A stretch of DNA of 64,000 bases, from IMG/VR virus record IMGVR_UViG_3300032315_001694; one strand, given 5' to 3'. Source of the stretch: a virus (taxonomy: Duplodnaviria > Heunggongvirae > Uroviricota > Caudoviricetes). Each line of letters opens with the position of its first letter. Within the stretch, counting starts at the first letter, position 1. The notes beneath the pieces are model-generated. The model saw only the letters and a list, made by a program, of their open reading frames with translations, was not told the DNA's origin and searched no databases. Below, one piece after another: positions 1 to 64,000 of this stretch. The position numbers and the translations under genes are program-made.

Positions 1-94
1 TAGGACTTTGTTCTCTCATTTTGTTATCTGTGGAAGAATCTATGTCTATTTCTTCGTTCACTCGGAAATTTTCGAATAATTCTAAGTATTTCAT
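1..94 (-). CDS. 5'-proximal part of an N-motif family paralog; start codon at 94, gene continues leftward past the window edge. Predicted N-terminus MKYLELFENF
   Basis: Reverse-complement translation from 94 gives MKYLELFENFRVNEEIDIDSS with no stop before the window edge; matches the family N-terminal signature. Confidence 0.4.
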   Translation of the reverse strand, partial: MKYLELFENFRVNEEIDIDSSTDNKMREQSP

Positions 95-112
95 AATAAA
101 TTTTTATTTTCT

Positions 113-835
113 TTATATATTATAATTTAAAATCAAATATTCTGTTCCTAAATTATGTTTCTTTGAAACCATTCTATAATCTTTATACCATTCTTTCATT
201 ACCGGAAAATCATAATAACTTAGGATCCAAGATGATTTAAGATTAAATAAGTTATCACGGAGTTCGATATGCTTATCATCATTCCAATTATGATTTGTAT
301 AATACGATTCATATCCTCTATAAATCGGGTCACAATAGAAGAAAACATTTGTTCCATTATCATATTTCTGAAATATTTTTTTATAATCCAAATTCTCTAT
401 CTCTAACCTCTTGAAGTATTCTATATATCTTGGTAATTTATATTTGAGAACTTCAAAAGAAGCATTACCTCGGTAGTTTTTAGACATAATATCTTTCAAA
501 TCACCACAAACTAAAATAACTAACCAAGAAATGGCTTTCAATTCTTTTGATTTTGATGTTAAATTATCAAAACATTCTAAATAAAAAGATTCAGTCACTT
601 TAGTTGTTAAGACCTTTTGAATGAACTTTTCCTTCTTTAATTGTTCAAACAAATTACAATTAAGCGGATTGATATCATTGTAAATAAACTTTGTATCTGG
701 ATACTCCTTTAAATTAAGAGTAAAATAAAGTCCCATCATGCCACCAAAAGGTTCAATCCAATACTCTGGATTTTTAGGACAATGTGGTAAGATAAAGTCT
801 GAAAGTGTAGATTTATTTCCGATGTAGCTAATCAT
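113..835 (-). CDS. dam: N6-adenine DNA methyltransferase, Dam/D12 class
   Basis: N-terminal Y-x-G-N-K; EPFGGMMG (FxGxG AdoMet motif); DPIY (DPPY-type catalytic motif). Confidence 0.65.
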   Translation of the reverse strand: MISYIGNKSTLSDFILPHCPKNPEYWIEPFGGMMGLYFTLNLKEYPDTKFIYNDINPLNCNLFEQLKKEKFIQKVLTTKVTESFYLECFDNLTSKSKELKAISWLVILVCGDLKDIMSKNYRGNASFEVLKYKLPRYIEYFKRLEIENLDYKKIFQKYDNGTNVFFYCDPIYRGYESYYTNHNWNDDKHIELRDNLFNLKSSWILSYYDFPVMKEWYKDYRMVSKKHNLGTEYLILNYNI

Positions 836-1044
836 TCTAAAATAGAATCGATTTTATCATCTCTTTTTTTAGAGATGTAATTACTGACCAAATCTTTGAA
901 TTGTTGATTCATTATTTGACGATTTTCTTTTGTATCAAACTCAAACACCCATCGTGTTTTAAGTTCATCAATTTGCTCTTTTAACTCTGGATTTACATCA
1001 TACCATTTCTGAAAATCTGATTCATCAAACCATTGTGACACCAT
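832..1044 (-). CDS. hypothetical protein
   Basis: 70-aa ORF in same-strand operon context, 4-nt overlap with downstream gene. Confidence 0.35.
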   Translation of the reverse strand: MVSQWFDESDFQKWYDVNPELKEQIDELKTRWVFEFDTKENRQIMNQQFKDLVSNYISKKRDDKIDSILE

Positions 1045-1096
1045 ATTATTTAACCTCTTTTATTAATATTGATAGTAATCAATTAAAAATTGGATA

Positions 1097-2215
1097 TTAT
1101 TTGCCACTATTCTGAAACTCTTTTTTATCATTCGAAATGTAAAACTTAGAGAAATCATAATTATCTTCATAGATATCTTTCAAATCCTTTAATTTGATAG
1201 TATCTAATATATCATATACAGACCAACCCTTTGGTGTAAGATATTGACCGATATTTTTATATCTTAGTATTTCTTCTTTCTCTCTTCGAGTCATATAGTA
1301 ATCTTTAACCAAGTTAAATCTATCTTTTGTTAAAAACTTGTCTTTTTCTTTTAATACCTTCTCAACAGAATCAATTACCTTATTGACATTCTTATTATTT
1401 GTCAAAGTAGAAATATTAATGATACCTTGTAAATTATGACGAGATTGATAACAATGGATGAAATAGACTAAACCCTGATTCTCTCTTACTTCTTGATAAA
1501 GTGGTGATTTTAATCCAAGAGATAACATAGCATTTAAGAAATGAATTTCAGCATTTTTTTCTTCAACTACCGGACTTAACATAATTAAGCTTGTTTTATC
1601 TTTAAAAGAGTTGCCTAATTCTAAAGGAACTTTATTATTTCCAAAGGAAATATTTTTTACAATTGTTCTGTCAGAGAATTCAATATCTAAGTTTTTCAAT
1701 TTCTTGGTTTTAGAAATATTGATAATTTTACTTGGTTTCATATATTGCAACTCAAAAAAATTAAGACAATCCATAAATTTAAGATTTTCTAAATCACTTC
1801 TCAATCCAATAGGATCATAATCATTAAATAACTTTCTCATTAAATTTAGATTATGTGATTGTGATTGGTCATTAAAGCAATCCTCATACTCAGAAAGAAC
1901 AATATTTCTTTCATTTTCAAATTGTTCTTTAGTGATATCAAATGAAGAAACAGATTTCAATATTTTATTACGGTACTTATTTAATTTAGATTCAAGTCCG
2001 GTAAAATAAAAATTAATGATGTTATTATCAGTGTAGGCATTCCAATCAATAGAATCCCTATCAAAATCTTCAAGCAAATCAAAGAAAGTTTTACACATCA
2101 AATGTTCCATTAAATGTGATATACCGTAATTACCTTTCTTTTCTAAATTTGTAGATCCTTCATAGACAATATAGAATCCAGATAGGTCGTTTTGTGATTT
2201 AAGATTTATAATCAT
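1097..2215 (-). CDS. M16 (pitrilysin/insulinase)-family zinc peptidase-like protein
   Basis: GISHLMEHLMCKT contains the inverted HxxEH zinc-binding motif of the M16 family; 372 aa. Confidence 0.45.
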   Translation of the reverse strand: MIINLKSQNDLSGFYIVYEGSTNLEKKGNYGISHLMEHLMCKTFFDLLEDFDRDSIDWNAYTDNNIINFYFTGLESKLNKYRNKILKSVSSFDITKEQFENERNIVLSEYEDCFNDQSQSHNLNLMRKLFNDYDPIGLRSDLENLKFMDCLNFFELQYMKPSKIINISKTKKLKNLDIEFSDRTIVKNISFGNNKVPLELGNSFKDKTSLIMLSPVVEEKNAEIHFLNAMLSLGLKSPLYQEVRENQGLVYFIHCYQSRHNLQGIINISTLTNNKNVNKVIDSVEKVLKEKDKFLTKDRFNLVKDYYMTRREKEEILRYKNIGQYLTPKGWSVYDILDTIKLKDLKDIYEDNYDFSKFYISNDKKEFQNSGK

Positions 2216-2260
2216 GATGTTGCATGTATTTTGAATTTATATATTCTTTAACTACATTTG

Positions 2261-3181
2261 TTATTCATGAAAGTGAAAATAATCTCCAGAATCTTGAATT
2301 TTTATCACATCTTTTATTTCTCGGAAACACTCCATAATTAATTTCTTTAAAAGTTCCTCAGTTATAATACCACCAAAATCACCATGATTTTCAATTATAT
2401 CATTCTCCATCTCATTGTAATAAACAATGAAACCATCATCATCGACCTGGATGAATTTTGACCAGTCGAAATCATCAATATCTCCTTTATCAAAATCATA
2501 AGGTTTTTTAATTTTTGTTAATTCGTAAGCAAAGTTACTCCTCATTTGATCGTCAAAATACTCTTTAATATTCATAAATGTGTATTCTACAAATTGATCC
2601 GGTGTTAAACCTAATTGTTTAATAAACAATTGTCCATATGGCGTTTTATGATACCCATAAGCATATTTAATAATCCATTCTTGAGCATCCATACTTTTAT
2701 CAAAACCTTGACCTCCTAAATCTATTTGATGTTCCACACCAGTCATTTTAGATATTTCCAACTTCTCGTTTATCATATAGAGATAAACATCTATATAACC
2801 ATTGATTATATCTAAACGATTTTGATGAATAAAGTAAGGAAAATACTCAGAAGTTAATTGACAAACTTTTTTATTGAAGAGTTTCTTAATAACATCTAAA
2901 GTAAATCCAGTTTTGTCAATTATCTTTTGCATTTCCTCAAAATCTTCTTCTGGATTACCATTAGAAGATGCCAAGTTCGAAAAATAAGATTCAAAGTATT
3001 CTGAAAGTCCGTTTATTTTGCTAGCAAAATCTTTTCTCATTCGATCCATATATGATTTTTCATGCTTCAATTCTGGAGTAAATTGATCAACCTTTTGATG
3101 AGAATCAATTCTTTGAAAATAAGTATCAAATTCTGTCTGTTTGACTTTCTCTAAAATAAATTGTTCGTATTTCTTAATCAT
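2261..3181 (-). CDS. N-motif family paralog (hypothetical). Start taken at the internal Met giving MIKKYEQFILEK
   Basis: Family signature MIKKYEQF at internal Met; the tracked ORF start at 3232 would overlap the upstream gene's stop. Confidence 0.5.
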   Translation of the reverse strand: MIKKYEQFILEKVKQTEFDTYFQRIDSHQKVDQFTPELKHEKSYMDRMRKDFASKINGLSEYFESYFSNLASSNGNPEEDFEEMQKIIDKTGFTLDVIKKLFNKKVCQLTSEYFPYFIHQNRLDIINGYIDVYLYMINEKLEISKMTGVEHQIDLGGQGFDKSMDAQEWIIKYAYGYHKTPYGQLFIKQLGLTPDQFVEYTFMNIKEYFDDQMRSNFAYELTKIKKPYDFDKGDIDDFDWSKFIQVDDDGFIVYYNEMENDIIENHGDFGGIITEELLKKLIMECFREIKDVIKIQDSGDYFHFHE

Positions 3182-3191
3182 AACATATATA

Positions 3192-3755
3192 TTAAAATCC
3201 TCTCGACAAAGATTGTTGAATACCCAAAACACGATGTTGAGCTTTTAGAAAATCTATATTAGCCAATACTTTATTATCTGATGACTCTTCTTGATCAGTA
3301 ATCGAATCTGTAACAAACCAGGTTTTTTGTGTATTTTGAATTACTGAAATAGTATCACCACTCGGATATTCTTTATTACAATAATTCATTCCACTTTCAG
3401 GCGTTGTATTGAAACTTCTTTTCTTAAACTTTAAATCTTCAATAAACTTGAAATGTAATTCATCTTTATATTTTGATTCTAACTCCTTAGTCATAACTAA
3501 AAACCAAAGACCAGTTTCATCTACATCATAAGATATTAATCTATAACCATTACTCATTAGCCTACTTTGACAATCTTCAATCTCTTTTATTTCAGGTTTC
3601 GAATAACAATCCTCAAAATATACAACCGCCACACCAACTGATAAATCATCCATCCATATTTTAGGAGTCGTATCACCAACATATTGAAGAATATCTAAAA
3701 CATCATCCAAATCAGTTTCTTCTATTCTTTCATTAAATCTTTTTAAGTATTTCAC
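3192..3755 (-). CDS. N-motif family paralog (MKYLKRFNERIEE)
   Basis: N-terminal signature; tandem same-strand array. Confidence 0.55.
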   Translation of the reverse strand: MKYLKRFNERIEETDLDDVLDILQYVGDTTPKIWMDDLSVGVAVVYFEDCYSKPEIKEIEDCQSRLMSNGYRLISYDVDETGLWFLVMTKELESKYKDELHFKFIEDLKFKKRSFNTTPESGMNYCNKEYPSGDTISVIQNTQKTWFVTDSITDQEESSDNKVLANIDFLKAQHRVLGIQQSLSRGF

Positions 3756-3765
3756 AAGTTATATA

Positions 3766-4536
3766 TTATTTATAAAATGGTAAGCAGAATTTATAAAATA
3801 TTCCGTATTTACCTTCTAAGATGAATACCGCACCAAAGTAAGATTCAAATCGTCGAATTAAATCACTATTATAGTTAATTGTTATATAGTTCCATCTATC
3901 ACCAAATATAGGAATCATTATAATATATCCTTTTGGATGGTCTAATGTCTTTGAAATATCAATCATTTTTGAAGCGAGATTTAGATAGTCACTTGTCACA
4001 TCTTCATATTCTGAATATAAGCAATCAATGATAAATTCTTTATCATCCTCTGTAAATTCTTTCTTTTCAGGTATATCCCAGATAGTACCTGAAATTAGAT
4101 TTTTAATAGTTTGTCCTACATATCCATATAAAATCTCTCGATATCCTTGTTTGTATAATTTCTGGCTATTTTCTTTTTTAAAATCATCAGTATAATTCAA
4201 ATAGTTGTCATCGAATTTAAAAGATTCAAGTTCTTTTTTAAACCTATTACCCCATCTGGACTCAGTGAAATACTCTGACCAAATAATAAATTGCTGAGCC
4301 ACCGCTGTAATAGATCCATTTGTTGAGTTATAGTCCAATCTATTAGCAACAATAAATATGGTTTTAATATCTAATATGGTATCATAACTAAATGATAAAT
4401 TCAAGTTACTAGTAGTGAATTTATTCACATCTCTAACATAAGTTTCTAAATAATGAGATAGATATTTAATCTTATCTACCAATTCATTTTTAGTTATGCT
4501 AGATTCAAATATTTTAAACGAATCTAAATACTTCAT
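3766..4536 (-). CDS. N-motif family paralog (MKYLDSFKIFESS)
   Basis: N-terminal signature. Confidence 0.55.
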   Translation of the reverse strand: MKYLDSFKIFESSITKNELVDKIKYLSHYLETYVRDVNKFTTSNLNLSFSYDTILDIKTIFIVANRLDYNSTNGSITAVAQQFIIWSEYFTESRWGNRFKKELESFKFDDNYLNYTDDFKKENSQKLYKQGYREILYGYVGQTIKNLISGTIWDIPEKKEFTEDDKEFIIDCLYSEYEDVTSDYLNLASKMIDISKTLDHPKGYIIMIPIFGDRWNYITINYNSDLIRRFESYFGAVFILEGKYGIFYKFCLPFYK

Positions 4537-4551
4537 AAAAGTATATATTAT

Positions 4552-5517
4552 TTAGAACTTTCGTTTTTGTAGATATTTCAAAAAGTCAAACGAATTGTCA
4601 TCTTTATCCTCTACCATTTCTTTAGTAATCTTAATCGGTTCTAATTGGTCAAAAGTTAATCCTCTTTCCCAAAAATGCTCACAAGCATCTTTAACTTCTA
4701 TTGAATGTATCGTTACCGATGGAATGCCCATCAAATTAAAAAACTTTTGCATAACCAATCCAGTTTTTAAGCCTACTCTATCATTATCACAAAAAATAAC
4801 TATATTCTTTGGATTCTTATCTACCAACTGATATAATTGAAGTCCGGACCACATAGCTGATGATGGTGAAACAGCCTTAATACCCATTTCTCTTAAACAT
4901 ATCATATCAAAAAGCCCTTCACATATCCAAACTTCTTCATCTTCTATATCATCTAATCCCCAAACCGGGGTGTCAGGAACAGCTAATGTATATTTTAGTT
5001 TACCCACATCTGATATCCTTCGAATTGAACAATTAACTAAGATACCATCTTTAAAAAGAGGTTCGACAATTCCACCTTCTTCAATCCCATCTTGTAAAAA
5101 ACTACTTAGTATTGGATGACAAGTAGCACCGATTCGTCTAAGATGTTCTTTATTAGTAAAGTTAGAAAGTCCTAAAAATCCCCATTTATTACAAACTTCG
5201 ATAGGTATTTTACGATTTATTAGGAATTCTTTTTCCTTCTCAGAATATTTTCCTATATTTGCATTAAAGAAATTGGTTAGTTCATCAAGTTGTTTAGGAG
5301 TGATTATTTCATCATCAGCTTCTGAATTAAGTAGTGAAAGATCAACTTCTACCATTTTTTCAAGATTTGCGTAGAGTGATTTGACCCAATCAAACTTTCT
5401 TTCAATACGAATTAATTTCATTGGATCCATTGATTTATCTAAAAAATTACTAATTGTTCCATTGACAGAACGGTTATTGTAAAGAATGAATCCTATTTCT
5501 TCGATGGAATATTTCAT
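4552..5517 (-). CDS. DNA primase, TOPRIM domain (DnaG/gp61-like)
   Basis: VWICEGLFDMICLREMGIKAV...NIVIFCDNDRVGLKTG matches the TOPRIM E...DxD pattern of bacterial and phage primases. Confidence 0.55.
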   Translation of the reverse strand: MKYSIEEIGFILYNNRSVNGTISNFLDKSMDPMKLIRIERKFDWVKSLYANLEKMVEVDLSLLNSEADDEIITPKQLDELTNFFNANIGKYSEKEKEFLINRKIPIEVCNKWGFLGLSNFTNKEHLRRIGATCHPILSSFLQDGIEEGGIVEPLFKDGILVNCSIRRISDVGKLKYTLAVPDTPVWGLDDIEDEEVWICEGLFDMICLREMGIKAVSPSSAMWSGLQLYQLVDKNPKNIVIFCDNDRVGLKTGLVMQKFFNLMGIPSVTIHSIEVKDACEHFWERGLTFDQLEPIKITKEMVEDKDDNSFDFLKYLQKRKF

Positions 5518-5547
5518 AAAATTATTTGTTTTTTAAAATTTATTTAT

Positions 5548-5555
5548 TATATTTG
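5548..5555 (+). promoter_or_regulatory. Bacteroidetes-type -7 promoter element TAtaTTTG, 9 nt upstream of the ATG at 5565
   Basis: Exact TAnnTTTG consensus; also supports 5565 as the start of the downstream kinase-like gene. Confidence 0.45.
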
Positions 5556-5564
5556 TATCTCTTT

Positions 5565-6242
5565 ATGAACAAAAATCTTTTAAGTATAGGTCTTACTGGT
5601 TGTCGATTCTCTGGTAAAGATGGAGTCTCTAAGTTGTTTCGACAGCTTGGTGTTCCGGTTTTTGATGCTGATGTAGTAGTAAAGTATTTACTTAATTATC
5701 GTGATAGTATGCCTGAATCTGTTCGTAAAGCATTTGGTCGTGAATATGTTTTTGGAGAATATATCAATCCGATAGCATTTGATACTGATGAAAAATTCTC
5801 CTCTCTTATTGATTTAATCGAATTTGAAGTATTTGAATCTTATGATAGGTTTTGTAAGAAACATAAAGATAATCAATACACAATTTTCCACTCTTCTATT
5901 ATCCACGAAAAAAATTGGTCAAAAAAGTTTGACCGAGTAATTTGTGTTTTCACCCCTAAAGATGTAAGAATCGAAAGGTATAAGAGAGAAACAGGTGATC
6001 GACTTGAAACTATCTGGTCAATTTTTAATAAAGAAATGAATGAAACTCACAAAAATCAAATGAGTGATTTTATCATTCACAATTATGAAGACGCTCCCGA
6101 TATCTTAAAACAAGTTAAAAATGTTGATGATAAAATTGTCGATGTTTATCTTGAAAAGTATTATCAATTAAAAAGAAAGATTGAAGTAGAAAAATCAGAT
6201 TTTAACAAACAATCAATTCACAAAAATATTTATACCGTCTAA
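5565..6242 (+). CDS. dephospho-CoA kinase (CoaE)-like P-loop kinase with atypical Walker A (GxxxSGKD)
   Basis: MNKNLLSIGLTGCRFSGKDGV...FDADVVV parallels CoaE IGLTGGIGSGKS...DAD. Start moved from the tracked 5526 to the Met following the promoter motif. Confidence 0.5.
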   Translation: MNKNLLSIGLTGCRFSGKDGVSKLFRQLGVPVFDADVVVKYLLNYRDSMPESVRKAFGREYVFGEYINPIAFDTDEKFSSLIDLIEFEVFESYDRFCKKHKDNQYTIFHSSIIHEKNWSKKFDRVICVFTPKDVRIERYKRETGDRLETIWSIFNKEMNETHKNQMSDFIIHNYEDAPDILKQVKNVDDKIVDVYLEKYYQLKRKIEVEKSDFNKQSIHKNIYTV

Positions 6243-6244
6243 CC

Positions 6245-6709
6245 ATGAACGCAAAAGTAAAATGTGTTGGAAGTCCAAACAATATGTTACAATATGTAAA
6301 AATAGTCAAGACTCATAGTGGACTTGGCCTAAAACAGGCTAAAGATTTCTGTGACGCGACCAGAGAAAATCGAGGAAAACAATTTATTCTTGAAATACAA
6401 ACTTCTGTTCAGGAATTTGAAAAAGAGATACGTGAGCATTTAGGCGATTCAATACAAGTTTGTAACCGTGAGAAAGAACGTCAAATTAAATTGCTTTCTT
6501 TAGGTTTAGGAGATAAATCTGATTTGATAGAACTACTGGCTGAAGAAATGGCTTCTGAGTTAGTTCACAAAACAAGAACAGATTTTGGAGCTAGTCTATA
6601 TACTGTTTTTACTGATTATATGGCTGATTTTTTAACAAATCTTAACTCAGAACAACTTGACGAATTATTTAATAATAAACTTATAAAAGAAAAAGAACAA
6701 AATGGCTAA
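6245..6709 (+). CDS. hypothetical protein
   Basis: 154-aa ORF tightly packed in the plus-strand operon. Confidence 0.4.
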   Translation: MNAKVKCVGSPNNMLQYVKIVKTHSGLGLKQAKDFCDATRENRGKQFILEIQTSVQEFEKEIREHLGDSIQVCNREKERQIKLLSLGLGDKSDLIELLAEEMASELVHKTRTDFGASLYTVFTDYMADFLTNLNSEQLDELFNNKLIKEKEQNG

Positions 6710-7103
6710 CGCTTGGATTCATTCTAAATCCTCTTCTCGTAAATTGGGCGGAACTCCCGAAGATTATCTTCCACTTCATGAAAAAATGGATTGCTCAAAG
6801 GCTTACATAGCTGATAACCGACATCGCACTCTTACTCACCATATGTTCTGGGTTGTAGAAGTTATGATACCGATTTTTGGTTATATGTATAAACGACCAT
6901 CAGATGGTGTTGAAGTTTGCACTAAAGATATTTGTGAGCAACATATCTTGGAAGATTTCGGTATGAGGTATATTCCAACCGCTCAAGACTATTTAGAAAA
7001 TATTGATTTTCAAGATTGGATGCAAAATGGTATCAAAGATTTTCCTTCCTCTTTTCGCAAACTTAAAGATAGAGAAAACATAAAAGCATCAATGAAAGAT
7101 TAA
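6702..7103 (+). CDS. hypothetical protein
   Basis: 133-aa ORF, 8-nt overlap with upstream gene. Confidence 0.4.
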   Translation: MANAWIHSKSSSRKLGGTPEDYLPLHEKMDCSKAYIADNRHRTLTHHMFWVVEVMIPIFGYMYKRPSDGVEVCTKDICEQHILEDFGMRYIPTAQDYLENIDFQDWMQNGIKDFPSSFRKLKDRENIKASMKD

Positions 7104-7115
7104 TAAGATTAATTT

Positions 7116-7841
7116 ATGAAAGTAATAAGCAAAAAAGATAGTAGGAAATTATTGAAAGGTTATGTATATGAAACTGACTTTTTCAATAACGACCAAACAA
7201 AAAGAACGACTGTTGGTGGACATTCTTATTCTTATTCTTATAAACGAATATCGATAAAGGATAAGGGGTGGTTTAATATAGTTGATTTTACTACAACTGA
7301 TGGTCAGCCTTTGCCAGAAATTTTTTACGATAAACAAGTAAAGAAAGAACCAACTAAAATCACCGATCTCAAAAAAGGTGATGTTTTGGTTTGTCTTTCT
7401 GACCAAAGATTTAAATACCTAATTAAAGGTGGTAAATATCGTATAGCTGATATACGGATTACTAATCCAAGTTCCAATTGGGTGGGTGGAGATGTTCGAT
7501 TAGAAGGATATAGTCGTTGGTTGATGTGGTCAACTTGGAATTTTCGTAAATTATCTCTACAAGAAAGTAGAGATTTAGCTCTTTCTCAAATATTTGATAA
7601 AGAAGAAAACTTCTCAGTTGAATTTAAACGGAAATTTGAACTTAAATCTGATAAAGATGTAGTTTTAGTAGAAACCTTAGCTAAATCAATACTTGATAAA
7701 AATCGACACGAATTAGATGTAATCGATTGGGGTATCCAAAAAAACGGAGGACACTTTAAACTAACTAAAGAAGATTTCAACCACTTAATGGACAAACCAT
7801 TAAAAGAAATTTTAGAAATGTTCGACAACTTATCGGAATAA
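7116..7841 (+). CDS. hypothetical protein
   Basis: 241-aa ORF. Confidence 0.4.
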   Translation: MKVISKKDSRKLLKGYVYETDFFNNDQTKRTTVGGHSYSYSYKRISIKDKGWFNIVDFTTTDGQPLPEIFYDKQVKKEPTKITDLKKGDVLVCLSDQRFKYLIKGGKYRIADIRITNPSSNWVGGDVRLEGYSRWLMWSTWNFRKLSLQESRDLALSQIFDKEENFSVEFKRKFELKSDKDVVLVETLAKSILDKNRHELDVIDWGIQKNGGHFKLTKEDFNHLMDKPLKEILEMFDNLSE

Positions 7842-7904
7842 ACATAACAATCCATATAAAATTATGGAGTGTGTTGTTTTTAATATATAAAATAAAAATT
7901 ATAT

Positions 7905-8516
7905 ATGAAACGAAAAAATGGTGATGTCGTAAATGGATTTACATTTATAGAAAAACTTCCAAAGTGTGGCTACTGGAAAGTTAAACATAAATGTGGTAGA
8001 ATTTTTGATTTTAGGGCGTGTTTAGTAAACAAACAAAATTATTGTAAGGGATGTTTAGATGAATATATTAAAAATAATCACGGTCATAATCACAAATCTT
8101 GGAAAGGTTTTGGTGAGTTATCATCCGACTTATTTACTACAATTAAGCTAAATGCTCGAGACAGAAAACTCGACTTTGATTTAGATTTAGAATATTTGTG
8201 GAATCTATTTCTTTCACAAGACAGAAAATGTGCTTTATCGGAACTTGATATTTATTTAAATGAAAAATGTGATGAGAAGAAATATAAAACAGCCACCTTA
8301 GATAGAATTGACAGTACAATAGGATATATAAAAGGTAATGTACAATGGTTACACAGAGACGTAAATAAAATAAAAAATAATTTACCTGAAGATTATCTTT
8401 TAAATTTATGTGGAAAAATTTATTTGAAAATGATTTCTAAACAAAATCAAATTCTAAATATAGAAGGTAATACATTTTACAAAAACGGAAACTTTTTAAC
8501 AAACAAAAACAAATGA
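7905..8516 (+). CDS. HNH homing-endonuclease-like protein
   Basis: C-x2-C...C-x2-C zinc motif plus TATLDRIDSTIGYIKGNVQWLHRDVNKIKNN, typical of phage HNH endonucleases. Confidence 0.6.
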   Translation: MKRKNGDVVNGFTFIEKLPKCGYWKVKHKCGRIFDFRACLVNKQNYCKGCLDEYIKNNHGHNHKSWKGFGELSSDLFTTIKLNARDRKLDFDLDLEYLWNLFLSQDRKCALSELDIYLNEKCDEKKYKTATLDRIDSTIGYIKGNVQWLHRDVNKIKNNLPEDYLLNLCGKIYLKMISKQNQILNIEGNTFYKNGNFLTNKNK

Positions 8517-9001
8517 TAGACGAAATTATTAAAGAAGTACAGGAAAAACAAAAAGAAATTAACAAACTTAAAAAAGAACTTCATAAAAAGTCGGAAGAAG
8601 TTTTCTTTAAAGGAGCTAAACAAATCATCGACTCTTGTCCTGAACTTGAATCAATTTCTTGGAATCAATACACGCCGTATTTCAACGATGGAGATGAAAC
8701 AATTTTCTCCTCTAACACCAATTATTTAAAAGTAAATGGTGAGTATGCTGATGAAAATAATACATTAAATCCGGTTATTGTTGAGAACTATGGAACTTGG
8801 AACCGTGAAAAACGTGTTTATGAAGGACGAGTTGAGAAACCAAATCCAAACTACAACAAGACTTTGTCTGATGCGGTTGACCAAATGTCTGAATTCTTAG
8901 GAATCTTTGATGATGATTTCTACAAATCACAATTCGGCGACCACGTTACGGTAACAATTAACTCTAATGGTGTAGATACCGAAGATTATGATCACGAGTA
9001 A
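8513..9001 (+). CDS. hypothetical protein
   Basis: 162-aa ORF, 4-nt overlap with HNH gene. Confidence 0.4.
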   Translation: MIDEIIKEVQEKQKEINKLKKELHKKSEEVFFKGAKQIIDSCPELESISWNQYTPYFNDGDETIFSSNTNYLKVNGEYADENNTLNPVIVENYGTWNREKRVYEGRVEKPNPNYNKTLSDAVDQMSEFLGIFDDDFYKSQFGDHVTVTINSNGVDTEDYDHE

Positions 9002-9058
9002 TTAAAATTTTTTACAATTAACAATTAACAATTTAACAAAAAAAAACAGTTAAAAACT

Positions 9059-10954
9059 ATGAGTATCGTTCAAACAATTCTGTCTTACTGGTGGGCTCTA
9101 CCTATTCTCCTTTCAGTAGTATTTTACAAATGGGTTTTCCGTCTTTTTGGTATCGTAATAGTACCCGAAGATAAAATCGGTCTTGTGACCAAAAAATTCG
9201 TTCTTTTCGGTGATAATAAAGAACTATCTGGTGACCGTATCATCGCCACCAACGGTGAAGCTGGCTACCAAGCAACGTATCTATCACCAGGCCTTCATTT
9301 CTGGTATTGGCCTTGGCAATATGAGATTGATATGCAATCTTTCGTAGTAATACCAGAAGGTAATGTTGGTCTTATAAATTCTAAAGATGGTCTTATCATC
9401 AAAACTGGTCGTATCTTAGCACGTAGAGTTGAATGTAATAACTACCAAGATGCACAAGCTTTCTTGAATAATGGTGGTCAAAAAGGTCGTCAATCAGCAT
9501 TCATTCCATCAGGTGTTTATAAAATCAATACACTCTTGTTTGAGATATCTGTTGTAAAACAAGCTCATATTCAAGATAATATGGTTGGTATTGTTACCAC
9601 TCTTGATGGTGAGCCACTTGAACATGGTACTATCGCTGGTAAAGTAGTTGATAACTCTTTACACAATAACTTCCAGGACTTCGATGCTTTCCTTGAAGCA
9701 GGTGGTAATCGTGGTTTACAACAACAAATCATACAGGCTGGTTCTTATAACTTAAACCCTTGGGCTGTTAATGTTGAAGAACTTCCAATGACCGAGGTTC
9801 CGATTGGACACGTAGGTGTTGTAATGTCTTACTATGGAGATGAAGGTGTTGATGTGACTGGTAAAGACTTCAAACATGGTAACCTTGTAGCTAAAGGACA
9901 AAAGGGTGTATGGGCTGAACCTTTAAACCCAGGTAAATACCCAATTAATAAATACACTACCAAAGTTGAAGTTGTTCCTACAACTAATCTTGTTCTTAAC
10001 TGGGCAACTGGTAGAAATGAATCTCACAATCTTGATAAAGGATTAAGCACTATTACAGTACGTTCTAAGGACGGTTTCACTTTCAATCTTGATGTATCTC
10101 AGATTATCCACGTTCCTATGAGTGAAGCTCCAAAAGTTATTGCTCGATTCGGAACTATGAATAACCTTGTATCTCAAGTTCTTGAACCAACAATTGGTAA
10201 CTACTTCCGTAACTCAGCACAAAGTTCAGATGCGATTTCATTCTTAACTTCTCGTGTGGAACGTCAGAACGAGGCTAAGACTCACATCTCTAGAGTTCTT
10301 GATGAGTATAACGTTTACGCTGTAGATACCTTAATTGGTGATATTACACCTCCACCAGCACTTATGGAAACCTTAACTTCTCGTAAGATTGCTCAAGAGC
10401 AAATCATTACTTTTGAAAATCAGAAGAAGGCTCAGGTACAACGTCAATCTCTTGAAAAAGAAACAGCTATCGCTGAAATGCAGAAAGAAGTTGTAAAAGC
10501 TGAACAATCAGTTAACATTGCTGAAAGAAACGCCGATGCTTCTGTTAAGAAACAAGAGGGTGAGTCTAAAGCCGTTAAAATCGCAGCTGAGGCAGATGCT
10601 CAAGCTACTGAATTAAGAGCTAAAGCTGAATCTACTCGTATCGCACTTACTGGTCAAGCTGAATCTGAAAAGATCCTGGCTATTGGTAAGGCAAACGCTG
10701 AATCTTACCGTTTGGCTGTTGATGCGATGGGTAAAGAAAACTTCACCTCTTACAAAATGACTGAGGAAATTGGTAAGAGTGGTATCAAGTTGATGCCAGA
10801 ACTTCTTATCCAAGGTAGTAACGGTGGTGGTTCATCTATCGATGGATTACTTGGATTACAAATCCTTGAAAAAATGGGTAAGAGTGTATCTCCAACTCAA
10901 GAAGTGCCAGCTGAGGAAGTTAAATCAGAAGATAAAACTTCTAAGAAGAAATAA
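9059..10954 (+). CDS. SPFH/band-7 (flotillin-like) membrane protein
   Basis: N-terminal TM helix, SPFH-like core, long C-terminal coiled coil (AEADAQATELRAKAESTRIALTGQAESEKILAIGKANAESYRLA) typical of flotillin/YqiK. Confidence 0.65.
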   Translation: MSIVQTILSYWWALPILLSVVFYKWVFRLFGIVIVPEDKIGLVTKKFVLFGDNKELSGDRIIATNGEAGYQATYLSPGLHFWYWPWQYEIDMQSFVVIPEGNVGLINSKDGLIIKTGRILARRVECNNYQDAQAFLNNGGQKGRQSAFIPSGVYKINTLLFEISVVKQAHIQDNMVGIVTTLDGEPLEHGTIAGKVVDNSLHNNFQDFDAFLEAGGNRGLQQQIIQAGSYNLNPWAVNVEELPMTEVPIGHVGVVMSYYGDEGVDVTGKDFKHGNLVAKGQKGVWAEPLNPGKYPINKYTTKVEVVPTTNLVLNWATGRNESHNLDKGLSTITVRSKDGFTFNLDVSQIIHVPMSEAPKVIARFGTMNNLVSQVLEPTIGNYFRNSAQSSDAISFLTSRVERQNEAKTHISRVLDEYNVYAVDTLIGDITPPPALMETLTSRKIAQEQIITFENQKKAQVQRQSLEKETAIAEMQKEVVKAEQSVNIAERNADASVKKQEGESKAVKIAAEADAQATELRAKAESTRIALTGQAESEKILAIGKANAESYRLAVDAMGKENFTSYKMTEEIGKSGIKLMPELLIQGSNGGGSSIDGLLGLQILEKMGKSVSPTQEVPAEEVKSEDKTSKKK

Positions 10955-10977
10955 TCTACACTGATTTAAGTAAAAAA

Positions 10978-11004
10978 CCCGACATCAAAAGTGTCGGGTT
11001 TTTT
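10978..11004 (+). terminator. rho-independent terminator (cccgaca/tgtcggg hairpin plus T-run), flanked by an A-run so possibly bidirectional
   Basis: Perfect 7-bp GC-rich stem, 7-nt loop, T6; 24 nt after the SPFH gene stop. Confidence 0.7.
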
Positions 11005-11020
11005 ATTTTATATATATATT

Positions 11021-11470
11021 ATGATGAAAAAAATACTAACTTATAGTTTATTTGAAAAGTTTAAAATGCCTTCTAAAGAAGAGATAACTCAGAAAATAAA
11101 ATATGAGTTTAACTCATTAGAAGATGCTAAAGCAGAAGTAGATATTTATATTGACTCAATACTGAATCTACAAAAATCAGGTGGTAAGGTTTATCGTTTG
11201 ATTTGGTTGAATAAAAAATCTGATTTAAAGACCAAAAAATTAGGACAACATTGGATTATGGATATCGGAGTTTTAGATAGATTTCAAAGTGGTTTAGAAA
11301 GTGGTGCAAAAGAAAATAGACCTGATTCGAAACCATTCCTAATTGAGGCTGAAATTGAACCAGGACAAATAGATTTGAGTAGTAGTTTAGGCCAGTTTTT
11401 AGCTTTACCACAAGAAAATGAAATCAATCTTAAATATCAACCAAAGAAATTTAAGATTGAAAATTGGTAA
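11021..11470 (+). CDS. hypothetical protein, possibly a divergent N-motif family member (MMKKILTYSLFEKFK)
   Basis: ORF 10991..11470; the first 10 codons overlap the terminator, so the Met at 11021 is preferred. Confidence 0.35.
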   Translation: MMKKILTYSLFEKFKMPSKEEITQKIKYEFNSLEDAKAEVDIYIDSILNLQKSGGKVYRLIWLNKKSDLKTKKLGQHWIMDIGVLDRFQSGLESGAKENRPDSKPFLIEAEIEPGQIDLSSSLGQFLALPQENEINLKYQPKKFKIENW

Positions 11471-11495
11471 TATTGGTTATTTAGATAAAAATTAT

Positions 11496-11503
11496 TATCT
11501 TTG
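11496..11503 (+). promoter_or_regulatory. TAtcTTTG -7 promoter element
   Basis: Consensus TAnnTTTG upstream of a small basic ORF. Confidence 0.35.
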
Positions 11504-11524
11504 TATTATCAAACAACAACGACA

Positions 11525-11692
11525 ATGAAAAACTTCAAAATAACTAAAGACGATATCCTTAAAATGGAAAGAGCTGGTCGTAGATCAGCTGAGATTGAAG
11601 CTGGATTATACGGTTCATTTACCAAAAATGTAGTTCATAAGTCTGTAAAGACTTACACTCGTAAAGATAAGCACAAGAAATCAATTGCCTAA
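11525..11692 (+). CDS. small basic hypothetical protein (55 aa)
   Basis: ATG-initiated version of tracked ORF 11501..11692; lysine/arginine-rich. Confidence 0.3.
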   Translation: MKNFKITKDDILKMERAGRRSAEIEAGLYGSFTKNVVHKSVKTYTRKDKHKKSIA

Positions 11693-11846
11693 TTTCTGTT
11701 TTAATATATAATATAATCAAGTTCCTGAATATATCAATGCACAATTTGGTAGAGATTACCAAAAGTTTCTTGACTTTTTAAGTTCTAAAGAAATAACATA
11801 CCAAATAAAATTTGGAGTTTTATCATACTGGAATTAAAATAAAAAA

Positions 11847-11876
11847 CCCTACTTATTCAGTAGGGTTTTCTTTTTC
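11847..11876. terminator. bidirectional rho-independent terminator (ccctact/agtaggg)
   Basis: 7-bp stem, A-run upstream and T-run downstream; lies between convergent genes. Confidence 0.6.
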
Positions 11877-12281
11877 TTCATCATCGTTAAACCAATCATT
11901 CATTTTCCAACGTCTTCCAAAATCTTTATCTTGTGGTGCGACATTATCAAAAAATTTTGAAATTTTGATTTGTAAATCAGAAGATAACCTATTTTTATAA
12001 GCCAATTCTAACTTATCAGCCCATTTTTTAGTTAGTTCATAATCTTCAAAAACCGATAAATCCTGCCATTGTCCAACTTCAATACAACTATTACGACAAT
12101 CAACAATAATTTGTAATGTTTTTGAATCGTTTAAACTATTGAGCGCCTTTTCTTCTGGGTATTTTAGACTAATATTGATGTAATAATGGCTGTATCCATA
12201 TTTCATTTTTTTATGGAATTCTATTCTTGGGTCAGATAAGTTCTCAAGAGCAAAGTTTAAAAATTGTTCTAAATCTTCCAC
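11853..12281 (-). CDS. hypothetical protein
   Basis: 142-aa ORF; 3' end overlaps the bidirectional terminator. Confidence 0.4.
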   Translation of the reverse strand: MEDLEQFLNFALENLSDPRIEFHKKMKYGYSHYYINISLKYPEEKALNSLNDSKTLQIIVDCRNSCIEVGQWQDLSVFEDYELTKKWADKLELAYKNRLSSDLQIKISKFFDNVAPQDKDFGRRWKMNDWFNDDEEKENPTE

Positions 12282-12301
12282 ATTAATACACTATTTTTTG
12301 A

Positions 12302-12334
12302 TAAAAAAAAAGCCCTGTAAAAACAGGGCTTTTT
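12302..12334 (-). terminator. rho-independent terminator after the S1-like gene (agccctg/cagggct hairpin; T-run on minus strand)
   Basis: 7-bp stem; a 9-nt A-run on the plus strand is a T-run for the minus transcript. Confidence 0.6.
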
Positions 12335-12339
12335 CTTCA

Positions 12340-13449
12340 TTAAGCAACTGTCAAGAAGATCTTACGATTCGATCTATCAACTGCTAAAACTTTGACTTTC
12401 AAATCTTGGTCAGCTTGAAACTTACGACCAATCTTTTCAAGTTCAGAGTTGTGAATCAAACCCATAGTTTCATCATCAAGAGAAATAAGAGTTCCGAATG
12501 CCTTGTTATCTTTTACTTTACCGTCGATAACTTGACCAATTTTGATATTATCCCAAAGAGATTCACGAAGGATTTGAGTAAGGATAATTTTATCCTTGAT
12601 AATTTCTTTAACATAGAAATTAATTTCCATGCCTGGTTTAATCTCAGAAAGTCTATCAGACCATTCTGGATTGATGTTAGCTTTGTGAATCATACCAGTT
12701 AAACAATCATTAAACTCAACGAAAACACCAAATGGAGTTGTTCCAGTAACGTGTCCTTCATAAACCGTATTTGATTTTAATTCATCAATTGCTTGAGGAA
12801 TTAACGTTCTCAAATACTTTCTACGACTTACAATATAAGTACCTTCATTTTCTGAGAATGATTCAATCATCACATTTAACGTCTGACCGACAATTGAATT
12901 TGGATCGTGTAACTTATTGATACCAGCTAAAGTATTTGGCATAAATCCTGGTAGGGTTACACCATCGTGTAGAATATCAATATCATATCCAGCTGGATTC
13001 ATACTACGAATAACTGCGGTTACAACTAAATTCTCATCAAGAGCCTTTAAGGTTGCATGTGCCTTAGATTCATAAATAGCTGCTATTGATCCTCTAATGC
13101 TATAGTTACTTTCATCAATATGAACCAATAAAACATCAATCTTATCACCGACTTGAGTGTTTTTTAAATATTTTGATTCAGATGGACGATTTTCTATATA
13201 AACATCATCTTTGAATCCTCTAACTGAGAAAGAGTACTGTTCAGATGAAATACCAAGGTAAATACCGGATACAATTTCGTTTCTAACGGGTTGTGAGATC
13301 AAAGAACTTTCAAGTAATTTTGCCATTGCTTGATACTCTGGCGTTTGGCGAATTGCCCCTTTTTTGTTTTTAAGTTTAGATTCTTGGAACATTAGTTCTT
13401 CCCAGAAATCATCATCATTTTTTTCTACTACAATTTTTTCTTCTATCAT
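12340..13449 (-). CDS. ribosomal protein S1-like protein with multiple S1 RNA-binding domains
   Basis: Repeated S1-domain signatures: GQVIDGKVKDNKAFGTLISLDDETMGLIHNSEL; YEGHVTGTTPFGVFVEFNDCLTGMIHKANI; GDKIDVLLVHID. 369 aa with about four repeats. Confidence 0.6.
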   Translation of the reverse strand: MIEEKIVVEKNDDDFWEELMFQESKLKNKKGAIRQTPEYQAMAKLLESSLISQPVRNEIVSGIYLGISSEQYSFSVRGFKDDVYIENRPSESKYLKNTQVGDKIDVLLVHIDESNYSIRGSIAAIYESKAHATLKALDENLVVTAVIRSMNPAGYDIDILHDGVTLPGFMPNTLAGINKLHDPNSIVGQTLNVMIESFSENEGTYIVSRRKYLRTLIPQAIDELKSNTVYEGHVTGTTPFGVFVEFNDCLTGMIHKANINPEWSDRLSEIKPGMEINFYVKEIIKDKIILTQILRESLWDNIKIGQVIDGKVKDNKAFGTLISLDDETMGLIHNSELEKIGRKFQADQDLKVKVLAVDRSNRKIFLTVA

Positions 13450-13502
13450 TTTATTTGATTTTAAAAGGTTACAAAATTTTATATGATTAAAAACTTGAAA
13501 GT

Positions 13503-13886
13503 TTAAATATTTTTATTTATATTATTGACTTTCATATAATCTCTAATCCTGGAAGCCTCTTCATAATTCTCATTTTGAATTGCTGTTTTAAGCTTCTCAT
13601 TTAATTCTATTTCTAATTCTTCTTTTGTTTTACGGCTTTTCAATCCTTCTAAGTCATCCAAAAGAGATTTATAATACTTTTTCATCTCCGATATAGAGTT
13701 GAAATGTAAATAATTATCCTTAATTCCATTATTAGCCATATCAGATAATTTATCTGATTCTGTTATTTTTTCTAAGAATTCTGGATTAAGAGCCTTATTT
13801 TCAATAAGAAAATTAGTTAAATGATGAGGTCTATTTTGAAATAATTTTAGAACAACTAATAGATTTTGATAAGATTCATCACTCAT
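13503..13886 (-). CDS. hypothetical protein with C-terminal UVR-like motif
   Basis: IQNENYEEASRIRDYM resembles the UvrB/UvrC UVR interaction motif. Confidence 0.35.
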   Translation of the reverse strand: MSDESYQNLLVVLKLFQNRPHHLTNFLIENKALNPEFLEKITESDKLSDMANNGIKDNYLHFNSISEMKKYYKSLLDDLEGLKSRKTKEELEIELNEKLKTAIQNENYEEASRIRDYMKVNNINKNI

Positions 13887-13895
13887 AGAATTATT

Positions 13896-14630
13896 TTATA
13901 TTTTTTCATAATAAAGTTTAAAGAAATAATCAAAACAATATTGTGTTGCATTTCTTTCTTGAGTAAAAGTTATAATAGTAGATGAAAAATCATACTCTGT
14001 TTGACTTTGAAATTTCTTTAATTGATATTGTGTTGTACCAACATCTGCTGGTAAAGATGCTGTTCTTGTCGGTTGTCCTATATTAGAAGTTCCCGCCCAT
14101 AAGTTATTATATTTTAAAACCGACTGATTTTGAATATCAACATACTTAACATAAAGATCTATCCTAACCAACTTATATCTATCTAAAACATTTTTAATAA
14201 TATATTCCTTGATAGCAAAGTCAACATCACCATTCTTTGTCATCTCATTCTTAACTCCTTCAAAAGTTCTCCATCTCTTTAGAGTCGCAAAAATAAAATT
14301 GGTTAAAATAGTTTTTAAATCAATAGTTAAAATCCAACGAGCATCCGTATCTTTTTGACTAACACCTTGTGATGGATCTAAAACCAATGTATGATTCAAT
14401 CTTTTATCTTCTGATGAAGAATAAGAAACCGGTGGTAAAGATGATTCAATGATTAAATCTAATTGTTCTTTATTCAAATTTTGAAAATAAACCAAACTCT
14501 GGTTATCAATATAAACACTATCTTCAATTTCCAACATTTTAGAACCAAATGGAGAAGATTGCTCCTTCATATTGTAAGTTCCATAAACTCTTGAATAATC
14601 AAATTCAGGTGATATGTAAGTCCTTCTCAT
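13896..14630 (-). CDS. hypothetical protein, likely virion/tail-associated
   Basis: Immediately upstream on the same strand as giant structural genes. Confidence 0.35.
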   Translation of the reverse strand: MRRTYISPEFDYSRVYGTYNMKEQSSPFGSKMLEIEDSVYIDNQSLVYFQNLNKEQLDLIIESSLPPVSYSSSEDKRLNHTLVLDPSQGVSQKDTDARWILTIDLKTILTNFIFATLKRWRTFEGVKNEMTKNGDVDFAIKEYIIKNVLDRYKLVRIDLYVKYVDIQNQSVLKYNNLWAGTSNIGQPTRTASLPADVGTTQYQLKKFQSQTEYDFSSTIITFTQERNATQYCFDYFFKLYYEKI

Positions 14631-14995
14631 TAGATACTATTATATTTTTTAACAATACTCTGAATATAAAGAGTTTGATAGATGTTCTGTAAAGTCGGAA
14701 CAGATGAAATATTTGGTTTATTTACCTCTAAATGATATTCAAAGTCCCAAGTGGATTTAAAAATAAAATAATCCGCAACCATATATCCATACTCATCCAA
14801 CATTGGATAAATTGAATCATATGTTGTATCATTCCTTAATTTCAGAATGTTTTCTTTTCTATTGATTTTAGATACCACTCTTTGCTTCATTACCCCAAAT
14901 AATGATAAACCATCGTCAAATGTGTAATTACCCAAACGCATTTGTAAAGATTGTATCGGAGAAGTTGTATAAACACTTTGTGAGAATATTGCCAT
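14630..14995 (-). CDS. hypothetical protein, likely virion-associated
   Basis: 121-aa ORF, start/stop overlap with neighbour. Confidence 0.35.
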   Translation of the reverse strand: MAIFSQSVYTTSPIQSLQMRLGNYTFDDGLSLFGVMKQRVVSKINRKENILKLRNDTTYDSIYPMLDEYGYMVADYFIFKSTWDFEYHLEVNKPNISSVPTLQNIYQTLYIQSIVKKYNSI

Positions 14996-15041
14996 AACTT
15001 ATATATTCAAATTAGAAATACTTCTAAGCAAAAGTCATAAT

Positions 15042-18000
15042 TTAAAATCCAAAAGCTTCAGAATATTGTGCATATTGTTCGTTACTGAAAACAAAATAAT
15101 TATTCTGATCACACCCTACTACTATACCATTAGTTAGAATAAAATCAAGTAGTTGTGTTCTCGAACCAATTGGAACTTGCATTATCTGTCCATATAATTG
15201 TAGTAGTAAACTAGGATCTCCATATTGTCCTATTCCTTTCGAGGTGTTCGAACCTAAAATAGGAGCTAACAATAAATAAGCATTATTGAAGTCCAAACTC
15301 TGAGATATTGTATAATCATTACTAACAAATGAGTTCCAAATGCGACTAATAGAAGCAGTTGCTGAAACAGGACAATTTACCTCAGGAAGTGAATTTAAGA
15401 ATGTGTGAAATGGTGTGTAAGGCCGATTTTGTATAGAATATTGTATATAACTAACACTCATTGGACCACAATCTGGACAACATAAATTAACTGAACTTTT
15501 TGAAATCGTGAATTCATTATCTGTCAGAGCCTCCTGAATTGATTCCAGGTTGTATTCATTTTGTTCAAAGAAGTATTGTAAGATATTCTTACAAGGATCA
15601 TTTTGAGATGCTGTTATTCTAACATCACATTTATCAGATTTATACTTAATTGAAAGAACAAAATAACCTGACTCTATTTGTGGGTGTATTAAAGTGTTAC
15701 CTGGTTCATATACATCTATTTCAAACCCTAAATCTGAGTAAATCGAAAGTGGTGATATTGTTGATGTTATCTGAGTGTAGAAATTTTCCCAAGATGTTAA
15801 AGAACTACTTGTAAATCCACCTACTGGTGGAAATAAATCTAATTCCATTTGTTCTAATAAATCACCTCTCCAAAAATCAAAATTAACAGGTTGATTAGGA
15901 TCAAATCCACTTAAAACAAATTGTACATCACACAAACTACCAACATCATATAAAGAAGAATCTCTAAATAATTCTACTTCATAGAAAATCGGCATATAGT
16001 AACCAGTGTGTCTGAAAATATGTTGAAAAATCTCAGTTTTTTGATTGTTATAGTTTGGTAATACCTGAGGATCTGATTTAACATTAGTGATTTCAACTCC
16101 CAATGGTACCTCATTATAGAAATCTATTTTTTCTAAATTATCAATTTCACCATTAACTAGTGAACGATAAGGTTTAAGTGTATTCTTATCTAATGTTTTT
16201 AAAGAATATCTAAGAGAATCATTTTTCAAATTTAACTCATCAGGTTCTTCACAAACTATATAATATGGTAAACTCTCAAGATTATTTCCAAATTTATACT
16301 TTTTAAATGTTCCATCTTCTTCAATAACAACATAAGATGTATAATCAGCAAATCCATAGATGGTATCCAAATCATTTATTTGTCTGATAAAATTAGCCGC
16401 AGTCAATCTACCATTTGTTTCAACATATAAATTGTCTCTCTCAATATTTCTAGTTTCATCCATAATTAAGGCATTACTCGAAATAGTATTATCATTGATA
16501 GCAATATTGACTAAAACATTCTTCCATTTCTTATTGATATAAATTGTAATTCCGTTGTCCAAAGTTATATTTGGATTGTATTGACAATAATAATAAGTAT
16601 CACCTATTTTTACAATAGAATTACTCATAGTACCATAGATAAATGATGTATCTGGCACAAAACTGTAAATTCTACCCCAGTTGGTTGAAACTCCTGGAAT
16701 ATCTTCATATGTTACCGAACTATTAGATAAATAAAGAGTCTCATTATAAACAACATATTTTGATGTTGAGTAACCTGAGTTTTTATCCCACAACTCAATC
16801 TTTTTCCAATTAAAATTTTGAGATGTAGAATCATCTACAACTACCTCTCTCCAATACTTATCTTCACTACTTGATTGTATTTTTCTATCTTGTGTTACTG
16901 GATGTACTCCGACTGGAACATAGCTTGAACTAAATGTCACGGCCGAGAAAAATCTGTTATCATAAATGACAGTATTTCCAATACTGTAAGTAGATGTAGA
17001 TGGATTCCAAAAACTAACAGTCGAACCACTATTATTGAATTGATAATATTCATCATAAATATAAACCCAAGAAGCAGTTGCTGCATAGTTCCAAAACTGA
17101 TTAAAGTTAGTAGCCACACTATAAGAACCAACTAAGTTGATTGGATTATCTAACGGATTAGATATTGTAACCCCATCAATTACCCGGAATGATACACCTT
17201 CATACATAACATAATCACCGACATTATAGGATTTATCATGCTCCCAATTTCTTATTACTTGCCATTGCATTTTATTTCTCCAGATTCCTGGTTGTTTTGG
17301 TGTACTTCTAACAAATGGTTTATCAGTAGTAAAACCATAACCGCCATAAGTAAAAATACCAACATCCCTAACCACTGATGCTGTCGCCTGATATTCAGGA
17401 GTTATATAAGGATAAAACTGGTCAATTTCAACAATATCACCAACACTAACATTAGATGGTGACATTCCATAAGAAGTTAAGAATCCAACATTACCATTAT
17501 AACTAAATTGATTATCAATAAAGTAATTCCAATAATATGGCTTATATAAAGTTGATTCATCAGAAACCATCCAATCATTACTACTCAATAAGATAGAAAA
17601 TTTGTAATCCTGGAATAGATTCGATGAAAATAAATTTATATTTTCAATAGAAGTTGGATTATTTTTTATACTATCAACTTCAAACAATCTAAATTTTAAA
17701 CCTCTAAATACGGTTGTATTTGGTTCTACTCTATCACCACCTTCAAAGTAGGAATATTTCTTTTTATTGTGAACTAATTCACCATCAATGAAAGATTGAG
17801 TTTGTGAAAAGAATAAATCAAAATAACTAAAAGTATATGTATATGGTTGTCCTAAGAAAGAAGCTGAACCAATTTCTAAATATTTATCTAATTCAAATTG
17901 ATAAGAACTATCTTGAGCATTTCCAATATTTTTCTCCACATGAAGTGAATGATGTAAATATGAAGTGGTTCCAGAATTTATTGTATAAAAATAATCTAGA

Positions 18001-19883
18001 TTTCTAGATGGTCTATAAGGCATCAAATTCTTAGTATCAACAGTTCTGTTATAATCCTCGTGAACATCATTGTTATTTAATAAGTAAGGATAATCATGAG
18101 CTGATAAAGAGTTTTGATATCCCCAACGACAGTAAACTGGATTTTTTCTCCAAAGATCCGTCAATTTATTGTTTTCAACTCTAAATGTTTCTAAATTAGC
18201 TGTATAATCAGAAGAAACGGGAACCAACTCAGTTTTACCTTTGAAAATAAAATCATCAAAATCTTGTGGAGATGATTTACTTCTTAAATCAGTTAAGTGC
18301 ATCTTAGTTTCTTCAGTTTTAGTTAGGTCATTTCTTTTCTCATATTCAAATCGAGACATCTCTGAATCTACAACTTGAGTGTCAAAATCTTTAACATCAG
18401 CAAATTTCAATCTATAAATTTTAAAACTCTTAGGAAGATTATTCTTTGTAATCAATAAATCCCAAGTAAAACTAAATCCATCTGCCTCGGCATTTGTATA
18501 ATAAGTGAAAGAATTCTTTTCAGAAAATTTAAATCCATAATCAGTTACTAAAGTTAAATATCCATTTTGATATTGAATATTGTGATAAATGCCATTAATT
18601 TCTATAATATTAACATCAGCAAAACCAATATCATTTATAATATAAGCACTACCATTTAACTTAACAATCTGATTTTGAGGGTTTATATAACACCCCCTTT
18701 GATTTAAAATAGGATAACCCGCAGTTGCACCAGTAGAACCGGATAAATTCAAATCAGAGATTATTCGATACTTAGTCACCACTGGATTTTTTACAGTATC
18801 AACTACTACTTTTTTAGCTTTACCTCCGATATTTTGAGCTACTACTGATAAATCAGATGTTTCTTCAAACTTCTTCACCAAGAAGAAATTGCCTTCGTAT
18901 TCAACCCACATATCAATGTCATCACGGAATCTGTCTTTAAATGGATCACCGTTAATTGGAGATGCTAATACATTACCTGAATAAATCACGACATCATCCC
19001 AAAGTTCAGCCATGCTATAGGGGGTAACTGCGTCAATCAATTCTAAATCTTCTAAATAAAATCCAGCATAACGATTAATTGACCATTTTCTTAGAGAATC
19101 AGGTGTAGCTGGTGTGTCATCAAATAAGTAACTCATATTCAAAATATGAGGAAAAACAACACGATTGACTCTATAACCATCTAAGAAAAATCTTTCAAAA
19201 TCAAATAAAGTATTTTCATTTTCAAGATTCTCACCTAAATAAAGCGGTTTATAAGTCCAACCACCACTATCATAATCTATTCCTATCCATTTAGTAAATT
19301 CCAAATCTCTGAAATCAACCTCAAGTGGAGCAATAGGAAAACTAACATTGTTTGTAAAATTATTCTCAAACCACTCACCCAGAACTGTATTCTTAGTTAA
19401 ATCAAAAACTTTAACAGTTTTTAAATTATTTAAAAATTCAGTCCTAAAATTATTTCTGGTTAGAGTATTCAAACCTGGACCATCTACTCTAAAAATGATA
19501 AAGTATTTTGGTAAACTGTGTTTAAAGACATAAAGAGGCGCAAAATATTCAAATTCTTCTGGATAATTTTTATTATCAAGAATATTTCTAGCACCTGCTA
19601 AATAAACATCATCATACTGAGTTGAGAAATCAGTTGACATATTATCATTATCTTTATCATATTTAACACTGAAAGCTATATCAACCGGAAAATCTTTGAA
19701 AAAATAAGGAACTAATTCATCAAGAAAATTATTCTTATTGAATTGAACTTTTTTGAATCTGGTTGCCGCCAATTCTGGAGCAGAATCAATACTCTCTAAG
19801 TATAAATTGTATTGACTATCTACAATAATTTTTACATTTGTTGATAATCCAGTATGTGTTCTTAATATGCTGAATGATTTCAT
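15042..19883 (-). CDS. very large virion structural protein (putative tail fiber / baseplate / host-recognition protein), 1613 aa
   Basis: Size; Asn/Ser/Thr/Tyr/Gly-rich beta-type composition; contiguous with second giant ORF; no enzymatic motifs seen. Confidence 0.45.
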   Translation of the reverse strand: MKSFSILRTHTGLSTNVKIIVDSQYNLYLESIDSAPELAATRFKKVQFNKNNFLDELVPYFFKDFPVDIAFSVKYDKDNDNMSTDFSTQYDDVYLAGARNILDNKNYPEEFEYFAPLYVFKHSLPKYFIIFRVDGPGLNTLTRNNFRTEFLNNLKTVKVFDLTKNTVLGEWFENNFTNNVSFPIAPLEVDFRDLEFTKWIGIDYDSGGWTYKPLYLGENLENENTLFDFERFFLDGYRVNRVVFPHILNMSYLFDDTPATPDSLRKWSINRYAGFYLEDLELIDAVTPYSMAELWDDVVIYSGNVLASPINGDPFKDRFRDDIDMWVEYEGNFFLVKKFEETSDLSVVAQNIGGKAKKVVVDTVKNPVVTKYRIISDLNLSGSTGATAGYPILNQRGCYINPQNQIVKLNGSAYIINDIGFADVNIIEINGIYHNIQYQNGYLTLVTDYGFKFSEKNSFTYYTNAEADGFSFTWDLLITKNNLPKSFKIYRLKFADVKDFDTQVVDSEMSRFEYEKRNDLTKTEETKMHLTDLRSKSSPQDFDDFIFKGKTELVPVSSDYTANLETFRVENNKLTDLWRKNPVYCRWGYQNSLSAHDYPYLLNNNDVHEDYNRTVDTKNLMPYRPSRNLDYFYTINSGTTSYLHHSLHVEKNIGNAQDSSYQFELDKYLEIGSASFLGQPYTYTFSYFDLFFSQTQSFIDGELVHNKKKYSYFEGGDRVEPNTTVFRGLKFRLFEVDSIKNNPTSIENINLFSSNLFQDYKFSILLSSNDWMVSDESTLYKPYYWNYFIDNQFSYNGNVGFLTSYGMSPSNVSVGDIVEIDQFYPYITPEYQATASVVRDVGIFTYGGYGFTTDKPFVRSTPKQPGIWRNKMQWQVIRNWEHDKSYNVGDYVMYEGVSFRVIDGVTISNPLDNPINLVGSYSVATNFNQFWNYAATASWVYIYDEYYQFNNSGSTVSFWNPSTSTYSIGNTVIYDNRFFSAVTFSSSYVPVGVHPVTQDRKIQSSSEDKYWREVVVDDSTSQNFNWKKIELWDKNSGYSTSKYVVYNETLYLSNSSVTYEDIPGVSTNWGRIYSFVPDTSFIYGTMSNSIVKIGDTYYYCQYNPNITLDNGITIYINKKWKNVLVNIAINDNTISSNALIMDETRNIERDNLYVETNGRLTAANFIRQINDLDTIYGFADYTSYVVIEEDGTFKKYKFGNNLESLPYYIVCEEPDELNLKNDSLRYSLKTLDKNTLKPYRSLVNGEIDNLEKIDFYNEVPLGVEITNVKSDPQVLPNYNNQKTEIFQHIFRHTGYYMPIFYEVELFRDSSLYDVGSLCDVQFVLSGFDPNQPVNFDFWRGDLLEQMELDLFPPVGGFTSSSLTSWENFYTQITSTISPLSIYSDLGFEIDVYEPGNTLIHPQIESGYFVLSIKYKSDKCDVRITASQNDPCKNILQYFFEQNEYNLESIQEALTDNEFTISKSSVNLCCPDCGPMSVSYIQYSIQNRPYTPFHTFLNSLPEVNCPVSATASISRIWNSFVSNDYTISQSLDFNNAYLLLAPILGSNTSKGIGQYGDPSLLLQLYGQIMQVPIGSRTQLLDFILTNGIVVGCDQNNYFVFSNEQYAQYSEAFGF

Positions 19884-19886
19884 CTA

Positions 19887-22800
19887 TTATTTAACTACGG
19901 TTGTATAATTTTTTGGTTTAGAAGCAAATGTTACTTTGTTTCTATTTAAGTTGAAAATCAAAGTAAACACAAATGGTTTATTTTCAGCCTCGTTTTCTAT
20001 GAAGAATTTTAACTTCTTGATGTGTTTAACTGTTTGTGTTTGTTTATTTAAGTTAATATACTCATAGTTGACACCAGTTTGTGTGTTATCTAAAGCATTC
20101 ATTTTAAAGTAAATATTAATAGGTAAAATAATTTCTCCACCACCATCAATAGAACGAACTTTATCTTGATTAGTCTCAACAATATTTGACAAATCGTTAA
20201 TAACCGGATGTATAGTGGTCAAAAACTTAGTAGTTGAACCAACTGATACCGAAACATCTTTCCACTTACTATTATCAAGAAGCGAACTATTACTTGACAG
20301 AAAAGATAAAGATTGATTTTCGTTATAACCAACATTGTATTCAGTCAAACTCAAAATATTTGTAATTGAGTTGTTATTAGCAGCAACAAAGTTATTACCG
20401 ATATTTTCAAAAAGTCTTGTCACCACATTTGATGAACTTGTTACTGCTTCATAGTTTACCAACCAGATAAACTGATTATTAACTTGAGTTTTACTAACAC
20501 CTGATACATCTGAGAATATTAATTGGTCTTGATTATCAACCCAGAATCCTTGTGGAACATTAGTATTATAAACATCACCATTATTAGCATAAGTCCTATT
20601 TGAAAGAAGTCCCAATACTGAATCAACTGATTTATTTTGAACACGAATAGCAAAATCTTTAATAACATAGATATTATTAGCATAAACTCTACCAGTTGGT
20701 ACACCAGTTCCAGTAAATGATTCTAAATAATCCTCACACTCAACATTAAATGTTGTTTCTGAGTTATTAGTAATCACAAATTCTTGATTATTTCTAATAA
20801 TAACAATTTGAAGTTCACCTTTAGCTCTTTTAATTTTCTCTTCTAAGGATTTAACACGAGTTTCTAAACCTTGTAAATACTCTAAAAGTGATAAAGCTAT
20901 ACTATTTGAATCTTTAAATCCAGATAATACAACATCAGAACTCATATAATATGTTTTATTATTTAGAGTTGCTTGTTGATCTAACAATCCATCTAAACCT
21001 CTTGAAGCCAATTCAGTTTGCATTGAAACTTTCAAATCTTCTTTAGAAGCTTCTTTTAAAATAAAGTCATTATCATCTAATACATTATTTAAATCATCAG
21101 GAAAATCCACTGATAAAATTGGTGACCAATCAGATTCAACCGGCGAATCTGGCCAACCAACTTCTGAAATCGATTTAATTCTTATTTCAACTCTTTCAGT
21201 CGGACCAAGTGGAATATCAAGTTGATTAATATTCGGAGTATCAGCATTTTCTAAATCTTCAATTTGCCAAGTATATTCACCAGTCGCCTTATTATAAGTT
21301 CTTTTTCTTACATCTGACTTAAATTCATTCCAATTTGAGAATGCCGCAGTTTTTTGTTGGGCATCTTGACTTATATTAAAAGTCTCAACTGCCGGTTCTT
21401 TACCATCTTTTGATAAATATCTATATTGAATACGGAATTGAATAACTTCCTGTGGCATTGTTCCTCTAACAATCACAGCTTCTGGCATATTCCAGAATCC
21501 CCTTAATCTATATTTAGGATCAATTTTAGTAGTATTAGCTCTTGATAAATCAATAATTTCTTGAACCGTTGTTGTTAATAATTTAGATTTAGAATTCTTC
21601 TTATTATTCAAATCATCAATCTCAATCTCAAATTTCTTTCTTTCAGATGCTGACGTAAACTTGGTTATTTTCAATTTCTTGTTTCTATCATCAAGCGCTT
21701 CCTGAATCTGCCTTACTTCATTTTTTAATGAAACTGTATAATTATGCTTATTCTTTAATAAATTAGCATCAGTTGAGTCAGTTAAGTGTTTATTAATTTG
21801 AACCACCTTAAAATTAGTAGCATCCAATACTGCAACATTTGGTGTTCCAGACAAACCGTTTGGTTTCTTTTTAGCAACTAAATCATTTAAAAGTGAACCA
21901 TAGTCATAAACAGTTGAGATGTAATACTGCTCCATTGTCTGTCCATTAGTTGAATCAGATGATGAAACTCTTAAATCATTAGTGTAGTAACCAACACCTT
22001 TTGACCAATCTTTCGCAATTAAATTACTATCAGCATTAACTGGTTTAATGAAAAGAACATTTCTTTCATTATATCCAATACTAATTCTTACTTTTTTAGT
22101 ATAGATAACAGGTGAATAAATTTTAAGTGTTCCAATTCCAACCGGAATCGGTTGTAATCCCTCAACTCTTTCAAATATAACTCTTGGATTAGATTCAGTA
22201 GTTGAAATCTCAATTACTTTATATCTTGTGTTCGAAATTGCTTGATTGATAATTAATTCACTACCAATTGATAATTGTTTTACTTCAGTAGTTTCATTAA
22301 TCAAATAATCTAATGTATTAAGATGATAATAAAGTTTTCTATTTAAAACATCTTCTTCAATCCTAATAACGTTAAAAACACCATCATATAGAACACTATT
22401 TGGTTGCAAATCAAACATCTGTTCATCATAATTAATATTAAGTGGCTCAACAATACCAGGTGTGGTTCTATACCAATTCTCAAATTCCTGAACATCTATA
22501 TTTGTATTGCCACGATAAAGATTGTTAAAACTTGTTAAAGCTGATTGACCCAATGTGGTTAAATTACCATTAGCATCATTTGCAAAATCAACAATATATC
22601 GTCTGACTAAACATTTTCTAACATTATTTTCTATTTTATCACTTAAATTGAATTCAATTTTCAAGATAGGATTCAACATTGAATCGAAAAACCAATTTTT
22701 TTCAACTTTAAACTGAGTAACTGTATCTAAAGTTGCAATTGGATTTGGCTCTCTATTTAAATCAACTGTAATGATTTTTTTAAACTGATTTTGAGAAGTC

Positions 22801-23060
22801 GTTTGTATCAAGGCACCAGTTGTATCAATCGAATAAAGAGAATTGATTGAATTATTTAATCTCTCTATTTCACTTTTTAAGAAAGTAAATGATGGTAGAG
22901 AGTATGTTGTTAAAACACCACTCGAATCAAATATCCTAACATCAACATTTGGGTTAGTTGTTGTTGATAGAGAGTTAATTTTTGATAAAATTTCTACTAT
23001 ATTTGAGTTAAACGATGCGATTTGCTCAGCTACCGTTGCGAAACTACTTTGAATTGGCAT
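19887..23060 (-). CDS. large virion structural protein (putative tail fiber/tail-associated), 1057 aa
   Basis: Size, composition, 3-nt spacing to downstream giant gene. Confidence 0.45.
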   Translation of the reverse strand: MPIQSSFATVAEQIASFNSNIVEILSKINSLSTTTNPNVDVRIFDSSGVLTTYSLPSFTFLKSEIERLNNSINSLYSIDTTGALIQTTSQNQFKKIITVDLNREPNPIATLDTVTQFKVEKNWFFDSMLNPILKIEFNLSDKIENNVRKCLVRRYIVDFANDANGNLTTLGQSALTSFNNLYRGNTNIDVQEFENWYRTTPGIVEPLNINYDEQMFDLQPNSVLYDGVFNVIRIEEDVLNRKLYYHLNTLDYLINETTEVKQLSIGSELIINQAISNTRYKVIEISTTESNPRVIFERVEGLQPIPVGIGTLKIYSPVIYTKKVRISIGYNERNVLFIKPVNADSNLIAKDWSKGVGYYTNDLRVSSSDSTNGQTMEQYYISTVYDYGSLLNDLVAKKKPNGLSGTPNVAVLDATNFKVVQINKHLTDSTDANLLKNKHNYTVSLKNEVRQIQEALDDRNKKLKITKFTSASERKKFEIEIDDLNNKKNSKSKLLTTTVQEIIDLSRANTTKIDPKYRLRGFWNMPEAVIVRGTMPQEVIQFRIQYRYLSKDGKEPAVETFNISQDAQQKTAAFSNWNEFKSDVRKRTYNKATGEYTWQIEDLENADTPNINQLDIPLGPTERVEIRIKSISEVGWPDSPVESDWSPILSVDFPDDLNNVLDDNDFILKEASKEDLKVSMQTELASRGLDGLLDQQATLNNKTYYMSSDVVLSGFKDSNSIALSLLEYLQGLETRVKSLEEKIKRAKGELQIVIIRNNQEFVITNNSETTFNVECEDYLESFTGTGVPTGRVYANNIYVIKDFAIRVQNKSVDSVLGLLSNRTYANNGDVYNTNVPQGFWVDNQDQLIFSDVSGVSKTQVNNQFIWLVNYEAVTSSSNVVTRLFENIGNNFVAANNNSITNILSLTEYNVGYNENQSLSFLSSNSSLLDNSKWKDVSVSVGSTTKFLTTIHPVINDLSNIVETNQDKVRSIDGGGEIILPINIYFKMNALDNTQTGVNYEYINLNKQTQTVKHIKKLKFFIENEAENKPFVFTLIFNLNRNKVTFASKPKNYTTVVK

Positions 23061-23150
23061 GATACGACTTTAATTTTGTATTATATATTATTTTGTAGTT
23101 TTTTCTCAACCGGATTTTGAAAATTAAAATAAAATTAGTAACTTTATAAT

Positions 23151-23384
23151 ATGTTACAAATTTGGAATGTTACCTTTAATGATGGTGGTTGGCACCAAAG
23201 CCTACCAACTTTTACTATTGTTGCTGAAAATAAGTCTAAGGCTATAGAAATAGCTAAATCTGAGAATAAACACTATTCAAATTGGGATGTCTGGGCATCT
23301 GAGTTTAAAATAGAAGGATATGTGATTGAAGTATATGATGAAAAAACATACCAAAGAGAAAAAAATCTTGATAAATTATTATGA
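23151..23384 (+). CDS. hypothetical protein
   Basis: 77 aa. Confidence 0.35.
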   Translation: MLQIWNVTFNDGGWHQSLPTFTIVAENKSKAIEIAKSENKHYSNWDVWASEFKIEGYVIEVYDEKTYQREKNLDKLL

Positions 23385-23611
23385 GCCTTTTCAAAAAAGC
23401 AAAAGATAGAGAAAAATATCTTGGAATAAAATTATGTTTATATTGTCAAGTAGAGTTTAAACCGGACACAAGAAATACAAAAAGAGGATGGGGACTATAT
23501 TGTTCTAAATCTTGTGCAACAAAACACTATAATTTAATAGCATCTTTACCAAAAGAAAAAAAAATATCTGAATTGAGAAATAAAAGATTAGCTCAGTTGG
23601 GAATTCAATAA
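23381..23611 (+). CDS. small zinc-ribbon protein
   Basis: CLYCQ...CSKSC paired cysteines. Confidence 0.35.
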   Translation: MSLFKKAKDREKYLGIKLCLYCQVEFKPDTRNTKRGWGLYCSKSCATKHYNLIASLPKEKKISELRNKRLAQLGIQ

Positions 23612-23619
23612 TAATTTAG

Positions 23620-23627
23620 TATATTTG
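23620..23627 (+). promoter_or_regulatory. TAtaTTTG -7 promoter element 5 nt before the ligase ATG (leaderless-type spacing)
   Basis: Motif tagtatatttgtag is repeated verbatim at 29411..29424. Confidence 0.45.
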
Positions 23628-23631
23628 TAGA

Positions 23632-25464
23632 ATGATTGGAGAACTCGTAAACAAAATTAAACAAGCTAACGAAGCTTATCGTGTTGGTAAGCCTATTATG
23701 TCAGACTCTCAATATGATATTTTAGTTGATGAACTAAAATCTCTTGATCCACAAAATCCAATACTTACTCAAGTTGGTTATACTGTTACCGACGAATCGC
23801 GTAAGCGTAAACTTCCTATCGAAATGGCTTCGATGAATAAGTGTAAAACAATGGATGAAATTTCAGATTGGTGTCGTCTTAAAGGCATCAACACTTCTCA
23901 AAATGTAGTTATTACTCCTAAATATGATGGACTTTCTCTTTGTGTTAATGAGTTAACTGGTGAATCTTGGACTCGTGGTGATGGTCAATTTGGTCAGAAA
24001 TCCGATGAACATTATAAATTAATCGGCAACCACTTGAATAATCCTGGTGGATTTCACTTCACCTATGGTGAGGTGATGATGCCTAAAAAGGCATTTGTTG
24101 ATAAATATTCAGTAGATTACGCTAATCCTCGTAATCTTGTTGGTGGCCTTCTTAACTCTAAAGAAGTTACCGAACCACTCAGAGATACCGTTTATATTAA
24201 GTATGGTGCTCTACTTCAATCAGAATTTGAAGGACAATATGCAACTAAAAGCGACTTGATTAAGGATTTGAACTCTGGACAAGAAATCCAAGTTCCTTTC
24301 AAAGTTATTTCTACCAAAGATTTAAATCACGAAATCCTATTTGACCTTTTCAAATCTTGGTCAAAAGATTTTGAAATTGATGGTCTTATTATAGAGATAG
24401 ATTCTTTACAAATACAAGATCAATTAGGTCGTGAAACTTCTTCTAATAATCCTGTTTGGGCACGTGCTTACAAATCCCCTGATTTTGAACAAGTAGCTGA
24501 AACTACTATTACTGGCATTTCTTGGAATATATCTAAACAAGGTTACCTTAAACCAACTCTTCACGTTGATCCAATTAAATTAGATGGTGTTACTATTTCT
24601 AATGTTACCGGAAACAATGCTCGATTTGTAAAAGATTTAGGACTGGGTGCCGGTGCTAAAGTACTTATTAAACGAAGCGGAATGGTGATTCCCATAATTT
24701 ATGATGTAGTAGAAAAAGTAGATTTTCAAATGCCAAATGTTTCAAATATTGATTGGAATGAAAATGGTGTTGAGTTAATGACTCTTACTGAAACTGATGA
24801 ACAAAGATTCAAACAAACCGTTTCTTTCTTTGAAATCTTAGAAGTTGATAACGTAGGAGAGGGGGTTGTAAAACAACTTTGGGATGCTGGTTTTGATTCA
24901 GTTAAAAAAATCTTAGAACTAACACCAGATAAACTTTCTAAATTAGAAGGATTCGGTAATCGTAAGGCAATGATTGTTTATAATTCAATACAATCTAAAA
25001 TAAAAGATGTTCAACTTTCTAAGTTGCAGCACGCCACTGGATTCTTCAAGGGACTTGGTTCTAAGAAACTACTTCTACTTGAACATTTCGAAACTAAACC
25101 ATCTATTGATGAAGTTGTTAGTATAGAAGGATTTGCTGAAACTTCTGCTGAATCTTATTTGGAATCTTATGATAGATTCTTTACTTTTGTTAAAGAGTTG
25201 CCGGTAACTATTGCCAAAAAATTAGAAGCTGTTAAAGTATCAAGTGACTTAGATGACATGACATTTGTTTTCACGGGTGTTCGTAGGGTTGACCTTGAGG
25301 CAGTTATCGAATCTCGTGGCGGTAAAATTGGTTCAGGTGTTAGTAAAAACACAACTCACTTAGTGATGAAGTCAGTTGGTTCTGGTTCTTCTAAAGAAAA
25401 GAAAGCAATCGAACTGGGTGTGAAAATTATGACGGTATCTGATTTAGAAAACTTATTAAAATAA
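23632..25464 (+). CDS. ligA: NAD-dependent DNA ligase (LigA family)
   Basis: Adenylation motif KYDGLSL; TRGDGQFGQ; HhH region; C-terminal BRCT (FVFTGVRRVDLEAVIESRGGKIGSGVSKNTTHLV). Confidence 0.8.
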   Translation: MIGELVNKIKQANEAYRVGKPIMSDSQYDILVDELKSLDPQNPILTQVGYTVTDESRKRKLPIEMASMNKCKTMDEISDWCRLKGINTSQNVVITPKYDGLSLCVNELTGESWTRGDGQFGQKSDEHYKLIGNHLNNPGGFHFTYGEVMMPKKAFVDKYSVDYANPRNLVGGLLNSKEVTEPLRDTVYIKYGALLQSEFEGQYATKSDLIKDLNSGQEIQVPFKVISTKDLNHEILFDLFKSWSKDFEIDGLIIEIDSLQIQDQLGRETSSNNPVWARAYKSPDFEQVAETTITGISWNISKQGYLKPTLHVDPIKLDGVTISNVTGNNARFVKDLGLGAGAKVLIKRSGMVIPIIYDVVEKVDFQMPNVSNIDWNENGVELMTLTETDEQRFKQTVSFFEILEVDNVGEGVVKQLWDAGFDSVKKILELTPDKLSKLEGFGNRKAMIVYNSIQSKIKDVQLSKLQHATGFFKGLGSKKLLLLEHFETKPSIDEVVSIEGFAETSAESYLESYDRFFTFVKELPVTIAKKLEAVKVSSDLDDMTFVFTGVRRVDLEAVIESRGGKIGSGVSKNTTHLVMKSVGSGSSKEKKAIELGVKIMTVSDLENLLK

Positions 25465-25500
25465 ATTTAAACGAACTATTAAAATAAAAACAGAATTAAT

Positions 25501-25884
25501 ATGTTATACATTTTAGCACTAATAAGTGGATTTTTTATAGGATTAGGTGTAACACTATATTTTAAGAAATCTATATCAACACAAAAACCTAAATATCTTA
25601 GGAGAGGTATTTATAATCACACATTTGAAGTAACTGATACTTTTGGTCACAAAAGTGATATTCATGTCCAGTTTGAAGTGGGTGAGATAGAAAGAACTGT
25701 TAATAATTCAAAAATAGAAGTAATCAATATTGTTCCAAATACAACTGTATATTCTACGGAAAGTTACAAGAGGAAAATGATTGGTTTAGTTAACCATACT
25801 TGGGTCGATTCATCTAGTTTTGATTGGATTGAAGATGATATGAGTGAAAAAAGAAATAAGAAAATTGACCAAATTTTAGGTTAA
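25501..25884 (+). CDS. hypothetical membrane protein
   Basis: N-terminal TM helix. Confidence 0.35.
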   Translation: MLYILALISGFFIGLGVTLYFKKSISTQKPKYLRRGIYNHTFEVTDTFGHKSDIHVQFEVGEIERTVNNSKIEVINIVPNTTVYSTESYKRKMIGLVNHTWVDSSSFDWIEDDMSEKRNKKIDQILG

Positions 25885-25900
25885 TATATATTAACAATTT

Positions 25901-26197
25901 ATGTTTAATGAAATTTTAAATCTTATTTTGTCACTACCAAGTTTTAACCCTTATGGGTTAAGGTTTATTGATTTTAATTCTAAATTACAATGTAAAATCA
26001 ATAACAAAATTCTAGTTTCTTCTTATACTCACCAAGAAGAAACTTGGTCTATTCAGCTATTGTCTCGTGAATGTCATTCTAACTATGAGGAATTTAATTA
26101 TGTCGATCATAAAACTTTTGACTATAAACCCAATATAATCCAACTTATAATAACCACTAATAAATTAATCACTAAATATTTACAAAATGAGCACTAA
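25901..26197 (+). CDS. hypothetical protein
   Basis: 98 aa. Confidence 0.3.
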   Translation: MFNEILNLILSLPSFNPYGLRFIDFNSKLQCKINNKILVSSYTHQEETWSIQLLSRECHSNYEEFNYVDHKTFDYKPNIIQLIITTNKLITKYLQNEH

Positions 26198-26390
26198 AAA
26201 ACTGCTGAAAAAACTTGGTTACGGTCATTCTATTCATTACAATTTATACCGTAAGAAATTTGAAGTTTACAAGATTGGTGAATGGGCACCTGGAACAGAA
26301 ATTACTACTGAGAGTAGAGTTATGACAAGTTGTCATGCAAATAAGGCCATAAAAAAATATATTAAAAAATTTAGATTTACTCAAAAGTAG
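26187..26390 (+). CDS. hypothetical small basic protein
   Basis: 67 aa. Confidence 0.3.
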   Translation: MSTKKLLKKLGYGHSIHYNLYRKKFEVYKIGEWAPGTEITTESRVMTSCHANKAIKKYIKKFRFTQK

Positions 26391-26506
26391 TAAACTTTTT
26401 TAGATATATATCATATAATACTTAATTATGCTTCGGTATAATTTTTGTGTAAATTAAACGGCAATTATTACGCTTAAAGGCATAACAAAAAAATTAACGG
26501 CAAACA

Positions 26507-27124
26507 ATGGCAGTAGAAAAGAAAGCAATTTTCTTCCCTGAACAAGAAGAATTATTCAAAGAAAGAACAGGTAAAGATTTCACATTTTTTTACAAAAAGT
26601 ATTATCCAAAATTACTTTATTACACATCTAAAATGTGTCAGTCGGCAAGATTAGACCTGACAAAAGCAGAAGACATTTCGACAGATTCATTCTTAATCGC
26701 ATTCGAAAAAATCGATAAATACGAAAAAGAGAAATCACAATTCTCAACTTGGCTTTTCACTATTGCCAAAAATCTCATGCTTCAAGAGATTAAAACTAAT
26801 CAGAAAACTCTATCAATGGATGTTGAAGTTGATGAAGAAGGAACTACTATGAAAGATTTTCTTCAAGAAGAAGAATCAGAACAATATATCCAAGATTTGA
26901 TTCAAGTAAAAGCAGAAATAATGATTAAACATATTTCTGAATTGAAAGAACCTTACAAACAAGTTATCGAAATGAGAGAAGTTCAAAAAATGGCTTATAA
27001 AGATATTGCCGAACAATTAGGTAAAAATTTAAGCACTATCAAGTCACAAATTAGGAATGGTAGGGCTATTCTAATTTCTGAAACTGAAAAAGAGTTTTTA
27101 ATACTCGATGAAATGTATAAGTAA
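26507..27124 (+). CDS. phage-encoded sigma-70 family (ECF-like) RNA polymerase sigma factor
   Basis: Region-2-like FSTWLFTIAKNLMLQ; region-4 HTH YKDIAEQLGKNLSTIKSQIRNGRAIL. Confidence 0.55.
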   Translation: MAVEKKAIFFPEQEELFKERTGKDFTFFYKKYYPKLLYYTSKMCQSARLDLTKAEDISTDSFLIAFEKIDKYEKEKSQFSTWLFTIAKNLMLQEIKTNQKTLSMDVEVDEEGTTMKDFLQEEESEQYIQDLIQVKAEIMIKHISELKEPYKQVIEMREVQKMAYKDIAEQLGKNLSTIKSQIRNGRAILISETEKEFLILDEMYK

Positions 27125-27164
27125 AACTTTATAATCGTTTAAGATATAAAAAATAAAAATTATT

Positions 27165-27476
27165 ATGGCAGTAAAAGTAACAGATGCAACTTTCAAAGAT
27201 TTCACAAGTAATGGAGTATCTTTAGTTGACTTCAAAGCTGAGTGGTGCAATCCTTGCAAGGCACTATCTCCAATAGTTGAAGAACTATCGAATGAATATG
27301 ATAATGTTAGAATTGGAAAGGTTGATGTGGATGAAAATCCAGAAACATCAAAACAATTAGGAATTCGTTCTATCCCAACAATTTTAATCTATAAAGATGG
27401 TCAAATTGTTGAGAAACACGTAGGTGGAGCATCTAAGGCACAATTAAAGTCTTTGATTGATAAACACCTTAACTAA
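27165..27476 (+). CDS. trxA: thioredoxin
   Basis: WCNPCK active site (variant of WCGPCK); 103 aa. Confidence 0.75.
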   Translation: MAVKVTDATFKDFTSNGVSLVDFKAEWCNPCKALSPIVEELSNEYDNVRIGKVDVDENPETSKQLGIRSIPTILIYKDGQIVEKHVGGASKAQLKSLIDKHLN

Positions 27477-28060
27477 TGAATTTACTTGAAAAGATTCAAA
27501 AGTCCAATACTACACTTATTGGATATGACGCTCAGAATGAAATCTCAGTCGAAAAACTGCTGAGATTTCTTCCGAGCGTTACTCTTTTTGAGAACACTTC
27601 TGATAAAGAAGTCTTAGAACATTTTAATTCTCTTTCACATTTTCGAGATTATAAATTAGATTCATTACTTGGTGAACCAGTTAATTTTGTAATTGTTGAT
27701 CTTTCAACAATTTCTTTTGAATCAGAAATAATCAGCAAGTCTAAGATGTATAAAAAATTCATTCAAGAATTACAATCTTTACTTTATACACTTTCAAATT
27801 CAGATAGCATAATAAAGTTTAAGTTAATTTTACTATCAAAGCTTTATGTCTCTATGATACAACTTCAACCACCATTAATACATTTTGGTGTTAGTGATAC
27901 AGCAATTTATATTTCTGATTTAGTCCTAAAGTTTTCGGGAGATATGGTGATTATTGAAAAGGATAGAATATCTACCGATACTTATGTAAATAATATAAAG
28001 CAAGAATTAAGAGAGATATCAATAAATTCAATATTCGATGAAATTACCACAACGACATAA
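27476..28060 (+). CDS. hypothetical protein
   Basis: 194 aa. Confidence 0.4.
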   Translation: MNLLEKIQKSNTTLIGYDAQNEISVEKLLRFLPSVTLFENTSDKEVLEHFNSLSHFRDYKLDSLLGEPVNFVIVDLSTISFESEIISKSKMYKKFIQELQSLLYTLSNSDSIIKFKLILLSKLYVSMIQLQPPLIHFGVSDTAIYISDLVLKFSGDMVIIEKDRISTDTYVNNIKQELREISINSIFDEITTTT

Positions 28061-28715
28061 AGAAGAACTTCTAAAAGAAAAAGAAAAAATCCAAAATTCC
28101 GTAATGACTACCTTCAAAGGCGGATATGATTGGATTAATCCAGAATATAAAGATGTTATAATTGAGAATCTTCAAGTAACAGAATTTACTCAAATGTATC
28201 CTCATATTATGGTTATGTTACATGATGAAGGATTGATTGATATTCCAGAAGAATCAGATAAAATGAAATGGTTTTTTCAAAATGTAAAAAATTTAAAACT
28301 TGCAGGTGATGGTGAGTATTATAAATGGAAAGGTTGGGTTAATTCACTTTATGGTTTGTTTTGGAAACAACCCAAGGGTCTTTTAATCTTTGGTTTAATA
28401 TCTAAATATCAATATCTATTATTTGATGAAATATTGGAAAATAATCCAGAACATATAGTTTATATTGATACTGATATGATTTTATCAGTTAATCCGGTAA
28501 ACTTAGGAGATTGTCCTTTTCCACACTCAACCGATACTTTAACACTTGGCATCATAAATGAAAAGAAGAGGTATATAGTTCATGATGGCAATGAGTTAAA
28601 GATTAAAGGATATCCAACTAGAAAACATGAAGAAGTTAAAAGAGAAGTTCAGTCACGAATCAGACAACTTCAATTAGAAAAATTGGGTATAGGAGAACAA
28701 TTAACATTATTTTAA
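28038..28715 (+). CDS. hypothetical protein
   Basis: 225 aa. Confidence 0.4.
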   Translation: MKLPQRHKEELLKEKEKIQNSVMTTFKGGYDWINPEYKDVIIENLQVTEFTQMYPHIMVMLHDEGLIDIPEESDKMKWFFQNVKNLKLAGDGEYYKWKGWVNSLYGLFWKQPKGLLIFGLISKYQYLLFDEILENNPEHIVYIDTDMILSVNPVNLGDCPFPHSTDTLTLGIINEKKRYIVHDGNELKIKGYPTRKHEEVKREVQSRIRQLQLEKLGIGEQLTLF

Positions 28716-28716
28716 T

Positions 28717-29001
28717 ATGAGTATTTGGAATTGCCCAAAATGTAACTTTAATAATGCGAAAGGATGGAACGAGTGTAATTCTTGTCGAACTTCTAAACCA
28801 ATCTATAAGACAACACAAGAAGATAGAATTAAAACTCTTGAGAAGTTCAAATCTTTCTTAGTAACTATGAAATCAATTAATGCAGAACCAAGTGAGATTT
28901 CTTGGTTTGAAGATAAAGTAAAAAAGCAAGAGGATGTCGTCAAAAAACATCAAAGAGAATATAATCTATCAATATTGTTAAATGAAAAAGATAGTTTGTA
29001 A
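28717..29001 (+). CDS. zinc-ribbon protein
   Basis: WNCPKCNFNNAKGWNECNSC. Confidence 0.35.
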   Translation: MSIWNCPKCNFNNAKGWNECNSCRTSKPIYKTTQEDRIKTLEKFKSFLVTMKSINAEPSEISWFEDKVKKQEDVVKKHQREYNLSILLNEKDSL

Positions 29002-29206
29002 AACAAATTCAATTAATACACTAACTAAAGGTTCTGTTTATGATATAATATCAGGATCTTGGGAAGCTTGTCGATTTTGTATTAAAGATGACTTTGAAAA
29101 TGAACAATGGTATTATTCAGAACATTTTTATACTCTGGAAGAAATGAGAGAAGAAAAAATAGAATGGTTATTGAGAGATTCACGATTAAATGATTTAGGA
29201 ATATGA
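28982..29206 (+). CDS. hypothetical protein
   Basis: 74 aa. Confidence 0.3.
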   Translation: MKKIVCKTNSINTLTKGSVYDIISGSWEACRFCIKDDFENEQWYYSEHFYTLEEMREEKIEWLLRDSRLNDLGI

Positions 29207-29415
29207 AAGATAAATTTTGTAAAAATTGTTTTTACCTAACTTCTAAAGAATCTAAGGATTTTCCATTAAGTGACTATCATACTAAGTATGTATGTGAATT
29301 ACATAAACTTTACAATGATGAGGTAATGTGGCCATCATCACAAAGATGTGATGATTGGACTTCGATTATATCTGGAAACAGAAATTTAAAATTAGAAGAA
29401 TTGGGAATAATTTAG
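29203..29415 (+). CDS. hypothetical cysteine-containing small protein
   Basis: 70 aa. Confidence 0.3.
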   Translation: MKDKFCKNCFYLTSKESKDFPLSDYHTKYVCELHKLYNDEVMWPSSQRCDDWTSIISGNRNLKLEELGII

Positions 29416-29423
29416 TATATTTG
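29416..29423 (+). promoter_or_regulatory. TAtaTTTG -7 promoter element 5 nt upstream of smpB
   Basis: Same tagtatatttgtag motif as upstream of ligA. Confidence 0.45.
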
Positions 29424-29428
29424 TAGTT

Positions 29429-29857
29429 ATGAAAATAGTTAATAAGAAGGCATATTATGACTACTTTGTAGTTGAAGAATACATCTGCGGACTTGTGCTT
29501 CAAGGATCAGAAGTGAAATCTTTGAGGCGAGGTGATGTAAATTTTAATGATGGTTATATCATCTTCAAAGATGGGGAGTTATTCATTAAGAATATGCGTA
29601 TCGCTCAGTATAAAGAAGCCACCTACAATAATCACGAAGAAATGCGTGACAAGAAAATACTTTTAACTAAAAAAGAAATATCGAAGATTTCCAAATCCTA
29701 CGATGAAAAAGGAATTACCGTAATTCCACTTGAAGTATTTATACTTAAAAATCGATTCAAAATTAAATTAGGTGTTTGTCGTGGAAAAAAGAACTGGGAT
29801 AAAAGGGAAAGTATCAAACAAAAAGATATAGAAAGAGAATATCAAAGAAAATTTTAA
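29429..29857 (+). CDS. smpB: SsrA-binding protein SmpB homolog
   Basis: NKKAYYDYFVVEEYICGLVLQGSEVKSLRRG...KILLTKKEISK...GITVIPLEVFILKNRFKIKLGVCRGKKNWDKRE follows the SmpB family consensus throughout. Confidence 0.8.
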   Translation: MKIVNKKAYYDYFVVEEYICGLVLQGSEVKSLRRGDVNFNDGYIIFKDGELFIKNMRIAQYKEATYNNHEEMRDKKILLTKKEISKISKSYDEKGITVIPLEVFILKNRFKIKLGVCRGKKNWDKRESIKQKDIEREYQRKF

Positions 29858-30017
29858 TACATAAAATATGACTGATAATGATAAAATTTCATATATTCTA
29901 AAACATGAGGCAATTATTACCTATGCTGTAATTGATGGTCATAAATCTCATGATAATGATAAGTTTAAAGAAATTAGAAAAAAAATAAAAAAGTTCAGAA
30001 AAGAATTAACTTTTTAA

Positions 30018-30025
30018 TATATTTG
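30018..30025 (+). promoter_or_regulatory. TAtaTTTG -7 promoter element 12 nt upstream of the tRNA-like ncRNA
   Basis: Exact consensus; no protein-coding gene follows. Confidence 0.45.
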
Positions 30026-30036
30026 TAATAGAAAAA

Positions 30037-30202
30037 CAACTCGAAGGCTCTGTGAAGAGCTAGGCCGTCGCATAATAACGGGGTAAGTATCGGTTAGATA
30101 CTACTGCAGAAATGCTATACGTGAGATTGTAACCCGTGGCTGATTCCCTGTTGTAATTCAGAAATGAATTATTGGATGTAGGTTCAAATCCTACCGAGTT
30201 GA
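30037..30202 (+). ncRNA. tRNA-like structured ncRNA, about 166 nt (candidate reduced tmRNA or insertion-containing tRNA)
   Basis: 7-bp acceptor pairing caactcg(30037-43)/cgagttg(30195-201); D-arm gctc-tgtgaa-gagc; T-arm gtagg-ttcaaat-cctac; 6-bp stem with 8-nt loop at 30153-30172; about 90-nt structured insert between the D-arm and the 30153-30172 stem-loop; sits directly downstream of smpB. Confidence 0.4.
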
Positions 30203-30616
30203 CTAAAATTGTGGTAGTAGATGAAACGATATACTCTACACAGCCAGTAAATAAGTTTATCTCCTTGATAAACCTGGTCAACCACCGTTAATTATATACT
30301 ATAAATAAGGAGGTTAATTTTAATATGAGCAACTGGATCGTATTAGGGTTAAAATATACTAGATGAAACCAGTACCCATTTTATATAGTGGTATTAAAAT
30401 GGATTTATGAAATGAACCATTAAATTGAAGAATTAATCTCAATAGTGTGAAATGTTGAGAGAGGCAGAATGGTAACACTGCCAATAAAAAATTAGGAGTA
30501 AAATCCGTAATTTTTTAAGATATAAGTCCAAGTGGTTAGTCCACAAAGTTTTTGTTATAGGTTTTAGGCTTTAGACCTGATAAAGACAGAAGTTCCAAAT
30601 CTTCAATTTTTTTTAT

Positions 30617-30624
30617 TATATTTG
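30617..30624 (+). promoter_or_regulatory. TAtaTTTG -7 promoter element upstream of the yqeY-like gene
   Basis: Consensus match 25 nt before ATG. Confidence 0.4.
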
Positions 30625-30649
30625 TAGAAACAATTAAAACTGATAAAAA

Positions 30650-31054
30650 ATGTCTCTTAAAGAAACAATCAATGCTGACTTCATGAAGGCCTTCAAAGCG
30701 AAGAAGATGGAGTTAAAATCTTTTCTTGGAACCTTGAAAGGTGAAATTCAAAATATTGAGAAAAACTCAATGGTAGAAAACCTTTCAGATGAAGAAGTTA
30801 TCAAAATCTTAAACAAATTTGCTAAAAACTGCAAGGAAAATATCCGTTTAGCTAATGATGAAAAATCAAAAGTTGAATTGGAAGTAATAGAATCATACTT
30901 ACCAAAACAACTTTCAGCTGAAGAAATTCAATCTAAAATTGAAGCTTTAGTTGCCTCTGGTGTTAAAAACATTGGTCAAATCATGAAAGAGTTTTCAACT
31001 CTTCCAGCTGACAAGAAAATTGTCTCTGAAATGGCTAAAAAGGCACTTGTTTAG
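30650..31054 (+). CDS. GatB/YqeY-domain protein
   Basis: MSLKETINADFMKAFKAKK...LSDEEVIKILNKFAK...ESYLPKQLSAEEIQSKIEALVASGVKNIGQIMKEF closely parallels bacterial YqeY (MSLKE..., EEYLPKQLSEEE). Confidence 0.65.
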   Translation: MSLKETINADFMKAFKAKKMELKSFLGTLKGEIQNIEKNSMVENLSDEEVIKILNKFAKNCKENIRLANDEKSKVELEVIESYLPKQLSAEEIQSKIEALVASGVKNIGQIMKEFSTLPADKKIVSEMAKKALV

Positions 31055-31078
31055 TATAAAAAAATGAGTTAAAAAATC

Positions 31079-31101
31079 CCGGATGTTTTCCGGTATTTTT
31101 T
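31079..31101 (+). terminator. rho-independent terminator (ccgga/tccgg plus T-run)
   Basis: Hairpin followed by tatttttt, 25 nt after the yqeY-like stop. Confidence 0.55.
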
Positions 31102-31104
31102 ATA

Positions 31105-32973
31105 TTATTTAACGAAGAATCTATCTAATTGTTCTAATCTAGACTTTAGATTATTAATTTTATCTTTTTCAGGTTTATCATACTCTTCACCAAATGAAAG
31201 ATATAATTGCTTAGAATTCATAACTTTCTCAATGGATTTTTTCAGTTTATCAATAAGATTTACATCTTTCAAATCCTCAGTGTAAGACCAAGCATCTGAA
31301 GTTTTAGTTTCATCTTCTATTTCAATACCTAATAGTTCAGCATCCATTTTATGAATCCATTCAAGTGTCATAACATCATCATCTTTCACTATATCAATTG
31401 GTGATTTCATCTTATGAAGTGTTATTTTGAACTTGGTTATAAACCAATTACCAGATTCATCTTTACTCAAAAGTTCTTTTAAAATACCACCGTGTTCTTC
31501 CCAGTATCTATTTTTCTTAACTATATTTTGATACCAAACTAAATCTTTTAATTTATAGAAATCTACATAGTCTCTATCATCTCGGTGAAAATAATCACTA
31601 CCACACTCACCGGTTTTACCATTCACGGAAATAACAATACTAATAGCATCATCATCATAAATATAATAACCATAAGCATCTGAGTAAATAGCATCTTCAA
31701 CGTGTAAAAACTCATCATTCCACTCACTAAACACAATATTCTCATAATCCTCCGGATACCAACCACGATTTCCTCTACCTCCTGTTCTTACTTCGACAGC
31801 TCTATTTCTCCATAAGTAATCACTGAGTGGATCAGACCAAACTGCTTGATCCTCTGGAATTGGCTCATCATAATATTCAGAATACATCTCCTCTTCATCA
31901 GATATCTCTTGATATCCACCACCAGTATCTTCTAAAATGTATTGACCAGAATGATCGTCTTTATCATCATCATTGTAAAGATTACCATTAAATGGATTAT
32001 ATCTTTTAAATGTATCCATATAAGGATATCTTCCATATTTTTCTTTTTTTAATTCAATTATGATTCCAAGTATGTGATTTTTACCATTAAAGGTAAATTC
32101 ACTAAGACTATAATGGTTATTATTGGCTTTAAAAGCCCAACCTTCAGAAACGGCATAATCTCTCATTTTTTGAACTATCGAATCATCAATTGCATATTGT
32201 CTGTCCATTAAATATTCAAACTTTTCCGGATTTGGCACAGAAACAGATCCTTTAATCGTGTCGATTTTCCAAACAAGAGCTCTGCCTTTTAATTTTTCTT
32301 TACCATCATTCTCATCTTCTTCTACTAAACAAAGCATTTGACATTTATCAGGATTCTTTACATAAATATCGAAATATGAACTAGGTTTTTCTTTCATACA
32401 AGAATTACCCAGTGTATAATATTGAGACCAGTAATTTTCACTTTTATACCAAAAAGCAATATCGTCACCTTTTACAAGTAATATCCTTTCACCTTTCTTT
32501 TCTAAAGCTGCTTTAAATTTATTTGTAAATTCTTCAATTTGAGTTGGTGTGAATTTTCCTGGAAATACTTTATTTAAAAATCTTCCAATTTTAAGAGGAC
32601 TTCTGGATTTAGTCCAAATTTCATTTCCTAAATCATGAAGTTGGTTAGATATACTCATTTTTGGATCATCTTCAAACATAGGATAAATATGAGAGTATTT
32701 ACTTTCAGGATATTTAATGTTTAGATTCTTTCTGGCATTTTTAGCTGTTGTGAATGATATATAACCAGGATCTTTATCGAAATCAATAAAGGTTATATCA
32801 TCTTTTAAGTTTTGAAATTCCAAATCTACTAAAGAATCAGCCACTTCACCAGTTGAACCTTCTATATTTACTAATCTTTTAAATAATTTTCTGAGTTTTG
32901 GTGAAAAATAAACAATAGATTCTGAAATAGAATCTAATTGACTTTCTAGTAAAAACTCATCATATCTAAACAT
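31105..32973 (-). CDS. N-motif family paralog, large (MFRYDEFLLES), paralog of 47472..49016
   Basis: N-terminal signature; shares IVYFSPKLRKL, GNSCM...GRALVWK and YPYMDT segments with 47472..49016. Confidence 0.55.
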   Translation of the reverse strand: MFRYDEFLLESQLDSISESIVYFSPKLRKLFKRLVNIEGSTGEVADSLVDLEFQNLKDDITFIDFDKDPGYISFTTAKNARKNLNIKYPESKYSHIYPMFEDDPKMSISNQLHDLGNEIWTKSRSPLKIGRFLNKVFPGKFTPTQIEEFTNKFKAALEKKGERILLVKGDDIAFWYKSENYWSQYYTLGNSCMKEKPSSYFDIYVKNPDKCQMLCLVEEDENDGKEKLKGRALVWKIDTIKGSVSVPNPEKFEYLMDRQYAIDDSIVQKMRDYAVSEGWAFKANNNHYSLSEFTFNGKNHILGIIIELKKEKYGRYPYMDTFKRYNPFNGNLYNDDDKDDHSGQYILEDTGGGYQEISDEEEMYSEYYDEPIPEDQAVWSDPLSDYLWRNRAVEVRTGGRGNRGWYPEDYENIVFSEWNDEFLHVEDAIYSDAYGYYIYDDDAISIVISVNGKTGECGSDYFHRDDRDYVDFYKLKDLVWYQNIVKKNRYWEEHGGILKELLSKDESGNWFITKFKITLHKMKSPIDIVKDDDVMTLEWIHKMDAELLGIEIEDETKTSDAWSYTEDLKDVNLIDKLKKSIEKVMNSKQLYLSFGEEYDKPEKDKINNLKSRLEQLDRFFVK

Positions 32974-32983
32974 ACTCTATATA

Positions 32984-33895
32984 TTATTTATTGATGATGA
33001 AATCACTAATGAAAGAATCATAAACCTCTTCAATGTCATCTTCTTTTTCAGTTTTTCCAATATAGTAAATTAAACACTCAGAATCGGTCCAAAACTCATA
33101 AGAATGCCATCTATCTAAATTAGATAGATATCTCCAATCCATTACATGAAATCCTTCTAAATCATCTAAATCAGTTCCACAAAATCTATCAGGTGTTAGA
33201 AAGTGATTAAATCCATCTTCAACTCTTTTGAACTCTCCTTCTTTAAATTTCCTGAATAATTTATTTATTTTTATCGCTCCTAATGATACACTTTTGATAG
33301 CTGAGAATGAATCTTTTAACCACTCATCATATTGTTTTTGTAAATCAGACATCATCTCTGAATAAGAATTATCTGAAATTTTATTCACAATCATTAACTC
33401 AGAAAACTTATCATTAAATGAAATCAGCACGGGCAGTTGGCCAGGTCTTCGTGAAGTATTTGGAAAGCCATCAGTTATATGAACTTGACAACTCCATAAA
33501 TCTGATGAAGGAGCTACTCCAAATTTAGCACCATCAAAAGGTATGATTAAGTAACGATGAAATCCAAATATAATTCTCCGGTCAATACTTGTTAGTCCGA
33601 TAACTGATTGACTTCTTTTCGGAAATTTTGACCAACTCGGTAGATTATCCATTAATAAAGTATGATGTCTTGATTCTACACCATCAGTAAATCTATCGGA
33701 TTTCTTTAAAGGAGATCTATCAAAAGATTTTGGATTGATATAGGAAAATATCGGACCTTCAGATGATTTACTTCTTTGAAGTAGTTTTGGTGCCTTAACA
33801 AAATCTTTACACTTTTCATGTAAGATTTTTCTAAACTCTGATTCGGTCAATTCAGAAGTCCTACTCTCAAACATTTTGAATAATTGAAATCTCAT
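32984..33895 (-). CDS. N-motif family paralog (MRFQLFKMFES)
   Basis: N-terminal signature. Confidence 0.5.
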   Translation of the reverse strand: MRFQLFKMFESRTSELTESEFRKILHEKCKDFVKAPKLLQRSKSSEGPIFSYINPKSFDRSPLKKSDRFTDGVESRHHTLLMDNLPSWSKFPKRSQSVIGLTSIDRRIIFGFHRYLIIPFDGAKFGVAPSSDLWSCQVHITDGFPNTSRRPGQLPVLISFNDKFSELMIVNKISDNSYSEMMSDLQKQYDEWLKDSFSAIKSVSLGAIKINKLFRKFKEGEFKRVEDGFNHFLTPDRFCGTDLDDLEGFHVMDWRYLSNLDRWHSYEFWTDSECLIYYIGKTEKEDDIEEVYDSFISDFIINK

Positions 33896-34536
33896 ATAAA
33901 ATGTTGAATTAATTTTTGGTTATCCGTCAAATCCCAATTATTCATAGGTCGTTCTTCGATTAATTGAGCCATTTTAATATATTCCTCGTCTGAACAATTG
34001 ACTAATAAACCTGTAAATCCAAGCTTTTCTTCTGTTGTTGAATATCCTGGTCTTATCCAATCCTCTGTCCATAAATCACCATATGGTCGAAATCCTTCAA
34101 CATGATAGAATCTTTTCAAACACTCAATTAAAAAATCTAACTTTGGTTTAGAAAATAGAGTATCGGCAAATTGAATCATTAAATGTTTATAAGCTTTGGC
34201 ACCACCTTTTATAGAATTTAAAGCAATTTCACTACCAAAATGATTTGAAAAATTGATACTCTCTATATTACAATAATTAGTACAAAATTTTAATCTTTTA
34301 TCAGGAATATCAGTATTAAGTATATCTATAAAGTTTGATTTTTTTGATACTATATTTTTAAGATTCTCACCACCTGGATGTGGTTTTAGATAAAATTTAA
34401 AACCAGATTGATAACCATATAATTTACTATCAATTTCATCAGTGAAATCATAAAAGTAATTTTCAACCTGACCAAAAGTTGGAAAATCAAAATCATTGTC
34501 AAATGACTCAAATTGTTTGAATTTTAAAATATTCAT
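33892..34536 (-). CDS. N-motif family paralog (start at internal Met: MNILKFKQFESF)
   Basis: Signature appears at internal Met; the tracked start at 34653 would run antisense through the divergent neighbour. Confidence 0.45.
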   Translation of the reverse strand: MNILKFKQFESFDNDFDFPTFGQVENYFYDFTDEIDSKLYGYQSGFKFYLKPHPGGENLKNIVSKKSNFIDILNTDIPDKRLKFCTNYCNIESINFSNHFGSEIALNSIKGGAKAYKHLMIQFADTLFSKPKLDFLIECLKRFYHVEGFRPYGDLWTEDWIRPGYSTTEEKLGFTGLLVNCSDEEYIKMAQLIEERPMNNWDLTDNQKLIQHFI

Positions 34537-34552
34537 ATTAATATATATTAAA

Positions 34553-35674
34553 ATGAGACACTTAAAACCATATAAAATATTTGAATCTTCAGAAGGATTA
34601 ACACCTGAAGAGTTTTGTGAGAAATATCTTTCAGGTAATTTTAAAATTACCAATGGTGAAATCCATGTTGAAGGTGATGTTTACCTATTTAATAAAGAAT
34701 TGTCTCAAATTCCAAAGTTTGGTTCAGTCAGTGGTCTTATAGATGTGAGAAAAAATAAACTTAAAACATTTGAATTCCTACCAGAAGAATGTGGTGGTCC
34801 TTATGTTATTCATATGAATCCATATGAAGGAGAATTAAAAAGAATTGTAGAAATCACACAAAATAGAATTAGTGATGGAACTCTCAATATCTACAAAAAT
34901 TTATTTGATAAATTCATTAAAAGATGTTTAGAAGATGGAGTTTGGTTTGAAGGACAATCTAATGAATTTGGCATCAAAGATGCTTGGCATGATATTAAAT
35001 TAGATGATTACAAACAAAATAAAGATGCCTTCTTTTTTGGTAAATCTGAACTAATTGATTTAGATGATACTGAAATTTTAAAAGAACAATTTGACCTTGA
35101 TATGGATGGTGGCTGGATAATGGATTTAGTAAATAAAACAATAGAAAAAATTAAATCGGATGATGAATCTACCAGAAGATTTTATTTTCTATTTCTTATT
35201 AGTTTGTTAAAGTCAGATGAATCTGATAGAATTCGTGAGGTGGTCGAAGGCACTTATGATTTAGGCGATGTTTATAATAGAATTGATAGTTTCAAATCGA
35301 TGCAAGAAAGAGATTTAGATAAAGCAATTCAACTACTATCTAAAAAATTAGTAAGAACTGATTCAGAAAGAAGTAGAGATGACTCTCACGACCTTTTTGT
35401 TTTTATAGGTAGAGATAAATTTGTAGAAAAAGAAGATGGTTTATATAGAAAATCATTAGAAGTTGAGAATTTCCTCAAAATTAATATTTACAACACAGAA
35501 GATTTGCAGATGATAAATATGATGAAGCTAAGAGCTAGATACCAGGGTGGATCTGAGGTCTATATGATATGGATTCCTAAAGACTTCTTCGATGAGGAAA
35601 AAGATTCCTATACTGAAGAAGAAATATCAGATTTTATTGATGTAATCAATCAAAAGAAAACTAGAATAGGTTAA
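34553..35674 (+). CDS. N-motif family paralog (start at internal Met: MRHLKPYKIFESS), plus-strand member
   Basis: Signature at internal Met; divergent from 33892..34536 with a 16-nt AT-only spacer. Confidence 0.45.
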   Translation: MRHLKPYKIFESSEGLTPEEFCEKYLSGNFKITNGEIHVEGDVYLFNKELSQIPKFGSVSGLIDVRKNKLKTFEFLPEECGGPYVIHMNPYEGELKRIVEITQNRISDGTLNIYKNLFDKFIKRCLEDGVWFEGQSNEFGIKDAWHDIKLDDYKQNKDAFFFGKSELIDLDDTEILKEQFDLDMDGGWIMDLVNKTIEKIKSDDESTRRFYFLFLISLLKSDESDRIREVVEGTYDLGDVYNRIDSFKSMQERDLDKAIQLLSKKLVRTDSERSRDDSHDLFVFIGRDKFVEKEDGLYRKSLEVENFLKINIYNTEDLQMINMMKLRARYQGGSEVYMIWIPKDFFDEEKDSYTEEEISDFIDVINQKKTRIG

Positions 35675-35724
35675 AAAATTATTTAGTTTTTTAATAAAAA
35701 AAACCTAAAACAAAATAAAAGTTT

Positions 35725-36099
35725 TTGTATATTAGCTTAATGAAAGATAAAATCGGAATTTGGACTTCAATTATTTGTTTAATACATTGCTTGGTTTTTC
35801 CAGTATTAGCAACTACTTTTCCTATTTTTTTAGAAATAGATATTAAAGTTGAATTATTCCTTATAGGAATGGCTCTCTTTATTGGAACTTTATCATTTAT
35901 GGATAATGCAATAAAGCATAAATATTATACATCTTTATTGTTTTTTCTTTCAGGATTTTTAGTTATGTTTGTTGCTGTTATTCAAAATTATGAACCTTTA
36001 CATATTTTAGGTTTATTAATTTTGATAGTAGCACATTATTTAAATTATAAAAAGATTAAACAGAGTGATGGGTGTCACCCTCACGGATGTAAACACTAA
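35725..36099 (+). CDS. small polytopic membrane protein with paired-cysteine motifs (CLIHC near N-terminus, GCHPHGC at C-terminus)
   Basis: 3-4 predicted TM helices; the Cys-pair arrangement is reminiscent of MerC/MerF-type metal-binding membrane proteins (weak). Confidence 0.35.
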   Translation: MYISLMKDKIGIWTSIICLIHCLVFPVLATTFPIFLEIDIKVELFLIGMALFIGTLSFMDNAIKHKYYTSLLFFLSGFLVMFVAVIQNYEPLHILGLLILIVAHYLNYKKIKQSDGCHPHGCKH

Positions 36100-36102
36100 A
36101 CT

Positions 36103-36513
36103 ATGCACGCAATATCAGTATATCTACTTAAAGTAGAAGATTTAAGAGACGATAAACTTAATTCTCTTTTAGAGAATAAAGAGACTTCATTCAAAATTAA
36201 AAACGGAGAAATCAACTGGACGCTCTTAGGCGAAGGAATAGTTGCCACAACTAAAATTCCTAAGTCAAAAGAATGGCAAAGTGGCAAACTAATCTGTAAA
36301 ATAGAAACAGATTACTTCGGTGGGTTCGGTGATAAAAGTTCAAAACTATATCGAGATAACCTCATACTAATGAATGAAGATACCAGAAAAGACCCAGATT
36401 CAAATCCTATCAACCAGGCACTTAAAATGATGGGTGTTAAGGCTAAAACAGGTATGGATGAATTTGATACAATCAATCTGAGTAGGTATCGAACAAATGA
36501 AGATTTTAAATAA
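36103..36513 (+). CDS. hypothetical protein
   Basis: 136 aa. Confidence 0.4.
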   Translation: MHAISVYLLKVEDLRDDKLNSLLENKETSFKIKNGEINWTLLGEGIVATTKIPKSKEWQSGKLICKIETDYFGGFGDKSSKLYRDNLILMNEDTRKDPDSNPINQALKMMGVKAKTGMDEFDTINLSRYRTNEDFK

Positions 36514-37088
36514 TGACTAACGACTACGAAAATTACGCTAAAGGACTCTACAAAAAACTAGATAAGTCTCAATTAATTGAGAAAGACAATGAAGAGTTTA
36601 GTAAACACTTCAAACTTTGGAACTACTTTGATTATGATGATACTCTTGAAAGATTAGATGGTGTTGTTGCTAAATCAACTAAATTATGGACACCGGGAAA
36701 AGTATTTCTATATGAAAAACTGATAACTGATTATACAACTGGTCAAAAAAAATTATATTATCCAAAGATCGGACTTTATCTTAATTCACTTCCTTGTGAC
36801 CAAACCGTAGAAGTTGAATGGGTAGATTGGCGAAGAACATGGGAATATAATAGGACTTATGAGTGGACTAATGATAAAGGTGAAATTAAAACCACTGGTG
36901 ATTTTTCCCTTCTACCAACACAAGTCCAAAGTTTGCCAATTTGGCATGATTATCTTTTAATCTATGGAGTTTGGGATAAACTTCCTAGTTGGAAAGAACT
37001 TCGTAAACATTACGATAGAACTTGGTGGTTTCATAAAACAATTCAAGATAAAAGAGATATAACAATCAATAAATTAATAAATGGCTAA
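36513..37088 (+). CDS. hypothetical protein
   Basis: 191 aa, Trp-rich. Confidence 0.4.
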   Translation: MTNDYENYAKGLYKKLDKSQLIEKDNEEFSKHFKLWNYFDYDDTLERLDGVVAKSTKLWTPGKVFLYEKLITDYTTGQKKLYYPKIGLYLNSLPCDQTVEVEWVDWRRTWEYNRTYEWTNDKGEIKTTGDFSLLPTQVQSLPIWHDYLLIYGVWDKLPSWKELRKHYDRTWWFHKTIQDKRDITINKLING

Positions 37089-37608
37089 AAAATTCGTAAA
37101 AAAAGAACGAAAACACAAAATAAACGGTGAGGTCCGTTTTCCTGAGGTGAGGATTATAGGTGAACACAATGGACAACTTATGTCTTCATTAGAAGCATTC
37201 AAGATTGCCCAAGAACAAGGACTAGATTTAGTTCTTATCAATGAGAATGCCAATCCACCAATTGTTAGAATTGAGGATTATGGTAAATTCATTTATGATC
37301 AAGAAAAGAGAGAAAAAGAAGCTAAAAAGAATGTTCACAAAACTCAATTAAAAGAGATATCGCTTTCTTTAAATATTACCGACCATGATTTAGGAACTAA
37401 ATCTAAAAAGGCTTTAGAGTTTCTAGAAGATGGTGATAAAGTTAAACTCTCACTCTTGATGAAAGGTCGTCAAAACGTCATGCGAGAGAATGGTGAGATA
37501 GTTATGTTAAAGTTTGCTCAACTTGTTGAAAATTTTGGAATACCAGAAGCTTTGCCCAAGCTAGAAGGAAACAGATGGAACATGACAATCAAACCAAAAA
37601 AGAAATAA
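37081..37608 (+). CDS. infC: translation initiation factor IF-3 homolog
   Basis: INGEVRFPEVRIIGEHNGQLM...GLDLVLINENANPPIVRIEDYGKFIYDQEKREKEAKKN...EISLSLNITDHDLGTKSKKALEFLEDGDKVKLSLLMKGRQ matches both the N- and C-domain of IF-3. Confidence 0.8.
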   Translation: MAKKFVKKERKHKINGEVRFPEVRIIGEHNGQLMSSLEAFKIAQEQGLDLVLINENANPPIVRIEDYGKFIYDQEKREKEAKKNVHKTQLKEISLSLNITDHDLGTKSKKALEFLEDGDKVKLSLLMKGRQNVMRENGEIVMLKFAQLVENFGIPEALPKLEGNRWNMTIKPKKK

Positions 37609-37627
37609 TTTTTTAACCTTTTATATT

Positions 37628-37972
37628 ATGAACGAATTAAATCTTGATAATCCGGTTTTTGTAGTTTATTTGAATGTTGAAGGAATGTCCCGTGCAGTTG
37701 CTCAAGATTTAATTCAAAGCTATAAAGCGTATCTCAAATATGATAATTGTACTTTCTGGATTGTTGCTGTTCAAGACCAGCAAACTAAATTTGAAATGAT
37801 TTGGAAAGGTCAGAAGTATGATACTCCACCATCAGAAGACAACACCAATAAAATTAAATTTGCTTATAAAAAAATGTCTAAATTGATAGAACTCCTTTCT
37901 GAAGGAACAACAGATGATGTTTTAAAACAAAAATTGAGAGATCTCACTCTTACAGAAATTTTAGATGAATAA
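37628..37972 (+). CDS. hypothetical protein
   Basis: 114 aa. Confidence 0.4.
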   Translation: MNELNLDNPVFVVYLNVEGMSRAVAQDLIQSYKAYLKYDNCTFWIVAVQDQQTKFEMIWKGQKYDTPPSEDNTNKIKFAYKKMSKLIELLSEGTTDDVLKQKLRDLTLTEILDE

Positions 37973-38046
37973 AGATACTAATAGAATCCGAAGGAGATTA
38001 CTTTGAATGGATTAACACTTTAAATTGTTTCATTCGGAGAAATTCA

Positions 38047-38370
38047 ATGGGTGCTTGGTGTGGTTATACCATAATACCAAAATCGTTTCCATTAGATTTT
38101 GAACAAGAAATCAATCTGAATTGCCATGGTGGTATAACCTTTCAATCAATAAATACCGATGGAAATTTAGTAGTTGGTTTCGATTGTGCTCATCACGGAG
38201 ATTTAGTACCAAAGTTAGGAGTACCGTTGTTTAAAATGGACACCATTGATTTTTCAATTTATCGAGATAAACAATATGTAATTGATGAAGTTAATCATAT
38301 GGTTGAACAAATTCTAAAAATAGTTCAGGTTAATAGATATTTAAGAATTAATGAAATTTTGAATAATTAA
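38047..38370 (+). CDS. hypothetical protein
   Basis: 107 aa. Confidence 0.35.
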   Translation: MGAWCGYTIIPKSFPLDFEQEINLNCHGGITFQSINTDGNLVVGFDCAHHGDLVPKLGVPLFKMDTIDFSIYRDKQYVIDEVNHMVEQILKIVQVNRYLRINEILNN

Positions 38371-38380
38371 TAATTTTTTG

Positions 38381-38388
38381 TATCTTTG
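38381..38388 (+). promoter_or_regulatory. TAtcTTTG -7 promoter element
   Basis: Upstream of an unlisted 44-codon ORF. Confidence 0.35.
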
Positions 38389-38404
38389 TATAAATAATCA
38401 AACA

Positions 38405-38539
38405 ATGGTAGAAAATATAGAAACAATCCGCGAGAACTTTCAGTTTGAATCAACTGAGCAATATTTAGCATTTGACCAAATGGCTCAAGAATTTCTAGTA
38501 CGTGAGCTCATGGAAGAAATAAATAAAGAAAATTAAAAT
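38405..38539 (+). CDS. small ORF (44 aa, MVENIETIRENFQFESTEQYLAFDQMAQEFLVRELMEEINKEN), absent from the ORF track
   Basis: ATG 17 nt after the promoter motif; acidic helical peptide. Confidence 0.2.
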
Positions 38540-38543
38540 AATT

Positions 38544-38861
38544 ATGATACCTATCTCCCTCGATGCTGTTAAAACAACTCTTGAATTCATGCCTTTAGAT
38601 AGTGAATTAAGAGATTCTCTATTAAAAAATGTTGAAATCCTAATCGAATTTAGGTTTCATTTGACTCAGAAATATTCTATTAAAGAATCAAAAGCTGAAA
38701 CAATGATTAAAGATCATTTACAATCAAAATTCAACGGTTCTGCTGATGTGATTGCTCAACTTGCTAGTGAATATGCTAAATCACAAGGATTTGAAAAGTC
38801 AGATGAATTGGAATCTGCCATAACCGAGTTAGTTAAATTCCAAAAAAGATTAAATTGGTAA
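38544..38861 (+). CDS. hypothetical protein
   Basis: 105 aa. Confidence 0.4.
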   Translation: MIPISLDAVKTTLEFMPLDSELRDSLLKNVEILIEFRFHLTQKYSIKESKAETMIKDHLQSKFNGSADVIAQLASEYAKSQGFEKSDELESAITELVKFQKRLNW

Positions 38862-38912
38862 TTAAATGAATAAAAAATTCAATAGTATATTGAATAATTA
38901 AAATTATTTTCC

Positions 38913-38920
38913 TATCTTTG
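38913..38920 (+). promoter_or_regulatory. TAtcTTTG -7 promoter element 5 nt before the RNA-ligase ATG
   Basis: cctatctttgtgatATG. Confidence 0.4.
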
Positions 38921-38924
38921 TGAT

Positions 38925-39563
38925 ATGAAATATAATTCTTACCGTTATATCTATCCTCCGAGACCACGTAATCCCATAATGTCGGATGAACTGAATTTCT
39001 GGGATAATGGAACACTACTTGGCCAGCCTAAACTTAATGGTTCTAACTGTGTTATTTTCATGGATGGAACTCGCAATATGATTATGAATCGTCATAATCA
39101 ACGTCTAACTAATTTCGAATTATCAAAAGCTGAATTAAACTCACTTTATAAATGCAATCCCGGTGAGTTGATGGTAATCAATGGTGAATACCTTAACAAA
39201 TCTAAACAAGATGAACGTGGTGTAACATTTAACCACAAACTGGTTATTTTTGATATTCTTGTTTTTAAATCTGATTATTTAGTTGGCTCTACTTTTTCTG
39301 ATAGAATTACACTTCTTGATGAATTATATGGCACCAAAGATTCTGAAAAGCCTTATCTATATTCTATTTCAGATAATGTCTATCGTGTTAAAAGTTATGA
39401 AACAGGATTCAAACAAATCTATGATGATCTAACTAAAATTGATATGATAGAAGGTCTGGTACTGAAACGTAAATCAGCTAAATTGGAAATCGGCAACACT
39501 GAAAACAACAACACTAAAAGTCAATTGAAGGCTCGTAAGCCAACTAAGATGTATAAATATTAA
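38925..39563 (+). CDS. minimal ATP-dependent RNA ligase, Rnl2-like nucleotidyltransferase domain only
   Basis: Motif I KLNGSN (Rnl2-type KxHGxN); motif III LMVINGEYL; motif IV EGLVLK; motif V K-x-K region; 212 aa, no OB domain. Confidence 0.5.
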   Translation: MKYNSYRYIYPPRPRNPIMSDELNFWDNGTLLGQPKLNGSNCVIFMDGTRNMIMNRHNQRLTNFELSKAELNSLYKCNPGELMVINGEYLNKSKQDERGVTFNHKLVIFDILVFKSDYLVGSTFSDRITLLDELYGTKDSEKPYLYSISDNVYRVKSYETGFKQIYDDLTKIDMIEGLVLKRKSAKLEIGNTENNNTKSQLKARKPTKMYKY

Positions 39564-39925
39564 TCCTCAAAAGTTAAGATTTCTTTAGTGACTAATTGTA
39601 AATCACTCCAAACACTTTTATAAGTGACTCCACGAACTTTACGATTGTCAATCCAAACATATTCATCATCCGGATTCATACATCTTGGTTTTCCCATAAC
39701 TAAACCATGATATCTGAATCCTTTTTCTTTTAACCATAATTCAGTTACTTCCCTATCCTTTTCTTCACGAGCGGTAAAAAAGGTGATATGATCACCTTCA
39801 TCATACCATTTATTAACTTGTTCCAAAGAACCAGGAATAACTTCAGCAGTAGGATAAAGATGAGAATCCTCATTTTTTATATCGGTGCAAATCGTTCCGT
39901 CAATGTCGCATAAAATAATTTTCAT
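39560..39925 (-). CDS. HAD-superfamily phosphatase-like protein
   Basis: N-terminal MKIILCDIDGTICTD (DxDGT motif I); GKPR... motif IV-like; 121 aa. Confidence 0.5.
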   Translation of the reverse strand: MKIILCDIDGTICTDIKNEDSHLYPTAEVIPGSLEQVNKWYDEGDHITFFTAREEKDREVTELWLKEKGFRYHGLVMGKPRCMNPDDEYVWIDNRKVRGVTYKSVWSDLQLVTKEILTFED

Positions 39926-39953
39926 AAGTTGTAAAGTGTATCTTTTTTTATTT

Positions 39954-39961
39954 TACATTTG
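39954..39961 (+). promoter_or_regulatory. TAcaTTTG -7 promoter element
   Basis: 5 nt before ATG at 39966. Confidence 0.35.
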
Positions 39962-39965
39962 TGAT

Positions 39966-40139
39966 ATGAAAAAGTTTTTATTTATTACTAATCTATTGAC
40001 ACTCTTATCTTGTGGATTTCTTATTACTCAAGTTAATCCATTCACTCCAGATGGATTAATAATTCGTTGGATTTTGACTATTTGTTTTATGACATCTTTT
40101 ATAGTCGGTCTTTTTCAAACAAGAAAATTACTCCGATAA
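39966..40139 (+). CDS. small membrane protein (58 aa, MKKFLFITNLLTLLSCGFL...)
   Basis: ATG-start version of ORF 39885..40139; two hydrophobic segments. Confidence 0.3.
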   Translation: MKKFLFITNLLTLLSCGFLITQVNPFTPDGLIIRWILTICFMTSFIVGLFQTRKLLR

Positions 40140-40188
40140 TAAACTTTTTAGCTTCTTTTCCATAAAAAATCCACTAAATAACTTACAA

Positions 40189-40917
40189 ATGAATTACGGA
40201 AAAGACTTTAAAAAATTCGCACTTAGTCAAGGCATCTCTTCTACATCACTTGATGCTTTTGAAAACTCAATGACACCGCAAATCATCGAGGAAAGAAAGC
40301 TAAATGCTATATCTATGTCAGTTTTTGACAGATTGATGATGGAAAGAACAATATGGATTTGTTCACCAATCAATAGTCAAATGGCATCAATTATTCAAGC
40401 TCAACTAATTTATCTAGATTCTTTAGAAAAAAAAGATATTACAATACATTGTGATAGTCCGGGTGGTTCGGTAATGGCGGGATTGGGAATAATAGATGTG
40501 ATGAATTATATTAAATCCGATGTTGCTACAATAAATACAGGGTTATGTGCTTCGATGGGAGCAATGATACTTTCAGCCGGACAAAAGGGTAAAAGGAGTT
40601 CGTTATTATTTTCAAGAACAATGATACACCATGTTTCTTCATCTACATCCGGAACAGTAGATGATCAGAGAATTTCTTTAATGGAATCTGAAAAATACAA
40701 TTTTCTTTTAATGAAAATGTTAGCTCGAAACTGTGGTAAAACTTTTGATGAAATACACGACTCTTCAAGAAGGGATAAGTGGTTGAATTCTGATGAATCT
40801 TTAGAATTTGGCATAATTGATGAAATAATCGGACTTGATAAAAATGAAAGTATCACTAAGACGATGGAAGGGTTTGATGAATATTATCAAAAGGAAGTAA
40901 TGATGAGAAATAACTAA
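40189..40917 (+). CDS. clpP: ClpP-family (S14) serine protease
   Basis: ICSPINSQMASIIQAQLIYL...HCDSPGGSVMAGLGIIDVM...INTGLCASMGAMILSAGQKGKRSSLLFSRTMIHH aligns with the ClpP Ser-His-Asp core. Confidence 0.7.
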   Translation: MNYGKDFKKFALSQGISSTSLDAFENSMTPQIIEERKLNAISMSVFDRLMMERTIWICSPINSQMASIIQAQLIYLDSLEKKDITIHCDSPGGSVMAGLGIIDVMNYIKSDVATINTGLCASMGAMILSAGQKGKRSSLLFSRTMIHHVSSSTSGTVDDQRISLMESEKYNFLLMKMLARNCGKTFDEIHDSSRRDKWLNSDESLEFGIIDEIIGLDKNESITKTMEGFDEYYQKEVMMRNN

Positions 40918-41071
40918 ATCTCCCTAATTCTTATCAAGAAAATCTTTCCAATTTGTCCATCCTTTATTTTTATATAAATCAATTAAAGGAAAAATTGAAT
41001 AAAGAAACATCAATTAAATCATTCATAGAAAACTTAATTAAAAATAGTTTTTAACTTTTTATATATAGAGT

Positions 41072-41638
41072 ATGCAACAATTTTCTAAGTTAAAAGATAA
41101 AAATGAAATTAAACCAGATAAAGATGATGTCGTTTATGATGGTGGTCACTTATCAGTAATCAACTACGAGGACTGGACAATTATAAAAGAACCAGACTTT
41201 GTAGTTTGTATTATTTACTTAATTGAAGAAAATCAATTCATACTTAGAAATGAATATATACCAACTTTTAAATATGTTGATGGTCAAGAATATCATATGA
41301 CTGTTTTAAGCGGAACTATGAACCAAGGAGAAACCCCAGAAACTACACTTCTTAGAGAAATAGAAGAAGAAGCTGGAATTGTTATAAGACCAGATTTCAA
41401 AATTGAGTTTATGAAGCCCTTTTTTATATCTAAAGGTCACTCTTCTAAATATCACCCAGCTATTATCACTTTAACTGAAAGAGATTTTCATGAGATAATT
41501 GCCAAGGGAGATGGTTCTAAAGCTGAGAAGATGAGTCAAACTGTTAAATTAGATAAGAAGTATATTAACTCGGTCAATTCTTCTGACTTGATTACAGAAT
41601 ATATGATGTTGAAATTTAAGGAATACTTAAATATGTAA
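41072..41638 (+). CDS. Nudix hydrolase
   Basis: Nudix box GTMNQGETPETTLLREIEEEAGI (Gx5Ex7REUxEExGU). Confidence 0.65.
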   Translation: MQQFSKLKDKNEIKPDKDDVVYDGGHLSVINYEDWTIIKEPDFVVCIIYLIEENQFILRNEYIPTFKYVDGQEYHMTVLSGTMNQGETPETTLLREIEEEAGIVIRPDFKIEFMKPFFISKGHSSKYHPAIITLTERDFHEIIAKGDGSKAEKMSQTVKLDKKYINSVNSSDLITEYMMLKFKEYLNM

Positions 41639-41648
41639 TTTTTTTTAC

Positions 41649-41656
41649 TATATTTG
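41649..41656 (+). promoter_or_regulatory. TAtaTTTG -7 promoter element
   Basis: ctatatttgcaatATG. Confidence 0.4.
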
Positions 41657-41660
41657 CAAT

Positions 41661-41846
41661 ATGGAACTACAAGAAAAACTCGAACTAAATAAAAAAGTCA
41701 GAAAATACGAAGGAGAAAACTATTTTCTTATTTCACTTAAAAAGAACTTAGCTTCTAAATGGTGTCAAAAAATCGAAGTCGATGGAAAAACACATAAAGT
41801 TCTTTCTGATAAACAATATGAAGTTGCTAAAGGATTGTTAGGTTAA
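41661..41846 (+). CDS. hypothetical small protein
   Basis: 61 aa following the promoter motif. Confidence 0.3.
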   Translation: MELQEKLELNKKVRKYEGENYFLISLKKNLASKWCQKIEVDGKTHKVLSDKQYEVAKGLLG

Positions 41847-42235
41847 TTCCAAACAATATAAATCCTGGTAACATCTTCATGAGGAAATTCTAATTTTCTT
41901 CCAGATTTAGAAGGTTTATTCGGTGTATCTGAAATAAGATGATAAATTGACAAACCATTCATTTCCATAAATTCATTTAGATTTTTAAGTAAAGGAAGAA
42001 TATCATTCACTTTAAAGGTTTCTAGATGTCCATTTGAACCCATCTTTACACTCTTAATCCAAAGAGAAATCATATAATTAGTACCTACAACTCCGAATTG
42101 AGAAATCTCAGTCTCGAATTCAATATCGTCAAATTCATCTTGTAAATATTGCACTTTATCTTCTAAATCAAGATAAATATCTTGTATCATTTCTTCTGTT
42201 GCTTCAAATAGTTTAAACTTTTTTAACCTTTTCAT
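41843..42235 (-). CDS. N-motif family paralog (MKRLKKFKLFEATEE)
   Basis: N-terminal signature. Confidence 0.5.
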   Translation of the reverse strand: MKRLKKFKLFEATEEMIQDIYLDLEDKVQYLQDEFDDIEFETEISQFGVVGTNYMISLWIKSVKMGSNGHLETFKVNDILPLLKNLNEFMEMNGLSIYHLISDTPNKPSKSGRKLEFPHEDVTRIYIVWN

Positions 42236-43560
42236 TACTTCAAATAATTTTTCAAGATAGCTCCAATCTCTTTATTTAGAGCTTCATCATCACAATCACC
42301 GTAATCGGAAAAGTAAGGATTTAATTGATTATCAAAATAACAATCTGAAGCCCATTCACCAAATACATTACCTAAACTATAACCATAAAGTGCTTTACCA
42401 TAATCTTCAATCCACCTATCTTCGAATTTCAATTTATAGAACCAAACAATTTCATCGTAATAAACCTTTTCTTTTCTATCAGTTCCCGGAATTTTACGAT
42501 AGTAAAATCTTTTTCCTTCTTTTCTTTCTTTAGTATATTTGATACCTTCTCTTTCAATTATTTTATCAAATGCTTCTTCTAATTCTTCTTGATTTCTTTC
42601 AACATGAGCTCCAACTTCCCAATCGGCAATTGTTTGTCTGATATCACCAATTATCTCAGAATCTTTACAAAGAGGTTCTAATGTGCTGTGAGAATTTTCT
42701 TTAAGTAAGAAATTAATCACTTCTTCCTCTGATTTATCTTCTAAATTTTCATTATCACATTCTTTGATAAATTCTTCCAAACCACCCAATTCTTTGATTA
42801 GAGCTTTAACAGCTAGAATCTCATTTTCTTTTTTCAAAGAATATCTAAATAAACTATCTATTTCTGGTTGGTAATAATGTCTATCATAATTACTCTCATC
42901 AATTCCATTAACTAATGTATCTTTCCAACTTGATTTACTTGATAACATCATATCAGCCATATCCTCAATATCAAACTCACAATAAATATTTCCAACACTA
43001 TCTGTTGTATAATCAGACCAGTTATAAATCTCCGCTAAATCTTTAGCCACTATATCAACTTTTTCTGGTTGATGACAATAAACAACCAATCCAGCTGATG
43101 ATATGTATAAATCACCATCTACCATGTCTTCTTGTTTAGTGGTAAATGGTTTTCCAGGAGTCTCAGGAATCCAAGTTATGATAGAACCTTTATAAAGATG
43201 AATATTATACGGAGAAGTATTACCATCTTCATCCCAAACATCTTGAATAATATATCCCTCACTCTCTAAGTATTTTAAGGAAGATTGAAAATCAAGTGTC
43301 AAATCTCCGGTTTTTTCATTTGATTTATAGATAACAATACGATATCCAAAGTAATATTCGTTTTTCAAACTGATAATATCATCTTTTGGATTTAACCATT
43401 CGAACCTTTTTGAATTATCTTTCATTTCTAAAAAAACGGCCTTCTCGACTCCTATTTCATAACCTTCATCTTTAAGAGAAATAAAAGCATAGTCAATGTC
43501 TGTTGGATCTAACCAATATTCAACAGATTCTTTAATAAATTGAAGCCAGGTTTTAATCAT
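42235..43560 (-). CDS. N-motif family paralog (MIKTWLQFIKES)
   Basis: Signature variant with W. Confidence 0.5.
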   Translation of the reverse strand: MIKTWLQFIKESVEYWLDPTDIDYAFISLKDEGYEIGVEKAVFLEMKDNSKRFEWLNPKDDIISLKNEYYFGYRIVIYKSNEKTGDLTLDFQSSLKYLESEGYIIQDVWDEDGNTSPYNIHLYKGSIITWIPETPGKPFTTKQEDMVDGDLYISSAGLVVYCHQPEKVDIVAKDLAEIYNWSDYTTDSVGNIYCEFDIEDMADMMLSSKSSWKDTLVNGIDESNYDRHYYQPEIDSLFRYSLKKENEILAVKALIKELGGLEEFIKECDNENLEDKSEEEVINFLLKENSHSTLEPLCKDSEIIGDIRQTIADWEVGAHVERNQEELEEAFDKIIEREGIKYTKERKEGKRFYYRKIPGTDRKEKVYYDEIVWFYKLKFEDRWIEDYGKALYGYSLGNVFGEWASDCYFDNQLNPYFSDYGDCDDEALNKEIGAILKNYLK

Positions 43561-44128
43561 TGCTATTTTTTGATTTTAATTCTATCTCAAATTGAACAAT
43601 TGTTTTATGATAATTTGTGAATTCACATCTCACCAATTTTGTTTCATAATCTGGACTTTTCAATCTATATAAGTACTTATTAACATCTTCGGAATATTTT
43701 ATAAACTGAGGTAAATCCACTTGTGACCACTTGTTCAACTTTATTGTATATTCACTTTCTGTTGAATAAATCATAAAAGTGAAATCTTCCAAATCTATAA
43801 AATCTGAAAATATCTCCTCTATTTCAAATGCTTCTGGGAATATCTCTCTTTCTTCCCTAATTCTATGATAAATTTGGATCATTTTATCAGTCAATTCAGG
43901 ATTATTCTGACACATATTGAGCAACTTTTTAATCATCTCTTTCATATCATCATATCCAGTTTCATACATCATAAAAGTATCATCATGTCCGATATAAGAG
44001 TAAAAGTCATCAGCTATTTCTTTGGTTGGATTTGAATCCTCTGAGACATAATACACTAATTCCTGAGCCATTTCTTTGGTTAGTTTGTTAGATTGTGATT
44101 CGTTAAATTTATGCCAAGATTTAATCAT
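43553..44128 (-). CDS. N-motif family paralog (MIKSWHKFNESQ)
   Basis: Signature variant. Confidence 0.5.
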   Translation of the reverse strand: MIKSWHKFNESQSNKLTKEMAQELVYYVSEDSNPTKEIADDFYSYIGHDDTFMMYETGYDDMKEMIKKLLNMCQNNPELTDKMIQIYHRIREEREIFPEAFEIEEIFSDFIDLEDFTFMIYSTESEYTIKLNKWSQVDLPQFIKYSEDVNKYLYRLKSPDYETKLVRCEFTNYHKTIVQFEIELKSKNSND

Positions 44129-44196
44129 ACATCTATATATAAAAAAAGAGGAACCAATTATGATTCCTCTTTTGTAGCTGTCCTTAAAGTTTTCTA

Positions 44197-45138
44197 TTAG
44201 ATTCGAGCTAATAACTCTTTTTTCTTTTCTTGAAATTCTTCTTCTGTAATGATTTCAGCGTCCTTTAAGTCCTTTAACTTAATTAATAAGTTAGTGGCAT
44301 CATGACTTACTTTTAAATCCTTTTTAGTTTCAACTTCCACCGGTTTTCTACTCTCTGGAAGTAATTGATAAACAATCGAATGAATATAGTTTTTTTCAAA
44401 ATCCATATCAACTTCACTAAATTGTTGATTAGATTTTTCACCCTTTTCAATTCTACCAGTTTCTAGTGAATTAGAAATTGGAATTGAATTACTTGAAAAA
44501 CAATTAGTTAAATTCATCTCACTATTTGTTGTGGAGTTATAAACAGAATTAACCGTTGTTCCACCAAATGAACCACCACAAAAAGTTGAACCGATGTTAG
44601 TTGTACCATAATTACCGTACCAAACTGGATAAGGCCTATAATAAGGATATCTATCAACATAGATAGGATAATACTCTCTTATTACTACTTCTCTTAATTT
44701 GTCAGACCAATTTTTTAAACTTTGAGCTTCTTCTTTGTAGAAAAATACCTCCATTAAACCATTGTTTTGGATAGCTTCTTCTACCTCACCTGTCATCTCG
44801 ACTTCATAAGTTTGGAAAATGAATTTCTTTTTATCATCTACAAAGCAGTCGAGGTAAACTCTTTGGCCGGGTTTAATAACAAGACCGGTTTTAGAAATTG
44901 ATTGGTTGTTTAAACGAATGTCAGCCAATACACATTCTTTGAGTGGATTCCAAATTTCAATTTGAAATTCTTCATCATTTTCTAAGTAGATATTACCACT
45001 TTTAATTGACTTTCTACCTTTATCTTTAGGGTTAATAACCCATGCACCAGGCAGATTGGCGCCTTTTACTTCTTTAGTTTTCATACTATTCTTTTTTGTT
45101 TTTGTCCTATATCTTTGAATTCCTTTAGAAACTCTCAA
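44197..45138 (-). CDS. hypothetical protein
   Basis: 313 aa; Tyr/Gly-rich central region. Confidence 0.4.
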   Translation of the reverse strand: MRVSKGIQRYRTKTKKNSMKTKEVKGANLPGAWVINPKDKGRKSIKSGNIYLENDEEFQIEIWNPLKECVLADIRLNNQSISKTGLVIKPGQRVYLDCFVDDKKKFIFQTYEVEMTGEVEEAIQNNGLMEVFFYKEEAQSLKNWSDKLREVVIREYYPIYVDRYPYYRPYPVWYGNYGTTNIGSTFCGGSFGGTTVNSVYNSTTNSEMNLTNCFSSNSIPISNSLETGRIEKGEKSNQQFSEVDMDFEKNYIHSIVYQLLPESRKPVEVETKKDLKVSHDATNLLIKLKDLKDAEIITEEEFQEKKKELLARI

Positions 45139-45212
45139 AGTGTCACCTGAACACTCGACATAAGATGGTGTAGAACAGCTACATATTATGTATTAAATTA
45201 TAATCTCTTTGT

Positions 45213-46139
45213 TTAATTATCAATTATAAAGATATCCTTCCAAGTCATATCTACTAATCCTAACTCTTTCAACTTCTCATCTGTTTCTTGAGCAATTGAA
45301 TGACCTCTTAATCTATCTGACCTAGTTACACTTCTCTCATCATATATTGAAATTTTTAATCTAAAAATCAAACCTGAAGCTTTAAATACTTTATCTAAAA
45401 AGATAGGAGTTATATCAGTAATAAACTGATCACTTAAATTATAAGGTAGATTTATATCTCTTTTTTTAACAGGTGTTATTAATTTATCCACCTTATCAGA
45501 AAAAACTGATAGTATATTAAAATCTATATCGTGAGACCTTTTACAATAATATTGAAATAGATTCTTAATTGTAGTATCAGGACTCAATCCTTTTAATAAG
45601 TCCTTATCTTGTGGATTTTTAATAATCCAATCGAATACCGGAAAAACATTTGCCTTGAAATTGATATGATATTCATAAATGGGTCGAGATAGCGGTGTCC
45701 AACTCTCTCTAGGGTCAGGTAAAGTTTGTGGATATTTCTTATAGACAATAATATCAGTTAATTCTGGAAATTCTATTTTGACAAACTTTTGTGAATAATA
45801 ATCAGCACCAACTCTAAAATCTTTTCTCAACTTAACCAACTCAACCAATTGATTGTGAGTATGAACAAACTGACCAATATCTACTATTTGTTGAATAAAC
45901 CATTTGTAAATATCTTCATCTTTCTTATATAAAGCGCCTATCCACTCTCTACCAGTAAAAATAAAAGATATTATTTTATCACCACCCATACTGGAATCAT
46001 CTTTAACTTTTAGTTCCTTGAACTCAAAATTGAATTCATCTTCAACCACATTGATTAAATCTTTGATATCCAACCATTCTGTGATTTCCGAACTTTCAAA
46101 TAATTGATATGACTTTAAATGTTTAAACATAAAGATCAT
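45213..46139 (-). CDS. N-motif family paralog (MIFMFKHLKSYQLFESSE)
   Basis: Signature after the 3-residue extension. Confidence 0.45.
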   Translation of the reverse strand: MIFMFKHLKSYQLFESSEITEWLDIKDLINVVEDEFNFEFKELKVKDDSSMGGDKIISFIFTGREWIGALYKKDEDIYKWFIQQIVDIGQFVHTHNQLVELVKLRKDFRVGADYYSQKFVKIEFPELTDIIVYKKYPQTLPDPRESWTPLSRPIYEYHINFKANVFPVFDWIIKNPQDKDLLKGLSPDTTIKNLFQYYCKRSHDIDFNILSVFSDKVDKLITPVKKRDINLPYNLSDQFITDITPIFLDKVFKASGLIFRLKISIYDERSVTRSDRLRGHSIAQETDEKLKELGLVDMTWKDIFIIDN

Positions 46140-46698
46140 TAACCTTTAACTTTGAAATTAACTTTTTGTAATCAGATTGATACCTTTCAAATTCTTCCTC
46201 TGAATATTCCCAAGTGAATTCAGACCTTAAATCTAAATTCTTTAATACAGAAATAATTTTCATTACATCTTTCCTGTTCTTAAATTTAAGTAGTTTCAAA
46301 TCATAAAGTTCTTCCATAGCCTCTTCACTGTAACCATATAATTCTACTTTATCTTTATTTGTATCATATTCAAAAGATATTGGACAGAAAATAGTATCAC
46401 CATCCCATTCTTCAGGAAATTGAAAGAATAAAGGCACAGTAAGATTTTCATAATCATTATCTAAGTAAGTGTCCCAACTCATTCCAAAATCAAATCCAGC
46501 AAACTTAGCTTTAACTTCATTCTGAAATTCAACTTCACCAATTCCATATTTTTCCGACTCACGAACTATCATATCTTCAGAATGTGAAAATAGTTTCTTT
46601 GCTCTTTCACCGTGACCCATTTTTTTTAGTTTATAACTAGCACTTCTATAAGTATTAGGTTTTAACTCTTCATTAAATTGTTGCCATCTTTTAATCAT
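46123..46698 (-). CDS. N-motif family paralog (MIKRWQQFNEEL)
   Basis: Signature variant. Confidence 0.5.
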   Translation of the reverse strand: MIKRWQQFNEELKPNTYRSASYKLKKMGHGERAKKLFSHSEDMIVRESEKYGIGEVEFQNEVKAKFAGFDFGMSWDTYLDNDYENLTVPLFFQFPEEWDGDTIFCPISFEYDTNKDKVELYGYSEEAMEELYDLKLLKFKNRKDVMKIISVLKNLDLRSEFTWEYSEEEFERYQSDYKKLISKLKVNDLYV

Positions 46699-46772
46699 AT
46701 CATAAATTTCATTTTTATTATATATTAAACTTCTTATCTAATTTTTAATAGAAATAAAAAATATACTCTAAA

Positions 46773-47189
46773 ATGATTAAACAAGGAAATACCGTAAAGG
46801 TACATTACACAGGTAGATTAGAAGATAATTCAGTATTCGATTCTTCTAACGGCAGAGAGCCAATTGAGTTTGAAGTTGGTACTCAACAAGTAATCGAAGG
46901 ATTTGAAACAGCAGTTATCGGCCTTAACAAAGGCGAAAAAACTACTGTGACTATTCCTTCTGATAAAGCTTATGGAGAGTCAAGAAATGAACTTATCCAA
47001 CAAATACCAAGAAGCCAAGTTCCACAAGATGTAACAGTTGGTTCACAATTACAAGGCGTAGATCCTCAAGGACAACCATTCACGGTAACCGTAACTGATG
47101 TTAATGAGAGTTTTGTAACTATTGATGCTAATCATCCACTAGCTGGAAAAACTCTTATATTCGATCTAGAGGTAGTTGATTTCGTGTAA
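46773..47189 (+). CDS. FKBP-type peptidyl-prolyl cis-trans isomerase (SlyD/FkpB-like)
   Basis: GNTVKVHYTGRLEDNSVFDSS...EFEVGTQQVIEGFETAVIGLNKGEKTTVTIPSDKAYGE plus IF-domain insert. Confidence 0.7.
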   Translation: MIKQGNTVKVHYTGRLEDNSVFDSSNGREPIEFEVGTQQVIEGFETAVIGLNKGEKTTVTIPSDKAYGESRNELIQQIPRSQVPQDVTVGSQLQGVDPQGQPFTVTVTDVNESFVTIDANHPLAGKTLIFDLEVVDFV

Positions 47190-47415
47190 TATGAAGAAAA
47201 GCAATTGGCAAGATTGGGCTTCAGTAGTTCTCCTACTAATAGGTGCCACTCTATTAGCTTTGAATATATCATCAACTAAATGGGCTTTTCCCATACTAGG
47301 AGTAGCCAGAGTTTGGTTATCATACTTAATGTATAAAAGAAGAGATTGGCCTCTTTTTACAATGAATATATTCTATGTTATTGTTGATATTATAGGAATA
47401 ATAAGATGGTTTTAA
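47176..47415 (+). CDS. small two-TM membrane protein
   Basis: 79 aa, two hydrophobic helices. Confidence 0.3.
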   Translation: MISCNMKKSNWQDWASVVLLLIGATLLALNISSTKWAFPILGVARVWLSYLMYKRRDWPLFTMNIFYVIVDIIGIIRWF

Positions 47416-47471
47416 AGATGAATATAAAAAAACCTCTGATTTCTCAGAGGTTTTTTCTTTTAATATTATAT

Positions 47472-49016
47472 TTAGTTACAATCGTAACAACTAATATTAC
47501 CTCGACCGTCACAATTTCCACATTCAAAATTACCTCGACCACGACAGTCAGAGCATTCTATTTCTCCATTTCCATTACAGTCTTCACAATTGTTATTTCC
47601 GTTTCCTGAGCAATCTGGACATTCTATTTCATTTCCTTCTTCATCTTCAATGTTTCCTGATCCATCACAGTTGCTACATTCAATATCACCTGATCCTGAA
47701 CAATCATTACAACTAATTTCACCTGATCCTGAACACTCATCACAATCAACTTCACCATTTCCATAACAATCGCTACATTCAATCTCACCATTACCACCAC
47801 AAGTTTCACAAGATGATGAGTGACCACCACCAGTATCTTCTAATGTTACATAGTCTCCTCTTTGTTGTTCACTACTTAATATTCCTCTACCTTCTTGAAA
47901 ATATTTCAAAGTATCTAAGTAAGGATAGTTTGAGTAATCTTTTTTATCTAAATTTACAGTTAAATCTAAATTAACATTTGATCCATCTGGAGCATAAGCT
48001 TTATTATTACCACCACTATTGTTATAGTATTTAGAATACCAACCATTTTCTTTTGCATAATCTCTAAATAATTGAACATCTGAATCATTTATTACATAGA
48101 TTCTATCCATGAATTTTTTACCATCAGTTAGAGTCCAAAGTAAAGCTCTTCCTGTTATTTTATCTGGATCATCTTGTGATTTGAATATAACTAAACTAAC
48201 TTGTTCTGGATTAGCAGTATAAATTTCTAACCAACTCTTTGAGGCAACTGCCATACAAGATGAACCTAAAGTACCAGATCTTTGGTAATATCTATCATAA
48301 TGATACCAATAAGCTATATCAGATCCTTTTACTTCTTCAAAGAAAGAAAACTTATCATTTAATTTATCAATAGTTGCTTTGTAAAGATTTACAAATAATT
48401 CAAGATCTTTATCCGTAAACGCGCCAATTAGAGAAGGTGTAGTAACAGCAGCAGCTTTTAAAAGAGCTCTTACACCTCTACCTACTCCAATTTCTTGTCT
48501 GTTTTTAGACCATACTTGTTTTAACTTCTCATCAACACTTCTTAATTTTTCTACATTATAAACACCTTGTCCATCTGTAAATTTAATCCAAGCATAAGTT
48601 TTACCTGATGTTTCAGAAGTTATTTTTTTAATAACCTCACCTATTTCAGTTGAGTTTGGTGTATAAACATCACCTTCAGGTACATATCCTAGTTTATCAA
48701 ATAATTCTTGATTAGACTCAGAGTGTTTTAACCAACCACCACCAGATCCTACGAATCTAACAGTTTCTTTAGTATCACCAAGTATTTCTTGTGCCTTTCT
48801 ATCTGGTGTGAATGATATTTTATCATTCTTACTTAAATCTATATCAAAATAGTTTGATTGTGTAGTAATGTCTTTATTTTCAGTATCTAATAAAGCTTTA
48901 GAAATTGGATGGTCTATTTTAGTAAGTGCTTTTCTAAATTTATCAGAGAAAATCACATCAGATTCTAGTACTAATTCCAATGATTCATTAATGAAGTCTG
49001 AATATCTTTTTAACAT
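47472..49016 (-). CDS. N-motif family paralog (MLKRYSDFINES) with C-terminal array of about 12 CxxCxGxG zinc-finger-like repeats
   Basis: N-terminal signature; body homologous to 31105..32973; C-terminus CETCGGNGEIECSDCYGNGEVDCDECSGSGEISCNDCSGSGDIECSNCDGSG... is DnaJ-type CxxCxGxG periodicity. Confidence 0.55.
   Translation of the reverse strand: MLKRYSDFINESLELVLESDVIFSDKFRKALTKIDHPISKALLDTENKDITTQSNYFDIDLSKNDKISFTPDRKAQEILGDTKETVRFVGSGGGWLKHSESNQELFDKLGYVPEGDVYTPNSTEIGEVIKKITSETSGKTYAWIKFTDGQGVYNVEKLRSVDEKLKQVWSKNRQEIGVGRGVRALLKAAAVTTPSLIGAFTDKDLELFVNLYKATIDKLNDKFSFFEEVKGSDIAYWYHYDRYYQRSGTLGSSCMAVASKSWLEIYTANPEQVSLVIFKSQDDPDKITGRALLWTLTDGKKFMDRIYVINDSDVQLFRDYAKENGWYSKYYNNSGGNNKAYAPDGSNVNLDLTVNLDKKDYSNYPYLDTLKYFQEGRGILSSEQQRGDYVTLEDTGGGHSSSCETCGGNGEIECSDCYGNGEVDCDECSGSGEISCNDCSGSGDIECSNCDGSGNIEDEEGNEIECPDCSGNGNNNCEDCNGNGEIECSDCRGRGNFECGNCDGRGNISCYDCN
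47480..47830. repeat. about 24-nt periodic repeats encoding CxxCxGxG modules
   Basis: Reiterated tg(t/c)...gg(a/t)aatgg / gattgtga motifs visible at DNA level. Confidence 0.6.
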
Positions 49017-49222
49017 ATTAAAAATTTAATTTTATTTATAAGGTTATATATTAAATATATAAAGTAGTGATTTTATGGCTGAAATAACAAGAGCCGCTTA
49101 TTGATACAAAAGTGAATTTGCCATATTATGACGAATTCAATCTTCACATAAATATCAACTGACGAATTGGGCGACAATCTTCAAAAAATATAAAAATATT
49201 AGGATAATTTAAAACTTATTCC

Positions 49223-49230
49223 TATATTTG
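49223..49230 (+). promoter_or_regulatory. TAtaTTTG -7 promoter element at the head of a 750-nt noncoding region preceding the tRNA array
   Basis: cctatatttgtaatac; a second TAtcTTTG lies near 49376. Confidence 0.35.
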
Positions 49231-49571
49231 TAATACAAACCTCAATTCGGTTTACGGAGTCCTAAGATAGAAATATCGGAAAAGATACGCAAGACCTCGT
49301 GAAAGTAAAGGCGTAAATTGAATTGATTTTTAAAAAATATTTACAAAAAAGTTTGGTGGTGTAAAAAATCCACCTTATCTTTGTAAAAGAAATCAAAATT
49401 AACAAAAAGGGACTTAAATCCTATAATATATACTGAAATGAAAAATCTAAATCTAAATATGAATAATCTCTTGAACATGGTGAATACGTTATGTATTAGA
49501 ACCAAGAGTTCGGGTTATGCCAAATTTAGATTTATGTAAATGACTGTACACAAAAACTAAACCTAACAAAA

Positions 49572-49607
49572 AACCCGAACTCGTAAAAAAGTTCGGGTTT
49601 TTTTGTT
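49572..49607 (+). terminator. rho-independent terminator (aacccgaac/gttcgggtt plus T7)
   Basis: 9-bp stem followed by tttttttg; upstream copy of agttcgggtt at 49509-49518 could form an alternative pairing. Confidence 0.55.
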
Positions 49608-49765
49608 TTAAACAATATTAAAAAAATAACAATGAAAATTATAATGATAAACGGTAAAGTTTTCGCTAAAGTTAAAATGACTTCTGAGAATATTGAAAGA
49701 TGTTTTCCAATGGCGAAAAAAATCATAGAGATTCCAGGGGGATGGAATATCGTGATATAAAAAGA

Positions 49766-49855
49766 GGTCCTGTGGCGAAAATGGCAGAAACGCATCAGAC
49801 TTAAAATCTGATACCCAAGAGGTAAACGTTGTGGGTTCGACTCCCACCAGGATCA
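49766..49855 (+). tRNA. tRNA-Leu (anticodon TAA), type II
   Basis: Acceptor ggtcctg/caggatc; Leu-type D-arm gtggcgaaaatggcagaaacgc; anticodon stem tcaga/tctga with loop cttaaaa; 19-nt variable arm; T-arm gtggg-ttcgact-cccac. Confidence 0.65.
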
Positions 49856-49920
49856 CAAATGTGAGAGACCGTTTTTAGTTTTTAACAGGACACAAGAGTG
49901 GAATCGTAGAAAACTAAATT

Positions 49921-50003
49921 GGCCGAGTGGTGTAATGGCAGCCACGCCAGTCTAAGAATCTGGTGTCCGTGAGGACGTGAGAGTTCAAGTCTCTCCTTGG
50001 TCA
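49921..50003 (+). tRNA. type II tRNA (Leu/Ser-like); anticodon loop ctaagaa, assignment ambiguous
   Basis: Acceptor ggccgag/cttggtc (two G-U pairs); long variable arm with gtcc/ggac stem; T-arm gagag-ttcaagt-ctctc; anticodon stem has a T-T mismatch. Confidence 0.45.
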
Positions 50004-50021
50004 CAGAGTTGTTTTAAAAAT

Positions 50022-50100
50022 GCACCCGTAATCGAGGCTTCCTTCTAAGTTGCTAATCGTAGCGGAATTGAAAACGTGGGTTCGAATCCCTCCGGGTGTT
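50022..50100 (+). tRNA. tRNA-like element with canonical acceptor and T-arm but interior that does not fold into a standard D/anticodon cloverleaf by eye
   Basis: gcacccg/cgggtgt acceptor pairing 79 nt apart; T-arm gtgggttcgaatccctc. Confidence 0.3.
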
Positions 50101-50110
50101 CAAAAAATAT

Positions 50111-50191
50111 TGGTGGATAGCATAGCGGTTCATGCATCAGACTGTTAATCTGAGACTTAGGTCAACGTGGGTTCGAATCCCACTCCATCAG
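50111..50191 (+). tRNA. tRNA-Asn (anticodon GTT) with 13-nt variable region
   Basis: Acceptor tggtgga/tccatca; D-stem gcat/atgc; anticodon stem tcaga/tctga, loop ctGTTaa; T-arm gtggg-ttcgaat-cccac. Confidence 0.6.
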
Positions 50192-50200
50192 CTGAAAATA

Positions 50201-50282
50201 CGGCAAATACCAGCACATCCTGATAAGATGTAGAACTGTAATTGGTAAGTTGAAAATGTGGGTTCGAATCCCTCTTTGCCGA
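50201..50282 (+). tRNA. tRNA-like element, noncanonical interior (same architecture as 50022..50100)
   Basis: cggcaaa/tttgccg perfect 7-bp acceptor; identical T-arm gtgggttcgaatccctc; shared ttgaaaa motif before the T-stem. Confidence 0.3.
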
Positions 50283-50291
50283 CAAAAATAT

Positions 50292-50362
50292 TCCTCAGAA
50301 GCTCAGTGGCGAGCAACGTTCTGTTAAATCGTAGGAAGTCGGATCGTAACCGGCCTGGGGAG
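50292..50362 (+). tRNA. tRNA with anticodon loop ctGTTaa (Asn-like), imperfect anticodon stem
   Basis: Acceptor tcctcag/ctgggga; D-arm gctc-agtggc-gagc; T-arm gtcgg-atcgtaa-ccggc. Confidence 0.4.
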
Positions 50363-50369
50363 CAAAAAA

Positions 50370-50454
50370 GCATAGATGTCCGAGTGGCGAAGGATACGGT
50401 CTGCAAAACCGTAAGTTTAAATACTCATCGGGGGTTCGAGTCCCTCTCTATGCT
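50370..50454 (+). tRNA. tRNA-Cys (anticodon GCA) with unusual 17-nt variable region
   Basis: Acceptor gcataga/tctatgc; anticodon stem acggt/accgt, loop ctGCAaa; T-arm ggggg-ttcgagt-ccctc. Confidence 0.5.
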
Positions 50455-50462
50455 CAAAGTAT

Positions 50463-50548
50463 AGTCCTGTAGCTCAGTTGGTTGAGAGCGCTTGTTTTAC
50501 ACACAAGAGGCCACAAGGTTAACATCGGTTCGAATCCGGTCAGGACTA
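50463..50548 (+). tRNA. tRNA-Val (anticodon TAC) with 16-nt variable region
   Basis: Acceptor agtcctg/caggact; D-arm gctc-agttggttga-gagc; anticodon stem cttgt/acaag, loop ttTACac; T-arm atcgg-ttcgaat-ccggt. Confidence 0.55.
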
Positions 50549-50554
50549 CAAAAT

Positions 50555-50627
50555 TGTCAGTTAGCTCATTTGGTAGAGCACCACTCTGATAAAGTGGAGG
50601 TGCCGGGATCGTAACCCGGACTGACAA
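50555..50627 (+). tRNA. tRNA-Ile (anticodon GAT)
   Basis: Acceptor tgtcagt/actgaca; D-arm gctc-atttggta-gagc; anticodon stem ccact/agtgg, loop ctGATaa; 5-nt variable; T-arm ccggg-atcgtaa-cccgg. Confidence 0.7.
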
Positions 50628-50633
50628 CAATAA

Positions 50634-50714
50634 GCCAAGGTGGGACAGTGGTTGACTCCACCTCACTTGTAATGAGGAACACAAACATCGTCGGTTCGAA
50701 TCCGACCCTTGGCT
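50634..50714 (+). tRNA. tRNA-Thr (anticodon TGT) with 12-nt variable region
   Basis: Acceptor gccaagg/ccttggc; anticodon stem cctca/tgagg, loop ctTGTaa; T-arm gtcgg-ttcgaat-ccgac. Confidence 0.55.
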
Positions 50715-50721
50715 CAAAAAT

Positions 50722-50795
50722 AGTTCTGTAGCTCAGTTGGTTAGAGCGTTTGGTCGACATCCAAAAGGTCACTGGTTCGAATCCAGTTAGGACTA
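50722..50795 (+). tRNA. tRNA-Val (anticodon GAC)
   Basis: Acceptor agttctg/taggact; D-arm gctc-agttggtta-gagc; anticodon stem tttgg/ccaaa, loop tcGACat; T-arm actgg-ttcgaat-ccagt. Confidence 0.65.
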
Positions 50796-50803
50796 CAAAA
50801 AAT

Positions 50804-50876
50804 GCTGAGGTCGTATAAATGGCTATTACACACCGTTGGTATCGGTGCGACACCGGATCGTTACCGGTCTTCAGCT
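50804..50876 (+). tRNA. tRNA-Thr (anticodon GGT)
   Basis: Acceptor gctgagg/cttcagc; anticodon stem caccg/cggtg, loop ttGGTat; T-arm accgg-atcgtta-ccggt. Confidence 0.6.
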
Positions 50877-50881
50877 CAAAT

Positions 50882-50953
50882 GCTCTTGTAGCCCAATGTA
50901 GAGGCATACGCCTTAGAAGCGTAGTAGTATCGGTTCGATCCCGTTCAGGAGCA
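50882..50953 (+). tRNA. tRNA with anticodon TAG (Leu codon CUA) but short variable loop (class I body)
   Basis: Acceptor gctcttg/caggagc; anticodon stem tacgc/gcgta, loop ctTAGaa; 5-nt variable; T-arm atcgg-ttcgatc-ccgtt (one mismatch). Confidence 0.45.
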
Positions 50954-50958
50954 CAATT

Positions 50959-51034
50959 GCAGAAGTGGCGAAATTGGTAGTACGCGCTGAGCTCAAACCT
51001 CAGTTTTTTGTGGGTTCGAATCCCACCTTCTGTA
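50959..51034 (+). tRNA. tRNA-Leu-like (anticodon CAA) with Leu-type D-arm but short variable loop
   Basis: Acceptor gcagaag/cttctgt; D-arm gtggcgaaattggtagtacgc; anticodon stem ctgag/ctcag, loop ctCAAac; T-arm gtggg-ttcgaat-cccac. Confidence 0.5.
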
Positions 51035-51072
51035 CACGGTTAATGGAGTTCGAATGTTTTATATATACTATT

Positions 51073-51591
51073 ATGAAAGAAAAAATACTTGAACTGAGAA
51101 AAAATGGATTGAGTTATGTTGAAATACAAAAACAACTTGGATGTTCTAAATCAACTATATCCTATAACTGTAAAAAAAATGGACTGACTGATATAGGATT
51201 AAAAGATAAAAAAAGAAAATTAAGAGGAACAAAGATTTGTGAAAATTGTAATATAGAGTTTAGCTTAACTGGTATATCTAAAGATAGGATATTTTGTTGT
51301 AAAGAGTGCTATAACAAAAGTGAAAAGAAAAGAAAAGAGGGTAGAAATTTCGGATTATATTCATCACAAATACAAAAAGAAAGAAGAAGAAGTAAAAACG
51401 AAATTTATTTTTTTGAGCTGTGTAAGGAAAAATATGAAGAAGTGTTAAGTAATGAAGCAATTTTTAATGGGTGGGACGCTGATGTAATAATTGTAAATTA
51501 TAAAGTTGCTATTTTATGGAATGGAAAATGGCATTATGAAAAAATAAAAAACAACACTCTGTTAAGCAAGTTCAGAACAGAGATTCTTTAA
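51073..51591 (+). CDS. HTH plus Vsr/DUF559-like endonuclease (freestanding homing-endonuclease-like gene inside the tRNA array)
   Basis: N-terminal HTH (LSYVEIQKQLGCSKSTISY); Cys4 region; C-terminal DADVIIVNYKVAILWNGKWH resembles the Vsr/DUF559 core. The tracked ORF start at 50965 overlaps a tRNA, so the Met at 51073 is used. Confidence 0.5.
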   Translation: MKEKILELRKNGLSYVEIQKQLGCSKSTISYNCKKNGLTDIGLKDKKRKLRGTKICENCNIEFSLTGISKDRIFCCKECYNKSEKKRKEGRNFGLYSSQIQKERRRSKNEIYFFELCKEKYEEVLSNEAIFNGWDADVIIVNYKVAILWNGKWHYEKIKNNTLLSKFRTEIL

Positions 51592-51690
51592 AAATTAAAG
51601 AAATAAAATCTTGTGGATATTTACCATATGTTATTAAAGATATGGGTCGAGAAAATAAAGATTTTGTTAAAAGTGAATTTGAAAAATTAA

Positions 51691-51767
51691 CCGGATATAT
51701 ATCCTCGCTCTCATAAGGCGTAGAAAGATTAGTTGGCTTCACGGTGGTTCGATTCCACCTATCCGGA
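51691..51767 (+). tRNA. tRNA-like element with canonical acceptor and T-arm, noncanonical interior
   Basis: ccggata/tatccgg perfect acceptor; T-arm ggtgg-ttcgatt-ccacc. Confidence 0.3.
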
Positions 51768-51772
51768 CAAGT

Positions 51773-51843
51773 GGTTCCATAGTTTAATGAAAAACCTCTC
51801 GGTCCTAACGAGAGATATACGAGTTCAAATCTCGTTGGAACCC
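51773..51843 (+). tRNA. tRNA-Arg (anticodon CCT)
   Basis: Acceptor ggttcca/tggaacc; D-arm gttt-aatgaa-aaac; anticodon stem tctcg/cgaga, loop gtCCTaa; T-arm acgag-ttcaaat-ctcgt. Confidence 0.6.
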
Positions 51844-51866
51844 CTCGATAACAAAAAATAAAAATT

Positions 51867-52121
51867 ATGGAAAAACGAATCGACATTGTTAGAGATAACA
51901 CTGCAAAATTCCTACACGCAGTAGGAGGAGTCTTGTATTACAGGATTGAAACACAAAAAATGGTCTATATCTTCCCAATAGATATGAATGATAAAGAAGA
52001 TGTAGGATCAGCTAAATTTGAACCAGAACATAAGGCTATTTATCTTATGAGATATTTAAATAAAGCTATAGAAAATAACTCATTAATTTCTTATGAAAAG
52101 AAAAATACAGTATCTTTGTAA
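51867..52121 (+). CDS. hypothetical protein
   Basis: 84 aa between tRNAs and the synthetase genes. Confidence 0.35.
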   Translation: MEKRIDIVRDNTAKFLHAVGGVLYYRIETQKMVYIFPIDMNDKEDVGSAKFEPEHKAIYLMRYLNKAIENNSLISYEKKNTVSL

Positions 52122-52200
52122 AATGAAACAAATTGTAAACAGAAATAGAAATAACCGAACAGATTCCGTCTGATTAGGATATTTTTGCTCTAAAAAATAA

Positions 52201-52236
52201 CCCCATCAGATAAACTGATGGGGTTTTTTATTTTTA
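52201..52236 (+). terminator. rho-independent terminator (ccccatcag/ctgatgggg plus T-run)
   Basis: 9-bp stem, 5-nt loop, tttttt. Confidence 0.6.
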
Positions 52237-52258
52237 AAAAAATTAAAAAAGAAAGAAC

Positions 52259-53434
52259 ATGAAAATAGATATTAATAAAATTAAATTGACACCAGAAAAT
52301 TTAGGATTCAATTTTTGCCAATTTGGAAATCTAACAGATGAAATTTCAGAATGGGTTAACTATTGGGGATTTAAAACACAAAATTCAGTACAATTCACCA
52401 ATATATTAATTGATGAATCTACTAATTTTGATGAAATATTTAATTTACCAATTCAATATGAATGGATTGATGGGTTTAGTCCGAATCTAAACAAACATCT
52501 TCATATTGGACATTTATCAAATCTTGTAATAGCAAATGCTATTCAAAAATTAAATATTGGTAATAAATTTATAGCAATATTAGGAGATACTTTGGATGGA
52601 AATGTAAAGAAAACAGACGCGTTAAACTCATATTTAAACCATTGTAAAAACTTTGGATATCAAATAGATGAAACAGTATATGCTTCTAGTATGAAAATAA
52701 AGAATGATATATTAAAAGAAGGTGAAGGTGATTATTTAGGATCCAAAGTTTTTGATTTAGGTGATGAAAAAATTGTTGGAATTAAAAGTTCAGGAATGAC
52801 AACTTATTTCTATCAAGATGTTGCTTTAGCTGAATATCTTAATTCATCAACTCTATATCTAACAGGATTTGAACAAGATAATCACTTTAAATCTTTAAAG
52901 AAATTATTTCCTCAAACAAACCATATTGGATTAGGATTAGTCCAATTAGGTGGTAAAAAAATGAGTAGTAGTGAGGGGAATATAATTTATTTAGACGATT
53001 TTATAAATCATCTATTACAACTATTTAATAATGATATTCACTTGGTTTATAATATTTTAGCTGGTCAGATTTTAAAATCATCACCCGGAAGTAATAAAAC
53101 AATTGATATGAATTTAATTTCAAATCCGAAATTGTCATTGGGACTTTATTTAAGCTACACATTAGCACATATTAAGAGTTGTGGAGTTGAAACTAAAAAT
53201 ATAAATCAATACGAATCAAAAGAATTACAATTTGCTCATTTAAAATCCAAAATAAACTTAACACCAAATATTCTTTTTGAATCTTTGGTTAAACACTCAA
53301 AAAAAATTAATAAACTATATGAAACGCATTATATAAAAGACAATCAGGACAATATTGAATTGTTTTCAAATCTTATCTCAGATTTGGAATTTGGAATGAA
53401 AAATCTTGGAATGTTTTCAATAAAAAAAGTATAA
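52259..53434 (+). CDS. class I aminoacyl-tRNA synthetase catalytic core, arginyl-tRNA-synthetase-like (truncated; no obvious anticodon-binding domain)
   Basis: DGFSPNLNKHLHIGHLSNLVIANAI matches the ArgRS signature (SPN-x-AK-x-x-H-x-GHLRS-x-x-IG); KMSSS (KMSKS-like) at GGKKMSSSEGN; only 391 aa. Confidence 0.5.
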   Translation: MKIDINKIKLTPENLGFNFCQFGNLTDEISEWVNYWGFKTQNSVQFTNILIDESTNFDEIFNLPIQYEWIDGFSPNLNKHLHIGHLSNLVIANAIQKLNIGNKFIAILGDTLDGNVKKTDALNSYLNHCKNFGYQIDETVYASSMKIKNDILKEGEGDYLGSKVFDLGDEKIVGIKSSGMTTYFYQDVALAEYLNSSTLYLTGFEQDNHFKSLKKLFPQTNHIGLGLVQLGGKKMSSSEGNIIYLDDFINHLLQLFNNDIHLVYNILAGQILKSSPGSNKTIDMNLISNPKLSLGLYLSYTLAHIKSCGVETKNINQYESKELQFAHLKSKINLTPNILFESLVKHSKKINKLYETHYIKDNQDNIELFSNLISDLEFGMKNLGMFSIKKV

Positions 53435-53439
53435 AAATT

Positions 53440-54621
53440 ATGAAAGGCTGGATAAAATCAATAAGACAATCAAAAGGTTTAACCTTTATGACTATTACCG
53501 ATGGTAAAATGGACCATCAACTAACCTTAAAAGAAGGCGAATATTTAATGACTGGTGATTTAAAAGTCGGAGCCTCATTTATATCTGAAGGCACCGATTC
53601 AACTACACCTAGAGGATTACCCGAATTTGTAGTTTCTAAAATAGAAATTATAGGTACATCCGATGATGAATACCCAATACAACCAAAACATCACACACCT
53701 GAGTTTCTAAGAAGTATTCCACATCTAAGGGGTAGAGCTAAGGCTTTACAATCAACTTGGAAGGTCAGACACTACCTAACACAAGGAATTCATAGATTCT
53801 TCGAAGATGAAGGATTCTTCCAATATTACACTCCTATTATCACACATGCTGATTGTGAGGGTGCTGGTGAAACATTTGTGGCTAAATCAGATTGGATGGA
53901 AGAAAAATTAACCGTATCTGGACAATTACATGGTGAGGTCGGAATGATGTCACTGGGTAAGATTTATACCTTCTCTCCTTGTTTCAGAGCTGAAAAATCG
54001 ACCACTAAAAAACACTTATCTGAATTTTGGATGATTGAACCAGAAATGGCATTTTATGACTTAGATGAAACTATTAAGTTAGCAGAAAAGATGGTAAAAG
54101 GAGCTATATCTTATGTTATTTCTAAATCAGAATATGACTTCAAACAATTAGGTGTTGATTCATCTTTATTAACTACAATCGTTGAGAAAGATTGGATGAA
54201 AGTTTCTTATTCTGAAATAGTTAAATCATTTGGTGTAAAATGGGGTGATGATATTTCTTCAGAAATAGAGCAGAAAATTGTATCACATTACGGTGTTCCG
54301 GTTTTCGTTACACATTATCCGAAAGAATTGAAACCGTTTTATATGAAGAAAGGAGAATTTGTGGCTGATTGTTTTGATTTAATCTTTCCGGTGGTTGGTG
54401 AAATCATTGGAGGTTCTCAACGAGAAGAAGATTATCAAACTCTTAAAACTGAAATGGAAAGGTCTGAATTAGATATTGATAAAATGCAATGGTATTTAGA
54501 TACTCGTAAGTGGGGTTCTGTTCCACACTCAGGTTTTGGTTTAGGATTTGAGAGATTGCTAATGTTTATTACTGGGGCTACAAAGATTCACGATGTGATT
54601 CCTTTTCCAGTAAGCTATTAA
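53440..54621 (+). CDS. asnS: asparaginyl-tRNA synthetase (class IIb)
   Basis: N-terminal OB region (GWIKSIRQSKGLTFMTITDG); motif 2 FSPCFRAE; AsnRS-specific FWMIEPEMAF; motif 3 GSVPHSGFGLGFERL. Confidence 0.75.
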   Translation: MKGWIKSIRQSKGLTFMTITDGKMDHQLTLKEGEYLMTGDLKVGASFISEGTDSTTPRGLPEFVVSKIEIIGTSDDEYPIQPKHHTPEFLRSIPHLRGRAKALQSTWKVRHYLTQGIHRFFEDEGFFQYYTPIITHADCEGAGETFVAKSDWMEEKLTVSGQLHGEVGMMSLGKIYTFSPCFRAEKSTTKKHLSEFWMIEPEMAFYDLDETIKLAEKMVKGAISYVISKSEYDFKQLGVDSSLLTTIVEKDWMKVSYSEIVKSFGVKWGDDISSEIEQKIVSHYGVPVFVTHYPKELKPFYMKKGEFVADCFDLIFPVVGEIIGGSQREEDYQTLKTEMERSELDIDKMQWYLDTRKWGSVPHSGFGLGFERLLMFITGATKIHDVIPFPVSY

Positions 54622-54641
54622 AACAAAGGTAGTTGTTAATA

Positions 54642-55001
54642 TTAAAAGTATTTAGAAAACTCCTTGGATTCTTTGAACCAGGAGTTTTCTTTTGCCATTA
54701 ATTCGAAAATATTATGATTCTTTTCACACAATTCGAGAAATTGTGTAACTTGTTCTAACTCTAACTTAAACCATTCACCTTCACAACGCCATTGATTATA
54801 GTAACGATGTAAACTCGACTCTATTCTTGGTCCCCATTTAGATTCGAAAACATCAACAAGTTCTAACTCTTGTGAGTTACCAGTTTTCAATTCTTTAAGT
54901 CGTTTATTTGGATCTCTTTTAGTCCAACCGATTTTATAATAAGGACCATCTGTGTGATGAGCAGAGATTAAGTAAATCTTATACATGAAGTATATATTCA
55001 C
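54642..55001 (-). CDS. T5orf172/MUG113-type (GIY-YIG-like) domain protein
   Basis: YKIGWTKRDPNKRLKELKTGNSQELELV matches the T5orf172 domain signature. Confidence 0.55.
   Translation of the reverse strand: MNIYFMYKIYLISAHHTDGPYYKIGWTKRDPNKRLKELKTGNSQELELVDVFESKWGPRIESSLHRYYNQWRCEGEWFKLELEQVTQFLELCEKNHNIFELMAKENSWFKESKEFSKYF
54657..54694. terminator. hairpin plus T-run downstream of asnS, between convergent genes
   Basis: aactcc.../...ggagtt stem followed by ttttcttttg; overlaps the 3' end of the minus-strand ORF. Confidence 0.4.
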
Positions 55002-55016
55002 TTCATGTTCCTCTTT

Positions 55017-55766
55017 TTAATAAACCACTGAATAAGATAAATTTATAACTTTATAACCCATATTAGAAAGACGCGGGGTTATAAGTCGAGATATTTTAGG
55101 ATTACGAATTATTAAACAAAAATCAGGTAGATTGAATATACCAGTAGGTGGTTTCTTTCTAACAGCTTGAATTTGTCTCCAAGTCAATTCGCCATTCTTA
55201 GTAAGATAATTTTTCAAACCAGTATAGAAATCAACATCACCATTATATTTTTTGATATAATTGATTACTTCTTCATCGGTTAGTCGAATTATCCCTTCGC
55301 TAACTAAACTTTTTGAAGAAATAGTAGAAAAATCCACATCGATATCAAATTCTCGATCATAATCTAATTCACCATCTTCAATAACTTCAATAAAATCTTT
55401 TAATCTATCTAAATTATTAATATATTTCTCAGCATCAGATTTCAATCCTAAATTGGTAATTAATCTTAACTTTTCAACATCTAACCAACCTTCTACGCTT
55501 TGTTTTTGATTGAGTGTTTTTTCTATTCTATCGATTAAAAATGAAGGAGATTCTTTGGTAAATTGGCCGCCACCACCAGTTAATAAGTATGAGACATCGC
55601 CGTGCCAAACTGAGGACATATTAAATTCAATTACACTTCTGTATAAAGTATAATATCTTGATAATTTAGGTTGCTCTGTAAGAGAATCAGGATAAGAATA
55701 CCAAGGAAAGTATTCAAAAACAGGCACTCCGAAATGTTTTTCTCCGTAATTTGACATGATGATCAA
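55017..55766 (-). CDS. hypothetical protein
   Basis: 249 aa. Confidence 0.4.
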   Translation of the reverse strand: MIIMSNYGEKHFGVPVFEYFPWYSYPDSLTEQPKLSRYYTLYRSVIEFNMSSVWHGDVSYLLTGGGGQFTKESPSFLIDRIEKTLNQKQSVEGWLDVEKLRLITNLGLKSDAEKYINNLDRLKDFIEVIEDGELDYDREFDIDVDFSTISSKSLVSEGIIRLTDEEVINYIKKYNGDVDFYTGLKNYLTKNGELTWRQIQAVRKKPPTGIFNLPDFCLIIRNPKISRLITPRLSNMGYKVINLSYSVVY

Positions 55767-55777
55767 ATATATGAAAA

Positions 55778-56068
55778 TTATACCTCAAAAAGAAATACTC
55801 CGTTAGAATTAAATATAATCTTTTGACAATCACCATATTTTTTTAATTCACTAACAACATAAGGATCTAAGCTAAATAGATTTTGATAAATTTTATAAAC
55901 TTTTTTGAAATGTTCTTGTTTATCACAATTACAACCATTGATGTAAATATTCATAGAATCACGGAATTTTATCAAATCTGTTGATAAATCACTAATGTGA
56001 TTTTTATCTCTAATAAAATTATAGAAATCTATTGGTGAATTAATTAACAGACTTTTAGAAACTATCAT
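55778..56068 (-). CDS. hypothetical protein
   Basis: 96 aa. Confidence 0.35.
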   Translation of the reverse strand: MIVSKSLLINSPIDFYNFIRDKNHISDLSTDLIKFRDSMNIYINGCNCDKQEHFKKVYKIYQNLFSLDPYVVSELKKYGDCQKIIFNSNGVFLFEV

Positions 56069-56075
56069 AACTTAT

Positions 56076-56384
56076 TTATAAAAATTTTAACAATCGAAAT
56101 ATTGTATAAGATAAAATATATCTAAAAGCAAAATGTTCAAATCCATAATATACACTAAAAGCAACCAAAATCCAAAAAAGCAAACAAGGCTGACAACTCA
56201 ATAACTTTGTCCAAAAATTTGTTTTTTTTAAGTTAATAAAATCTGTAAATGAAATATCTGGATTAACAAATTTATAAGATTCAAAATCTTTAACTATTTT
56301 TAAATTTGGGAAATATTGACAAAAAGCATCAGTTTTAAACCAAATAAAAAGAATAAAAACTGACCAGAAAATACTATCTATCAT
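56076..56384 (-). CDS. hypothetical membrane protein
   Basis: 102 aa, three hydrophobic segments; 4-nt overlap with the GT gene. Confidence 0.35.
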   Translation of the reverse strand: MIDSIFWSVFILFIWFKTDAFCQYFPNLKIVKDFESYKFVNPDISFTDFINLKKTNFWTKLLSCQPCLLFWILVAFSVYYGFEHFAFRYILSYTIFRLLKFL

Positions 56385-58264
56385 ATAATGAAATTACTTT
56401 TTAATATCTCAATTTCTGGTACCGGTATATCATAACCCGGAGTCCAAATATAATTTACAGATCCTTCCATCTCACCAAATCTACTTTCAGCTGAAAGAGG
56501 ATTATTAGGATTATGATTAAAAGCCCAATCTTCGATTCCTAATTCTTCAAATCTATCTTTTATTTGTTTATTATAGAAATTTGATATAGTTCTTACTCTT
56601 CTTTGAATATCAGCTCTTGTTGAATTTTGAGTATTGTTTAAGGTATCAGAATTATGGAAAAATTGTAAGTAACATAATTGTCTTACTCCAACAAATCTAG
56701 TTTTTAAGAAACTACGAATAATCAATTCATAATCATCAGCAATCGTCAATCTACGATTATGACCACCAATAGAATGATAGAATTCTCTATCCCAAGCTCT
56801 AAAGTGATTCGGAACTCCTACAATGTGTCTTATAGTTTTTGGATTAATATTTTGACAAATAGCCACTTGATATTCACGACCTCGATAAGTTTCTTTTCGA
56901 TACTTTCCATATCCAAAAGCAAATCCATCTCCATAAGTCAGAGAATTCCAATTCTCATCAATTTCAGCACAATCCGAAAAAGCAAATTTACAATCTGGAT
57001 AAAGTTTAAAAGCCTTAACCATTAACTCACCAGCTTTGTCAGTCAAAACATCATCATGGTCTAATTCCATAATCCACTTTCCACTACAAAGTGATGCCGC
57101 TCGATACTTTGATTCACCAATTATACCTCCTGATTTTTGTCTAAAATCATATAATTTAATTCTTGAGTCATTTTTAGCTAGACTCTCAGCTATCTTTAGA
57201 GTTTTACCTTCATCACTTGAATCATTAACAATTACCCATTCCCAATTAGAATAAGTTTGTTCTTTCAATGATTGATAAGTTCTCAATAGTTTATTACCAG
57301 TATTATAGATTGGTGTGAAAAAACTAATCAAAGGATTCTCTGAATCATTGGGACTTAGAATATAATTCATAGAAGCTAAGTAAGCAGATTCACCTAAATT
57401 TGGGTGATTTGAATCAACATGGATCCATCTTCTACGAACATCTAAACTTTGAATTGATAGATTTGGGAAATTATAAAAGCTTTCACCAATAGAGACAATA
57501 CTATCCGGATTAAAACTTGATAAGTATTTATTAATGTCAGTATCATCTACAAATTTTACATTTAGTCTATCATCTTCATAATCAACTAACTTTTTAGATT
57601 TTAGTTCATGATTTTCACCAAGTAGTAAAACTTTAGGAAGTGATGGCGGCATTTTTGAACCAGTTAGATAATTATAATAACAGAGTACTTGATTGATAAA
57701 GAAGAAATCTTCTGGGTTAGATTTATAAACATCTTCAATAAAATAACCATCTGCTTTATAATCTCCCGATTTTAATCTCATTTCTCCAATCAAATCTCGT
57801 CTAAGTAAAAACTGAGCCATATCAATATGTCCAACTCTCATATTTTCAGGATTAGCCACTCTTATATCAACTCCACTAAAATCCTTACCACCTACTTTTT
57901 GGTCAAAAATAAAAGCTCTTTTATCAGGACTTTCTATGATCTTAGAAGTTAGAGTTTGAATGAAATCTTCGTGTAGAATATTATCATCATCTAAAACATA
58001 AATCCAACCATCTTGAATTAAATCAATAGCATCATTTATAAATTGATGACCATAATCACCAGGAATTGATTTCTTAAAAGTGATTTTGATATTTGGATCT
58101 TGTAATTCGGTTAATAGGTCAGCATCAATATCTTTTAAATGTAGAGTGTCGAAATAGACATACCACATCACATTAAGAGATTGATTAAAGATAGAATCTT
58201 TAACACTTAGTAGATTTTTAGTTCTACTACAACGAGTAATAATATTAAATAGAGGCTGTTCCAT
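56381..58264 (-). CDS. two-domain glycosyltransferase (C-terminal GT2 family domain)
   Basis: ISFFTPIYNTGNKLLRTYQSLKEQTYSNWEWVIVNDSSDEG is a GT2 N-terminal signature; the N-terminal half has a second nucleotide-sugar-transferase-like region. Confidence 0.6.
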   Translation of the reverse strand: MEQPLFNIITRCSRTKNLLSVKDSIFNQSLNVMWYVYFDTLHLKDIDADLLTELQDPNIKITFKKSIPGDYGHQFINDAIDLIQDGWIYVLDDDNILHEDFIQTLTSKIIESPDKRAFIFDQKVGGKDFSGVDIRVANPENMRVGHIDMAQFLLRRDLIGEMRLKSGDYKADGYFIEDVYKSNPEDFFFINQVLCYYNYLTGSKMPPSLPKVLLLGENHELKSKKLVDYEDDRLNVKFVDDTDINKYLSSFNPDSIVSIGESFYNFPNLSIQSLDVRRRWIHVDSNHPNLGESAYLASMNYILSPNDSENPLISFFTPIYNTGNKLLRTYQSLKEQTYSNWEWVIVNDSSDEGKTLKIAESLAKNDSRIKLYDFRQKSGGIIGESKYRAASLCSGKWIMELDHDDVLTDKAGELMVKAFKLYPDCKFAFSDCAEIDENWNSLTYGDGFAFGYGKYRKETYRGREYQVAICQNINPKTIRHIVGVPNHFRAWDREFYHSIGGHNRRLTIADDYELIIRSFLKTRFVGVRQLCYLQFFHNSDTLNNTQNSTRADIQRRVRTISNFYNKQIKDRFEELGIEDWAFNHNPNNPLSAESRFGEMEGSVNYIWTPGYDIPVPEIEILKSNFII

Positions 58265-58688
58265 ATTGAAAATCTAAGTAAAATAATTTACCACTTGGAC
58301 CTGACATAGGAGTAACACCCCTTTTCATCAAATCTTTATATTCTTGGTCTTCTTCTAATTTTTTTTCTGTAAAAGGTTTATCATCGATAATAGATTCGAT
58401 TTTACCATCACGGTTTTCTTGAGTAATTCTATTTTTAACAGAATCAATTTCTTCTTTTGATGCAAATCCACCTATATCTTGAGATATTGTTTTAGCGGCA
58501 ACTCTCATTACAATTGGTAAAAGTGAAGGAAAATCAGAAGAAGTATCTTCTGATGCTAAAGTATTTTCTACTAAGGTTTCAGTTTGTTTATTGGCGTATT
58601 CTGCCACCCAATCGGCTTTTGAGCCTGTGAGTCCCATAGAATCTAAAATAGGAGCCCACTTTTTCAGTGTTTTTTCTTCATTATCCAT
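58245..58688 (-). CDS. hypothetical protein
   Basis: 147 aa. Confidence 0.4.
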   Translation of the reverse strand: MDNEEKTLKKWAPILDSMGLTGSKADWVAEYANKQTETLVENTLASEDTSSDFPSLLPIVMRVAAKTISQDIGGFASKEEIDSVKNRITQENRDGKIESIIDDKPFTEKKLEEDQEYKDLMKRGVTPMSGPSGKLFYLDFQYGTASI

Positions 58689-58710
58689 GAAGATTATATT
58701 TTAGAATAGA

Positions 58711-59292
58711 CTAATAGTTTAAACAATCATATTCAGATTTGATAGCATCAAATAATTCTGAATGGTCATCTATATTTAATCTTTTATCAAATTCTTTTTT
58801 ATACCAATTAATAATTTGATTAATAACTGAATCTTGAGCTTCTCCATTATTGTGATCTATATACCAATCATATTCTGATTCATAATCATCTTGCCAATCT
58901 GAATCTACCCATTCTAAAACTTCTTCATCAAACATTCCGATGACTTTATCTTCATCAAACTCTTCTTTGATTTTAGCCATAGCAAATTGAAGGTCAAAAC
59001 TTTCAAGGTTTTCTTTTAACATACTATTTTTATCAATCCAATTCTTAATAGCCTTTCTCAAAGATGGTTCGTGTAAATCCATAACTTCTGAAGTTACGTC
59101 ATAGTAAATCTTATCTGTTAATCTACCTTTATTAAATTGGAATCCAGTTAAGTAATAAGGCTTATCATCAATTAAAATAAGTTTATCACCTCTAAAATCT
59201 TTTATTTCATATCTAACATTTAGATACTTCTCTAAATCTGTAACTGAGGATTCATCCGGTTGATATTCATTAAACTCTTTGATATATTTCAT
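58711..59292 (-). CDS. N-motif family paralog (MKYIKEFNEYQ)
   Basis: N-terminal signature. Confidence 0.5.
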   Translation of the reverse strand: MKYIKEFNEYQPDESSVTDLEKYLNVRYEIKDFRGDKLILIDDKPYYLTGFQFNKGRLTDKIYYDVTSEVMDLHEPSLRKAIKNWIDKNSMLKENLESFDLQFAMAKIKEEFDEDKVIGMFDEEVLEWVDSDWQDDYESEYDWYIDHNNGEAQDSVINQIINWYKKEFDKRLNIDDHSELFDAIKSEYDCLNY

Positions 59293-59305
59293 AAGTTATA
59301 TATTA

Positions 59306-59860
59306 TTAATTTGATTTCAAAATCACATTGATTTTTTTTGATACCGTCCAGTTTACCTTGCAATCCAAGTTTAATGTTTTTAATCTTTTTGTCACCATTG
59401 ATATCTTTGTCCAAATATTTTCAATAGCAAATTGAGTGTAGTGTGGTAAAAGTCCAATGTAAGTCAAATCATCCACGTCTTCATTTAAGAATATTTCAAC
59501 AGATAATTTAAAAGCACTTGATGGTGCATTAGAATCATACAATTTATATTTAATTTCTTTTATGAAATCTACATCATCTTCAATATCTTGAAATATGTCT
59601 TTTACATCTTCTAATAAATCTTCCTTTTCTTTCTTTATTTCTTCGATTCTCTTTTTACCAAACTCGATGATACTTTCTAAAAAATCAGAATCTAATTGTT
59701 TCTTATAATAGTCATCAATACGGTGATAAAAGTTTTTCCAAACTTCATCATTTAAAAGTATATCATTATACTTATTGATTTCTTTCTGAAGTTTTACACA
59801 CTCAGGATCCCACTCATAATCAAACTTTAATTCTTCATTAAAACTTTTTAAATGTTTCAT
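59306..59860 (-). CDS. N-motif family paralog (MKHLKSFNEEL)
   Basis: N-terminal signature. Confidence 0.5.
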   Translation of the reverse strand: MKHLKSFNEELKFDYEWDPECVKLQKEINKYNDILLNDEVWKNFYHRIDDYYKKQLDSDFLESIIEFGKKRIEEIKKEKEDLLEDVKDIFQDIEDDVDFIKEIKYKLYDSNAPSSAFKLSVEIFLNEDVDDLTYIGLLPHYTQFAIENIWTKISMVTKRLKTLNLDCKVNWTVSKKINVILKSN

Positions 59861-60225
59861 TAGTGATATATAATTTTAATTAAATTGCCATTATAATTTT
59901 TACTAATATAATCCTCAAGTAGATTTTTCATAATTGACTTGTTAAGATTTTCACAATATTTGAAATCTAATTCCTCTATATCATCTTCTTCATCAAAATC
60001 TTTTGGAATAACTTGCCCCTTATGAAAAGGTGATGAGTAATCTTCCTGGCTATACTTATCACCACTACCAATATAGGCAGTCGCGCTAAAATACCCATCA
60101 AGTAATCCAGTTTTTTTAGAGACTATATCATTTCTATATCCTATAATAGGACTATAATTCACCTCTGATAAGATAACATCAAATGGTGATTCTTCACTCT
60201 CATTAAATTTCTTTAAATATTTCAT
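59860..60225 (-). CDS. N-motif family paralog (start at internal Met: MKYLKKFNESEE)
   Basis: Signature begins at Met 11 of the tracked ORF. Confidence 0.45.
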   Translation of the reverse strand: MKYLKKFNESEESPFDVILSEVNYSPIIGYRNDIVSKKTGLLDGYFSATAYIGSGDKYSQEDYSSPFHKGQVIPKDFDEEDDIEELDFKYCENLNKSIMKNLLEDYISKNYNGNLIKIIYH

Positions 60226-61166
60226 TATTTTAATTTTATATTTATATAAACCCAAAATCTATCTGGATTAACATTTATCATCACCTTTTCTGACCATTTA
60301 TATTTTGATAAAAATGTTCTTAAATTATTTTTGATATTCATTAATTCACCTTCATCTAAAACTCCATTATCCCATTTCCCAACACCATAATATCCAAAAG
60401 AAATTACTTTATCAGATACTTGTGGTGTTGATTTTTGTTCAAAATATCCCGGTTGAAACTTATCCATCTCTACTTTAATTTTACCCATTAAAATAACATC
60501 CTCTAAGTTAAGATTAACTAATAATTTCTTTAAACCAGAAGTAGCTTTCAAATCTGAAAGTTTTAATGAATTAAAAGCTGATTTATTTAATTTGAATTGA
60601 CCAATCGAAATTAACTCATCATAGTAATATCCATATTCAAATTGACCATCATTTCTAATACCAAAATAAAGTCCCATTTGTGGTTGTGAATAATCAATTT
60701 GAATAGATTGAAGTGATTTGAATCTTTTAAATACCAATTCTATTTTAGAAGAATCAATACCACTAAACTTAAAGAAAAGTAAAAACTCTGATGGAACTTC
60801 CTTAGACTCTGGTGTATTATCTTTAAATCCAAGAGCTGTTAAACACTTCATAAATGTAGTTAAAACATTCTTACCATAAGATTCTTCTAATAAATCAACT
60901 GGAGTAGAAGTTCCTACACTCAATTCACCTTCAACACCATTTAAATGATTTTCAACTCTTTTCAACAATTCTACTTTATACATATCATCTAAAACATTAA
61001 TAGCGTTAGAAACACTAATTGACGCATCGACTTCTTTAGTATATTCACCAATAAGCATTTGAATATATTGGTCATCTTTTGATAACTCTTCAATATATTC
61101 ACCTAAAGAATGGTGTTCTTCTTTGTTGAAAGATTCTTGTATGAAATCATTATACTTCTTTATCAT
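60225..61166 (-). CDS. N-motif family paralog (MIKKYNDFIQESF)
   Basis: N-terminal signature. Confidence 0.5.
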   Translation of the reverse strand: MIKKYNDFIQESFNKEEHHSLGEYIEELSKDDQYIQMLIGEYTKEVDASISVSNAINVLDDMYKVELLKRVENHLNGVEGELSVGTSTPVDLLEESYGKNVLTTFMKCLTALGFKDNTPESKEVPSEFLLFFKFSGIDSSKIELVFKRFKSLQSIQIDYSQPQMGLYFGIRNDGQFEYGYYYDELISIGQFKLNKSAFNSLKLSDLKATSGLKKLLVNLNLEDVILMGKIKVEMDKFQPGYFEQKSTPQVSDKVISFGYYGVGKWDNGVLDEGELMNIKNNLRTFLSKYKWSEKVMINVNPDRFWVYINIKLK

Positions 61167-61177
61167 AATGGTATATA

Positions 61178-64000
61178 TTATATTTCTATAATTGAAACCA
61201 TAATATCTCGAACTCTTGCCGTATTTGTTCCTGCACCAACACTTGCTAAACTAATATCCACCCATATTGCAGTTCCAACAGATAGTCCAGATACAATACC
61301 ATTCAAAGTAAATGGAAAAATCTCGCCCGCATCCCGATTGAACATCCGAATTAATGTTCCAACAGTTGTACCTGTTAAAGCCGCCCCATTTGCAGGAGCA
61401 GCTCCGGTACCATATCTCATTTGGACATTAGCACCTCGACTATTTGTAGCATTATCACCATCTCCAGATAAAATTATCATTATCTTTCCAGTTCTTGTTG
61501 GTGTAAAACTTACTGTACTACCAAGACCCATCATAACACCAGCAGTCGATGTTGTTGTATTTGGATTTGCTGGTAAGAAATATCCAGTTGTATTAACTAC
61601 AGATCCTGTTGGACCTTGGAATCCTTGATTACCCTGGAATCCTTGATTGCCCTGGAATCCTTGTGGTCCGGTTGGACCTTGAATACCTTGTAAACCCTGG
61701 AATCCTTGAGGACCTGTTGGGCCTTGGAAACCTTGATTACCTTGGAATCCTTGTGGACCAGTTGGACCTTGACGGCCTTGAAACCCTTGTGGTCCTTGGA
61801 ATCCTTGATTACCTTGGAACCCTTGAGGACCAGTTGGGCCTTGAATACCTTGTAAACCTTGTGGTCCTTGGAATCCTTGATTACCTTGGAACCCTTGAGG
61901 ACCAGTTGGTCCTTGAATACCTTGTAAACCCTGAGGACCTTGGAATCCTTGATTACCTTGGAACCCTTGAGGACCAGTTGGACCTTGAAGACCTTGGAAA
62001 CCTTGAGGACCTTGAAAACCTTGATCACCCTGAAATCCTTGTGAACCTGTTGGTCCTTGAATACCTTGTAAACCTTGAGGTCCTTGGAACCCTTGATTAC
62101 CCTGGAACCCTTGAGGACCTGTTGGTCCTTGAATACCCTGTAAACCTTGAGGACCTTGGAAACCTTGATCACCTTGAAATCCTTGCGGACCAGTTGGGCC
62201 TTGGAATCCTTGGTTACCCTGGAATCCTTGAGAACCTTGAGCACCAACAGCACCCACAGCACCAGCTAGATTTATAGTCCAAGATGAATATGTTTTACCA
62301 CCTGAATATGTTGCTGATGTGGAATCTATAATTATCTCACCAGAATTAGAATTATATGAAACTACTGAACCTTGGAAATAATTATCCACATCATAAGATG
62401 TAATTGTTGACTGGTTTGTAGTATAAGATAAAGCTGTTCCGATTATTAATGAAGCAGTTGTGCCTACATCTGGAATCTCAAATGTAGTTGTACTTGTTGA
62501 TTGATATCTATCACTTACACCTTGGAAACCTTGAGGACCTACTAGACCTTGTGGGCCTTGATCACCCTTTAAACCTTGAAATCCTTGAGTACCAGTTGGA
62601 CCTTGAACTCCTTGGAATCCTTGGAATCCTTGATCGCCTTTTAAACCTTGGAATCCTTGAGGACCAGTTGGACCCTGAACTCCTTGGAATCCTTGATTAC
62701 CTTGGAATCCTTGAGGGCCTTGAACTCCTTGGAATCCTTGAGGACCTTGAACTCCTTGAGGACCAGTAGGACCTTGGAATCCTTGATCACCTTTAAAACC
62801 TTGGAAACCTTGAGAACCAGTTGGACCTTGAACTCCTTGGAAACCTTGATTACCTTGGAATCCTTGAGGGCCTTGAACTCCTTGGAATCCTTGATTACCT
62901 TGGAATCCTTGTGGACCAGTTGGTCCTTGGAAACCTTGATTACCTTGAAAACCTTGAGGTCCAGTTGGGCCTTGAACTCCTTGGAACCCTTGATTACCTT
63001 GGAATCCTTGAGGACCAGTTGGACCTTGAAACCCTTGATTACCTTGGAATCCTTGAGGACCAGTTGGACCTTGGAAACCTTGATTACCTTGGAAACCTTG
63101 TGGACCAGTTGCACCATTAATACCAATTGTACCATTGGTACCTTGAGGACCAGTCGGACCTTGAGGACCTGTATTAACTGGTTGAATTTGCCAAGTAGCA
63201 CTTGTAGCAGAAATAGCTACTAAGGTTTGACCAATACTTGGAGTAGATCCTGTTATAATTACTGGATTTCCCGCAGTTTTTAAGGCGTTTGCCTCAACAT
63301 AGTTAGATGACCCAGTAATTGTTTTATTTAATATAGAAGCTGTAGCTACTAATAACGTATCTAATTTTATTTTATCTGAAGCATCCATAAATCCAGCTGA
63401 TACTTGAGATGCGGTAGCATGTAAACTACCACCACTCAAATTACCGTGAGCGTGAATGTGATCCATTCTAGCAAAAGCATTCTGAACACCAATTAAATTA
63501 GTAGTTCCAATTGTTGATGGTGTTCCAGTTGTTAAAGCATCTAATCCAAGTGGTAAATGCCTTGAAGCATGTGTTGATATATTGACACCATTAATTGTAC
63601 TAACTCCAGTAATTGAATTACTTGCCATAATTAGATTACCTGACATACCTCTATTACCATTAACAAGTAAATATTGTGTGTGATCATCCTTATCAAGATT
63701 TAGTAATGATGAGTGATCCGCTGAGGCATTTATACCAGTAGCTTTGAAACCAATAACAGGTCTCTGATCTCTTATTTCAACTATATTTGAATTTCCCTCT
63801 TGTACTATAATACCTGCAACTAATGTAACACCTTCTATAAAATAACTTGGTGGAGTTGGTATATTACCATCTTGAGCATCAATTAGATTCTGATGCTGTT
63901 CTTGAGCATATACCATAAAGTATTTTTCTTCTGCATTATCACCTATGACATATAATGAATGTTTGGCATAATATGATGATGATAATCCAATTAAAGAATT
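61178..64000 (-). CDS. collagen-like triple-helix-repeat protein (putative fiber protein); reading frame stays open past the window edge, so likely 5'-partial
   Basis: Two long Gly-X-Y blocks (GPQGFQGNQGFQGPTGPQ...) separated by a non-collagenous segment; no in-frame stop between 63917 and 64000 on the minus strand. Confidence 0.7.
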   Translation of the reverse strand, partial: NSLIGLSSSYYAKHSLYVIGDNAEEKYFMVYAQEQHQNLIDAQDGNIPTPPSYFIEGVTLVAGIIVQEGNSNIVEIRDQRPVIGFKATGINASADHSSLLNLDKDDHTQYLLVNGNRGMSGNLIMASNSITGVSTINGVNISTHASRHLPLGLDALTTGTPSTIGTTNLIGVQNAFARMDHIHAHGNLSGGSLHATASQVSAGFMDASDKIKLDTLLVATASILNKTITGSSNYVEANALKTAGNPVIITGSTPSIGQTLVAISATSATWQIQPVNTGPQGPTGPQGTNGTIGINGATGPQGFQGNQGFQGPTGPQGFQGNQGFQGPTGPQGFQGNQGFQGVQGPTGPQGFQGNQGFQGPTGPQGFQGNQGFQGVQGPQGFQGNQGFQGVQGPTGSQGFQGFKGDQGFQGPTGPQGVQGPQGFQGVQGPQGFQGNQGFQGVQGPTGPQGFQGLKGDQGFQGFQGVQGPTGTQGFQGLKGDQGPQGLVGPQGFQGVSDRYQSTSTTTFEIPDVGTTASLIIGTALSYTTNQSTITSYDVDNYFQGSVVSYNSNSGEIIIDSTSATYSGGKTYSSWTINLAGAVGAVGAQGSQGFQGNQGFQGPTGPQGFQGDQGFQGPQGLQGIQGPTGPQGFQGNQGFQGPQGLQGIQGPTGSQGFQGDQGFQGPQGFQGLQGPTGPQGFQGNQGFQGPQGLQGIQGPTGPQGFQGNQGFQGPQGLQGIQGPTGPQGFQGNQGFQGPQGFQGRQGPTGPQGFQGNQGFQGPTGPQGFQGLQGIQGPTGPQGFQGNQGFQGNQGFQGPTGSVVNTTGYFLPANPNTTTSTAGVMMGLGSTVSFTPTRTGKIMIILSGDGDNATNSRGANVQMRYGTGAAPANGAALTGTTVGTLIRMFNRDAGEIFPFTLNGIVSGLSVGTAIWVDISLASVGAGTNTARVRDIMVSIIEI
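61600..63170. repeat. DNA-level tandem 9/18/27-nt periodic repeats encoding the collagen Gly-X-Y blocks
   Basis: Reiterated ccttggaatccttgattaccttggaa units; explains spurious all-frame ORFs on both strands. Confidence 0.8.

Follow-up and report, generated by a model that had tools for sequence, protein, structure and literature searches.

What kind of protein is encoded by a phage gene with tandem S1 domains, and does it take part in the translation of phage messages? The question is raised by an open reading frame for 369 amino acids on the minus strand at positions 12340..13449 (ATG start, TAA stop at 12340-12342, according to the ORF list) of a 64,000-nucleotide stretch of DNA from a tailed virus (Caudoviricetes; IMG/VR record IMGVR_UViG_3300032315_001694), here called the window. 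Judged by its sequence, the protein is a shortened and very divergent relative of bacterial ribosomal protein S1 (bS1), and the best matches of the coding sequence are bS1 models and bS1 chains. The phage copy is a member of a huge-phage S1-like family that is already known, the gene and the idea having been reported in 2020. For the proposal that this bS1-derived phage protein acts in initiation on phage mRNA, the chances are put at about even.

A database search returned 2394 homologues and the mean column identity is 69% across 24 aligned relatives; the open reading frame is therefore not a chance one. The identical protein sequence is present both on a Logan contig and on the 73.9-kb ENA scaffold_197. 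Clustering at 50% identity divides the family members on huge-phage contigs into about 200 groups, with lengths that are almost all 350-420 aa, and the contigs on which it sits, 254-611 kb in size, have phage-like content. Identity to the S1 genes of huge phages is 63% for LR756502 and 60% for LR745206 (genomes of 642 and 635 kb), while more distant genes are found in LR756501 and LR756503 (41%) and in LR756504 (42%), with 84-97% of the query covered in these matches, and 84-93% in those to LR756502 and LR756504. Published S1 annotations lie at the coordinates of the matches, e.g., complement(348265..349335) in LR756502 and complement(360015..361088) in LR756504, and read 'RNA binding S1 domain protein' only. 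Nine neighbouring genes also match in LR756502, and a similar order is seen in a 254-kb JGI contig. The claim that the gene is phage-encoded is borne out by these identities of 60-63% and the shared neighbours. The window holds 12 tRNAs and one aminoacyl-tRNA synthetase, and the phage therefore invests in translation. Other searches were less informative. The conserved neighbours (1057, 1613, 121, 244, and 142 aa) gave hardly any functional clue in Pfam and PHROGs, the matches being a UVR motif, a weak CBM5/12 and phrog_29329 (function unknown); the S1-like protein itself had chance-level matches only in PHROGs (E 0.08-0.1); and megablast of the 12 kb around the gene against GenBank phages gave one short 72.5% match and no close relative.

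An S1 gene in such a place could also be a cellular rpsA, or have been copied recently from a host, if the contig were misassembled or misbinned. JGI names many of the homologues 'ribosomal protein S1', and in a scan of 185,579 species genomes two of the three matched loci are labelled as bacterial MAGs (Flavobacteriales and Ca. Muiribacterium). These two, at 59% identity, are members of the family and lie on MAG contigs of 1.8 kb and 43 kb; the third is a distant S1-domain gene of Bdellovibrionales with 27% identity. Two members among 185,579 species genomes, on contigs of this size, argue against a cellular gene, as do the orthologues and conserved neighbours inside the 642-kb phage genome LR756502, the 254-611 kb contigs that carry the family, the very low scores against all cellular rpsA models, and the tRNA array, large ORFans and phrog_29329 that mark the window as phage DNA. 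The largest genomes, LR756502 among them, are described as curated and circularized (Al-Shayeb et al., PMC7162821). A cellular gene is thus very improbable, and contamination was rejected on the phage-genome orthologues, the synteny and the two members in the genome collection. The S1-like family has many members, practically all of them in phages.

The overall build of the protein agrees with the original prediction of roughly four tandem S1 repeats in 369 aa. In an AlphaFold2 model (mean pLDDT 76.5; mostly 70-88 per 10-residue block in the barrels) four five-stranded OB barrels are found at aa 59-121, 142-208, 229-292, and 307-368, strands 3 and 4 being connected by a helix, and two helices (aa 12-28 and 37-49) stand ahead of the barrels. 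Four to six S1 (OB-fold) domains in tandem are a trait of bS1, and the phage protein has four. Pfam S1 (PF00575) detects the last two of the four domains only (2 stretches, E 4e-21), and the Pfam search found no domain other than S1 within the 369 aa.

All parts are encoded on the minus strand. The N-terminal region (aa 1-54; 13288..13449), delimited by the modelled helices, phmmer and the family alignment, consists of a variable acidic/basic segment, a conserved (D/E)FW motif (F15) and, after these, helix 37-49. The counterpart of this helix in the alignment is the N-terminal helix by which E. coli bS1 is anchored to uS2; phmmer pairs aa 41-50, AMAKLLESSL, with E. coli residues 4-13, SFAQLFEESL. 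Domain 1 (aa 55-125; 13075..13287) is a divergent OB fold, recognised from its modelled strands (59-68, 71-76, 83-86, 103-112, and 117-121) and its invariant family columns. It is without the canonical S1 RNA-binding residues, and its loop G78-x-K80-D81 is invariant in 24/24 relatives. Domain 2 (aa 138-212; 12814..13038), a non-canonical S1 domain of the bS1-D2 type as judged from Smith-Waterman z-scores and invariant columns, contains the best-conserved stretch of the family, NPAGYD...LPGFMPNTLAGINKL, with columns N151-Y155 and G168-N178 invariant in the 24 relatives. That family conservation is strongest in this domain suggests a conserved protein partner. Domain 3 (aa 225-296; 12562..12777), where a Pfam S1 stretch coincides with the modelled barrel 229-292, and Domain 4 (aa 303-369; 12343..12543), with the best Pfam S1 stretch (aa 303-368), both belong to the canonical, RNA-binding kind of S1 domain. 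Their motif strings are PFGVFVEF...GMIHKAN and AFGTLISL...GLIHNSE...VDRSNRKIFL, respectively, and Domain 4 matches GSP13 and the PNPase S1 domain.

Profile, sequence and fold comparisons all point to bS1. The top NCBIfam matches are without exception rpsA models, aligned end to end at 114-120 bits, with aa 31-367 covering model positions 22-372 of 580. In each of the 24 family members tested the best profile matches are again rpsA models, and the best E-values of these relatives (down to 1e-38) lie in a similar range. In the profile search, which had been proposed as a check, the S1-like protein scores about 4-6-fold under every curated rpsA cut-off: 119.6 against 624 bits (NF000907), 114.2 against 524 (NF004952), 94.7 against 577 (TIGR00717), and 87.8 against 368 (NF005208). 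Because no curated cut-off is approached, rpsA equivalog status is denied. In the PDB the closest sequences are those of mycobacterial bS1 and of E. coli bS1, the latter matched at residues 4-344 in a collinear alignment with aa 41-366, and by fold Foldseek ranks 30S-bound E. coli bS1 first (9gut_B, E 1e-22; 6h4n_y). In addition, the full profile matches the 591-aa S1 chain 9zcd_A (profile 10-370 against chain 4-371), which might be a bS1 whose N-terminus is extended in a comparable way.

The domain-by-domain alignment with bS1, likewise suggested beforehand, gave a specific result for Domain 2 and an RNA-binding type for Domains 3 and 4, but not for Domain 1. Domain 2 is most similar to D2 of E. 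coli (Smith-Waterman z = 10.1; at most 3.2 against the other five domains), Domain 3 to D4/D5 (z about 11) and Domain 4 to D5/D6/D4 (z 9-13), i.e., the bS1 order of a D2-type domain followed by canonical RNA-binding S1 domains is kept. The similarity of Domain 1 to E. coli domains is weak and unspecific (z 4.0 against D1, 4.8 against D4). With phmmer, aa 1-137 matched nothing in the PDB at E <= 10, and a profile of the N-terminus and Domain 1 (21 sequences) gave chance matches only, to FKBP3, L21, and a penton protein. A profile extended from the N-terminus to Domain 2 gave marginal bS1 matches (E 4e-4 to 2e-3), with no stretch significant alone.

Other S1 proteins were considered and set aside. 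PNPase and RNase R reached 50 and 32 bits with one domain each, and RNase R, Tex, and NusA were rejected by fold, with E-values of 1e-5 to 2e-4 against 1e-22 for bS1. The single-S1 regulators of the CvfD/Ygs/GSP13 type are proteins of about 115-140 aa with one S1 domain; their models match Domain 4 only, with 74.5 bits against a cut-off of 117 and 72.6 against 148. The assignment to bS1 rather than to nuclease- or NusA-type S1 proteins, which had been left open, is supported: none of RNase R, PNPase, Tex, or NusA is the best match.

If the protein is derived from bS1, is it also used like bS1? The ribosome anchor of E. coli bS1 consists of the N-terminal helix and D1: Phe5 and Phe9 stack on Phe32 of uS2, F5A or F9A abolishes binding to the ribosome and to uS2, and the Lys43 loop between beta2 and beta3 of D1 contacts the uS2 zinc pocket (PMC4288201). 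In the AlphaFold2 model of the phage protein helix 37-49 is placed directly ahead of Domain 1, as in bS1, and K80 of the G-x-K loop aligns with Lys43. On the other hand, Met42 and Leu46 occupy the positions of Phe5 and Phe9 (in the relatives position 42 is mostly Met or Leu and position 46 is Tyr in most), and the equivalent of Asp39 is Val76. These changed residues, the absence of D5-D6 and the low rpsA scores speak against a bS1 model. We infer RNA binding, docking on the ribosome and an effect on translation. On this reading a phage-specific family, carried by huge 'Mahaphage'-type phages with predicted Bacteroidetes hosts, descends from bS1 and has two halves: a putative docking half for protein-protein contacts (N-terminal helix, degenerate Domain 1 and D2-type domain) and a presumed single-stranded-RNA half of two canonical S1 domains. 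During infection Domains 3 and 4 would attach to 5' regions of phage mRNAs that are A-rich and unstructured and lack a Shine-Dalgarno (SD) sequence, and these mRNAs would be delivered to, or held at, the entry/platform side of the host 30S subunit with the N-terminal half near uS2. Host bS1 would thereby be supplemented or replaced and initiation biased to phage messages.

The same anatomy could belong to a protein that is never a ribosomal component. It is possible, if doubtful, that it works off the ribosome as an RNA chaperone or mRNA-fate factor on cytoplasmic single-stranded A/U-rich RNA. Its effect there might be to shield phage transcripts, to open structured RNA, or to bring in or switch on a nuclease or a component of the degradosome. 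Comparable cases are host S1, which acts in this way for T4 RegB, the CvfD/GSP13-type regulators and the four-domain S1 of Firmicutes. The failure to reach any rpsA cut-off agrees with such a role, and so do an N-terminus and Domain 1 that are unrecognisable by sequence, a Domain 4 that matches the CvfD/GSP13 regulators at 72-75 bits, a four-domain length like that of the Firmicutes-type S1 (NF005208, 13-347 of 391), and the loss of the anchor residues Phe5 and Phe9 (PMC4288201). However, the D2-type domain, the helix preceding Domain 1 and the invariant G-x-K loop, which are protein-docking elements in bS1, have all been kept, Domain 2 is the most conserved part of the family, and neither a nuclease domain in the S1-like protein nor a nuclease among its conserved neighbours was found.

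An initiation role also has to be seen against the transcription unit and the start sites of the phage. A strong terminator of its own follows the S1-like gene, as was predicted, and the gene thus stands at the end of a transcription unit. This intrinsic terminator (12301..12340, minus strand) forms a hairpin after the stop codon with a folding energy of -23.8 kcal/mol (z = -5.96; 0/200 shuffles as good) and a GC core stem at 12312-12318/12323-12329 (AGCCCUGU/ACAGGGCU), followed by U9 at 12303-12311. The A-tract at 12330-12334 makes it potentially bidirectional. Since A/U pairs lengthen the stem into the U-tract, the terminator had escaped a consensus scanner. Hairpin and U-tract terminators also follow the orthologues at four related loci (LR756502, LR756501, the 254-kb JGI contig and the 43-kb MAG contig), where they are unrelated in sequence to the terminator described here.

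Inspection of the 53-nt intergenic region upstream of the gene (13450..13502, minus strand) revealed no SD motif. Adenines are found at -1 to -3, -5 to -7, and -10 to -13, a TTGTAAC motif is located at 13468-13474, and LR756502 and the 254-kb JGI contig both have CTTGTAAC as well, 11-18 nt ahead of the ATG. In the window as a whole an SD-like 4-mer lies at -20..-4 in 4/64 genes, while at random sites the share is 10.5%, and the frequency of A before start codons is 53-59% at -17..-11. In Flavobacterium johnsoniae A at -3, -6, -12, and -13 are positive determinants (PMC6847099), and in Bacteroidetes bS1 has been proposed to read the A-rich upstream element, its domain 4 being near mRNA nucleotides -12 to -15 (PMC3155529, PMC6847099); a protein with D1-D4 would therefore reach exactly that far. 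A bS1 role fits the absent SD motifs and the A-rich -11..-17 region. A correlation between the presence of possible rpS1 genes and missing SD sequences was reported for huge phages, together with the proposal that initiation is hijacked (Al-Shayeb et al. 2020, PMC7162821).

Not all start sites in the window look alike. A TATATA-type motif ends 4-7 nt before the start codon in 9/64 genes (about 0.2 expected by chance) and the Bacteroidetes -7 motif TAnnTTTG ends 4-5 nt before it in three genes, and these promoter-like sequences next to start codons suggest many leaderless transcripts. A scan for sigma-70 promoters was uninformative (33 matches against 23 expected at 30% GC). The original prediction held that bS1 is notably needed for leaderless messages, which does not agree with E. 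coli, where S1 is dispensable for leaderless mRNAs and displacement of S1 leads to leaderless-selective translation (PMC3296737). Many genes in the window may thus belong to a class that does without S1 in E. coli, an observation on the side against a bS1 model.

Leaderless transcripts bring in the opposite use of the bS1 site. A competitive decoy would dock there and, without D5-D6, fail in leadered initiation on host messages, while phage mRNAs with very short leaders or none would be spared. In E. coli the S1 fragments 1-106 and 1-194, when overproduced, displace native S1 and stop bulk translation with leaderless translation intact (PMC3296737); the phage protein is likewise truncated relative to the six-domain bS1, and the 9/64 TATATA-type and three TAnnTTTG motifs suggest leaderless transcripts on which a decoy could rely. 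A pure decoy would, however, have no need for the two canonical RNA-binding domains, most upstream regions in the window are A-rich as is typical of leadered Bacteroidetes initiation, the upstream region of the S1-like gene is itself of the leadered type, and docking on the ribosome is putative. We regard a decoy as unlikely. It is tempting to speculate further that the D1-D4 protein out-competes the six-domain host bS1 at uS2 and acts as a reprogramming factor, by which initiation would be switched to a mode favouring late mRNAs that are leaderless or have leaders of 0-3 nt behind AATAATATATA and TAnnTTTG, and short A-rich leaders, while host translation would collapse. If true, this would be the natural counterpart of the artificial S1(1-106)/S1(1-194) effect in E. 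coli, but it is a long shot.

Should the preferred reading, a ribosome-associated initiation factor, be correct and the protein truly dock on host ribosomes, the phage would have a direct handle on mRNA selection in bacteria that make no use of SD pairing. What the family has kept is precisely the D1-D4 part, long enough to reach mRNA positions -12 to -15 on the E. coli ribosome, together with the D2-type domain and the Lys43 loop; the two anchor phenylalanines that are essential in E. coli are altered. Both the gene and the hypothesis have been published before; anatomical detail of this kind makes the hijack idea more testable, and a family as large as this, practically restricted to phages, would suit a single biochemical study well.

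The known systems with which the protein can be compared are of several kinds. With bS1 (E. coli RpsA, 557 aa; PDB 6H4N, 9GUT, 6BU8) it shares the tandem OB/S1 array, the collinear arrangement of N-terminal helix and D1-D4 with a D2-type domain and two canonical RNA-binding domains, and the Lys43-type G-x-K loop, which is kept in the phage family. It differs in having four domains instead of six, D5-D6 being missing, in about 36 additional N-terminal residues with a helix and the DFW motif, and in the Met, Leu, and Val that replace Phe5, Phe9, and Asp39, at about 20% identity overall. The four-domain S1 proteins of Firmicutes/Clostridia (NF005208, and the S1 part of the IspH-S1 fusion NF000907) are alike in domain number and similar in length; NF000907 is the top-scoring model (119.6 bits) and NF005208 is aligned at 13-347 of 391. 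Their cut-offs of 624 and 368 bits are far above the phage scores, the phage family has the added N-terminal helical segment, and its predicted hosts are Bacteroidetes. As cited in PMC3155529, the S1 of Firmicutes is predicted to be non-functional in initiation.

Among viral proteins, three UniProt entries from other phages are of a similar length class and match over their full length in structure: A0A8D9CG03, '30S ribosomal protein S1 [uncultured marine phage]' (373 aa; E 3e-45, 45%), A0A7S9STL2 of Virus NIOZ-UU157 (380 aa; E 3e-30, 33% identity), and A0A6J5NIG6 of an uncultured Caudovirales phage (385 aa; E 2e-21, 21% identity); no functional characterisation of these three was found in the literature. 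Phage-encoded bS21 (Mizuno et al. 2019; Al-Shayeb et al. 2020) is another small-subunit protein linked to initiation, found in phages of SD-poor hosts and proposed to substitute for the host protein in favour of phage mRNAs, but its fold is unrelated. According to a later paper (PMC13157829), Mizuno et al. showed by experiment that viral ribosomal proteins can replace their host homologues in ribosomes; S1 had been left out of the 2019 study on purpose as functionally ambiguous. The nearest counterpart is the 'possible rpS1s' of huge phages without identifiable Shine-Dalgarno sequences (Al-Shayeb et al. 2020, PMC7162821). Family, LR756502 neighbourhood and proposed role are the same, and so is the type of genome, i.e., huge, low in GC, SD-less and with predicted Bacteroidetes hosts, here known from a 73.9-kb scaffold. 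The present copy comes from another, apparently undescribed relative, and the domain-level anatomy of the family given here goes beyond the available part of the text of that study (PMC7162821).

The S1 gene is an ATG-to-TAA open reading frame of 369 aa, listed among the ORFs of the window at exactly 12340-13449 on the minus strand. Pfam PF00575 (S1 RNA-binding domain) matches the protein in two stretches (E 4e-21, the best at aa 303-368). The original prediction of roughly four tandem S1 repeats holds in an AlphaFold2 model made from an alignment of 24 relatives, which predicts four distinct OB barrels, all five-stranded and with a helix between strands 3 and 4 (D1, aa 59-121; D2, aa 142-208; D3, aa 229-292; D4, aa 307-368). 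Ahead of the barrels are two N-terminal helices (aa 12-28 and 37-49), and the first three barrels are connected by long linker helices (aa 123-136 and 209-222). The mean pLDDT is 76.5; in blocks of 10 residues the barrels mostly score 70-88. The pTM of 0.37 is expected for a beads-on-a-string layout.

In a search of NCBIfam all top matches were rpsA models, i.e., ribosomal protein bS1, matched end to end: aa 31-367 aligned with positions 22-372 of 580 in an rpsA model (114 bits) and aa 40-367 with the S1 part of an IspH-S1 fusion model (120 bits), and the same bS1 models were matched by all 24 relatives. The rpsA models thus lead the list, but no curated cut-off was approached (119.6 vs 624, 114.2 vs 524, 94.7 vs 577, and 87.8 vs 368 bits). 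The matches to PNPase (50 bits), RNase R (32 bits), and the single-S1-domain GSP13/CvfD regulators (about 73 bits) were each confined to one domain, and the alternative of an RNase E/PNPase-associated S1 protein was not borne out. The best sequence matches in the PDB were E. coli and mycobacterial bS1, with aa 41-366 aligned to residues 4-344 of the E. coli protein, that is D1-D4. A Foldseek search of the PDB ranked 30S-bound E. coli bS1 highest (9gut_B, E 1e-22), with RNase R, Tex, and NusA at least 17 orders of magnitude weaker, and the best structural matches in BFVD were phage proteins named "30S ribosomal protein S1" or "S1 motif domain-containing protein". The bS1-like identity is therefore upheld by profile, sequence and fold alike; RNase R/II, PNPase, Tex, and NusA were in no case the best match.

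Each phage domain was also compared with each E. coli bS1 domain by Smith-Waterman scores relative to shuffles, using an E. coli sequence checked against the residues of the PDB alignment. Judged by these scores phage D2 matches E. coli D2 specifically (z 10.1, z ≤ 3.2 with the other five domains). D3 and D4 both show the canonical FG-F...GxxH signature and are most similar to the RNA-binding domains D4-D6 (z 9-13), and D1 has the OB fold with weak and unspecific similarity (z about 4). The domains thus follow the order of bS1, with the docking type first and the RNA-binding type after.

The ribosome anchor of E. coli bS1 consists chiefly of Phe5 and Phe9 in the N-terminal helix, stacked on Phe32 of uS2; alanine at either position abolishes binding, and Asp39 and Lys43 of D1 form extra salt bridges of minor importance (PMC4288201). 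The predicted helix at aa 37-49 matches the anchor helix in position, and the PDB sequence search aligned phage AMAKLLESSL with E. coli SFAQLFEESL. Met42 and Leu46 stand opposite Phe5 and Phe9 (among the relatives position 42 is mostly Met or Leu and position 46 is Tyr in most), and the Asp39 equivalent is Val. G78, K80, and D81 of the G-x-K loop of D1, which contains the Lys43 equivalent, are the same in 24 of 24 relatives. With the helix in place and the loop invariant, but with Met42, Leu46 and Val at the other contacts, docking on uS2 is plausible. The N-terminus plus D1 gave no match in the PDB, alone or as a 21-sequence profile, and the half from the N-terminus to D2 gave a marginal one. 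The lost anchor phenylalanines and the unrecognisable D1 would suit an RNA chaperone or mRNA-fate factor acting off the ribosome, which we consider possible but rather unlikely.

Shine-Dalgarno-like 4-mers at -20 to -4 were found at 4 of the 64 long ORFs, compared to 10.5% of random 17-mers. Upstream of the same ORFs adenine makes up 53-59% at -17 to -11 against about 40% further upstream, and G 2-12%. By composition these are initiation regions of the Bacteroidetes type, for which bS1 has been proposed as the reader (PMC3155529). On the ribosome domain 4 of bS1 lies near mRNA nucleotides -12 to -15, and adenines at -3, -6, -12, and -13 promote initiation (Baez et al., PMC6847099). The S1 gene has adenine at all four positions, and a protein of exactly D1-D4 would reach an A-rich element at -12 to -15. 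The best-supported reading, with about an even chance of being right, is that this is a bS1-derived phage protein which binds phage leaders, docks N-terminally and supplements or replaces host bS1. D3-D4 would bind the A-rich, unstructured leaders and bring or hold them at the 30S platform, while the N-terminal half would dock the protein.

Nine of the 64 long ORFs, against about 0.2 expected by chance, have a AATAATATATA-type motif with the core TATATA whose end lies 4-7 nt upstream of the start codon (3192-3755, 3766-4536, 14630-14995, 31105-32973, 43553-44128, 58711-59292, 59306-59860, and 60225-61166 on the minus strand; 41072-41638 on the plus strand). The motif resembles a phage-specific (late?) promoter from which leaderless or near-leaderless mRNAs would arise. 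In the 642-kb phage genome LR756502 a TATATA run ends 6 nt before an ATG just past the S1 terminator. TAnnTTTG, the -7 promoter motif of the Bacteroidetes primary sigma factor, ends 4-5 nt before three more start codons (ATGs at 23632, 29429, and 38925, plus strand), two of them sharing the longer context AATAATTTAGTATATTTGTAG; these sites support a Bacteroidetes host and imply leaderless transcripts. If the motifs are promoter elements, the mRNAs of the nine TATATA-type and three TAnnTTTG genes are leaderless or nearly so, in line with the near-leaderless spacing originally noted throughout the window. The accompanying claim that bS1 notably serves leaderless messages does not stand, as E. 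coli does not need S1 to translate leaderless mRNAs (PMC3296737). N-terminal S1 fragments that displace native S1 there make translation selective for leaderless mRNA (PMC3296737), and a truncated competitor reprogramming ribosomes towards leaderless phage mRNAs is an improbable further reading.

The dedicated terminator is confirmed. Directly 3' of the S1 stop codon the RNA folds into a hairpin of -23.8 kcal/mol (z -5.96; none of 200 shuffles as good) with a GC core followed by nine U, overlooked by the pattern scanner because A/U pairing swallows the U-tract. Orthologous S1 genes at four other loci are followed by hairpin-plus-U terminators of quite different sequence, which makes the terminator a conserved trait of the locus, with the S1 gene closing a transcription unit. 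An autoregulatory RNA site is known for E. coli rpsA. In the window (13468-13474, minus strand), LR756502, and a 254-kb JGI contig, a (C)TTGTAAC element precedes the S1 start codon by 11-25 nt; it could be a promoter piece or such a site.

The window has a GC content of 30.5%. An identical S1 protein is encoded on a 73.9-kb ENA metagenome scaffold (ERZ28593915 scaffold_197). The nearest GenBank phage relatives by tblastn are LR756502 (63% identity), LR745206 (635 kb, 60%), LR756504 (636 kb, 42%), LR756501 and LR756503 (735 kb, 41%), and Lak megaphages (40%, aa 145-293 only). Among them are the largest genomes reported by Al-Shayeb et al. (2020), all of the "Mahaphage" clade, with Bacteroidetes hosts predicted for those >634 kb (PMC7162821). 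LR756502 keeps the neighbourhood (NAD-ligase, 1057 aa, 1613 aa, 121 aa, 244 aa, UVR-motif protein, S1, SPFH protein), the 254-kb contig has a similar order, and LR756501 does not keep it. Cellular contamination is extremely improbable given the gene order conserved in LR756502, a published huge-phage genome. An HMM scan of 1.84 billion representatives gave 198 clusters (50% identity) at E ≤ 1e-30, nearly all of 350-420 aa, so the four-domain format is a trait of the family. Four representatives (P0225, P0232, P0249, and P0265) have 774-1033 aa with 4-6 matched stretches; in them the four-domain unit may have been duplicated in tandem or fused. A word-indexed search yielded 2394 clusters at the 90% identity level, with members on contigs up to 444 and 611 kb, many labelled "ribosomal protein S1" by JGI. 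Two family-specific peptides recovered only three loci among 185,579 species genomes, two of which, at 59% identity, belong to the family and lie on MAG contigs of 1.8 and 43 kb; the third is a distant Bdellovibrionales gene (27% identity). The family is thus essentially phage-specific.

Directly upstream of S1 lies a 127-aa gene (13503-13886, minus strand) with a C-terminal UvrB/UvrC (UVR) motif (E 4e-7), which adjoins S1 also in LR756502 and the 254-kb contig. Two very large ORFs (15042-23060, minus strand) head the same-strand block that S1 and its terminator close. The 1613-aa ORF has a weak CBM5/12 match and 46% identity to its LR756502 counterpart, and the 1057-aa ORF (65% identity) belongs to phrog_29329, a family with no function assigned; if both are virion proteins, late co-expression of S1 would follow. 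A 154-aa ORF (6245-6709, plus strand) weakly matches the C-terminal domain of ribosomal protein L7/L12 in Pfam (E 1e-4, 22.8 bits, below the cut-off of 25.9) and could be a second divergent ribosomal-protein-like gene; the 254-kb contig has a 154-aa gene with the same weak match at the same position (14816-15280). Twelve tRNA genes (four for Leu, two each for Val and Thr, and one each for Asn, Cys, Ile, and Arg) form an array that, together with adjoining synthetase-type ORFs, occupies 49766-51844 and 52259-54621. One of these ORFs encodes a class II aminoacyl-tRNA synthetase of Asp/Lys/Asn type (53440-54621, E 1e-64), and another, of 391 aa, shows a faint class I synthetase signature. The window also encodes a 631-aa SPFH/Band-7 protein (9059-10954), dephospho-CoA kinase (5526-6242), and NAD-dependent DNA ligase with a BRCT domain (23632-25464) on the plus strand, and a D12-class adenine methyltransferase (113-835) and an M16 peptidase (1097-2215) on the minus strand.

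Al-Shayeb et al. (2020; PMC7162821) count S1 as one of the ribosomal proteins that huge phages carry, find identifiable Shine-Dalgarno sequences to be rare in phages with "possible rpS1s", and propose that such proteins serve to hijack translation initiation. In the GenBank files of that study the LR756502 and LR756504 orthologues are annotated as S1-domain proteins at the coordinates of the tblastn matches. S1 was deliberately excluded as ambiguous by Mizuno et al. (2019), and a literature search turned up no functional work on a phage S1. The gene is therefore a further member of a published kind with a proposed role. The present analysis adds the domain-level anatomy (a D2-type domain, the invariant Lys43 loop, altered Phe5/Phe9 positions, and a span of exactly D1-D4), the extent of the family and its phage specificity, and the conserved terminator.

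What the first reader, a model, noticed from the sequence alone, without database searches (positions are those of the whole stretch)
29429..30202. Phage smpB followed by a promoter-driven 166-nt tRNA-like ncRNA (candidate reduced tmRNA or insertion-bearing tRNA)
SmpB is the obligate partner of tmRNA. Twelve nt after a TAtaTTTG promoter element lies an RNA-only locus. It has a perfect 7-bp acceptor pairing (30037-43 with 30195-201), a D-arm, a canonical T-arm (gtaggttcaaatcctac) and a stem with an 8-nt loop. About 90 nt is inserted between the D-arm and the 30153-30172 stem-loop, and within it acggg/cccgt can close an internal domain. It is too short for a canonical tmRNA, lacks the G3-U70 alanine identity pair, and I could not find a convincing ...ALAA tag frame. 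So it is either a highly reduced or divergent tmRNA-like RNA, a tRNA carrying a large insertion, or a new SmpB-associated RNA. The whole 30037..30650 interval has no credible ORF. It also contains a Shine-Dalgarno-like aaggagg followed by a 13-codon micro-ORF at 30337..30378.
Basis: partly seen in the sequence, partly recalled or inferred. Interest (0 to 1): 0.85.

Follow-up and report, generated by a model that had tools for sequence, protein, structure and literature searches.

The report
tRNA-like module on new phage RNA
The tRNA-like RNA after the phage smpB gene is real and conserved, but it is not a recognisable tmRNA: it is an add-on, found in one clade only, at the front of a much more widespread and previously unclassified ~400-nt pseudoknotted RNA that precedes the yqeY gene in a large family of huge phages.

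Summary
smpB (29429-29857) is a full-length SmpB gene. At 30037-30202, 11 nt after a Bacteroidota-type promoter box, lies a 166-nt tRNA-shaped element: a 7-bp acceptor stem, a D-hairpin, a canonical T-arm, and a ~75-nt insert in place of the anticodon arm. Twelve distinct homologues keep the fold (96% of cells paired, against 23-40% in slid controls; 6 compensatory pairs).

ARAGORN and all Rfam tmRNA and tRNA models reject the element, position 3:70 is always A-U, and no anticodon loop can be rebuilt. A GCC-GUC-GCA-UAA-UAA mini-frame exists but shows no coding-type variation.

The element is not a stand-alone locus. It is a clean ~175-nt insertion between the promoter and a ~410-nt RNA (30205-30614). 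That RNA has three covariation-supported pseudoknots. I found 133 distinct copies in huge-phage contigs, none in 185,579 cellular genomes, and no Rfam match. It lies directly upstream of yqeY in 101 of 109 loci and downstream of smpB in 36 of 88. Close relatives with smpB lack the tRNA-like module, and a complete 642-kb relative has smpB but no ARAGORN-detectable tmRNA.

The "Shine-Dalgarno + micro-ORF" is a pseudoknot strand. Best reading: a tRNA-derived module excised by tRNA-processing enzymes from a new yqeY-linked RNA.

The parts
29429..29857 (+). smpB, full length including the C-terminal tail
   Evidence: Pfam PF01668 at 7.9e-52. Aligns over residues 4-142 to solved SmpB chains. 806 homologues were found, with a graded series from 65 to 100% identity.
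29868..30017 (+). Conserved 49-aa ORF of unknown function, between smpB and the RNA promoter
   Evidence: Homologous 50-52-aa ORFs occupy the same position in L017, L018, L269 and L277. No Pfam hit.
30018..30027 (+). Promoter-like box TATATTTGTA (Bacteroidota -7 type, TAnnTTTG)
   Evidence: 7 copies in the window against 0.62 expected. The motif lies upstream of the RNA in 55 of 65 homologues.
30037..30202 (+). tRNA-derived module (TLD): acceptor stem 30037-43/30195-201, discriminator A30202, D-hairpin 30046-61, T-arm 30178-94
   Evidence: 12 distinct homologues; 96.2% of cells paired against 23-40% in slid controls; 6 compensatory pairs. Covariance model R1 finds it once in the window at 151.7 bits, and the next hits are ordinary tRNAs at 17 bits or less. 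In other loci the best outside hits are phage tRNA-Lys(UUU) genes.
30063..30141 (+). Insert replacing the anticodon arm: GGCC/GGCU (30063-66/30138-41), ACGGG/CCCGT (30078-82/30133-37), variable hairpins 30086-30102 and 30106-30115, invariant CTATACGTGA 30115-24
   Evidence: Compensatory G-C to U-A change in ACGGG/CCCGT (L270, L281). Four compensatory pairs in hairpin 1. Invariant single-stranded blocks in alignment A1.
30064..30078 (+). Mini-frame GCC GTC GCA TAA TAA, preceded by TAG
   Evidence: An in-frame stop is kept in 11 of 12 homologues (variants GCA-CAA-TAA, ACA-AAA-TAA, GCA-GAA-TAA). All substitutions are at first codon positions and none is synonymous. The segment is deleted in L270/L171.
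30154..30171 (+). Optional hairpin at the variable-arm position (7-bp stem, GAAA loop)
   Evidence: Present only in the window, L008 and L012. L270 has a different hairpin there, and 8 of 12 have none.
30205..30614 (+). Core RNA: a conserved ~410-nt pseudoknotted RNA of an unclassified family
   Evidence: nhmmer finds 133 distinct homologues. No Rfam 15 family matches in the window, L006/L007 or 20 diverse loci. Fold z = -6.3. Helix covariation.
30260..30313 (+).
   Evidence: 94% paired across 65 sequences; 5 of 7 pairs have compensatory types (CACCCUU/AAGGGUG, CACCUUU/AAAGGUG and others).
30325..30366 (+). 13-codon micro-ORF; not a gene, it overlaps the second hairpin/pseudoknot (AACTGG 30331-36 / CCAG 30369-72; GGGT 30346-49 / ACCC 30374-77)
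   Evidence: Lengths differ in L008, L014 and L017. L257 has no ATG. It is absent from all other clades.
30425..30606 (+). 3' domain, the most conserved unit: closing helix TTGAAGA/TCTTCAA, hairpin H1 30463-82 (loop AAUGGUAACA), H2 30486-516, AAGTCC 30524-29 pairing with GGCTT 30567-71 (pseudoknot 3), H3 30532-44, H4 30548-87, invariant GTTCC 30592-96
   Evidence: Percent paired: H1 99%, pseudoknot 3 100%, H4 93% with 5 compensatory pairs. The closing helix averages 8.1 bp against 5.7 for shuffled tails. It is the only part kept in the 642-kb phage LR756502.1.
30617..30626 (+). Second TATATTTGTA box, in front of yqeY
   Evidence: Such a box between the RNA and yqeY occurs in only 9 of 60 homologues, so elsewhere yqeY is probably co-transcribed with the RNA.
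30650..31054 (+). yqeY (GatB/YqeY-type domain protein), the constant downstream neighbour of the core RNA
   Evidence: Pfam PF09424 at 2.6e-17. Lies directly downstream on the same strand in 101 of 109 loci.

Best explanation
What is there (shown). Positions 30037-30614 form one promoter-driven, non-coding unit made of two modules.

Module A (30037-30202) descends from a phage tRNA and is closest to the family's tRNA-Lys genes. It keeps the acceptor stem, the D-stem and the T-arm. The anticodon arm is replaced by a ~75-nt insert that has conserved single-stranded blocks and two freely varying hairpins.

Module B (30205-30614) is an unclassified ~410-nt RNA with three pseudoknots. It occurs in more than 130 distinct huge-phage sequences, almost always directly in front of yqeY.

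Module A is a clean ~175-nt insertion between the promoter and module B. It is found only in the window's clade, and inside that clade it has been lost or has decayed several times.

How it most likely works (inferred). RNase P recognises the acceptor/T-arm unit and cuts at C30037. A 3' tRNA-processing nuclease cuts after A30202. The flank after the discriminator (C, then A-rich sequence) matches that of the phage's own tRNA genes, so the CCA-adding enzyme would complete the 3' end. The result is an anticodon-less tRNA-like RNA plus module B with a defined 5' end.

Module B would then act together with YqeY, a protein with a tRNA-binding-type domain. It could be a structured leader of the yqeY mRNA or an RNA partner of the YqeY protein.

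Module A is not a canonical tmRNA, and its link to SmpB is unproven.
For: - The fold is conserved with compensatory changes.
- Model R1's best hits outside the family are phage tRNA-Lys genes. They share the GCUC/GAGC D-stem, the GU(A/G)GGUUCAAAUCC(U/C)AC T-arm and CUCG/CGAG.
- The 3' flank A-C-UAAAAUUG has the same style as the 12 real tRNA genes of the window (discriminator, C, then AAA). tRNA-Val at 50463-50549 has the trailer AAAATTGT.
- Clean indel: L269 and L277-279 read TTTGTAAATAGAATTGTGGTAGTAG, with the core starting right after the promoter, and L257 is likewise.
- The core family is large and structured.
- yqeY lies downstream in 101 of 109 loci, and smpB upstream in only 36 of 88.
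- Most homologues have no promoter box between the RNA and yqeY (9 of 60 do).
- No Rfam family matches.
- The core is not found in 185,579 cellular species genomes.
Against: - No transcript or end-mapping data exist, so the processing sites are inferred only from tRNA-like geometry and flank similarity.
- The invariant internal blocks (UCGCAUAAUAACGGG, CUAUACGUGA, GAUUCCC) are more than a processing signal needs. Module A therefore has a sequence-specific function that I cannot name.
- In relatives, the same position in front of the core holds plain hairpins closed by a helix (L006/L007, L023). Module A could therefore stay attached as a peripheral domain instead of being cut out.
- The function of module B is not established. 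The cis-leader and trans-acting readings are not separated by my data; 8 of 109 loci have the RNA without yqeY.
Confidence: 0.45

Rival explanations
1. Minimal tmRNA. Module A is the RNA partner of the adjacent phage SmpB. It would be aminoacylated, enter stalled ribosomes with SmpB, and add the very short tag encoded by GCC GUC GCA (Ala-Val-Ala) before UAA UAA.
For: - It sits next to a complete smpB and is tRNA-like without an anticodon arm.
- The frame has an Ala resume-type codon, is preceded by UAG or UAA in most homologues, and is followed by two stops. An in-frame stop is kept in 11 of 12 homologues.
- Published precedents exist for 2-aa tags, and for a phage tmRNA (DS6A) that lacks a tag reading frame (PMC11915505).
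- The complete 642-kb relative has smpB but no ARAGORN tmRNA.
- Another viral contig has smpB followed directly by a permuted tmRNA.
Against: - Position 3:70 is A-U in all 12 sequences, so the universal alanine identity pair is absent.
- ARAGORN finds no tmRNA and no Rfam tmRNA model reaches E<=10.
- The substitutions in the frame are all at first codon positions and none is synonymous. The frame is deleted in L270/L171.
- The frame starts 2 nt after the D-hairpin, inside the GGCC/GGCU helix. From the known geometry of tmRNA-SmpB on the ribosome, this seems too close to the tRNA-like body to reach the decoding site (inference).
- smpB-bearing relatives lack the module.
Confidence: 0.15
2. Attached tRNA-mimic domain. 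Module A is not cut out. It stays at the 5' end as a peripheral domain of the large RNA and recruits a tRNA-binding factor (YqeY, SmpB, EF-Tu, or a modification or defence enzyme) to the core RNA.
For: - In other clades the same position holds a hairpin domain closed by a covarying helix immediately before AAAUUAUGGUAGUA. Examples are L007 UCGUUAAGAC/GUCUUAACGA, L006 with compensatory changes, and the L023 hairpin.
- The module's own acceptor stem plays that closing-helix role.
- The conserved internal blocks argue for a specific binding function.
Against: - The acceptor/T-arm unit and the tRNA-type 3' flank make it a likely substrate of tRNA-processing enzymes.
- Some family members have no 5' domain at all (L225, L164, L199, L239, L269, L277), so the position is dispensable.
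Confidence: 0.2
3. Insertion- or intron-bearing decoding tRNA. The ~75-nt insert is removed to give a normal tRNA.
For: - Relatives do carry tRNA genes with 30-65-nt insertions next to recognisable anticodon loops (L248 Lys, L183 Phe, L246 Ser).
- With the ARAGORN threshold lowered to 80%, the module is called tRNA-Ser with a 73-nt intron.
Against: - At the default threshold ARAGORN calls nothing. At the lowered threshold the anticodon call differs between homologues (gct in the window, gga in L014).
- No 7-nt loop with U33 and a purine at 37 can be rebuilt next to either conserved helix (sequence).
- The Rfam tRNA model gives only a partial hit of 21.4 bits (threshold 29), and it uses a hairpin that 8 of 12 homologues lack.
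Confidence: 0.07
4. Decaying pseudo-tRNA with no function of its own, carried along downstream of a strong promoter.
For: - Its presence within the clade is patchy.
- The L171/L270 copy has lost 12 nt and has a mutated T-loop (UUUAGAU) and a shortened acceptor 3' strand.
Against: - 71 invariant columns across 12 sequences whose SmpB proteins are only 72-100% identical.
- Compensatory changes keep four helices intact.
- Variable hairpins are flanked by invariant single strands. This is the pattern of purifying selection.
Confidence: 0.08

Closest known systems
tmRNA tRNA-like domain, including tmRNAs that lack a tag reading frame or have very short tags (phage DS6A, mitochondrial and plastid forms, 2-aa-tag forms; PMC11915505)
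   Same: tRNA-like acceptor stem and T-arm with no anticodon arm. Adjacent to smpB. A possible very short Ala-initiated frame with a double stop. Phage-encoded precedents exist.
   Different: No G3-U70. It has a true D-stem. Not detected by ARAGORN or any Rfam tmRNA model. The frame lies inside a helix 2 nt from the D-hairpin. No set of four pseudoknots lies between the two halves of the tRNA-like domain. Absent from many smpB-bearing relatives.
tRNA-like processing modules embedded in longer transcripts (from my own knowledge: mascRNA at the MALAT1 3' end; tRNAs co-transcribed in bacterial rRNA or tufB operons)
   Same: A tRNA-shaped unit placed in line with another functional RNA. RNase P and RNase Z-type cleavage would separate the two and define their ends.
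   Different: Here the unit is at the 5' side and carries a large conserved insert. Processing has not been shown.
Phage tRNA genes of the same family (tRNA-Lys(UUU) and the insertion-bearing tRNAs)
   Same: Shared D-stem, T-arm and inner acceptor pairs. Same 3' flank style. Relatives tolerate 30-65-nt insertions in the anticodon region.
   Different: No anticodon loop. The D-loop lacks the conserved GG in most copies. It is located outside the tRNA arrays.
Large ornate phage-associated RNAs GOLLD and ROOL (from my own knowledge), for the core RNA
   Same: Several hundred nucleotides long, with multiple pseudoknots. Phage-borne and found near tRNA genes. Function unknown.
   Different: No Rfam hit to either family. 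Different sequence. Tightly linked to yqeY and often to smpB.
Autoregulatory mRNA leaders that mimic the RNA ligand of the encoded protein (from my own knowledge: the thrS operator, ribosomal-protein leaders) and T-box leaders, for the core RNA
   Same: Lies immediately upstream of, and in most homologues co-transcribed with, a gene for a protein with a tRNA-binding-type domain. Contains a D-arm-like hairpin (GCAG-AAUGGUAACA-CUGC).
   Different: Much larger, with three pseudoknots. No T-box match. The RNA persists without yqeY in 8 of 109 loci. No regulatory switch is evident.

Membership tests
tmRNA (RF00023, the permuted forms and RF04321, mitochondrial tmRNA) | tRNA-like domain: 7-bp acceptor stem plus T-arm | tested here: met
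   Acceptor stem 98.8% paired and T-arm 100% paired in 12 sequences.
tmRNA | G3-U70 wobble pair (alanine identity) | tested here: not met
   A3-U70 in 12 of 12 sequences (columns 3 and 173).
tmRNA | Recognised by ARAGORN tmRNA mode or by the Rfam tmRNA covariance models | tested here: not met
   ARAGORN finds no tmRNA in the window, the sub-region or the extracted module. No tmRNA family reaches E<=10 in 29850-30700.
tmRNA | Tag reading frame with a resume codon and an in-frame stop, under coding constraint | tested here: inconclusive
   GCC GUC GCA UAA UAA keeps a stop in 11 of 12 sequences. However, there are no synonymous changes, and the frame is deleted in L270.
tmRNA | mRNA-like region and pseudoknots enclosed between the two halves of the tRNA-like domain | tested here: not met
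   Only ~75 nt are enclosed, holding two simple hairpins. The three covarying pseudoknots lie 3' of the closed acceptor stem, in the separate core RNA.
tmRNA | Co-occurrence with SmpB | tested here: inconclusive
   smpB is adjacent in the window. But the module is missing from smpB-bearing relatives (L257, L269, L277-279, the L023 clade), and the complete genome LR756502.1 has smpB, no tmRNA and no such module.
tmRNA | Alanylation and SmpB-dependent trans-translation | not testable with these tools
   Needs biochemistry.
tRNA (RF00005) | Cloverleaf with an anticodon stem-loop; score above the curated threshold | tested here: not met
   Only a partial hit at 30130-30202 of 21.4 bits, against a threshold of 29. 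ARAGORN at default settings finds nothing. At a lowered threshold the anticodon calls are inconsistent between homologues.
Group I intron / intron-form tmRNA | Match to the group I core (RF00028) and flanking exons | tested here: not met
   No RF00028 hit at E<=10. The core RNA starts right after the promoter in several homologues, so no 5' exon exists. The window's AAGAUAUAAGUCC resembles the group I S element only from memory, and it lies in the wrong order.
RNase P RNA | The CR-I/CR-V P4 helix with its universally bulged U; match to the Rfam RNase P models | tested here: not met
   No RNase P hit at E<=10. AAG(U)CC/GGCUU occurs in the window clade, but most of the family has AAUCC/GGAUU with no bulge.
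T-box leader, GOLLD, ROOL and all other Rfam 15 families | Covariance-model match | tested here: not met
   There was no hit at the gathering threshold in the window, in L273-L276 or in 20 diverse loci. There was also no hit at E<=10 in the window region and in L007, or at E<=1 in L006/L007.
SmpB protein (PF01668) | Full-length profile match, including the C-terminal tail | tested here: met

The most novel reading that the evidence does not exclude
The ~410-nt core RNA (30205-30614) is a new class of large, three-pseudoknot functional RNA, specific to huge phages of the 630-640-kb type. It would work with the tRNA-binding-type protein YqeY, and in many phages with SmpB, at the head of the phage's translation gene and tRNA region. 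That could be as a ribonucleoprotein acting on tRNAs or ribosomes, or as a tRNA-mimicking control element. In the window's clade the RNA has captured a tRNA-derived module, which may give SmpB a phage-made, non-alanine tRNA-like partner.
Probability: 0.3. Interest if true: 0.85.

Novelty: new variant of a known kind. Interest (0 to 1): 0.66.

Why it matters
Huge phages carry many translation genes, but it is unknown how SmpB, YqeY and dozens of tRNAs are used during infection.

This locus shows that smpB in this phage family is not accompanied by a recognisable tmRNA. Instead it sits next to a conserved, complex RNA that no database describes, and in one clade next to a tRNA-derived RNA that has no anticodon.

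If the core RNA is a YqeY- or SmpB-associated functional RNA, it would be a new component of phage control over host translation. It would also be a tractable new large structured RNA: more than 130 natural variants exist, and several helices are already supported by covariation.

If the tRNA-like module is charged and used with SmpB, it would be the first tmRNA-like RNA without alanine identity. If it only directs processing, it is a bacterial-virus counterpart of tRNA-like end-forming elements.

The label 'new variant of a known kind' applies to the tRNA-like module. The core RNA itself matches no known kind that I could test.

Tried and rejected
1. Canonical or permuted tmRNA spanning 30037-30650. 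I looked for a downstream 5' acceptor strand. CAACTGG at 30331 has one mismatch, but the perfect partner lies upstream. ARAGORN and Rfam are negative.

2. Core RNA as tmRNA. It has no tRNA-like ends and no conserved reading frame. The conserved GUUCCA is internal, and positions 307/308 of the alignment have no complementary partner.

3. Core RNA as a group I intron, including the intron-form tmRNA idea prompted by PMC11915505 and by a LAGLIDADG ORF in L269. The homing-endonuclease gene is inserted in the 3' end of smpB, not in the RNA. Several homologues have no 5' exon. There is no RF00028 hit.

4. Core RNA as RNase P RNA. A P4-like AAG(U)CC/GGCUU exists, but the bulged U is not conserved, the order of elements differs, and there is no Rfam hit.

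5. T-box, 6S, SRP, GOLLD and ROOL. No Rfam hits.

6. The Shine-Dalgarno plus micro-ORF as a small gene. Rejected: AAGGAGG is a covarying pseudoknot strand, and the ORF is not conserved.

7. Alternative cloverleaf at 30130-30202 (the Rfam partial hit). It depends on a hairpin that 8 of 12 homologues lack.

8. Searches for homologues:
- Exact-pattern searches for the tRNA-like module in IMG/VR returned nothing.
- The genome-contig scan returned only 4 chance matches in coding sequence.
- Literature searches found no description of this RNA.

9. A pseudoknot inside the module (UCGC 30068-71 with GUGA 30121-24). It is compatible with the alignment (G-U changes to A-U in L014 and L271) but is otherwise invariant, so it is unproven.
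Full report
**1. What the sequence shows**

The ORF at 29429-29857 is a genuine, full-length smpB. It matches Pfam SmpB at 7.9e-52 across the whole profile, and it aligns from residue 4 to 142, including the GKKxxDKR motif and the C-terminal tail, with solved SmpB proteins.

A conserved 49-aa ORF follows at 29868-30017. Then comes TATATTTGTA at 30018-30027. This Bacteroidota-type promoter box occurs 7 times in the window against 0.6 expected.

- acceptor stem 30037-43 with 30195-201, discriminator A30202;
- a GCUC/GAGC hairpin at 30046-61;
- the T-arm GTAGGTTCAAATCCTAC at 30178-94;
- an internal helix ACGGG/CCCGT.

The window has 30% G+C. Even so, this element folds well (z = -3.2), and the whole 30030-30650 interval folds very well (z = -6.3).

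**2. Standard detectors**

ARAGORN finds 12 tRNAs at 49.7-51.8 kb, but no tRNA or tmRNA at this locus.

Rfam 15 at gathering thresholds finds nothing here. At E<=10 the only relevant hit is a partial tRNA match at 30130-30202 of 21.4 bits, below the threshold of 29. No tmRNA, RNase P, T-box, group I, GOLLD or ROOL hit appears.

**3. Comparative data**

SmpB has a graded series of homologues from 65 to 100% identity, many on long contigs. Fetching their contigs showed a conserved arrangement: smpB, then 420-790 nt without a conserved ORF, then yqeY (sequences).

Two things became clear.

- The 166-nt tRNA-like module exists only in the window's clade. There are 12 distinct sequences: the window, L008, L012, L014, L017, L018, L028, L166, L176, L270/L171, L271 and L281.
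- The sequence after it (window 30205-30614) is conserved far more widely. A DNA pattern from it recovered 120 or more metagenome loci and some IMG/VR contigs of up to 476 kb. nhmmer confirmed 133 distinct copies, 65 of them below 93% identity to each other.

The same pattern in 185,579 cellular species genomes gave only four chance hits inside coding sequences.

BLAST places the family in the 630-640-kb uncultured phages LR745206.1 and LR756502.1.

**4. The tRNA-like module (module A)**

On alignment A1, my structure is 96.2% canonical pairs, against 23-40% when the 3' partners are slid by 1-3 columns. Six pairs have compensatory changes:
- 1:72 changes from C-G to A-U in L014;
- the inner helix changes from G-C to U-A in L270 and L281;
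- four pairs change in hairpin 1.

The acceptor stem and T-arm are almost invariant. Position 3:70 is A-U in all 12 sequences.

The covariance model R1 finds the element once in the window, at 151.7 bits. The next hits are ordinary tRNAs at 17 bits or less. In other loci the best hits are the family's tRNA-Lys(UUU) genes at 24-31 bits. These share the D-stem, the T-arm and the inner acceptor pairs with the module. The module therefore descends from a phage tRNA.

Its 3' flank (A73, C, UAAAAUUG) has the same form as the flanks of the window's 12 real tRNA genes. This is my basis for inferring tRNA-type end processing and CCA addition.

The insert that replaces the anticodon arm holds invariant single-stranded blocks (UCGCAUAAUAACGGG, CUAUACGUGA, GAUUCCC) and two hairpins that vary freely. 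That is a signature of selection.

No 7-nt anticodon loop can be rebuilt. At a lowered threshold it gives different anticodons for different homologues.

**5. The tmRNA question**

Points in favour:
- the position next to smpB;
- the missing anticodon arm;
- the frame UAG GCC GUC GCA UAA UAA (30061-78), whose variants (CAA, AAA or GAA replacing the first stop; ACA replacing GCA) all keep an in-frame stop;
- published precedents for 2-aa tags and for tmRNAs without a tag reading frame, one of them from a phage (PMC11915505).

Points against:
- there is no G3-U70;
- every tmRNA detector rejects it;
- all substitutions in the frame are at first codon positions, with no synonymous change in 11 sequences;
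- the frame is deleted in one lineage;
- it begins 2 nt after the D-hairpin, inside a helix, which I judge too close to the tRNA-like body to reach the decoding centre (inference from known tmRNA-SmpB geometry);
- many smpB-bearing relatives lack the module. The core RNA starts right after the promoter in L257, L269 and L277-279, and the L023 clade has a plain hairpin.

The complete 642-kb genome LR756502.1 has smpB, 46 tRNAs, no ARAGORN tmRNA and no homologue of the module. So SmpB in this family works with the host tmRNA or with something not yet recognised.

I put the minimal-tmRNA reading at 0.15.

**6. The core RNA (module B)**

A column-pair scan over 65 sequences, with slid controls, supports the following helices:

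| Element | Pairing | Cells paired | Pairs with compensatory types |
|---|---|---|---|
| Helix a | GGUAGU/ACYACC | 97% | 2 |
| Helix b | GCUG/CAGU | 99% | 3 |
| Pseudoknot 1 | hairpin loop CACCCUU with downstream AAGGGUG | 94% | 5 |
| Hairpin H1 | invariant loop AAUGGUAACA | 99% | 2 |
| Pseudoknot 3 | AAUCC/GGAUU (AAG(U)CC/GGCUU in the window) | 100% | 1 |
| H4 | GUUAAG/CUUGAC | 93% | 5 |
| Closing helix of the 3' domain | TTGAAGA/TCTTCAA in the window | mean 8.1 bp vs 5.7 for shuffled tails | – |

A second hairpin and pseudoknot (window 30331-30377) is seen by eye and changes with the clade.

The 13-codon ORF (really 30325-30366) is not conserved. No ATG ORF longer than 33 aa exists in the interval in 10 homologues.

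The 3' domain (30425-30606) is the minimal unit, and it alone is retained in LR756502.1.

**7. Context of the core RNA**

- yqeY lies directly downstream on the same strand in 101 of 109 loci.
- smpB lies directly upstream in 36 of 88 loci.
- A promoter box precedes the RNA in 55 of 65 sequences, but separates it from yqeY in only 9 of 60. The median distance from the invariant GUUCC to the yqeY ATG is 43 nt.
- tRNA arrays, IF3 and a sigma factor are nearby.

The constant partner of the RNA is therefore YqeY, a protein with a GatB-type, tRNA-binding-like domain.

Two readings remain open:
- a structured, perhaps tRNA-mimicking, leader of the yqeY mRNA;
- a stable RNA that works with YqeY.

I found no description of this RNA in Rfam 15 or in the literature I could search.

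**8. Synthesis**

Positions 30037-30614 form one non-coding unit with two modules of different age. The tRNA-derived module is a clean insertion of about 175 nt between the promoter and the older, yqeY-linked RNA. It is under selection, but it is dispensable in several lineages and decaying in one (L171/L270).

The most economical mechanism is excision by tRNA-processing enzymes. This would yield an anticodon-less tRNA-like RNA and a core RNA with a defined 5' end. What the tRNA-like RNA then does is open: an SmpB partner, a decoy for a tRNA-directed enzyme, or a regulator.

The steps shown are sequence conservation, covariation, synteny and non-membership in known families. The steps inferred are processing, CCA addition and any protein partner.

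**9. Verdict**

The module is a new variant of tRNA-like and tmRNA-like elements, and it fails the tested defining features of tmRNA. The more important result is the unclassified large RNA family it is attached to.

Noticed in passing
window 49766-51844: Many tRNAs in the array carry 8-13 extra nucleotides in the variable region (for example Val 50463-50548 and Asn 50111-50191). Rfam calls one more tRNA (50292-50362) than ARAGORN does. Model R1 gives weak tRNA-like hits at 50022-50101 and 50201-50283 that neither tool calls.
   Followed up: partly
L246 3497-3638; L214 11709-11849; L183 11603-11730; L236 3833-3960; L248 403-506: Related huge phages carry tRNA genes with 30-65-nt insertions in the anticodon region. 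No splicing mechanism is evident.
   Followed up: partly
L269 1961-2836: A 291-aa LAGLIDADG-type homing-endonuclease ORF (Pfam 1.1e-5) is inserted into the 3' end of smpB. The displaced smpB C-terminus can still be read downstream. GIY-YIG endonuclease genes lie near smpB in L025 and L271/L272.
   Followed up: partly
window 29868-30017: A 49-aa ORF between smpB and the RNA promoter is conserved in L017, L018, L269 and L277-279. It has no Pfam match.
   Followed up: no
L002 3382-3800: An unrelated IMG/VR contig has smpB followed immediately by a genuine permuted (two-piece) tmRNA with the tag ANDESYALAA. So phage smpB-tmRNA cassettes do exist and are detectable with the same tools.
   Followed up: yes
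L020-L022 (L020 2945-3406): In this lineage the core RNA is cut short after pseudoknot 1 by a hairpin and U-run. A 91-aa ORF occupies the rest of the space before yqeY.
   Followed up: no
LR756502.1 (L282-L294), 367.7-435 kb: In the complete 642-kb phage, 44 of 46 tRNA genes lie between 373 and 435 kb. The reduced RNA and yqeY sit 1.1 kb upstream of the first array, and smpB lies 4 kb further upstream. ARAGORN finds no tmRNA anywhere in the genome.
   Followed up: yes
L023-L027, downstream of yqeY: yqeY is followed by an R2K-type ATP-grasp gene and an IF3 gene. A sigma-70-family factor and a thioredoxin gene lie upstream of smpB in most loci. Together these form a conserved gene block related to translation and transcription.
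   Followed up: no
window 31105-32973 (-): A 622-aa ORF with no Pfam match lies downstream of yqeY on the opposite strand, convergent with it, and is conserved (46-72% identity) in the window clade. In other clades a 540-560-aa ORF, whose relationship to it I did not test (tblastn with the 622-aa protein at E<=1e-5 does not detect it), instead lies divergently upstream of the RNA.
   Followed up: no

Follow-up and report, generated by a model that had tools for sequence, protein, structure and literature searches.

The question raised by this region of phage DNA is why about one in five of its genes open with a common short leader peptide, and what that leader might be for. The window, i.e. 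the whole 64-kb stretch analysed here, represents an uncultured Mahaphage-type clade of huge phages that are related to T4 and have Bacteroidota as their host group.

Extent and form of the leader

Eighteen complete ORFs and a partial one displayed the N-terminal motif M-(I)-K-x-[LYW]-x-x-[FY]-(0-3 x)-E-[S/N] (Table 1), compared with less than one ORF expected by chance in the window. Every ORF listed by the first-pass annotation was recovered at its coordinates with the N-terminal signature, and a relaxed scan of all ORFs and alternative starts revealed no convincing additional member in the window. Gene 11021..11470 (MMKKILTYSLFEK), where a TATATATATA stretch ends 2-4 nt 5' of the ATG, is plausibly a weaker member of the set. 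The strict expression ^M.{0,3}[KR].{0,1}[LIYWFM].{2}[FY].{0,3}E[SEANKQTDGY] matched 16 of the 81 called genes of the window. For the window and related loci pooled, 179 of 1497 genes matched, against 15 of 1497 with shuffled N-termini and 22 of 4990 internal Met positions.

What the genes had in common was a portable leader, roughly 8-14 residues long. Its first ten residues had initially been described as near-invariant, which was overstated: the motif was degenerate and formed three or four subtypes (MIKKYxDFIxES, MKYLKxFNES, MKYLKxYKIFES and MKYLKLFENF). Codons varied too (Ser, TCT/TCA/TCG/AGT; Leu, TTA/CTT/CTA; Lys, AAA/AAG); the leader is selected at the protein level rather than at the DNA level.

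Table 1. Leader genes and neighbouring features of the window. In leader proteins, arrows follow the final Glu, the predicted cleavage position; distances of the promoter-like motif are to the start codon.
Position	Strand	Product (aa)	N-terminus	Remarks
1..94	-		MKYLELFENF	Leader gene truncated by window edge, first 31 codons only; ATATATA motif upstream
2261..3181	-	306	MIKKYEQFILE↓K	Leader gene; T4-IPII/III-like subtype; TTAATATATA 4 nt 5' of ATG
3192..3755	-	187	(M)KYLKRFNE↓R	Leader gene; GTG start; promoter-like motif 4 nt 5' of start
3766..4536	-	256	MKYLDSFKIFE↓S	Leader gene; promoter-like motif 5 nt 5' of ATG
11021..11470	+	149	MMKKILTYSLFE↓K	Probable leader gene; weaker match
31105..32973	-	622	MFRYDEFLLE↓S	Leader gene; promoter-like motif 4 nt 5' of ATG
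32984..33895	-	303	MRFQLFKMFE↓S	Leader gene; operon-internal, without own promoter motif
33892..34536	-	214	MNILKFKQFE↓S	Leader gene
34537..34552	.			16-nt spacer ATTAATATATATTAAA separating two divergent leader genes
34553..35674	+	373	MRHLKPYKIFE↓S	Leader gene
41843..42235	-	130	MKRLKKFKLFE↓A	Leader gene
42235..43560	-	441	MIKTWLQFIKE↓S	Leader gene; conserved cargo family; predicted fold without match
43553..44128	-	191	MIKSWHKFNE↓S	Leader gene; promoter-like motif 5 nt 5' of ATG
45213..46130	-	~305	MFKHLKSYQLFE↓S	Leader gene; listed as 45213..46139, start moved from 46139 to 46130 (MFKHLKSYQLFES), which is more likely
46123..46698	-	191	MIKRWQQFNE↓E	Leader gene; promoter-like motif 20 nt upstream
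47472..49016	-	514	MLKRYSDFINE↓S	Leader gene; clade core gene; ~10 C-terminal CxxCxGxG zinc-ribbon repeats
58245..58688	-	147		Homologue of N-terminal part of gp23-like MCP (KKWAPILDSMG...TLVE↓N...LLPIVMRVAAKT); by-eye comparison with LR745206 MCP
58711..59292	-	193	MKYIKEFNE↓Y	Leader gene
59306..59860	-	184	MKHLKSFNE↓E	Leader gene
59860..60225	-	121	MKYLKKFNE↓S	Leader gene
60225..61166	-	313	MIKKYNDFIQE↓S	Leader gene; orthologues on four related contigs

Proteins behind the leader

The leader genes had been regarded as one paralogous family, and this was refuted here. Once the leader was removed, all-against-all BLASTP and phmmer comparisons related a single pair of bodies, those of 31105..32973 and 47472..49016 (33% identity, E 9e-36). 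An RnlA-like RNA ligase was individually confirmed as a leader protein. A pooled Pfam scan of regex-positive proteins, a set that includes false positives and for which the matching member was not resolved, also returned PolyA_pol, RNase_T and an Acb1-like phosphodiesterase. No Pfam domain was found for 2261..3181 with the leader proteins scanned as one pool, and the product of 41843..42235 had no match in Pfam or PHROG. Cellulophaga phage phi38:1 encodes, in its non-structural arm, a leaderless version of the body domain found in the 514-aa product.

The leader could be a functionless relic of common descent, one gene having been multiplied and its bodies having diverged with the 5' end homogenised by recombination. 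True-paralogue tandem arrays do exist in some relatives, e.g. eight copies with a common MKYLKLFENFNQSEID in L052, and the internal-protein loci of T-even phages are recombination hot spots. Such an origin is nevertheless hardly credible, given bodies of 60 to >1200 aa among which are unrelated known folds (e.g. the RnlA-like ligase), leader DNA that is not homogenised, and purifying selection keeping the leader in orthologues at 30-60% identity.

Distribution, conservation and structure

A search of related phage genomes, as proposed in the first-pass annotation, did uncover the leader. In the complete relative LR745206 (634,780 bp) the strict expression matched 110 of 916 genes, with 8 matches for shuffled N-termini and 14 among 2960 internal Met positions. 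These leader genes fell into 95 body families, and in IMG/VR loci the leader was found on at least 72 body clusters. Gene 47472..49016 had >573 homologues; among the 120 listed, nearly all kept MIK[KR]Y.[DE]F[ILV]NES, and Y5, F8 and E11 were invariant in 46 sequences of the family. Two families gathered by whole-protein homology retained the leader at identities as low as 30%.

A conserved Glu-x cleavage position had been suggested earlier as a check. The residue following the final Glu (P1') was S/N/A in 65% of leaders, and the Glu itself was located between residues 8 and 14, most commonly at 11. P3 was I/L/V/M in 51% and F/Y/W in 25%. AlphaFold2 models of two leader proteins displayed the leader as a low-confidence helix detached from an otherwise confident fold; in the product of 47472..49016 it spanned residues 2-12 (pLDDT ~45). 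The hydrophobic moment of leaders was 0.44 versus 0.31 for other N-termini (p 4e-14), that of the T4 capsid-targeting sequence (CTS) being 0.46.

Promoter-like motif at leader genes

A promoter-like TAATATATA motif was often found 4-5 nt 5' of leader-gene ATGs. The spacer 34537..34552 holds a perfect 14-bp palindrome, TTAATATATATTAA, which is this motif on both strands; this would imply mRNAs with almost no 5' leader. The motif preceded 7/7 T4-like virion genes examined and was also present upstream of UvsX and gp46, so that its late-specificity is not clear.

The leader peptide might thus be considered a by-product of translation initiation, the first codons being constrained for leaderless, Shine-Dalgarno-free mRNAs in the Bacteroidota host. 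The association of leader and start-proximal motif (odds ratio 5.1, p 5.6e-11), the divergent pair of leader genes 16 nt apart over the palindromic motif, and the IF3 and S1-domain protein genes of the phage are consistent with this. We consider it very improbable, since amino acids are conserved while synonymous change is free, including exchanges between TCN and AGY Ser codons, and since the invariant Y, F and E are placed at helix-like spacing. Moreover, 72 of 110 leader genes, many of them operon-internal, had no nearby motif, and some motif-bearing genes (e.g. a gp25-like gene, NUDIX and 14630..14995) had no leader.

Head genes, protease and scaffold in relatives

No head module, protease or scaffold was found in the 64-kb window or in its 74-kb source scaffold; related genomes contained them, as did IMG/VR contigs with orthologues of window genes. 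LR745206 displayed a T4-like module with TerL, sheath, tube, portal (E 5e-23) and a gp23-like MCP (Pfam Gp23, E 1.8e-26). Directly upstream of the MCP lies a 707-aa gene with 28% identity to T4 gp21 over 107 aa (E 3e-4), in which GELNHP aligned opposite GEFDHP and VSSRGLG opposite VSSRAAG; PF03420 Peptidase_S77 was present in its homologues. The rest of the protein is made of ~11 tandem copies of the 14-aa unit NLDKNIAYSEYIAE, conserved in 79 orthologues, and then an acidic tail. Judged by these similarities, the protein combines a prohead protease of the gp21 family (S77) with a scaffold in one fusion.

The scaffold repeat YSEYIAE↓N is similar to the leader YSDFINE↓S. This likeness, spotted before being tested, is confined to an 8-residue core; of the 36 internal matches to this core across the entire LR745206 proteome, nine fell within the protease-scaffold protein. 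With the full 10-mer leader PSSM, scaffold repeats were not ranked high. The N-terminus of the MCP, invariant in 74 orthologues, contains VLE↓N and SINE↓N, and the [ILV]-x-E↓[N/S] motif of the leader recurs in scaffold repeats and MCP propeptide. In one leader family the 40 aa after the final Glu showed homology to residues 44-85 of the MCP (E 1e-9 to 9e-13), which places ...KKFTE↓NAY on ...HSINE↓NAY, the predicted MCP maturation site. As read from this alignment, the family is a natural replacement of the MCP propeptide by the leader. The partial MCP homologue of the window (58245..58688) has no leader and lies directly downstream of the leader-gene array 58711..61166.

The ClpP encoded at 40189..40917 had been put forward as the processing protease, which was not supported. 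With the NCBIfam ClpP model it reached 202 bits, with the model 'head maturation protease, ClpP-related' (cut-off 120) 65 bits, and it was found outside any head module. Given its cellular type, a processing role is unlikely for this ClpP; that role likely falls to the gp21-like protease encoded elsewhere in clade genomes. A genuine cellular-type ClpP, with an orthologue in LR745206, could instead belong to a phage or host AAA+ protease system reading the leader as a degradation or regulatory tag, for the timed removal or control of a protein class. The leader is indeed exposed and apart from the fold, and many of its bearers are small fast-evolving orphans, as is typical for host-takeover genes. 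Yet we identified neither ClpX nor ClpA nor an adaptor, the ClpP gene was not consistently linked to leader genes, and likeness to T4 CTS, scaffold repeat and MCP cleavage site would be left unexplained. We also know of no N-terminal ClpX or ClpS signal resembling the leader motif, and consider such a tag quite unlikely.

A candidate prohead-targeting propeptide

With a probability of about 0.6, what these genes share at their N-termini is a T4 CTS-type propeptide that is portable, targets the prohead and has been multiplied onto ~100 unrelated proteins per genome. The amphipathic leader helix of 8-14 residues (M-K-x-[LYW]-x-x-[FY]...E) would mimic one scaffold repeat unit (Y-S-E-Y-[ILV]-A-E-N) and, by virtue of this mimicry, is proposed to co-assemble with the scaffolding core, the leader protein joining that core as the prohead forms. 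The scaffold-fused gp21-family (S77) prohead serine protease would then cleave after the final leader Glu ([ILVF]-x-E↓[S/N]), using the same motif to cut the scaffold into 14-mers and to take off the MCP propeptide. The mature cargo would remain in the head beside the DNA and presumably be delivered to the host on infection. That the leader binds the scaffold and is cleaved, that the cargo is packaged and ejected, and that it has any anti-defence role is what we infer from these comparisons.

A CTS-like function had been suggested at first pass; its likeness to CTS was borne out and joined by the head module, the motif of scaffold and MCP and the conservation of the leader, while the accompanying claims on paralogy and ClpP fell away. 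Points against it are Phe instead of Ile/Leu at P3 in about a quarter of leaders, the location of head module, protease and scaffold in relatives and not in the window, the leaderless body domain of phi38:1, and the presence of the promoter-like motif at UvsX and gp46. To our knowledge, enzymes of the RnlA-like RNA ligase type, found here among leader proteins, are not packaged in any phage.

The leader might also target another phage-made structure or partner (a membrane patch, a replication or assembly compartment, a chaperone or docking protein). An amphipathic helix, cytoplasmic-type RNA-repair bearers (at least the RnlA-like ligase) and an FKBP-type isomerase gene (46773..47189) among the leader genes would fit such a destination. 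It appears unlikely, as the matches to scaffold repeat, protease motif and MCP maturation site indicate the prohead core; in T4-related phages we know of no alternative leader-targeted structure or partner. If targeting to the prohead holds true, the packaged repertoire would be very large (12-20% of all genes). The close resemblance of the leader to the T4 tag suggests, short of proof, that giant phages of this clade pack ~100 different proteins with their DNA.

Comparison with known systems

The T4 CTS brings Alt and the internal proteins to the scaffold core, and gp21 cuts it off; all gp21-family proteases studied cleave after Glu (PMC5694885, PMC3012670). T4 CTS and clade leader both end in hydrophobic-x-Glu, the cleavage-site type of this family (PMC5694885). 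Like the leader, the T4 CTS (IPI, IPII, IPIII, Alt; gp24 with a 10-residue propeptide) is an N-terminal tag of ~10 residues on unrelated fast-evolving proteins: MKTYQEFIAE↓A is similar to MIKKYNDFIQE↓S of the clade, and MKTFKEF of IPI to the MKYLKKF subtype. Both systems have homologous portal, MCP and protease. As a control, the strict expression matched four of 253 called T4 genes: IPII and IPIII (MKTYQEFIAEA), the CTS-like 61.1 (MKTFKEFIKED) and one likely false match. The scale thus differs (~4/253 genes in T4 versus 110/916 in LR745206 and 18-19/~95 in the window). Unlike T4, the clade displays several leader subtypes of differing lengths, a protease fused to a highly repetitive scaffold with a leader-like repeat, promoter motifs abutting the start codon and a Bacteroidota host, and the function of its leader is a predicted one.

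Giant phages phiKZ, 201phi2-1 and SPN3US have many head-internal proteins cut after Glu by a gp21-family protease, and the propeptides of their inner-body or ejection proteins are thought to be prohead-targeting (PMC5694885). In contrast to the leader, these propeptides are mostly 80-160 residues long, have no common short consensus and carry an A/S/G-x-E motif; ~8-20 proteins are processed per phage versus ~100 proposed here. The Dar proteins of phage P1 are likewise counter-defence proteins loaded in the capsid and delivered along with the DNA, yet they are a handful, loaded in an ordered partner-dependent manner and without a common short leader. Cargo-loading peptides of encapsulins, whose shells have the HK97 fold, and encapsulation peptides of bacterial microcompartments similarly load unrelated cargo into a shell by a short terminal amphipathic helix and a flexible linker. 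Unlike the proposed leader, they are uncleaved, attach to the shell instead of a scaffold, differ in sequence and serve few cargo types.

Leader-bearing genes in the window

All open reading frames (ORFs) listed by the first-pass annotation were present in the window, with N-termini of the form M-(I)-K-x-[LYW]-x-x-[FY]-(0-3 residues)-E-[S/N/E/A]. Leader-bearing genes numbered 19 (18 complete and one partial). Three of the listed ORFs were retained with corrections: one is a leader gene for which a later start is preferable, another displays a leader N-terminus but is only a fragment, and a third is a member with a weaker match. No further convincing member emerged from a relaxed scan of all window ORFs and alternative starts. 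The strict regular expression (^M.{0,3}[KR].{0,1}[LIYWFM].{2}[FY].{0,3}E[SEANKQTDGY]) matched 16 of 81 window genes and 179 of the 1497 genes of the window and 59 related loci, compared with 15/1497 shuffled N-termini and 22/4990 internal Met positions.

Both TCN and AGY codons were used for serine in the leader, TTA, CTT and CTA for leucine, and AAA and AAG for lysine. Because synonymous codon choice varied in this way, the peptide itself was the target of selection. A constraint on translation initiation, acting at the start of the gene, is a possible alternative source of the conserved N-terminus.

Coordinates of the features discussed (in the window unless another source is named)
Feature	Coordinates	Strand	Remark
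Partial leader gene	1..94		fragment
M16 (insulinase/pitrilysin-type) peptidase homologue	1097-2215	-	follows three leader genes (2261-4536) directly on their downstream side
Leader gene	3192..3755		GTG start codon
Leader gene	11021..11470		weaker match
Translation genes	37081-37608, 12340-13449, 52259-54621		
Leader gene	31105..32973		body related to that of 47472..49016
Spacer region of a divergent leader gene pair	34534-34555		16-nt spacer
ClpP	40189-40917	+	
Leader gene (441 aa)	42235..43560		
295-aa protein	44197-45084	-	SHOCT domain
Leader gene	45213..46139		start at 46130 preferable
Leader gene (514 aa)	47472..49016		
12 tRNA genes	49766-51844		
147-aa ORF	58245-58688	-	similar to capsid N-terminus
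912-aa collagen-repeat tail-fibre-like protein	61178-63916	-	
Motif (T)TAATATATA 4-5 nt upstream of starts	3181, 3755, 4536, 32973, 44128, 59292, 61166, 14995, 41072, 54986		
Leader family with capsid-like segment	LR745206 93266..93520; related locus L009:8702-8956		
Protease-scaffold candidate (707 aa)	LR745206 198546..200669 (related loci L067/L068)		directly upstream of capsid gene
83-aa ORF	LR745206 460435-460686		three copies of NLDKNIAYSEYIAE
T4 gp61.1 (54 aa)	NC_000866 18966-19130		hypothetical protein

A portable leader on unrelated bodies

These genes had initially been described as one large paralogous family, which was not borne out. After removal of the first 16-20 residues, all-vs-all comparison of the bodies (BLASTP and phmmer) revealed homology within a single pair, 31105..32973 with 47472..49016. 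The common element is therefore the leader, joined to unrelated bodies: a portable peptide, resembling the T4 capsid-targeting sequence (CTS), is carried by ~100 unrelated proteins per genome. Pure common descent was rejected as the origin of the leader, since the bodies, this pair apart, lacked detectable homology beyond the N-terminus. Relic homology, by which the leader would be a remnant of older relatedness, is a further possible explanation.

The two related bodies had a central domain in common (33% identity). Mahaphage genomes carried multiple copies of this domain, at 7-15 places each, and leaderless copies occurred in the Cellulophaga phages phi38:1, phi40:1 and Calle. One body domain thus had a counterpart in phi38:1, but none of the genes of that phage displayed the leader, so that its published proteome and transcriptome were uninformative here. 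The C-terminus of the 514-aa protein consisted of about ten CxxCxGxG zinc-ribbon repeats. Pfam and PHROGs gave no notable match for the leader-protein bodies encoded between 41843 and 46698.

Distribution of the leader across the clade

The window was AT-rich (~30% GC), belonged to a 73,942-bp metagenomic scaffold and appeared to come from a phage with a very large genome. LR745206, the complete 634,780-bp genome of an uncultured huge phage, was its only DNA-level relative among deposited phages, with one weak match (megablast, phage collection); a protein-level search additionally matched genomes LR756501-4 (636-735 kb). We liken LR745206 and LR756501-4 to the largest 'Mahaphage' genomes. No description of the leader in huge phages was found in the searchable literature.

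Conservation of the leader was assessed on two families gathered by whole-protein homology. The 514-aa protein retrieved more than 573 homologues (55-90% identity) on contigs as long as 630 kb; among the 120 matches listed, nearly every one started with MIK[KR]Y.[DE]F[ILV]NES, and Y5, F8 and E11 were invariant among 46 aligned sequences. The 441-aa protein yielded 115 homologues with identities down to 30%, all but few of which retained ...[YW].QFIKES, the exceptions being mostly N-terminally truncated. A cross-cluster comparison of leader and body conservation was set aside as biased, because cluster members had been chosen for having the leader.

At least 72 body clusters bore the leader in the 59 related IMG/VR loci. 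LR745206 was put together from 13 pieces before scanning, and the expression matched 110 of its 916 called genes (8 in the shuffled control; 14/2960 internal Met), representing 95 body families of which 86 were singletons. This count is too low, since many obvious variants, such as MKYVELFENF, MEHIKKFETF and MLKKYSEFIKYK, escaped the expression. Approximately 90% of leader proteins displayed no Pfam domain. The pooled scan returned RnlA-like RNA ligase, PolyA_pol, RNase_T, 2'-5' RNA ligase/Acb1-like, NFACT-R, M15 peptidase and DHH domains; a clear leader was individually confirmed for the RnlA-like RNA ligase only, and at least two pooled matches (DNA_topoisoIV and CLP_protease) stemmed from false positives of the expression.

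Resemblance to the T4 capsid-targeting sequence

The T4 CTS, given in the literature as MKTYQEFIAE, is the tag by which Alt and the internal proteins reach the scaffolding core, and the gp21 protease takes it off (PMC5694885, PMC3012670). Applied to the complete T4 genome, the expression derived from the present clade matched four of 253 called genes: IPII and IPIII, both known CTS targets, ORF 61.1, and DsbA, a likely false positive. As two of the matches fell on known CTS proteins, the resemblance was specific and did not reflect a general 'MK...' bias. T4 IPI starts with MKTFKEF, near the MKYLKKF subtype of the clade. The product of ORF 61.1 displayed an N-terminus (MKTFKEFIKED) very similar to the T4 CTS.

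The mean helical hydrophobic moment was 0.44 for leaders and 0.31 for other N-termini (p 4e-14), the T4 CTS scoring 0.46. The stretch following the leader was acidic (D+E 21% vs 15% background). In the AlphaFold2 model of the 514-aa protein (mean pLDDT 78) the leader formed a helix at residues 2-12 with a pLDDT of ~45; in that of the 441-aa protein (pLDDT 89.4, pTM 0.78) residues 1-14 remained below 50. The leader is thus predicted to lie outside the fold in both proteins. Neither body displayed a meaningful structural neighbour.

A Sec, Tat or lipoprotein signal peptide was rejected on direct reading of the sequences: such peptides display an uninterrupted hydrophobic core of ~7-15 residues after a basic N-terminus, and the leader has a charged or polar residue every two to three positions and no such core. 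Targeting to some other destination is possible.

Head genes, scaffold repeat and predicted cleavage site

Searches with T4 proteins (phmmer) detected in LR745206 a terminase (E 4e-50), portal (E 5e-23), sheath, tube, gp23-like capsid protein and gp25, together with the replication proteins gp41, gp43, gp44, gp46 and UvsX. The capsid protein was also supported by Pfam Gp23 (E 1.8e-26). The 707-aa product encoded next to it gave a weak Peptidase_S77 match and was 28% identical to T4 gp21 over 107 residues (BLASTP, E 3e-4), with GELNHP opposite GEFDHP and VSSRGLG opposite VSSRAAG, segments that presumably contain the catalytic His and Ser of gp21. Its downstream part comprised ~11 tandem copies of a 14-residue unit, NLDKNIAYSEYIAE, followed by a poly-acidic tail. 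This product is read as a putative prohead protease-scaffold fusion, its link to gp21 being based on BLASTP, Pfam and gene order; T4 gp21 was not among the matches when PDB sequences were searched with the protease domain. Homologues carried the PF03420 annotation in a large protein database. The gene was absent from the window itself and conserved on 79 IMG/VR contigs, four of which also bore orthologues of window leader genes; an S77 protease and scaffold next to a gp23-type capsid gene was thus found in relatives.

Two further ORFs resembled head components. The separate 83-aa ORF of LR745206 may encode a small core protein of the kind represented by T4 gp67 and gp68. The 147-aa window ORF showed homology to the gp23-like major capsid protein over the first ~125 residues of the latter (KKWAPILDSMG..., LLPIVMRVAAKT..., PMSGPSGKLFYLDFQY) and did not extend into most of the capsid fold. 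It adjoined a leader-gene array and a glycosyltransferase gene, and may specify a truncated capsid paralogue or decoy.

The leader core [YWF]..[FY][ILVM].E[SNEAKQDT] occurred 56 times in the LR745206 proteome, 20 times at an N-terminus and 36 times internally; the repeats of the scaffold (YSEYIAEN, YSEYLAEN) accounted for nine of the internal matches and the 83-aa protein for three. At the background rate a 14-residue unit would match by chance with a probability of ~0.002, the nine scaffold matches counting as one amplified event and the resemblance having been spotted before the test. The scaffold repeats did not score high with a PSSM covering 10 residues of the MIKKY-type leader; only the 8-residue core ranked them highly.

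The T4 protease prefers L/I-x-E. Among 255 distinct leaders, the third residue before the Glu (P3) was I/L/V/M in 51% and F/Y/W in 25%, and the residue after it was S, N or A in 65%; the Glu, whose presence is built into the set by the regular expression, stood at positions 8-14, mostly 11. The first ~55 residues of the major capsid protein were invariant in 74 orthologues and included VLE|N and SINE|N (the bar marks the putative cleavage point). In one leader family the leader was followed by ~40 residues with homology to residues 44-85 of the capsid protein (E 1e-9 to 9e-13), with MRYLRTYKKFTE|NAYVAAS... opposite ...AEFHSINE|NAYANAS.... In this alignment the leader takes the place of the capsid propeptide, the changeover falling exactly on the predicted maturation site; no other single observation points as strongly to where the leader would be cut and by which enzyme. 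A putative cleavage motif, [ILVF]-x-E|[S/N], was common to leader, scaffold and capsid propeptide. Every gp21-family protease studied cleaves after Glu (PMC5694885).

Candidate processing enzymes

The ClpP encoded in the window, first proposed as the processing protease, did not suit this role. It fitted the cellular ClpP model of NCBIfam (202 bits) and not the head-maturation model Clp_rel_HeadMat (65 bits, cut-off 120). Its neighbours were a NUDIX gene, a small ATP-dependent ligase-like (RNA or DNA) gene and a phosphatase-like gene, with no head genes nearby, and no ClpX or ClpA partner was seen in the window. A stronger candidate is the gp21-like enzyme. A degradation tag, marking the leader proteins for proteolysis, is also among the possible functions of the leader. 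The M16 peptidase could be a putative alternative processor because its family includes presequence-processing peptidases.

Promoter-like motif

The motif (T)TAATATATA was located 4-5 nt upstream of the start codon in 11 window leader genes and 20-28 nt upstream in three more; start codons preceded by it displayed no Shine-Dalgarno sequence. Leader and nearby motif were associated in LR745206 (odds ratio 5.1, p 5.6e-11). Nevertheless the two features are separable: 72 of the 110 leader genes had no motif nearby, and the gp25-like gene, among others, had the motif without a leader. All seven of the T4-like virion genes examined in LR745206 had the motif at a distance of 6-75 nt upstream; it was also present at UvsX and gp46 and was lacking at gp41, gp43 and gp44. 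This distribution fits co-expression of leader and head genes, without proving it.

The spacer between the two divergent window leader genes contained a perfect 14-bp palindrome, TTAATATATATTAA. With 16 nt separating the genes, their mRNAs would be nearly leaderless, and the arrangement suggests such mRNAs together with a phage-specific promoter. Queries with gp55, gp45 and gp33 (phmmer) revealed no T4 late-transcription homologue in LR745206; the motif was therefore not assignable to a T4-type late system.

Capsid targeting as an explanation of the leader

T4-type capsid targeting, as the first-pass annotation had suggested, was supported by the portability of the leader, its CTS likeness, the head genes of the clade and the common motif; the accompanying claims of paralogy and of ClpP processing were wrong. 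It is the best-supported explanation of the leader, with a probability of about 0.6. The degradation tag, initiation constraint, other destination and relic homology each explained less of the evidence. Under capsid targeting, of which scaffold binding, cleavage, packaging, ejection and any anti-defence role of the leader proteins are steps that we infer, the leader would mimic the scaffold repeat and so address cargo to the prohead, the protease-scaffold fusion would trim it, and the cargo would be injected with the DNA as a pre-made toolkit for host takeover and anti-defence. More tentatively, and at somewhat less than even odds, 12-20% of the genes of the largest known phages, the Mahaphage-type clade of 0.5-0.7 Mb, would specify a cargo of at least ~100 different proteins that are prohead-addressed, trimmed and injected, giant capsids serving partly for protein delivery and not for DNA capacity alone.

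If the leader acts as in T4, the packaged proteome of an uncultured clade would be readable from sequence, offering ~100 candidate injected effectors per genome, most of them without known fold, and by far the largest capsid-delivered protein set known in any phage. It would also suggest a simple CTS rule, namely scaffold-repeat mimicry combined with a common protease site. As a short tag, the leader could also be used to bring foreign proteins into large capsids. Were the capsid model wrong, 12% of the proteome of a 635-kb phage would still bear a conserved 10-residue address, otherwise unexplained at present.

Other genes in the window

The translation genes comprised full-length IF3, an S1-domain protein, a class II (Asp/Asn/Lys-type) aminoacyl-tRNA synthetase and a weak class I synthetase-like ORF, and fit the redirection of host translation by huge phages. 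An NAD-dependent ligase was also encoded. The tRNA genes, several of which were called at an unusual 82-91 nt, occupied a locally GC-richer stretch; small ORFs called there on both strands are probably artefacts. The 295-aa protein, situated in the middle of a leader-gene cluster, had no leader, carried its SHOCT domain at the C-terminus and matched several PHROGs. The gene of the tail-fibre-like protein displayed a local GC content of 34-40%, above that of the rest of the window.
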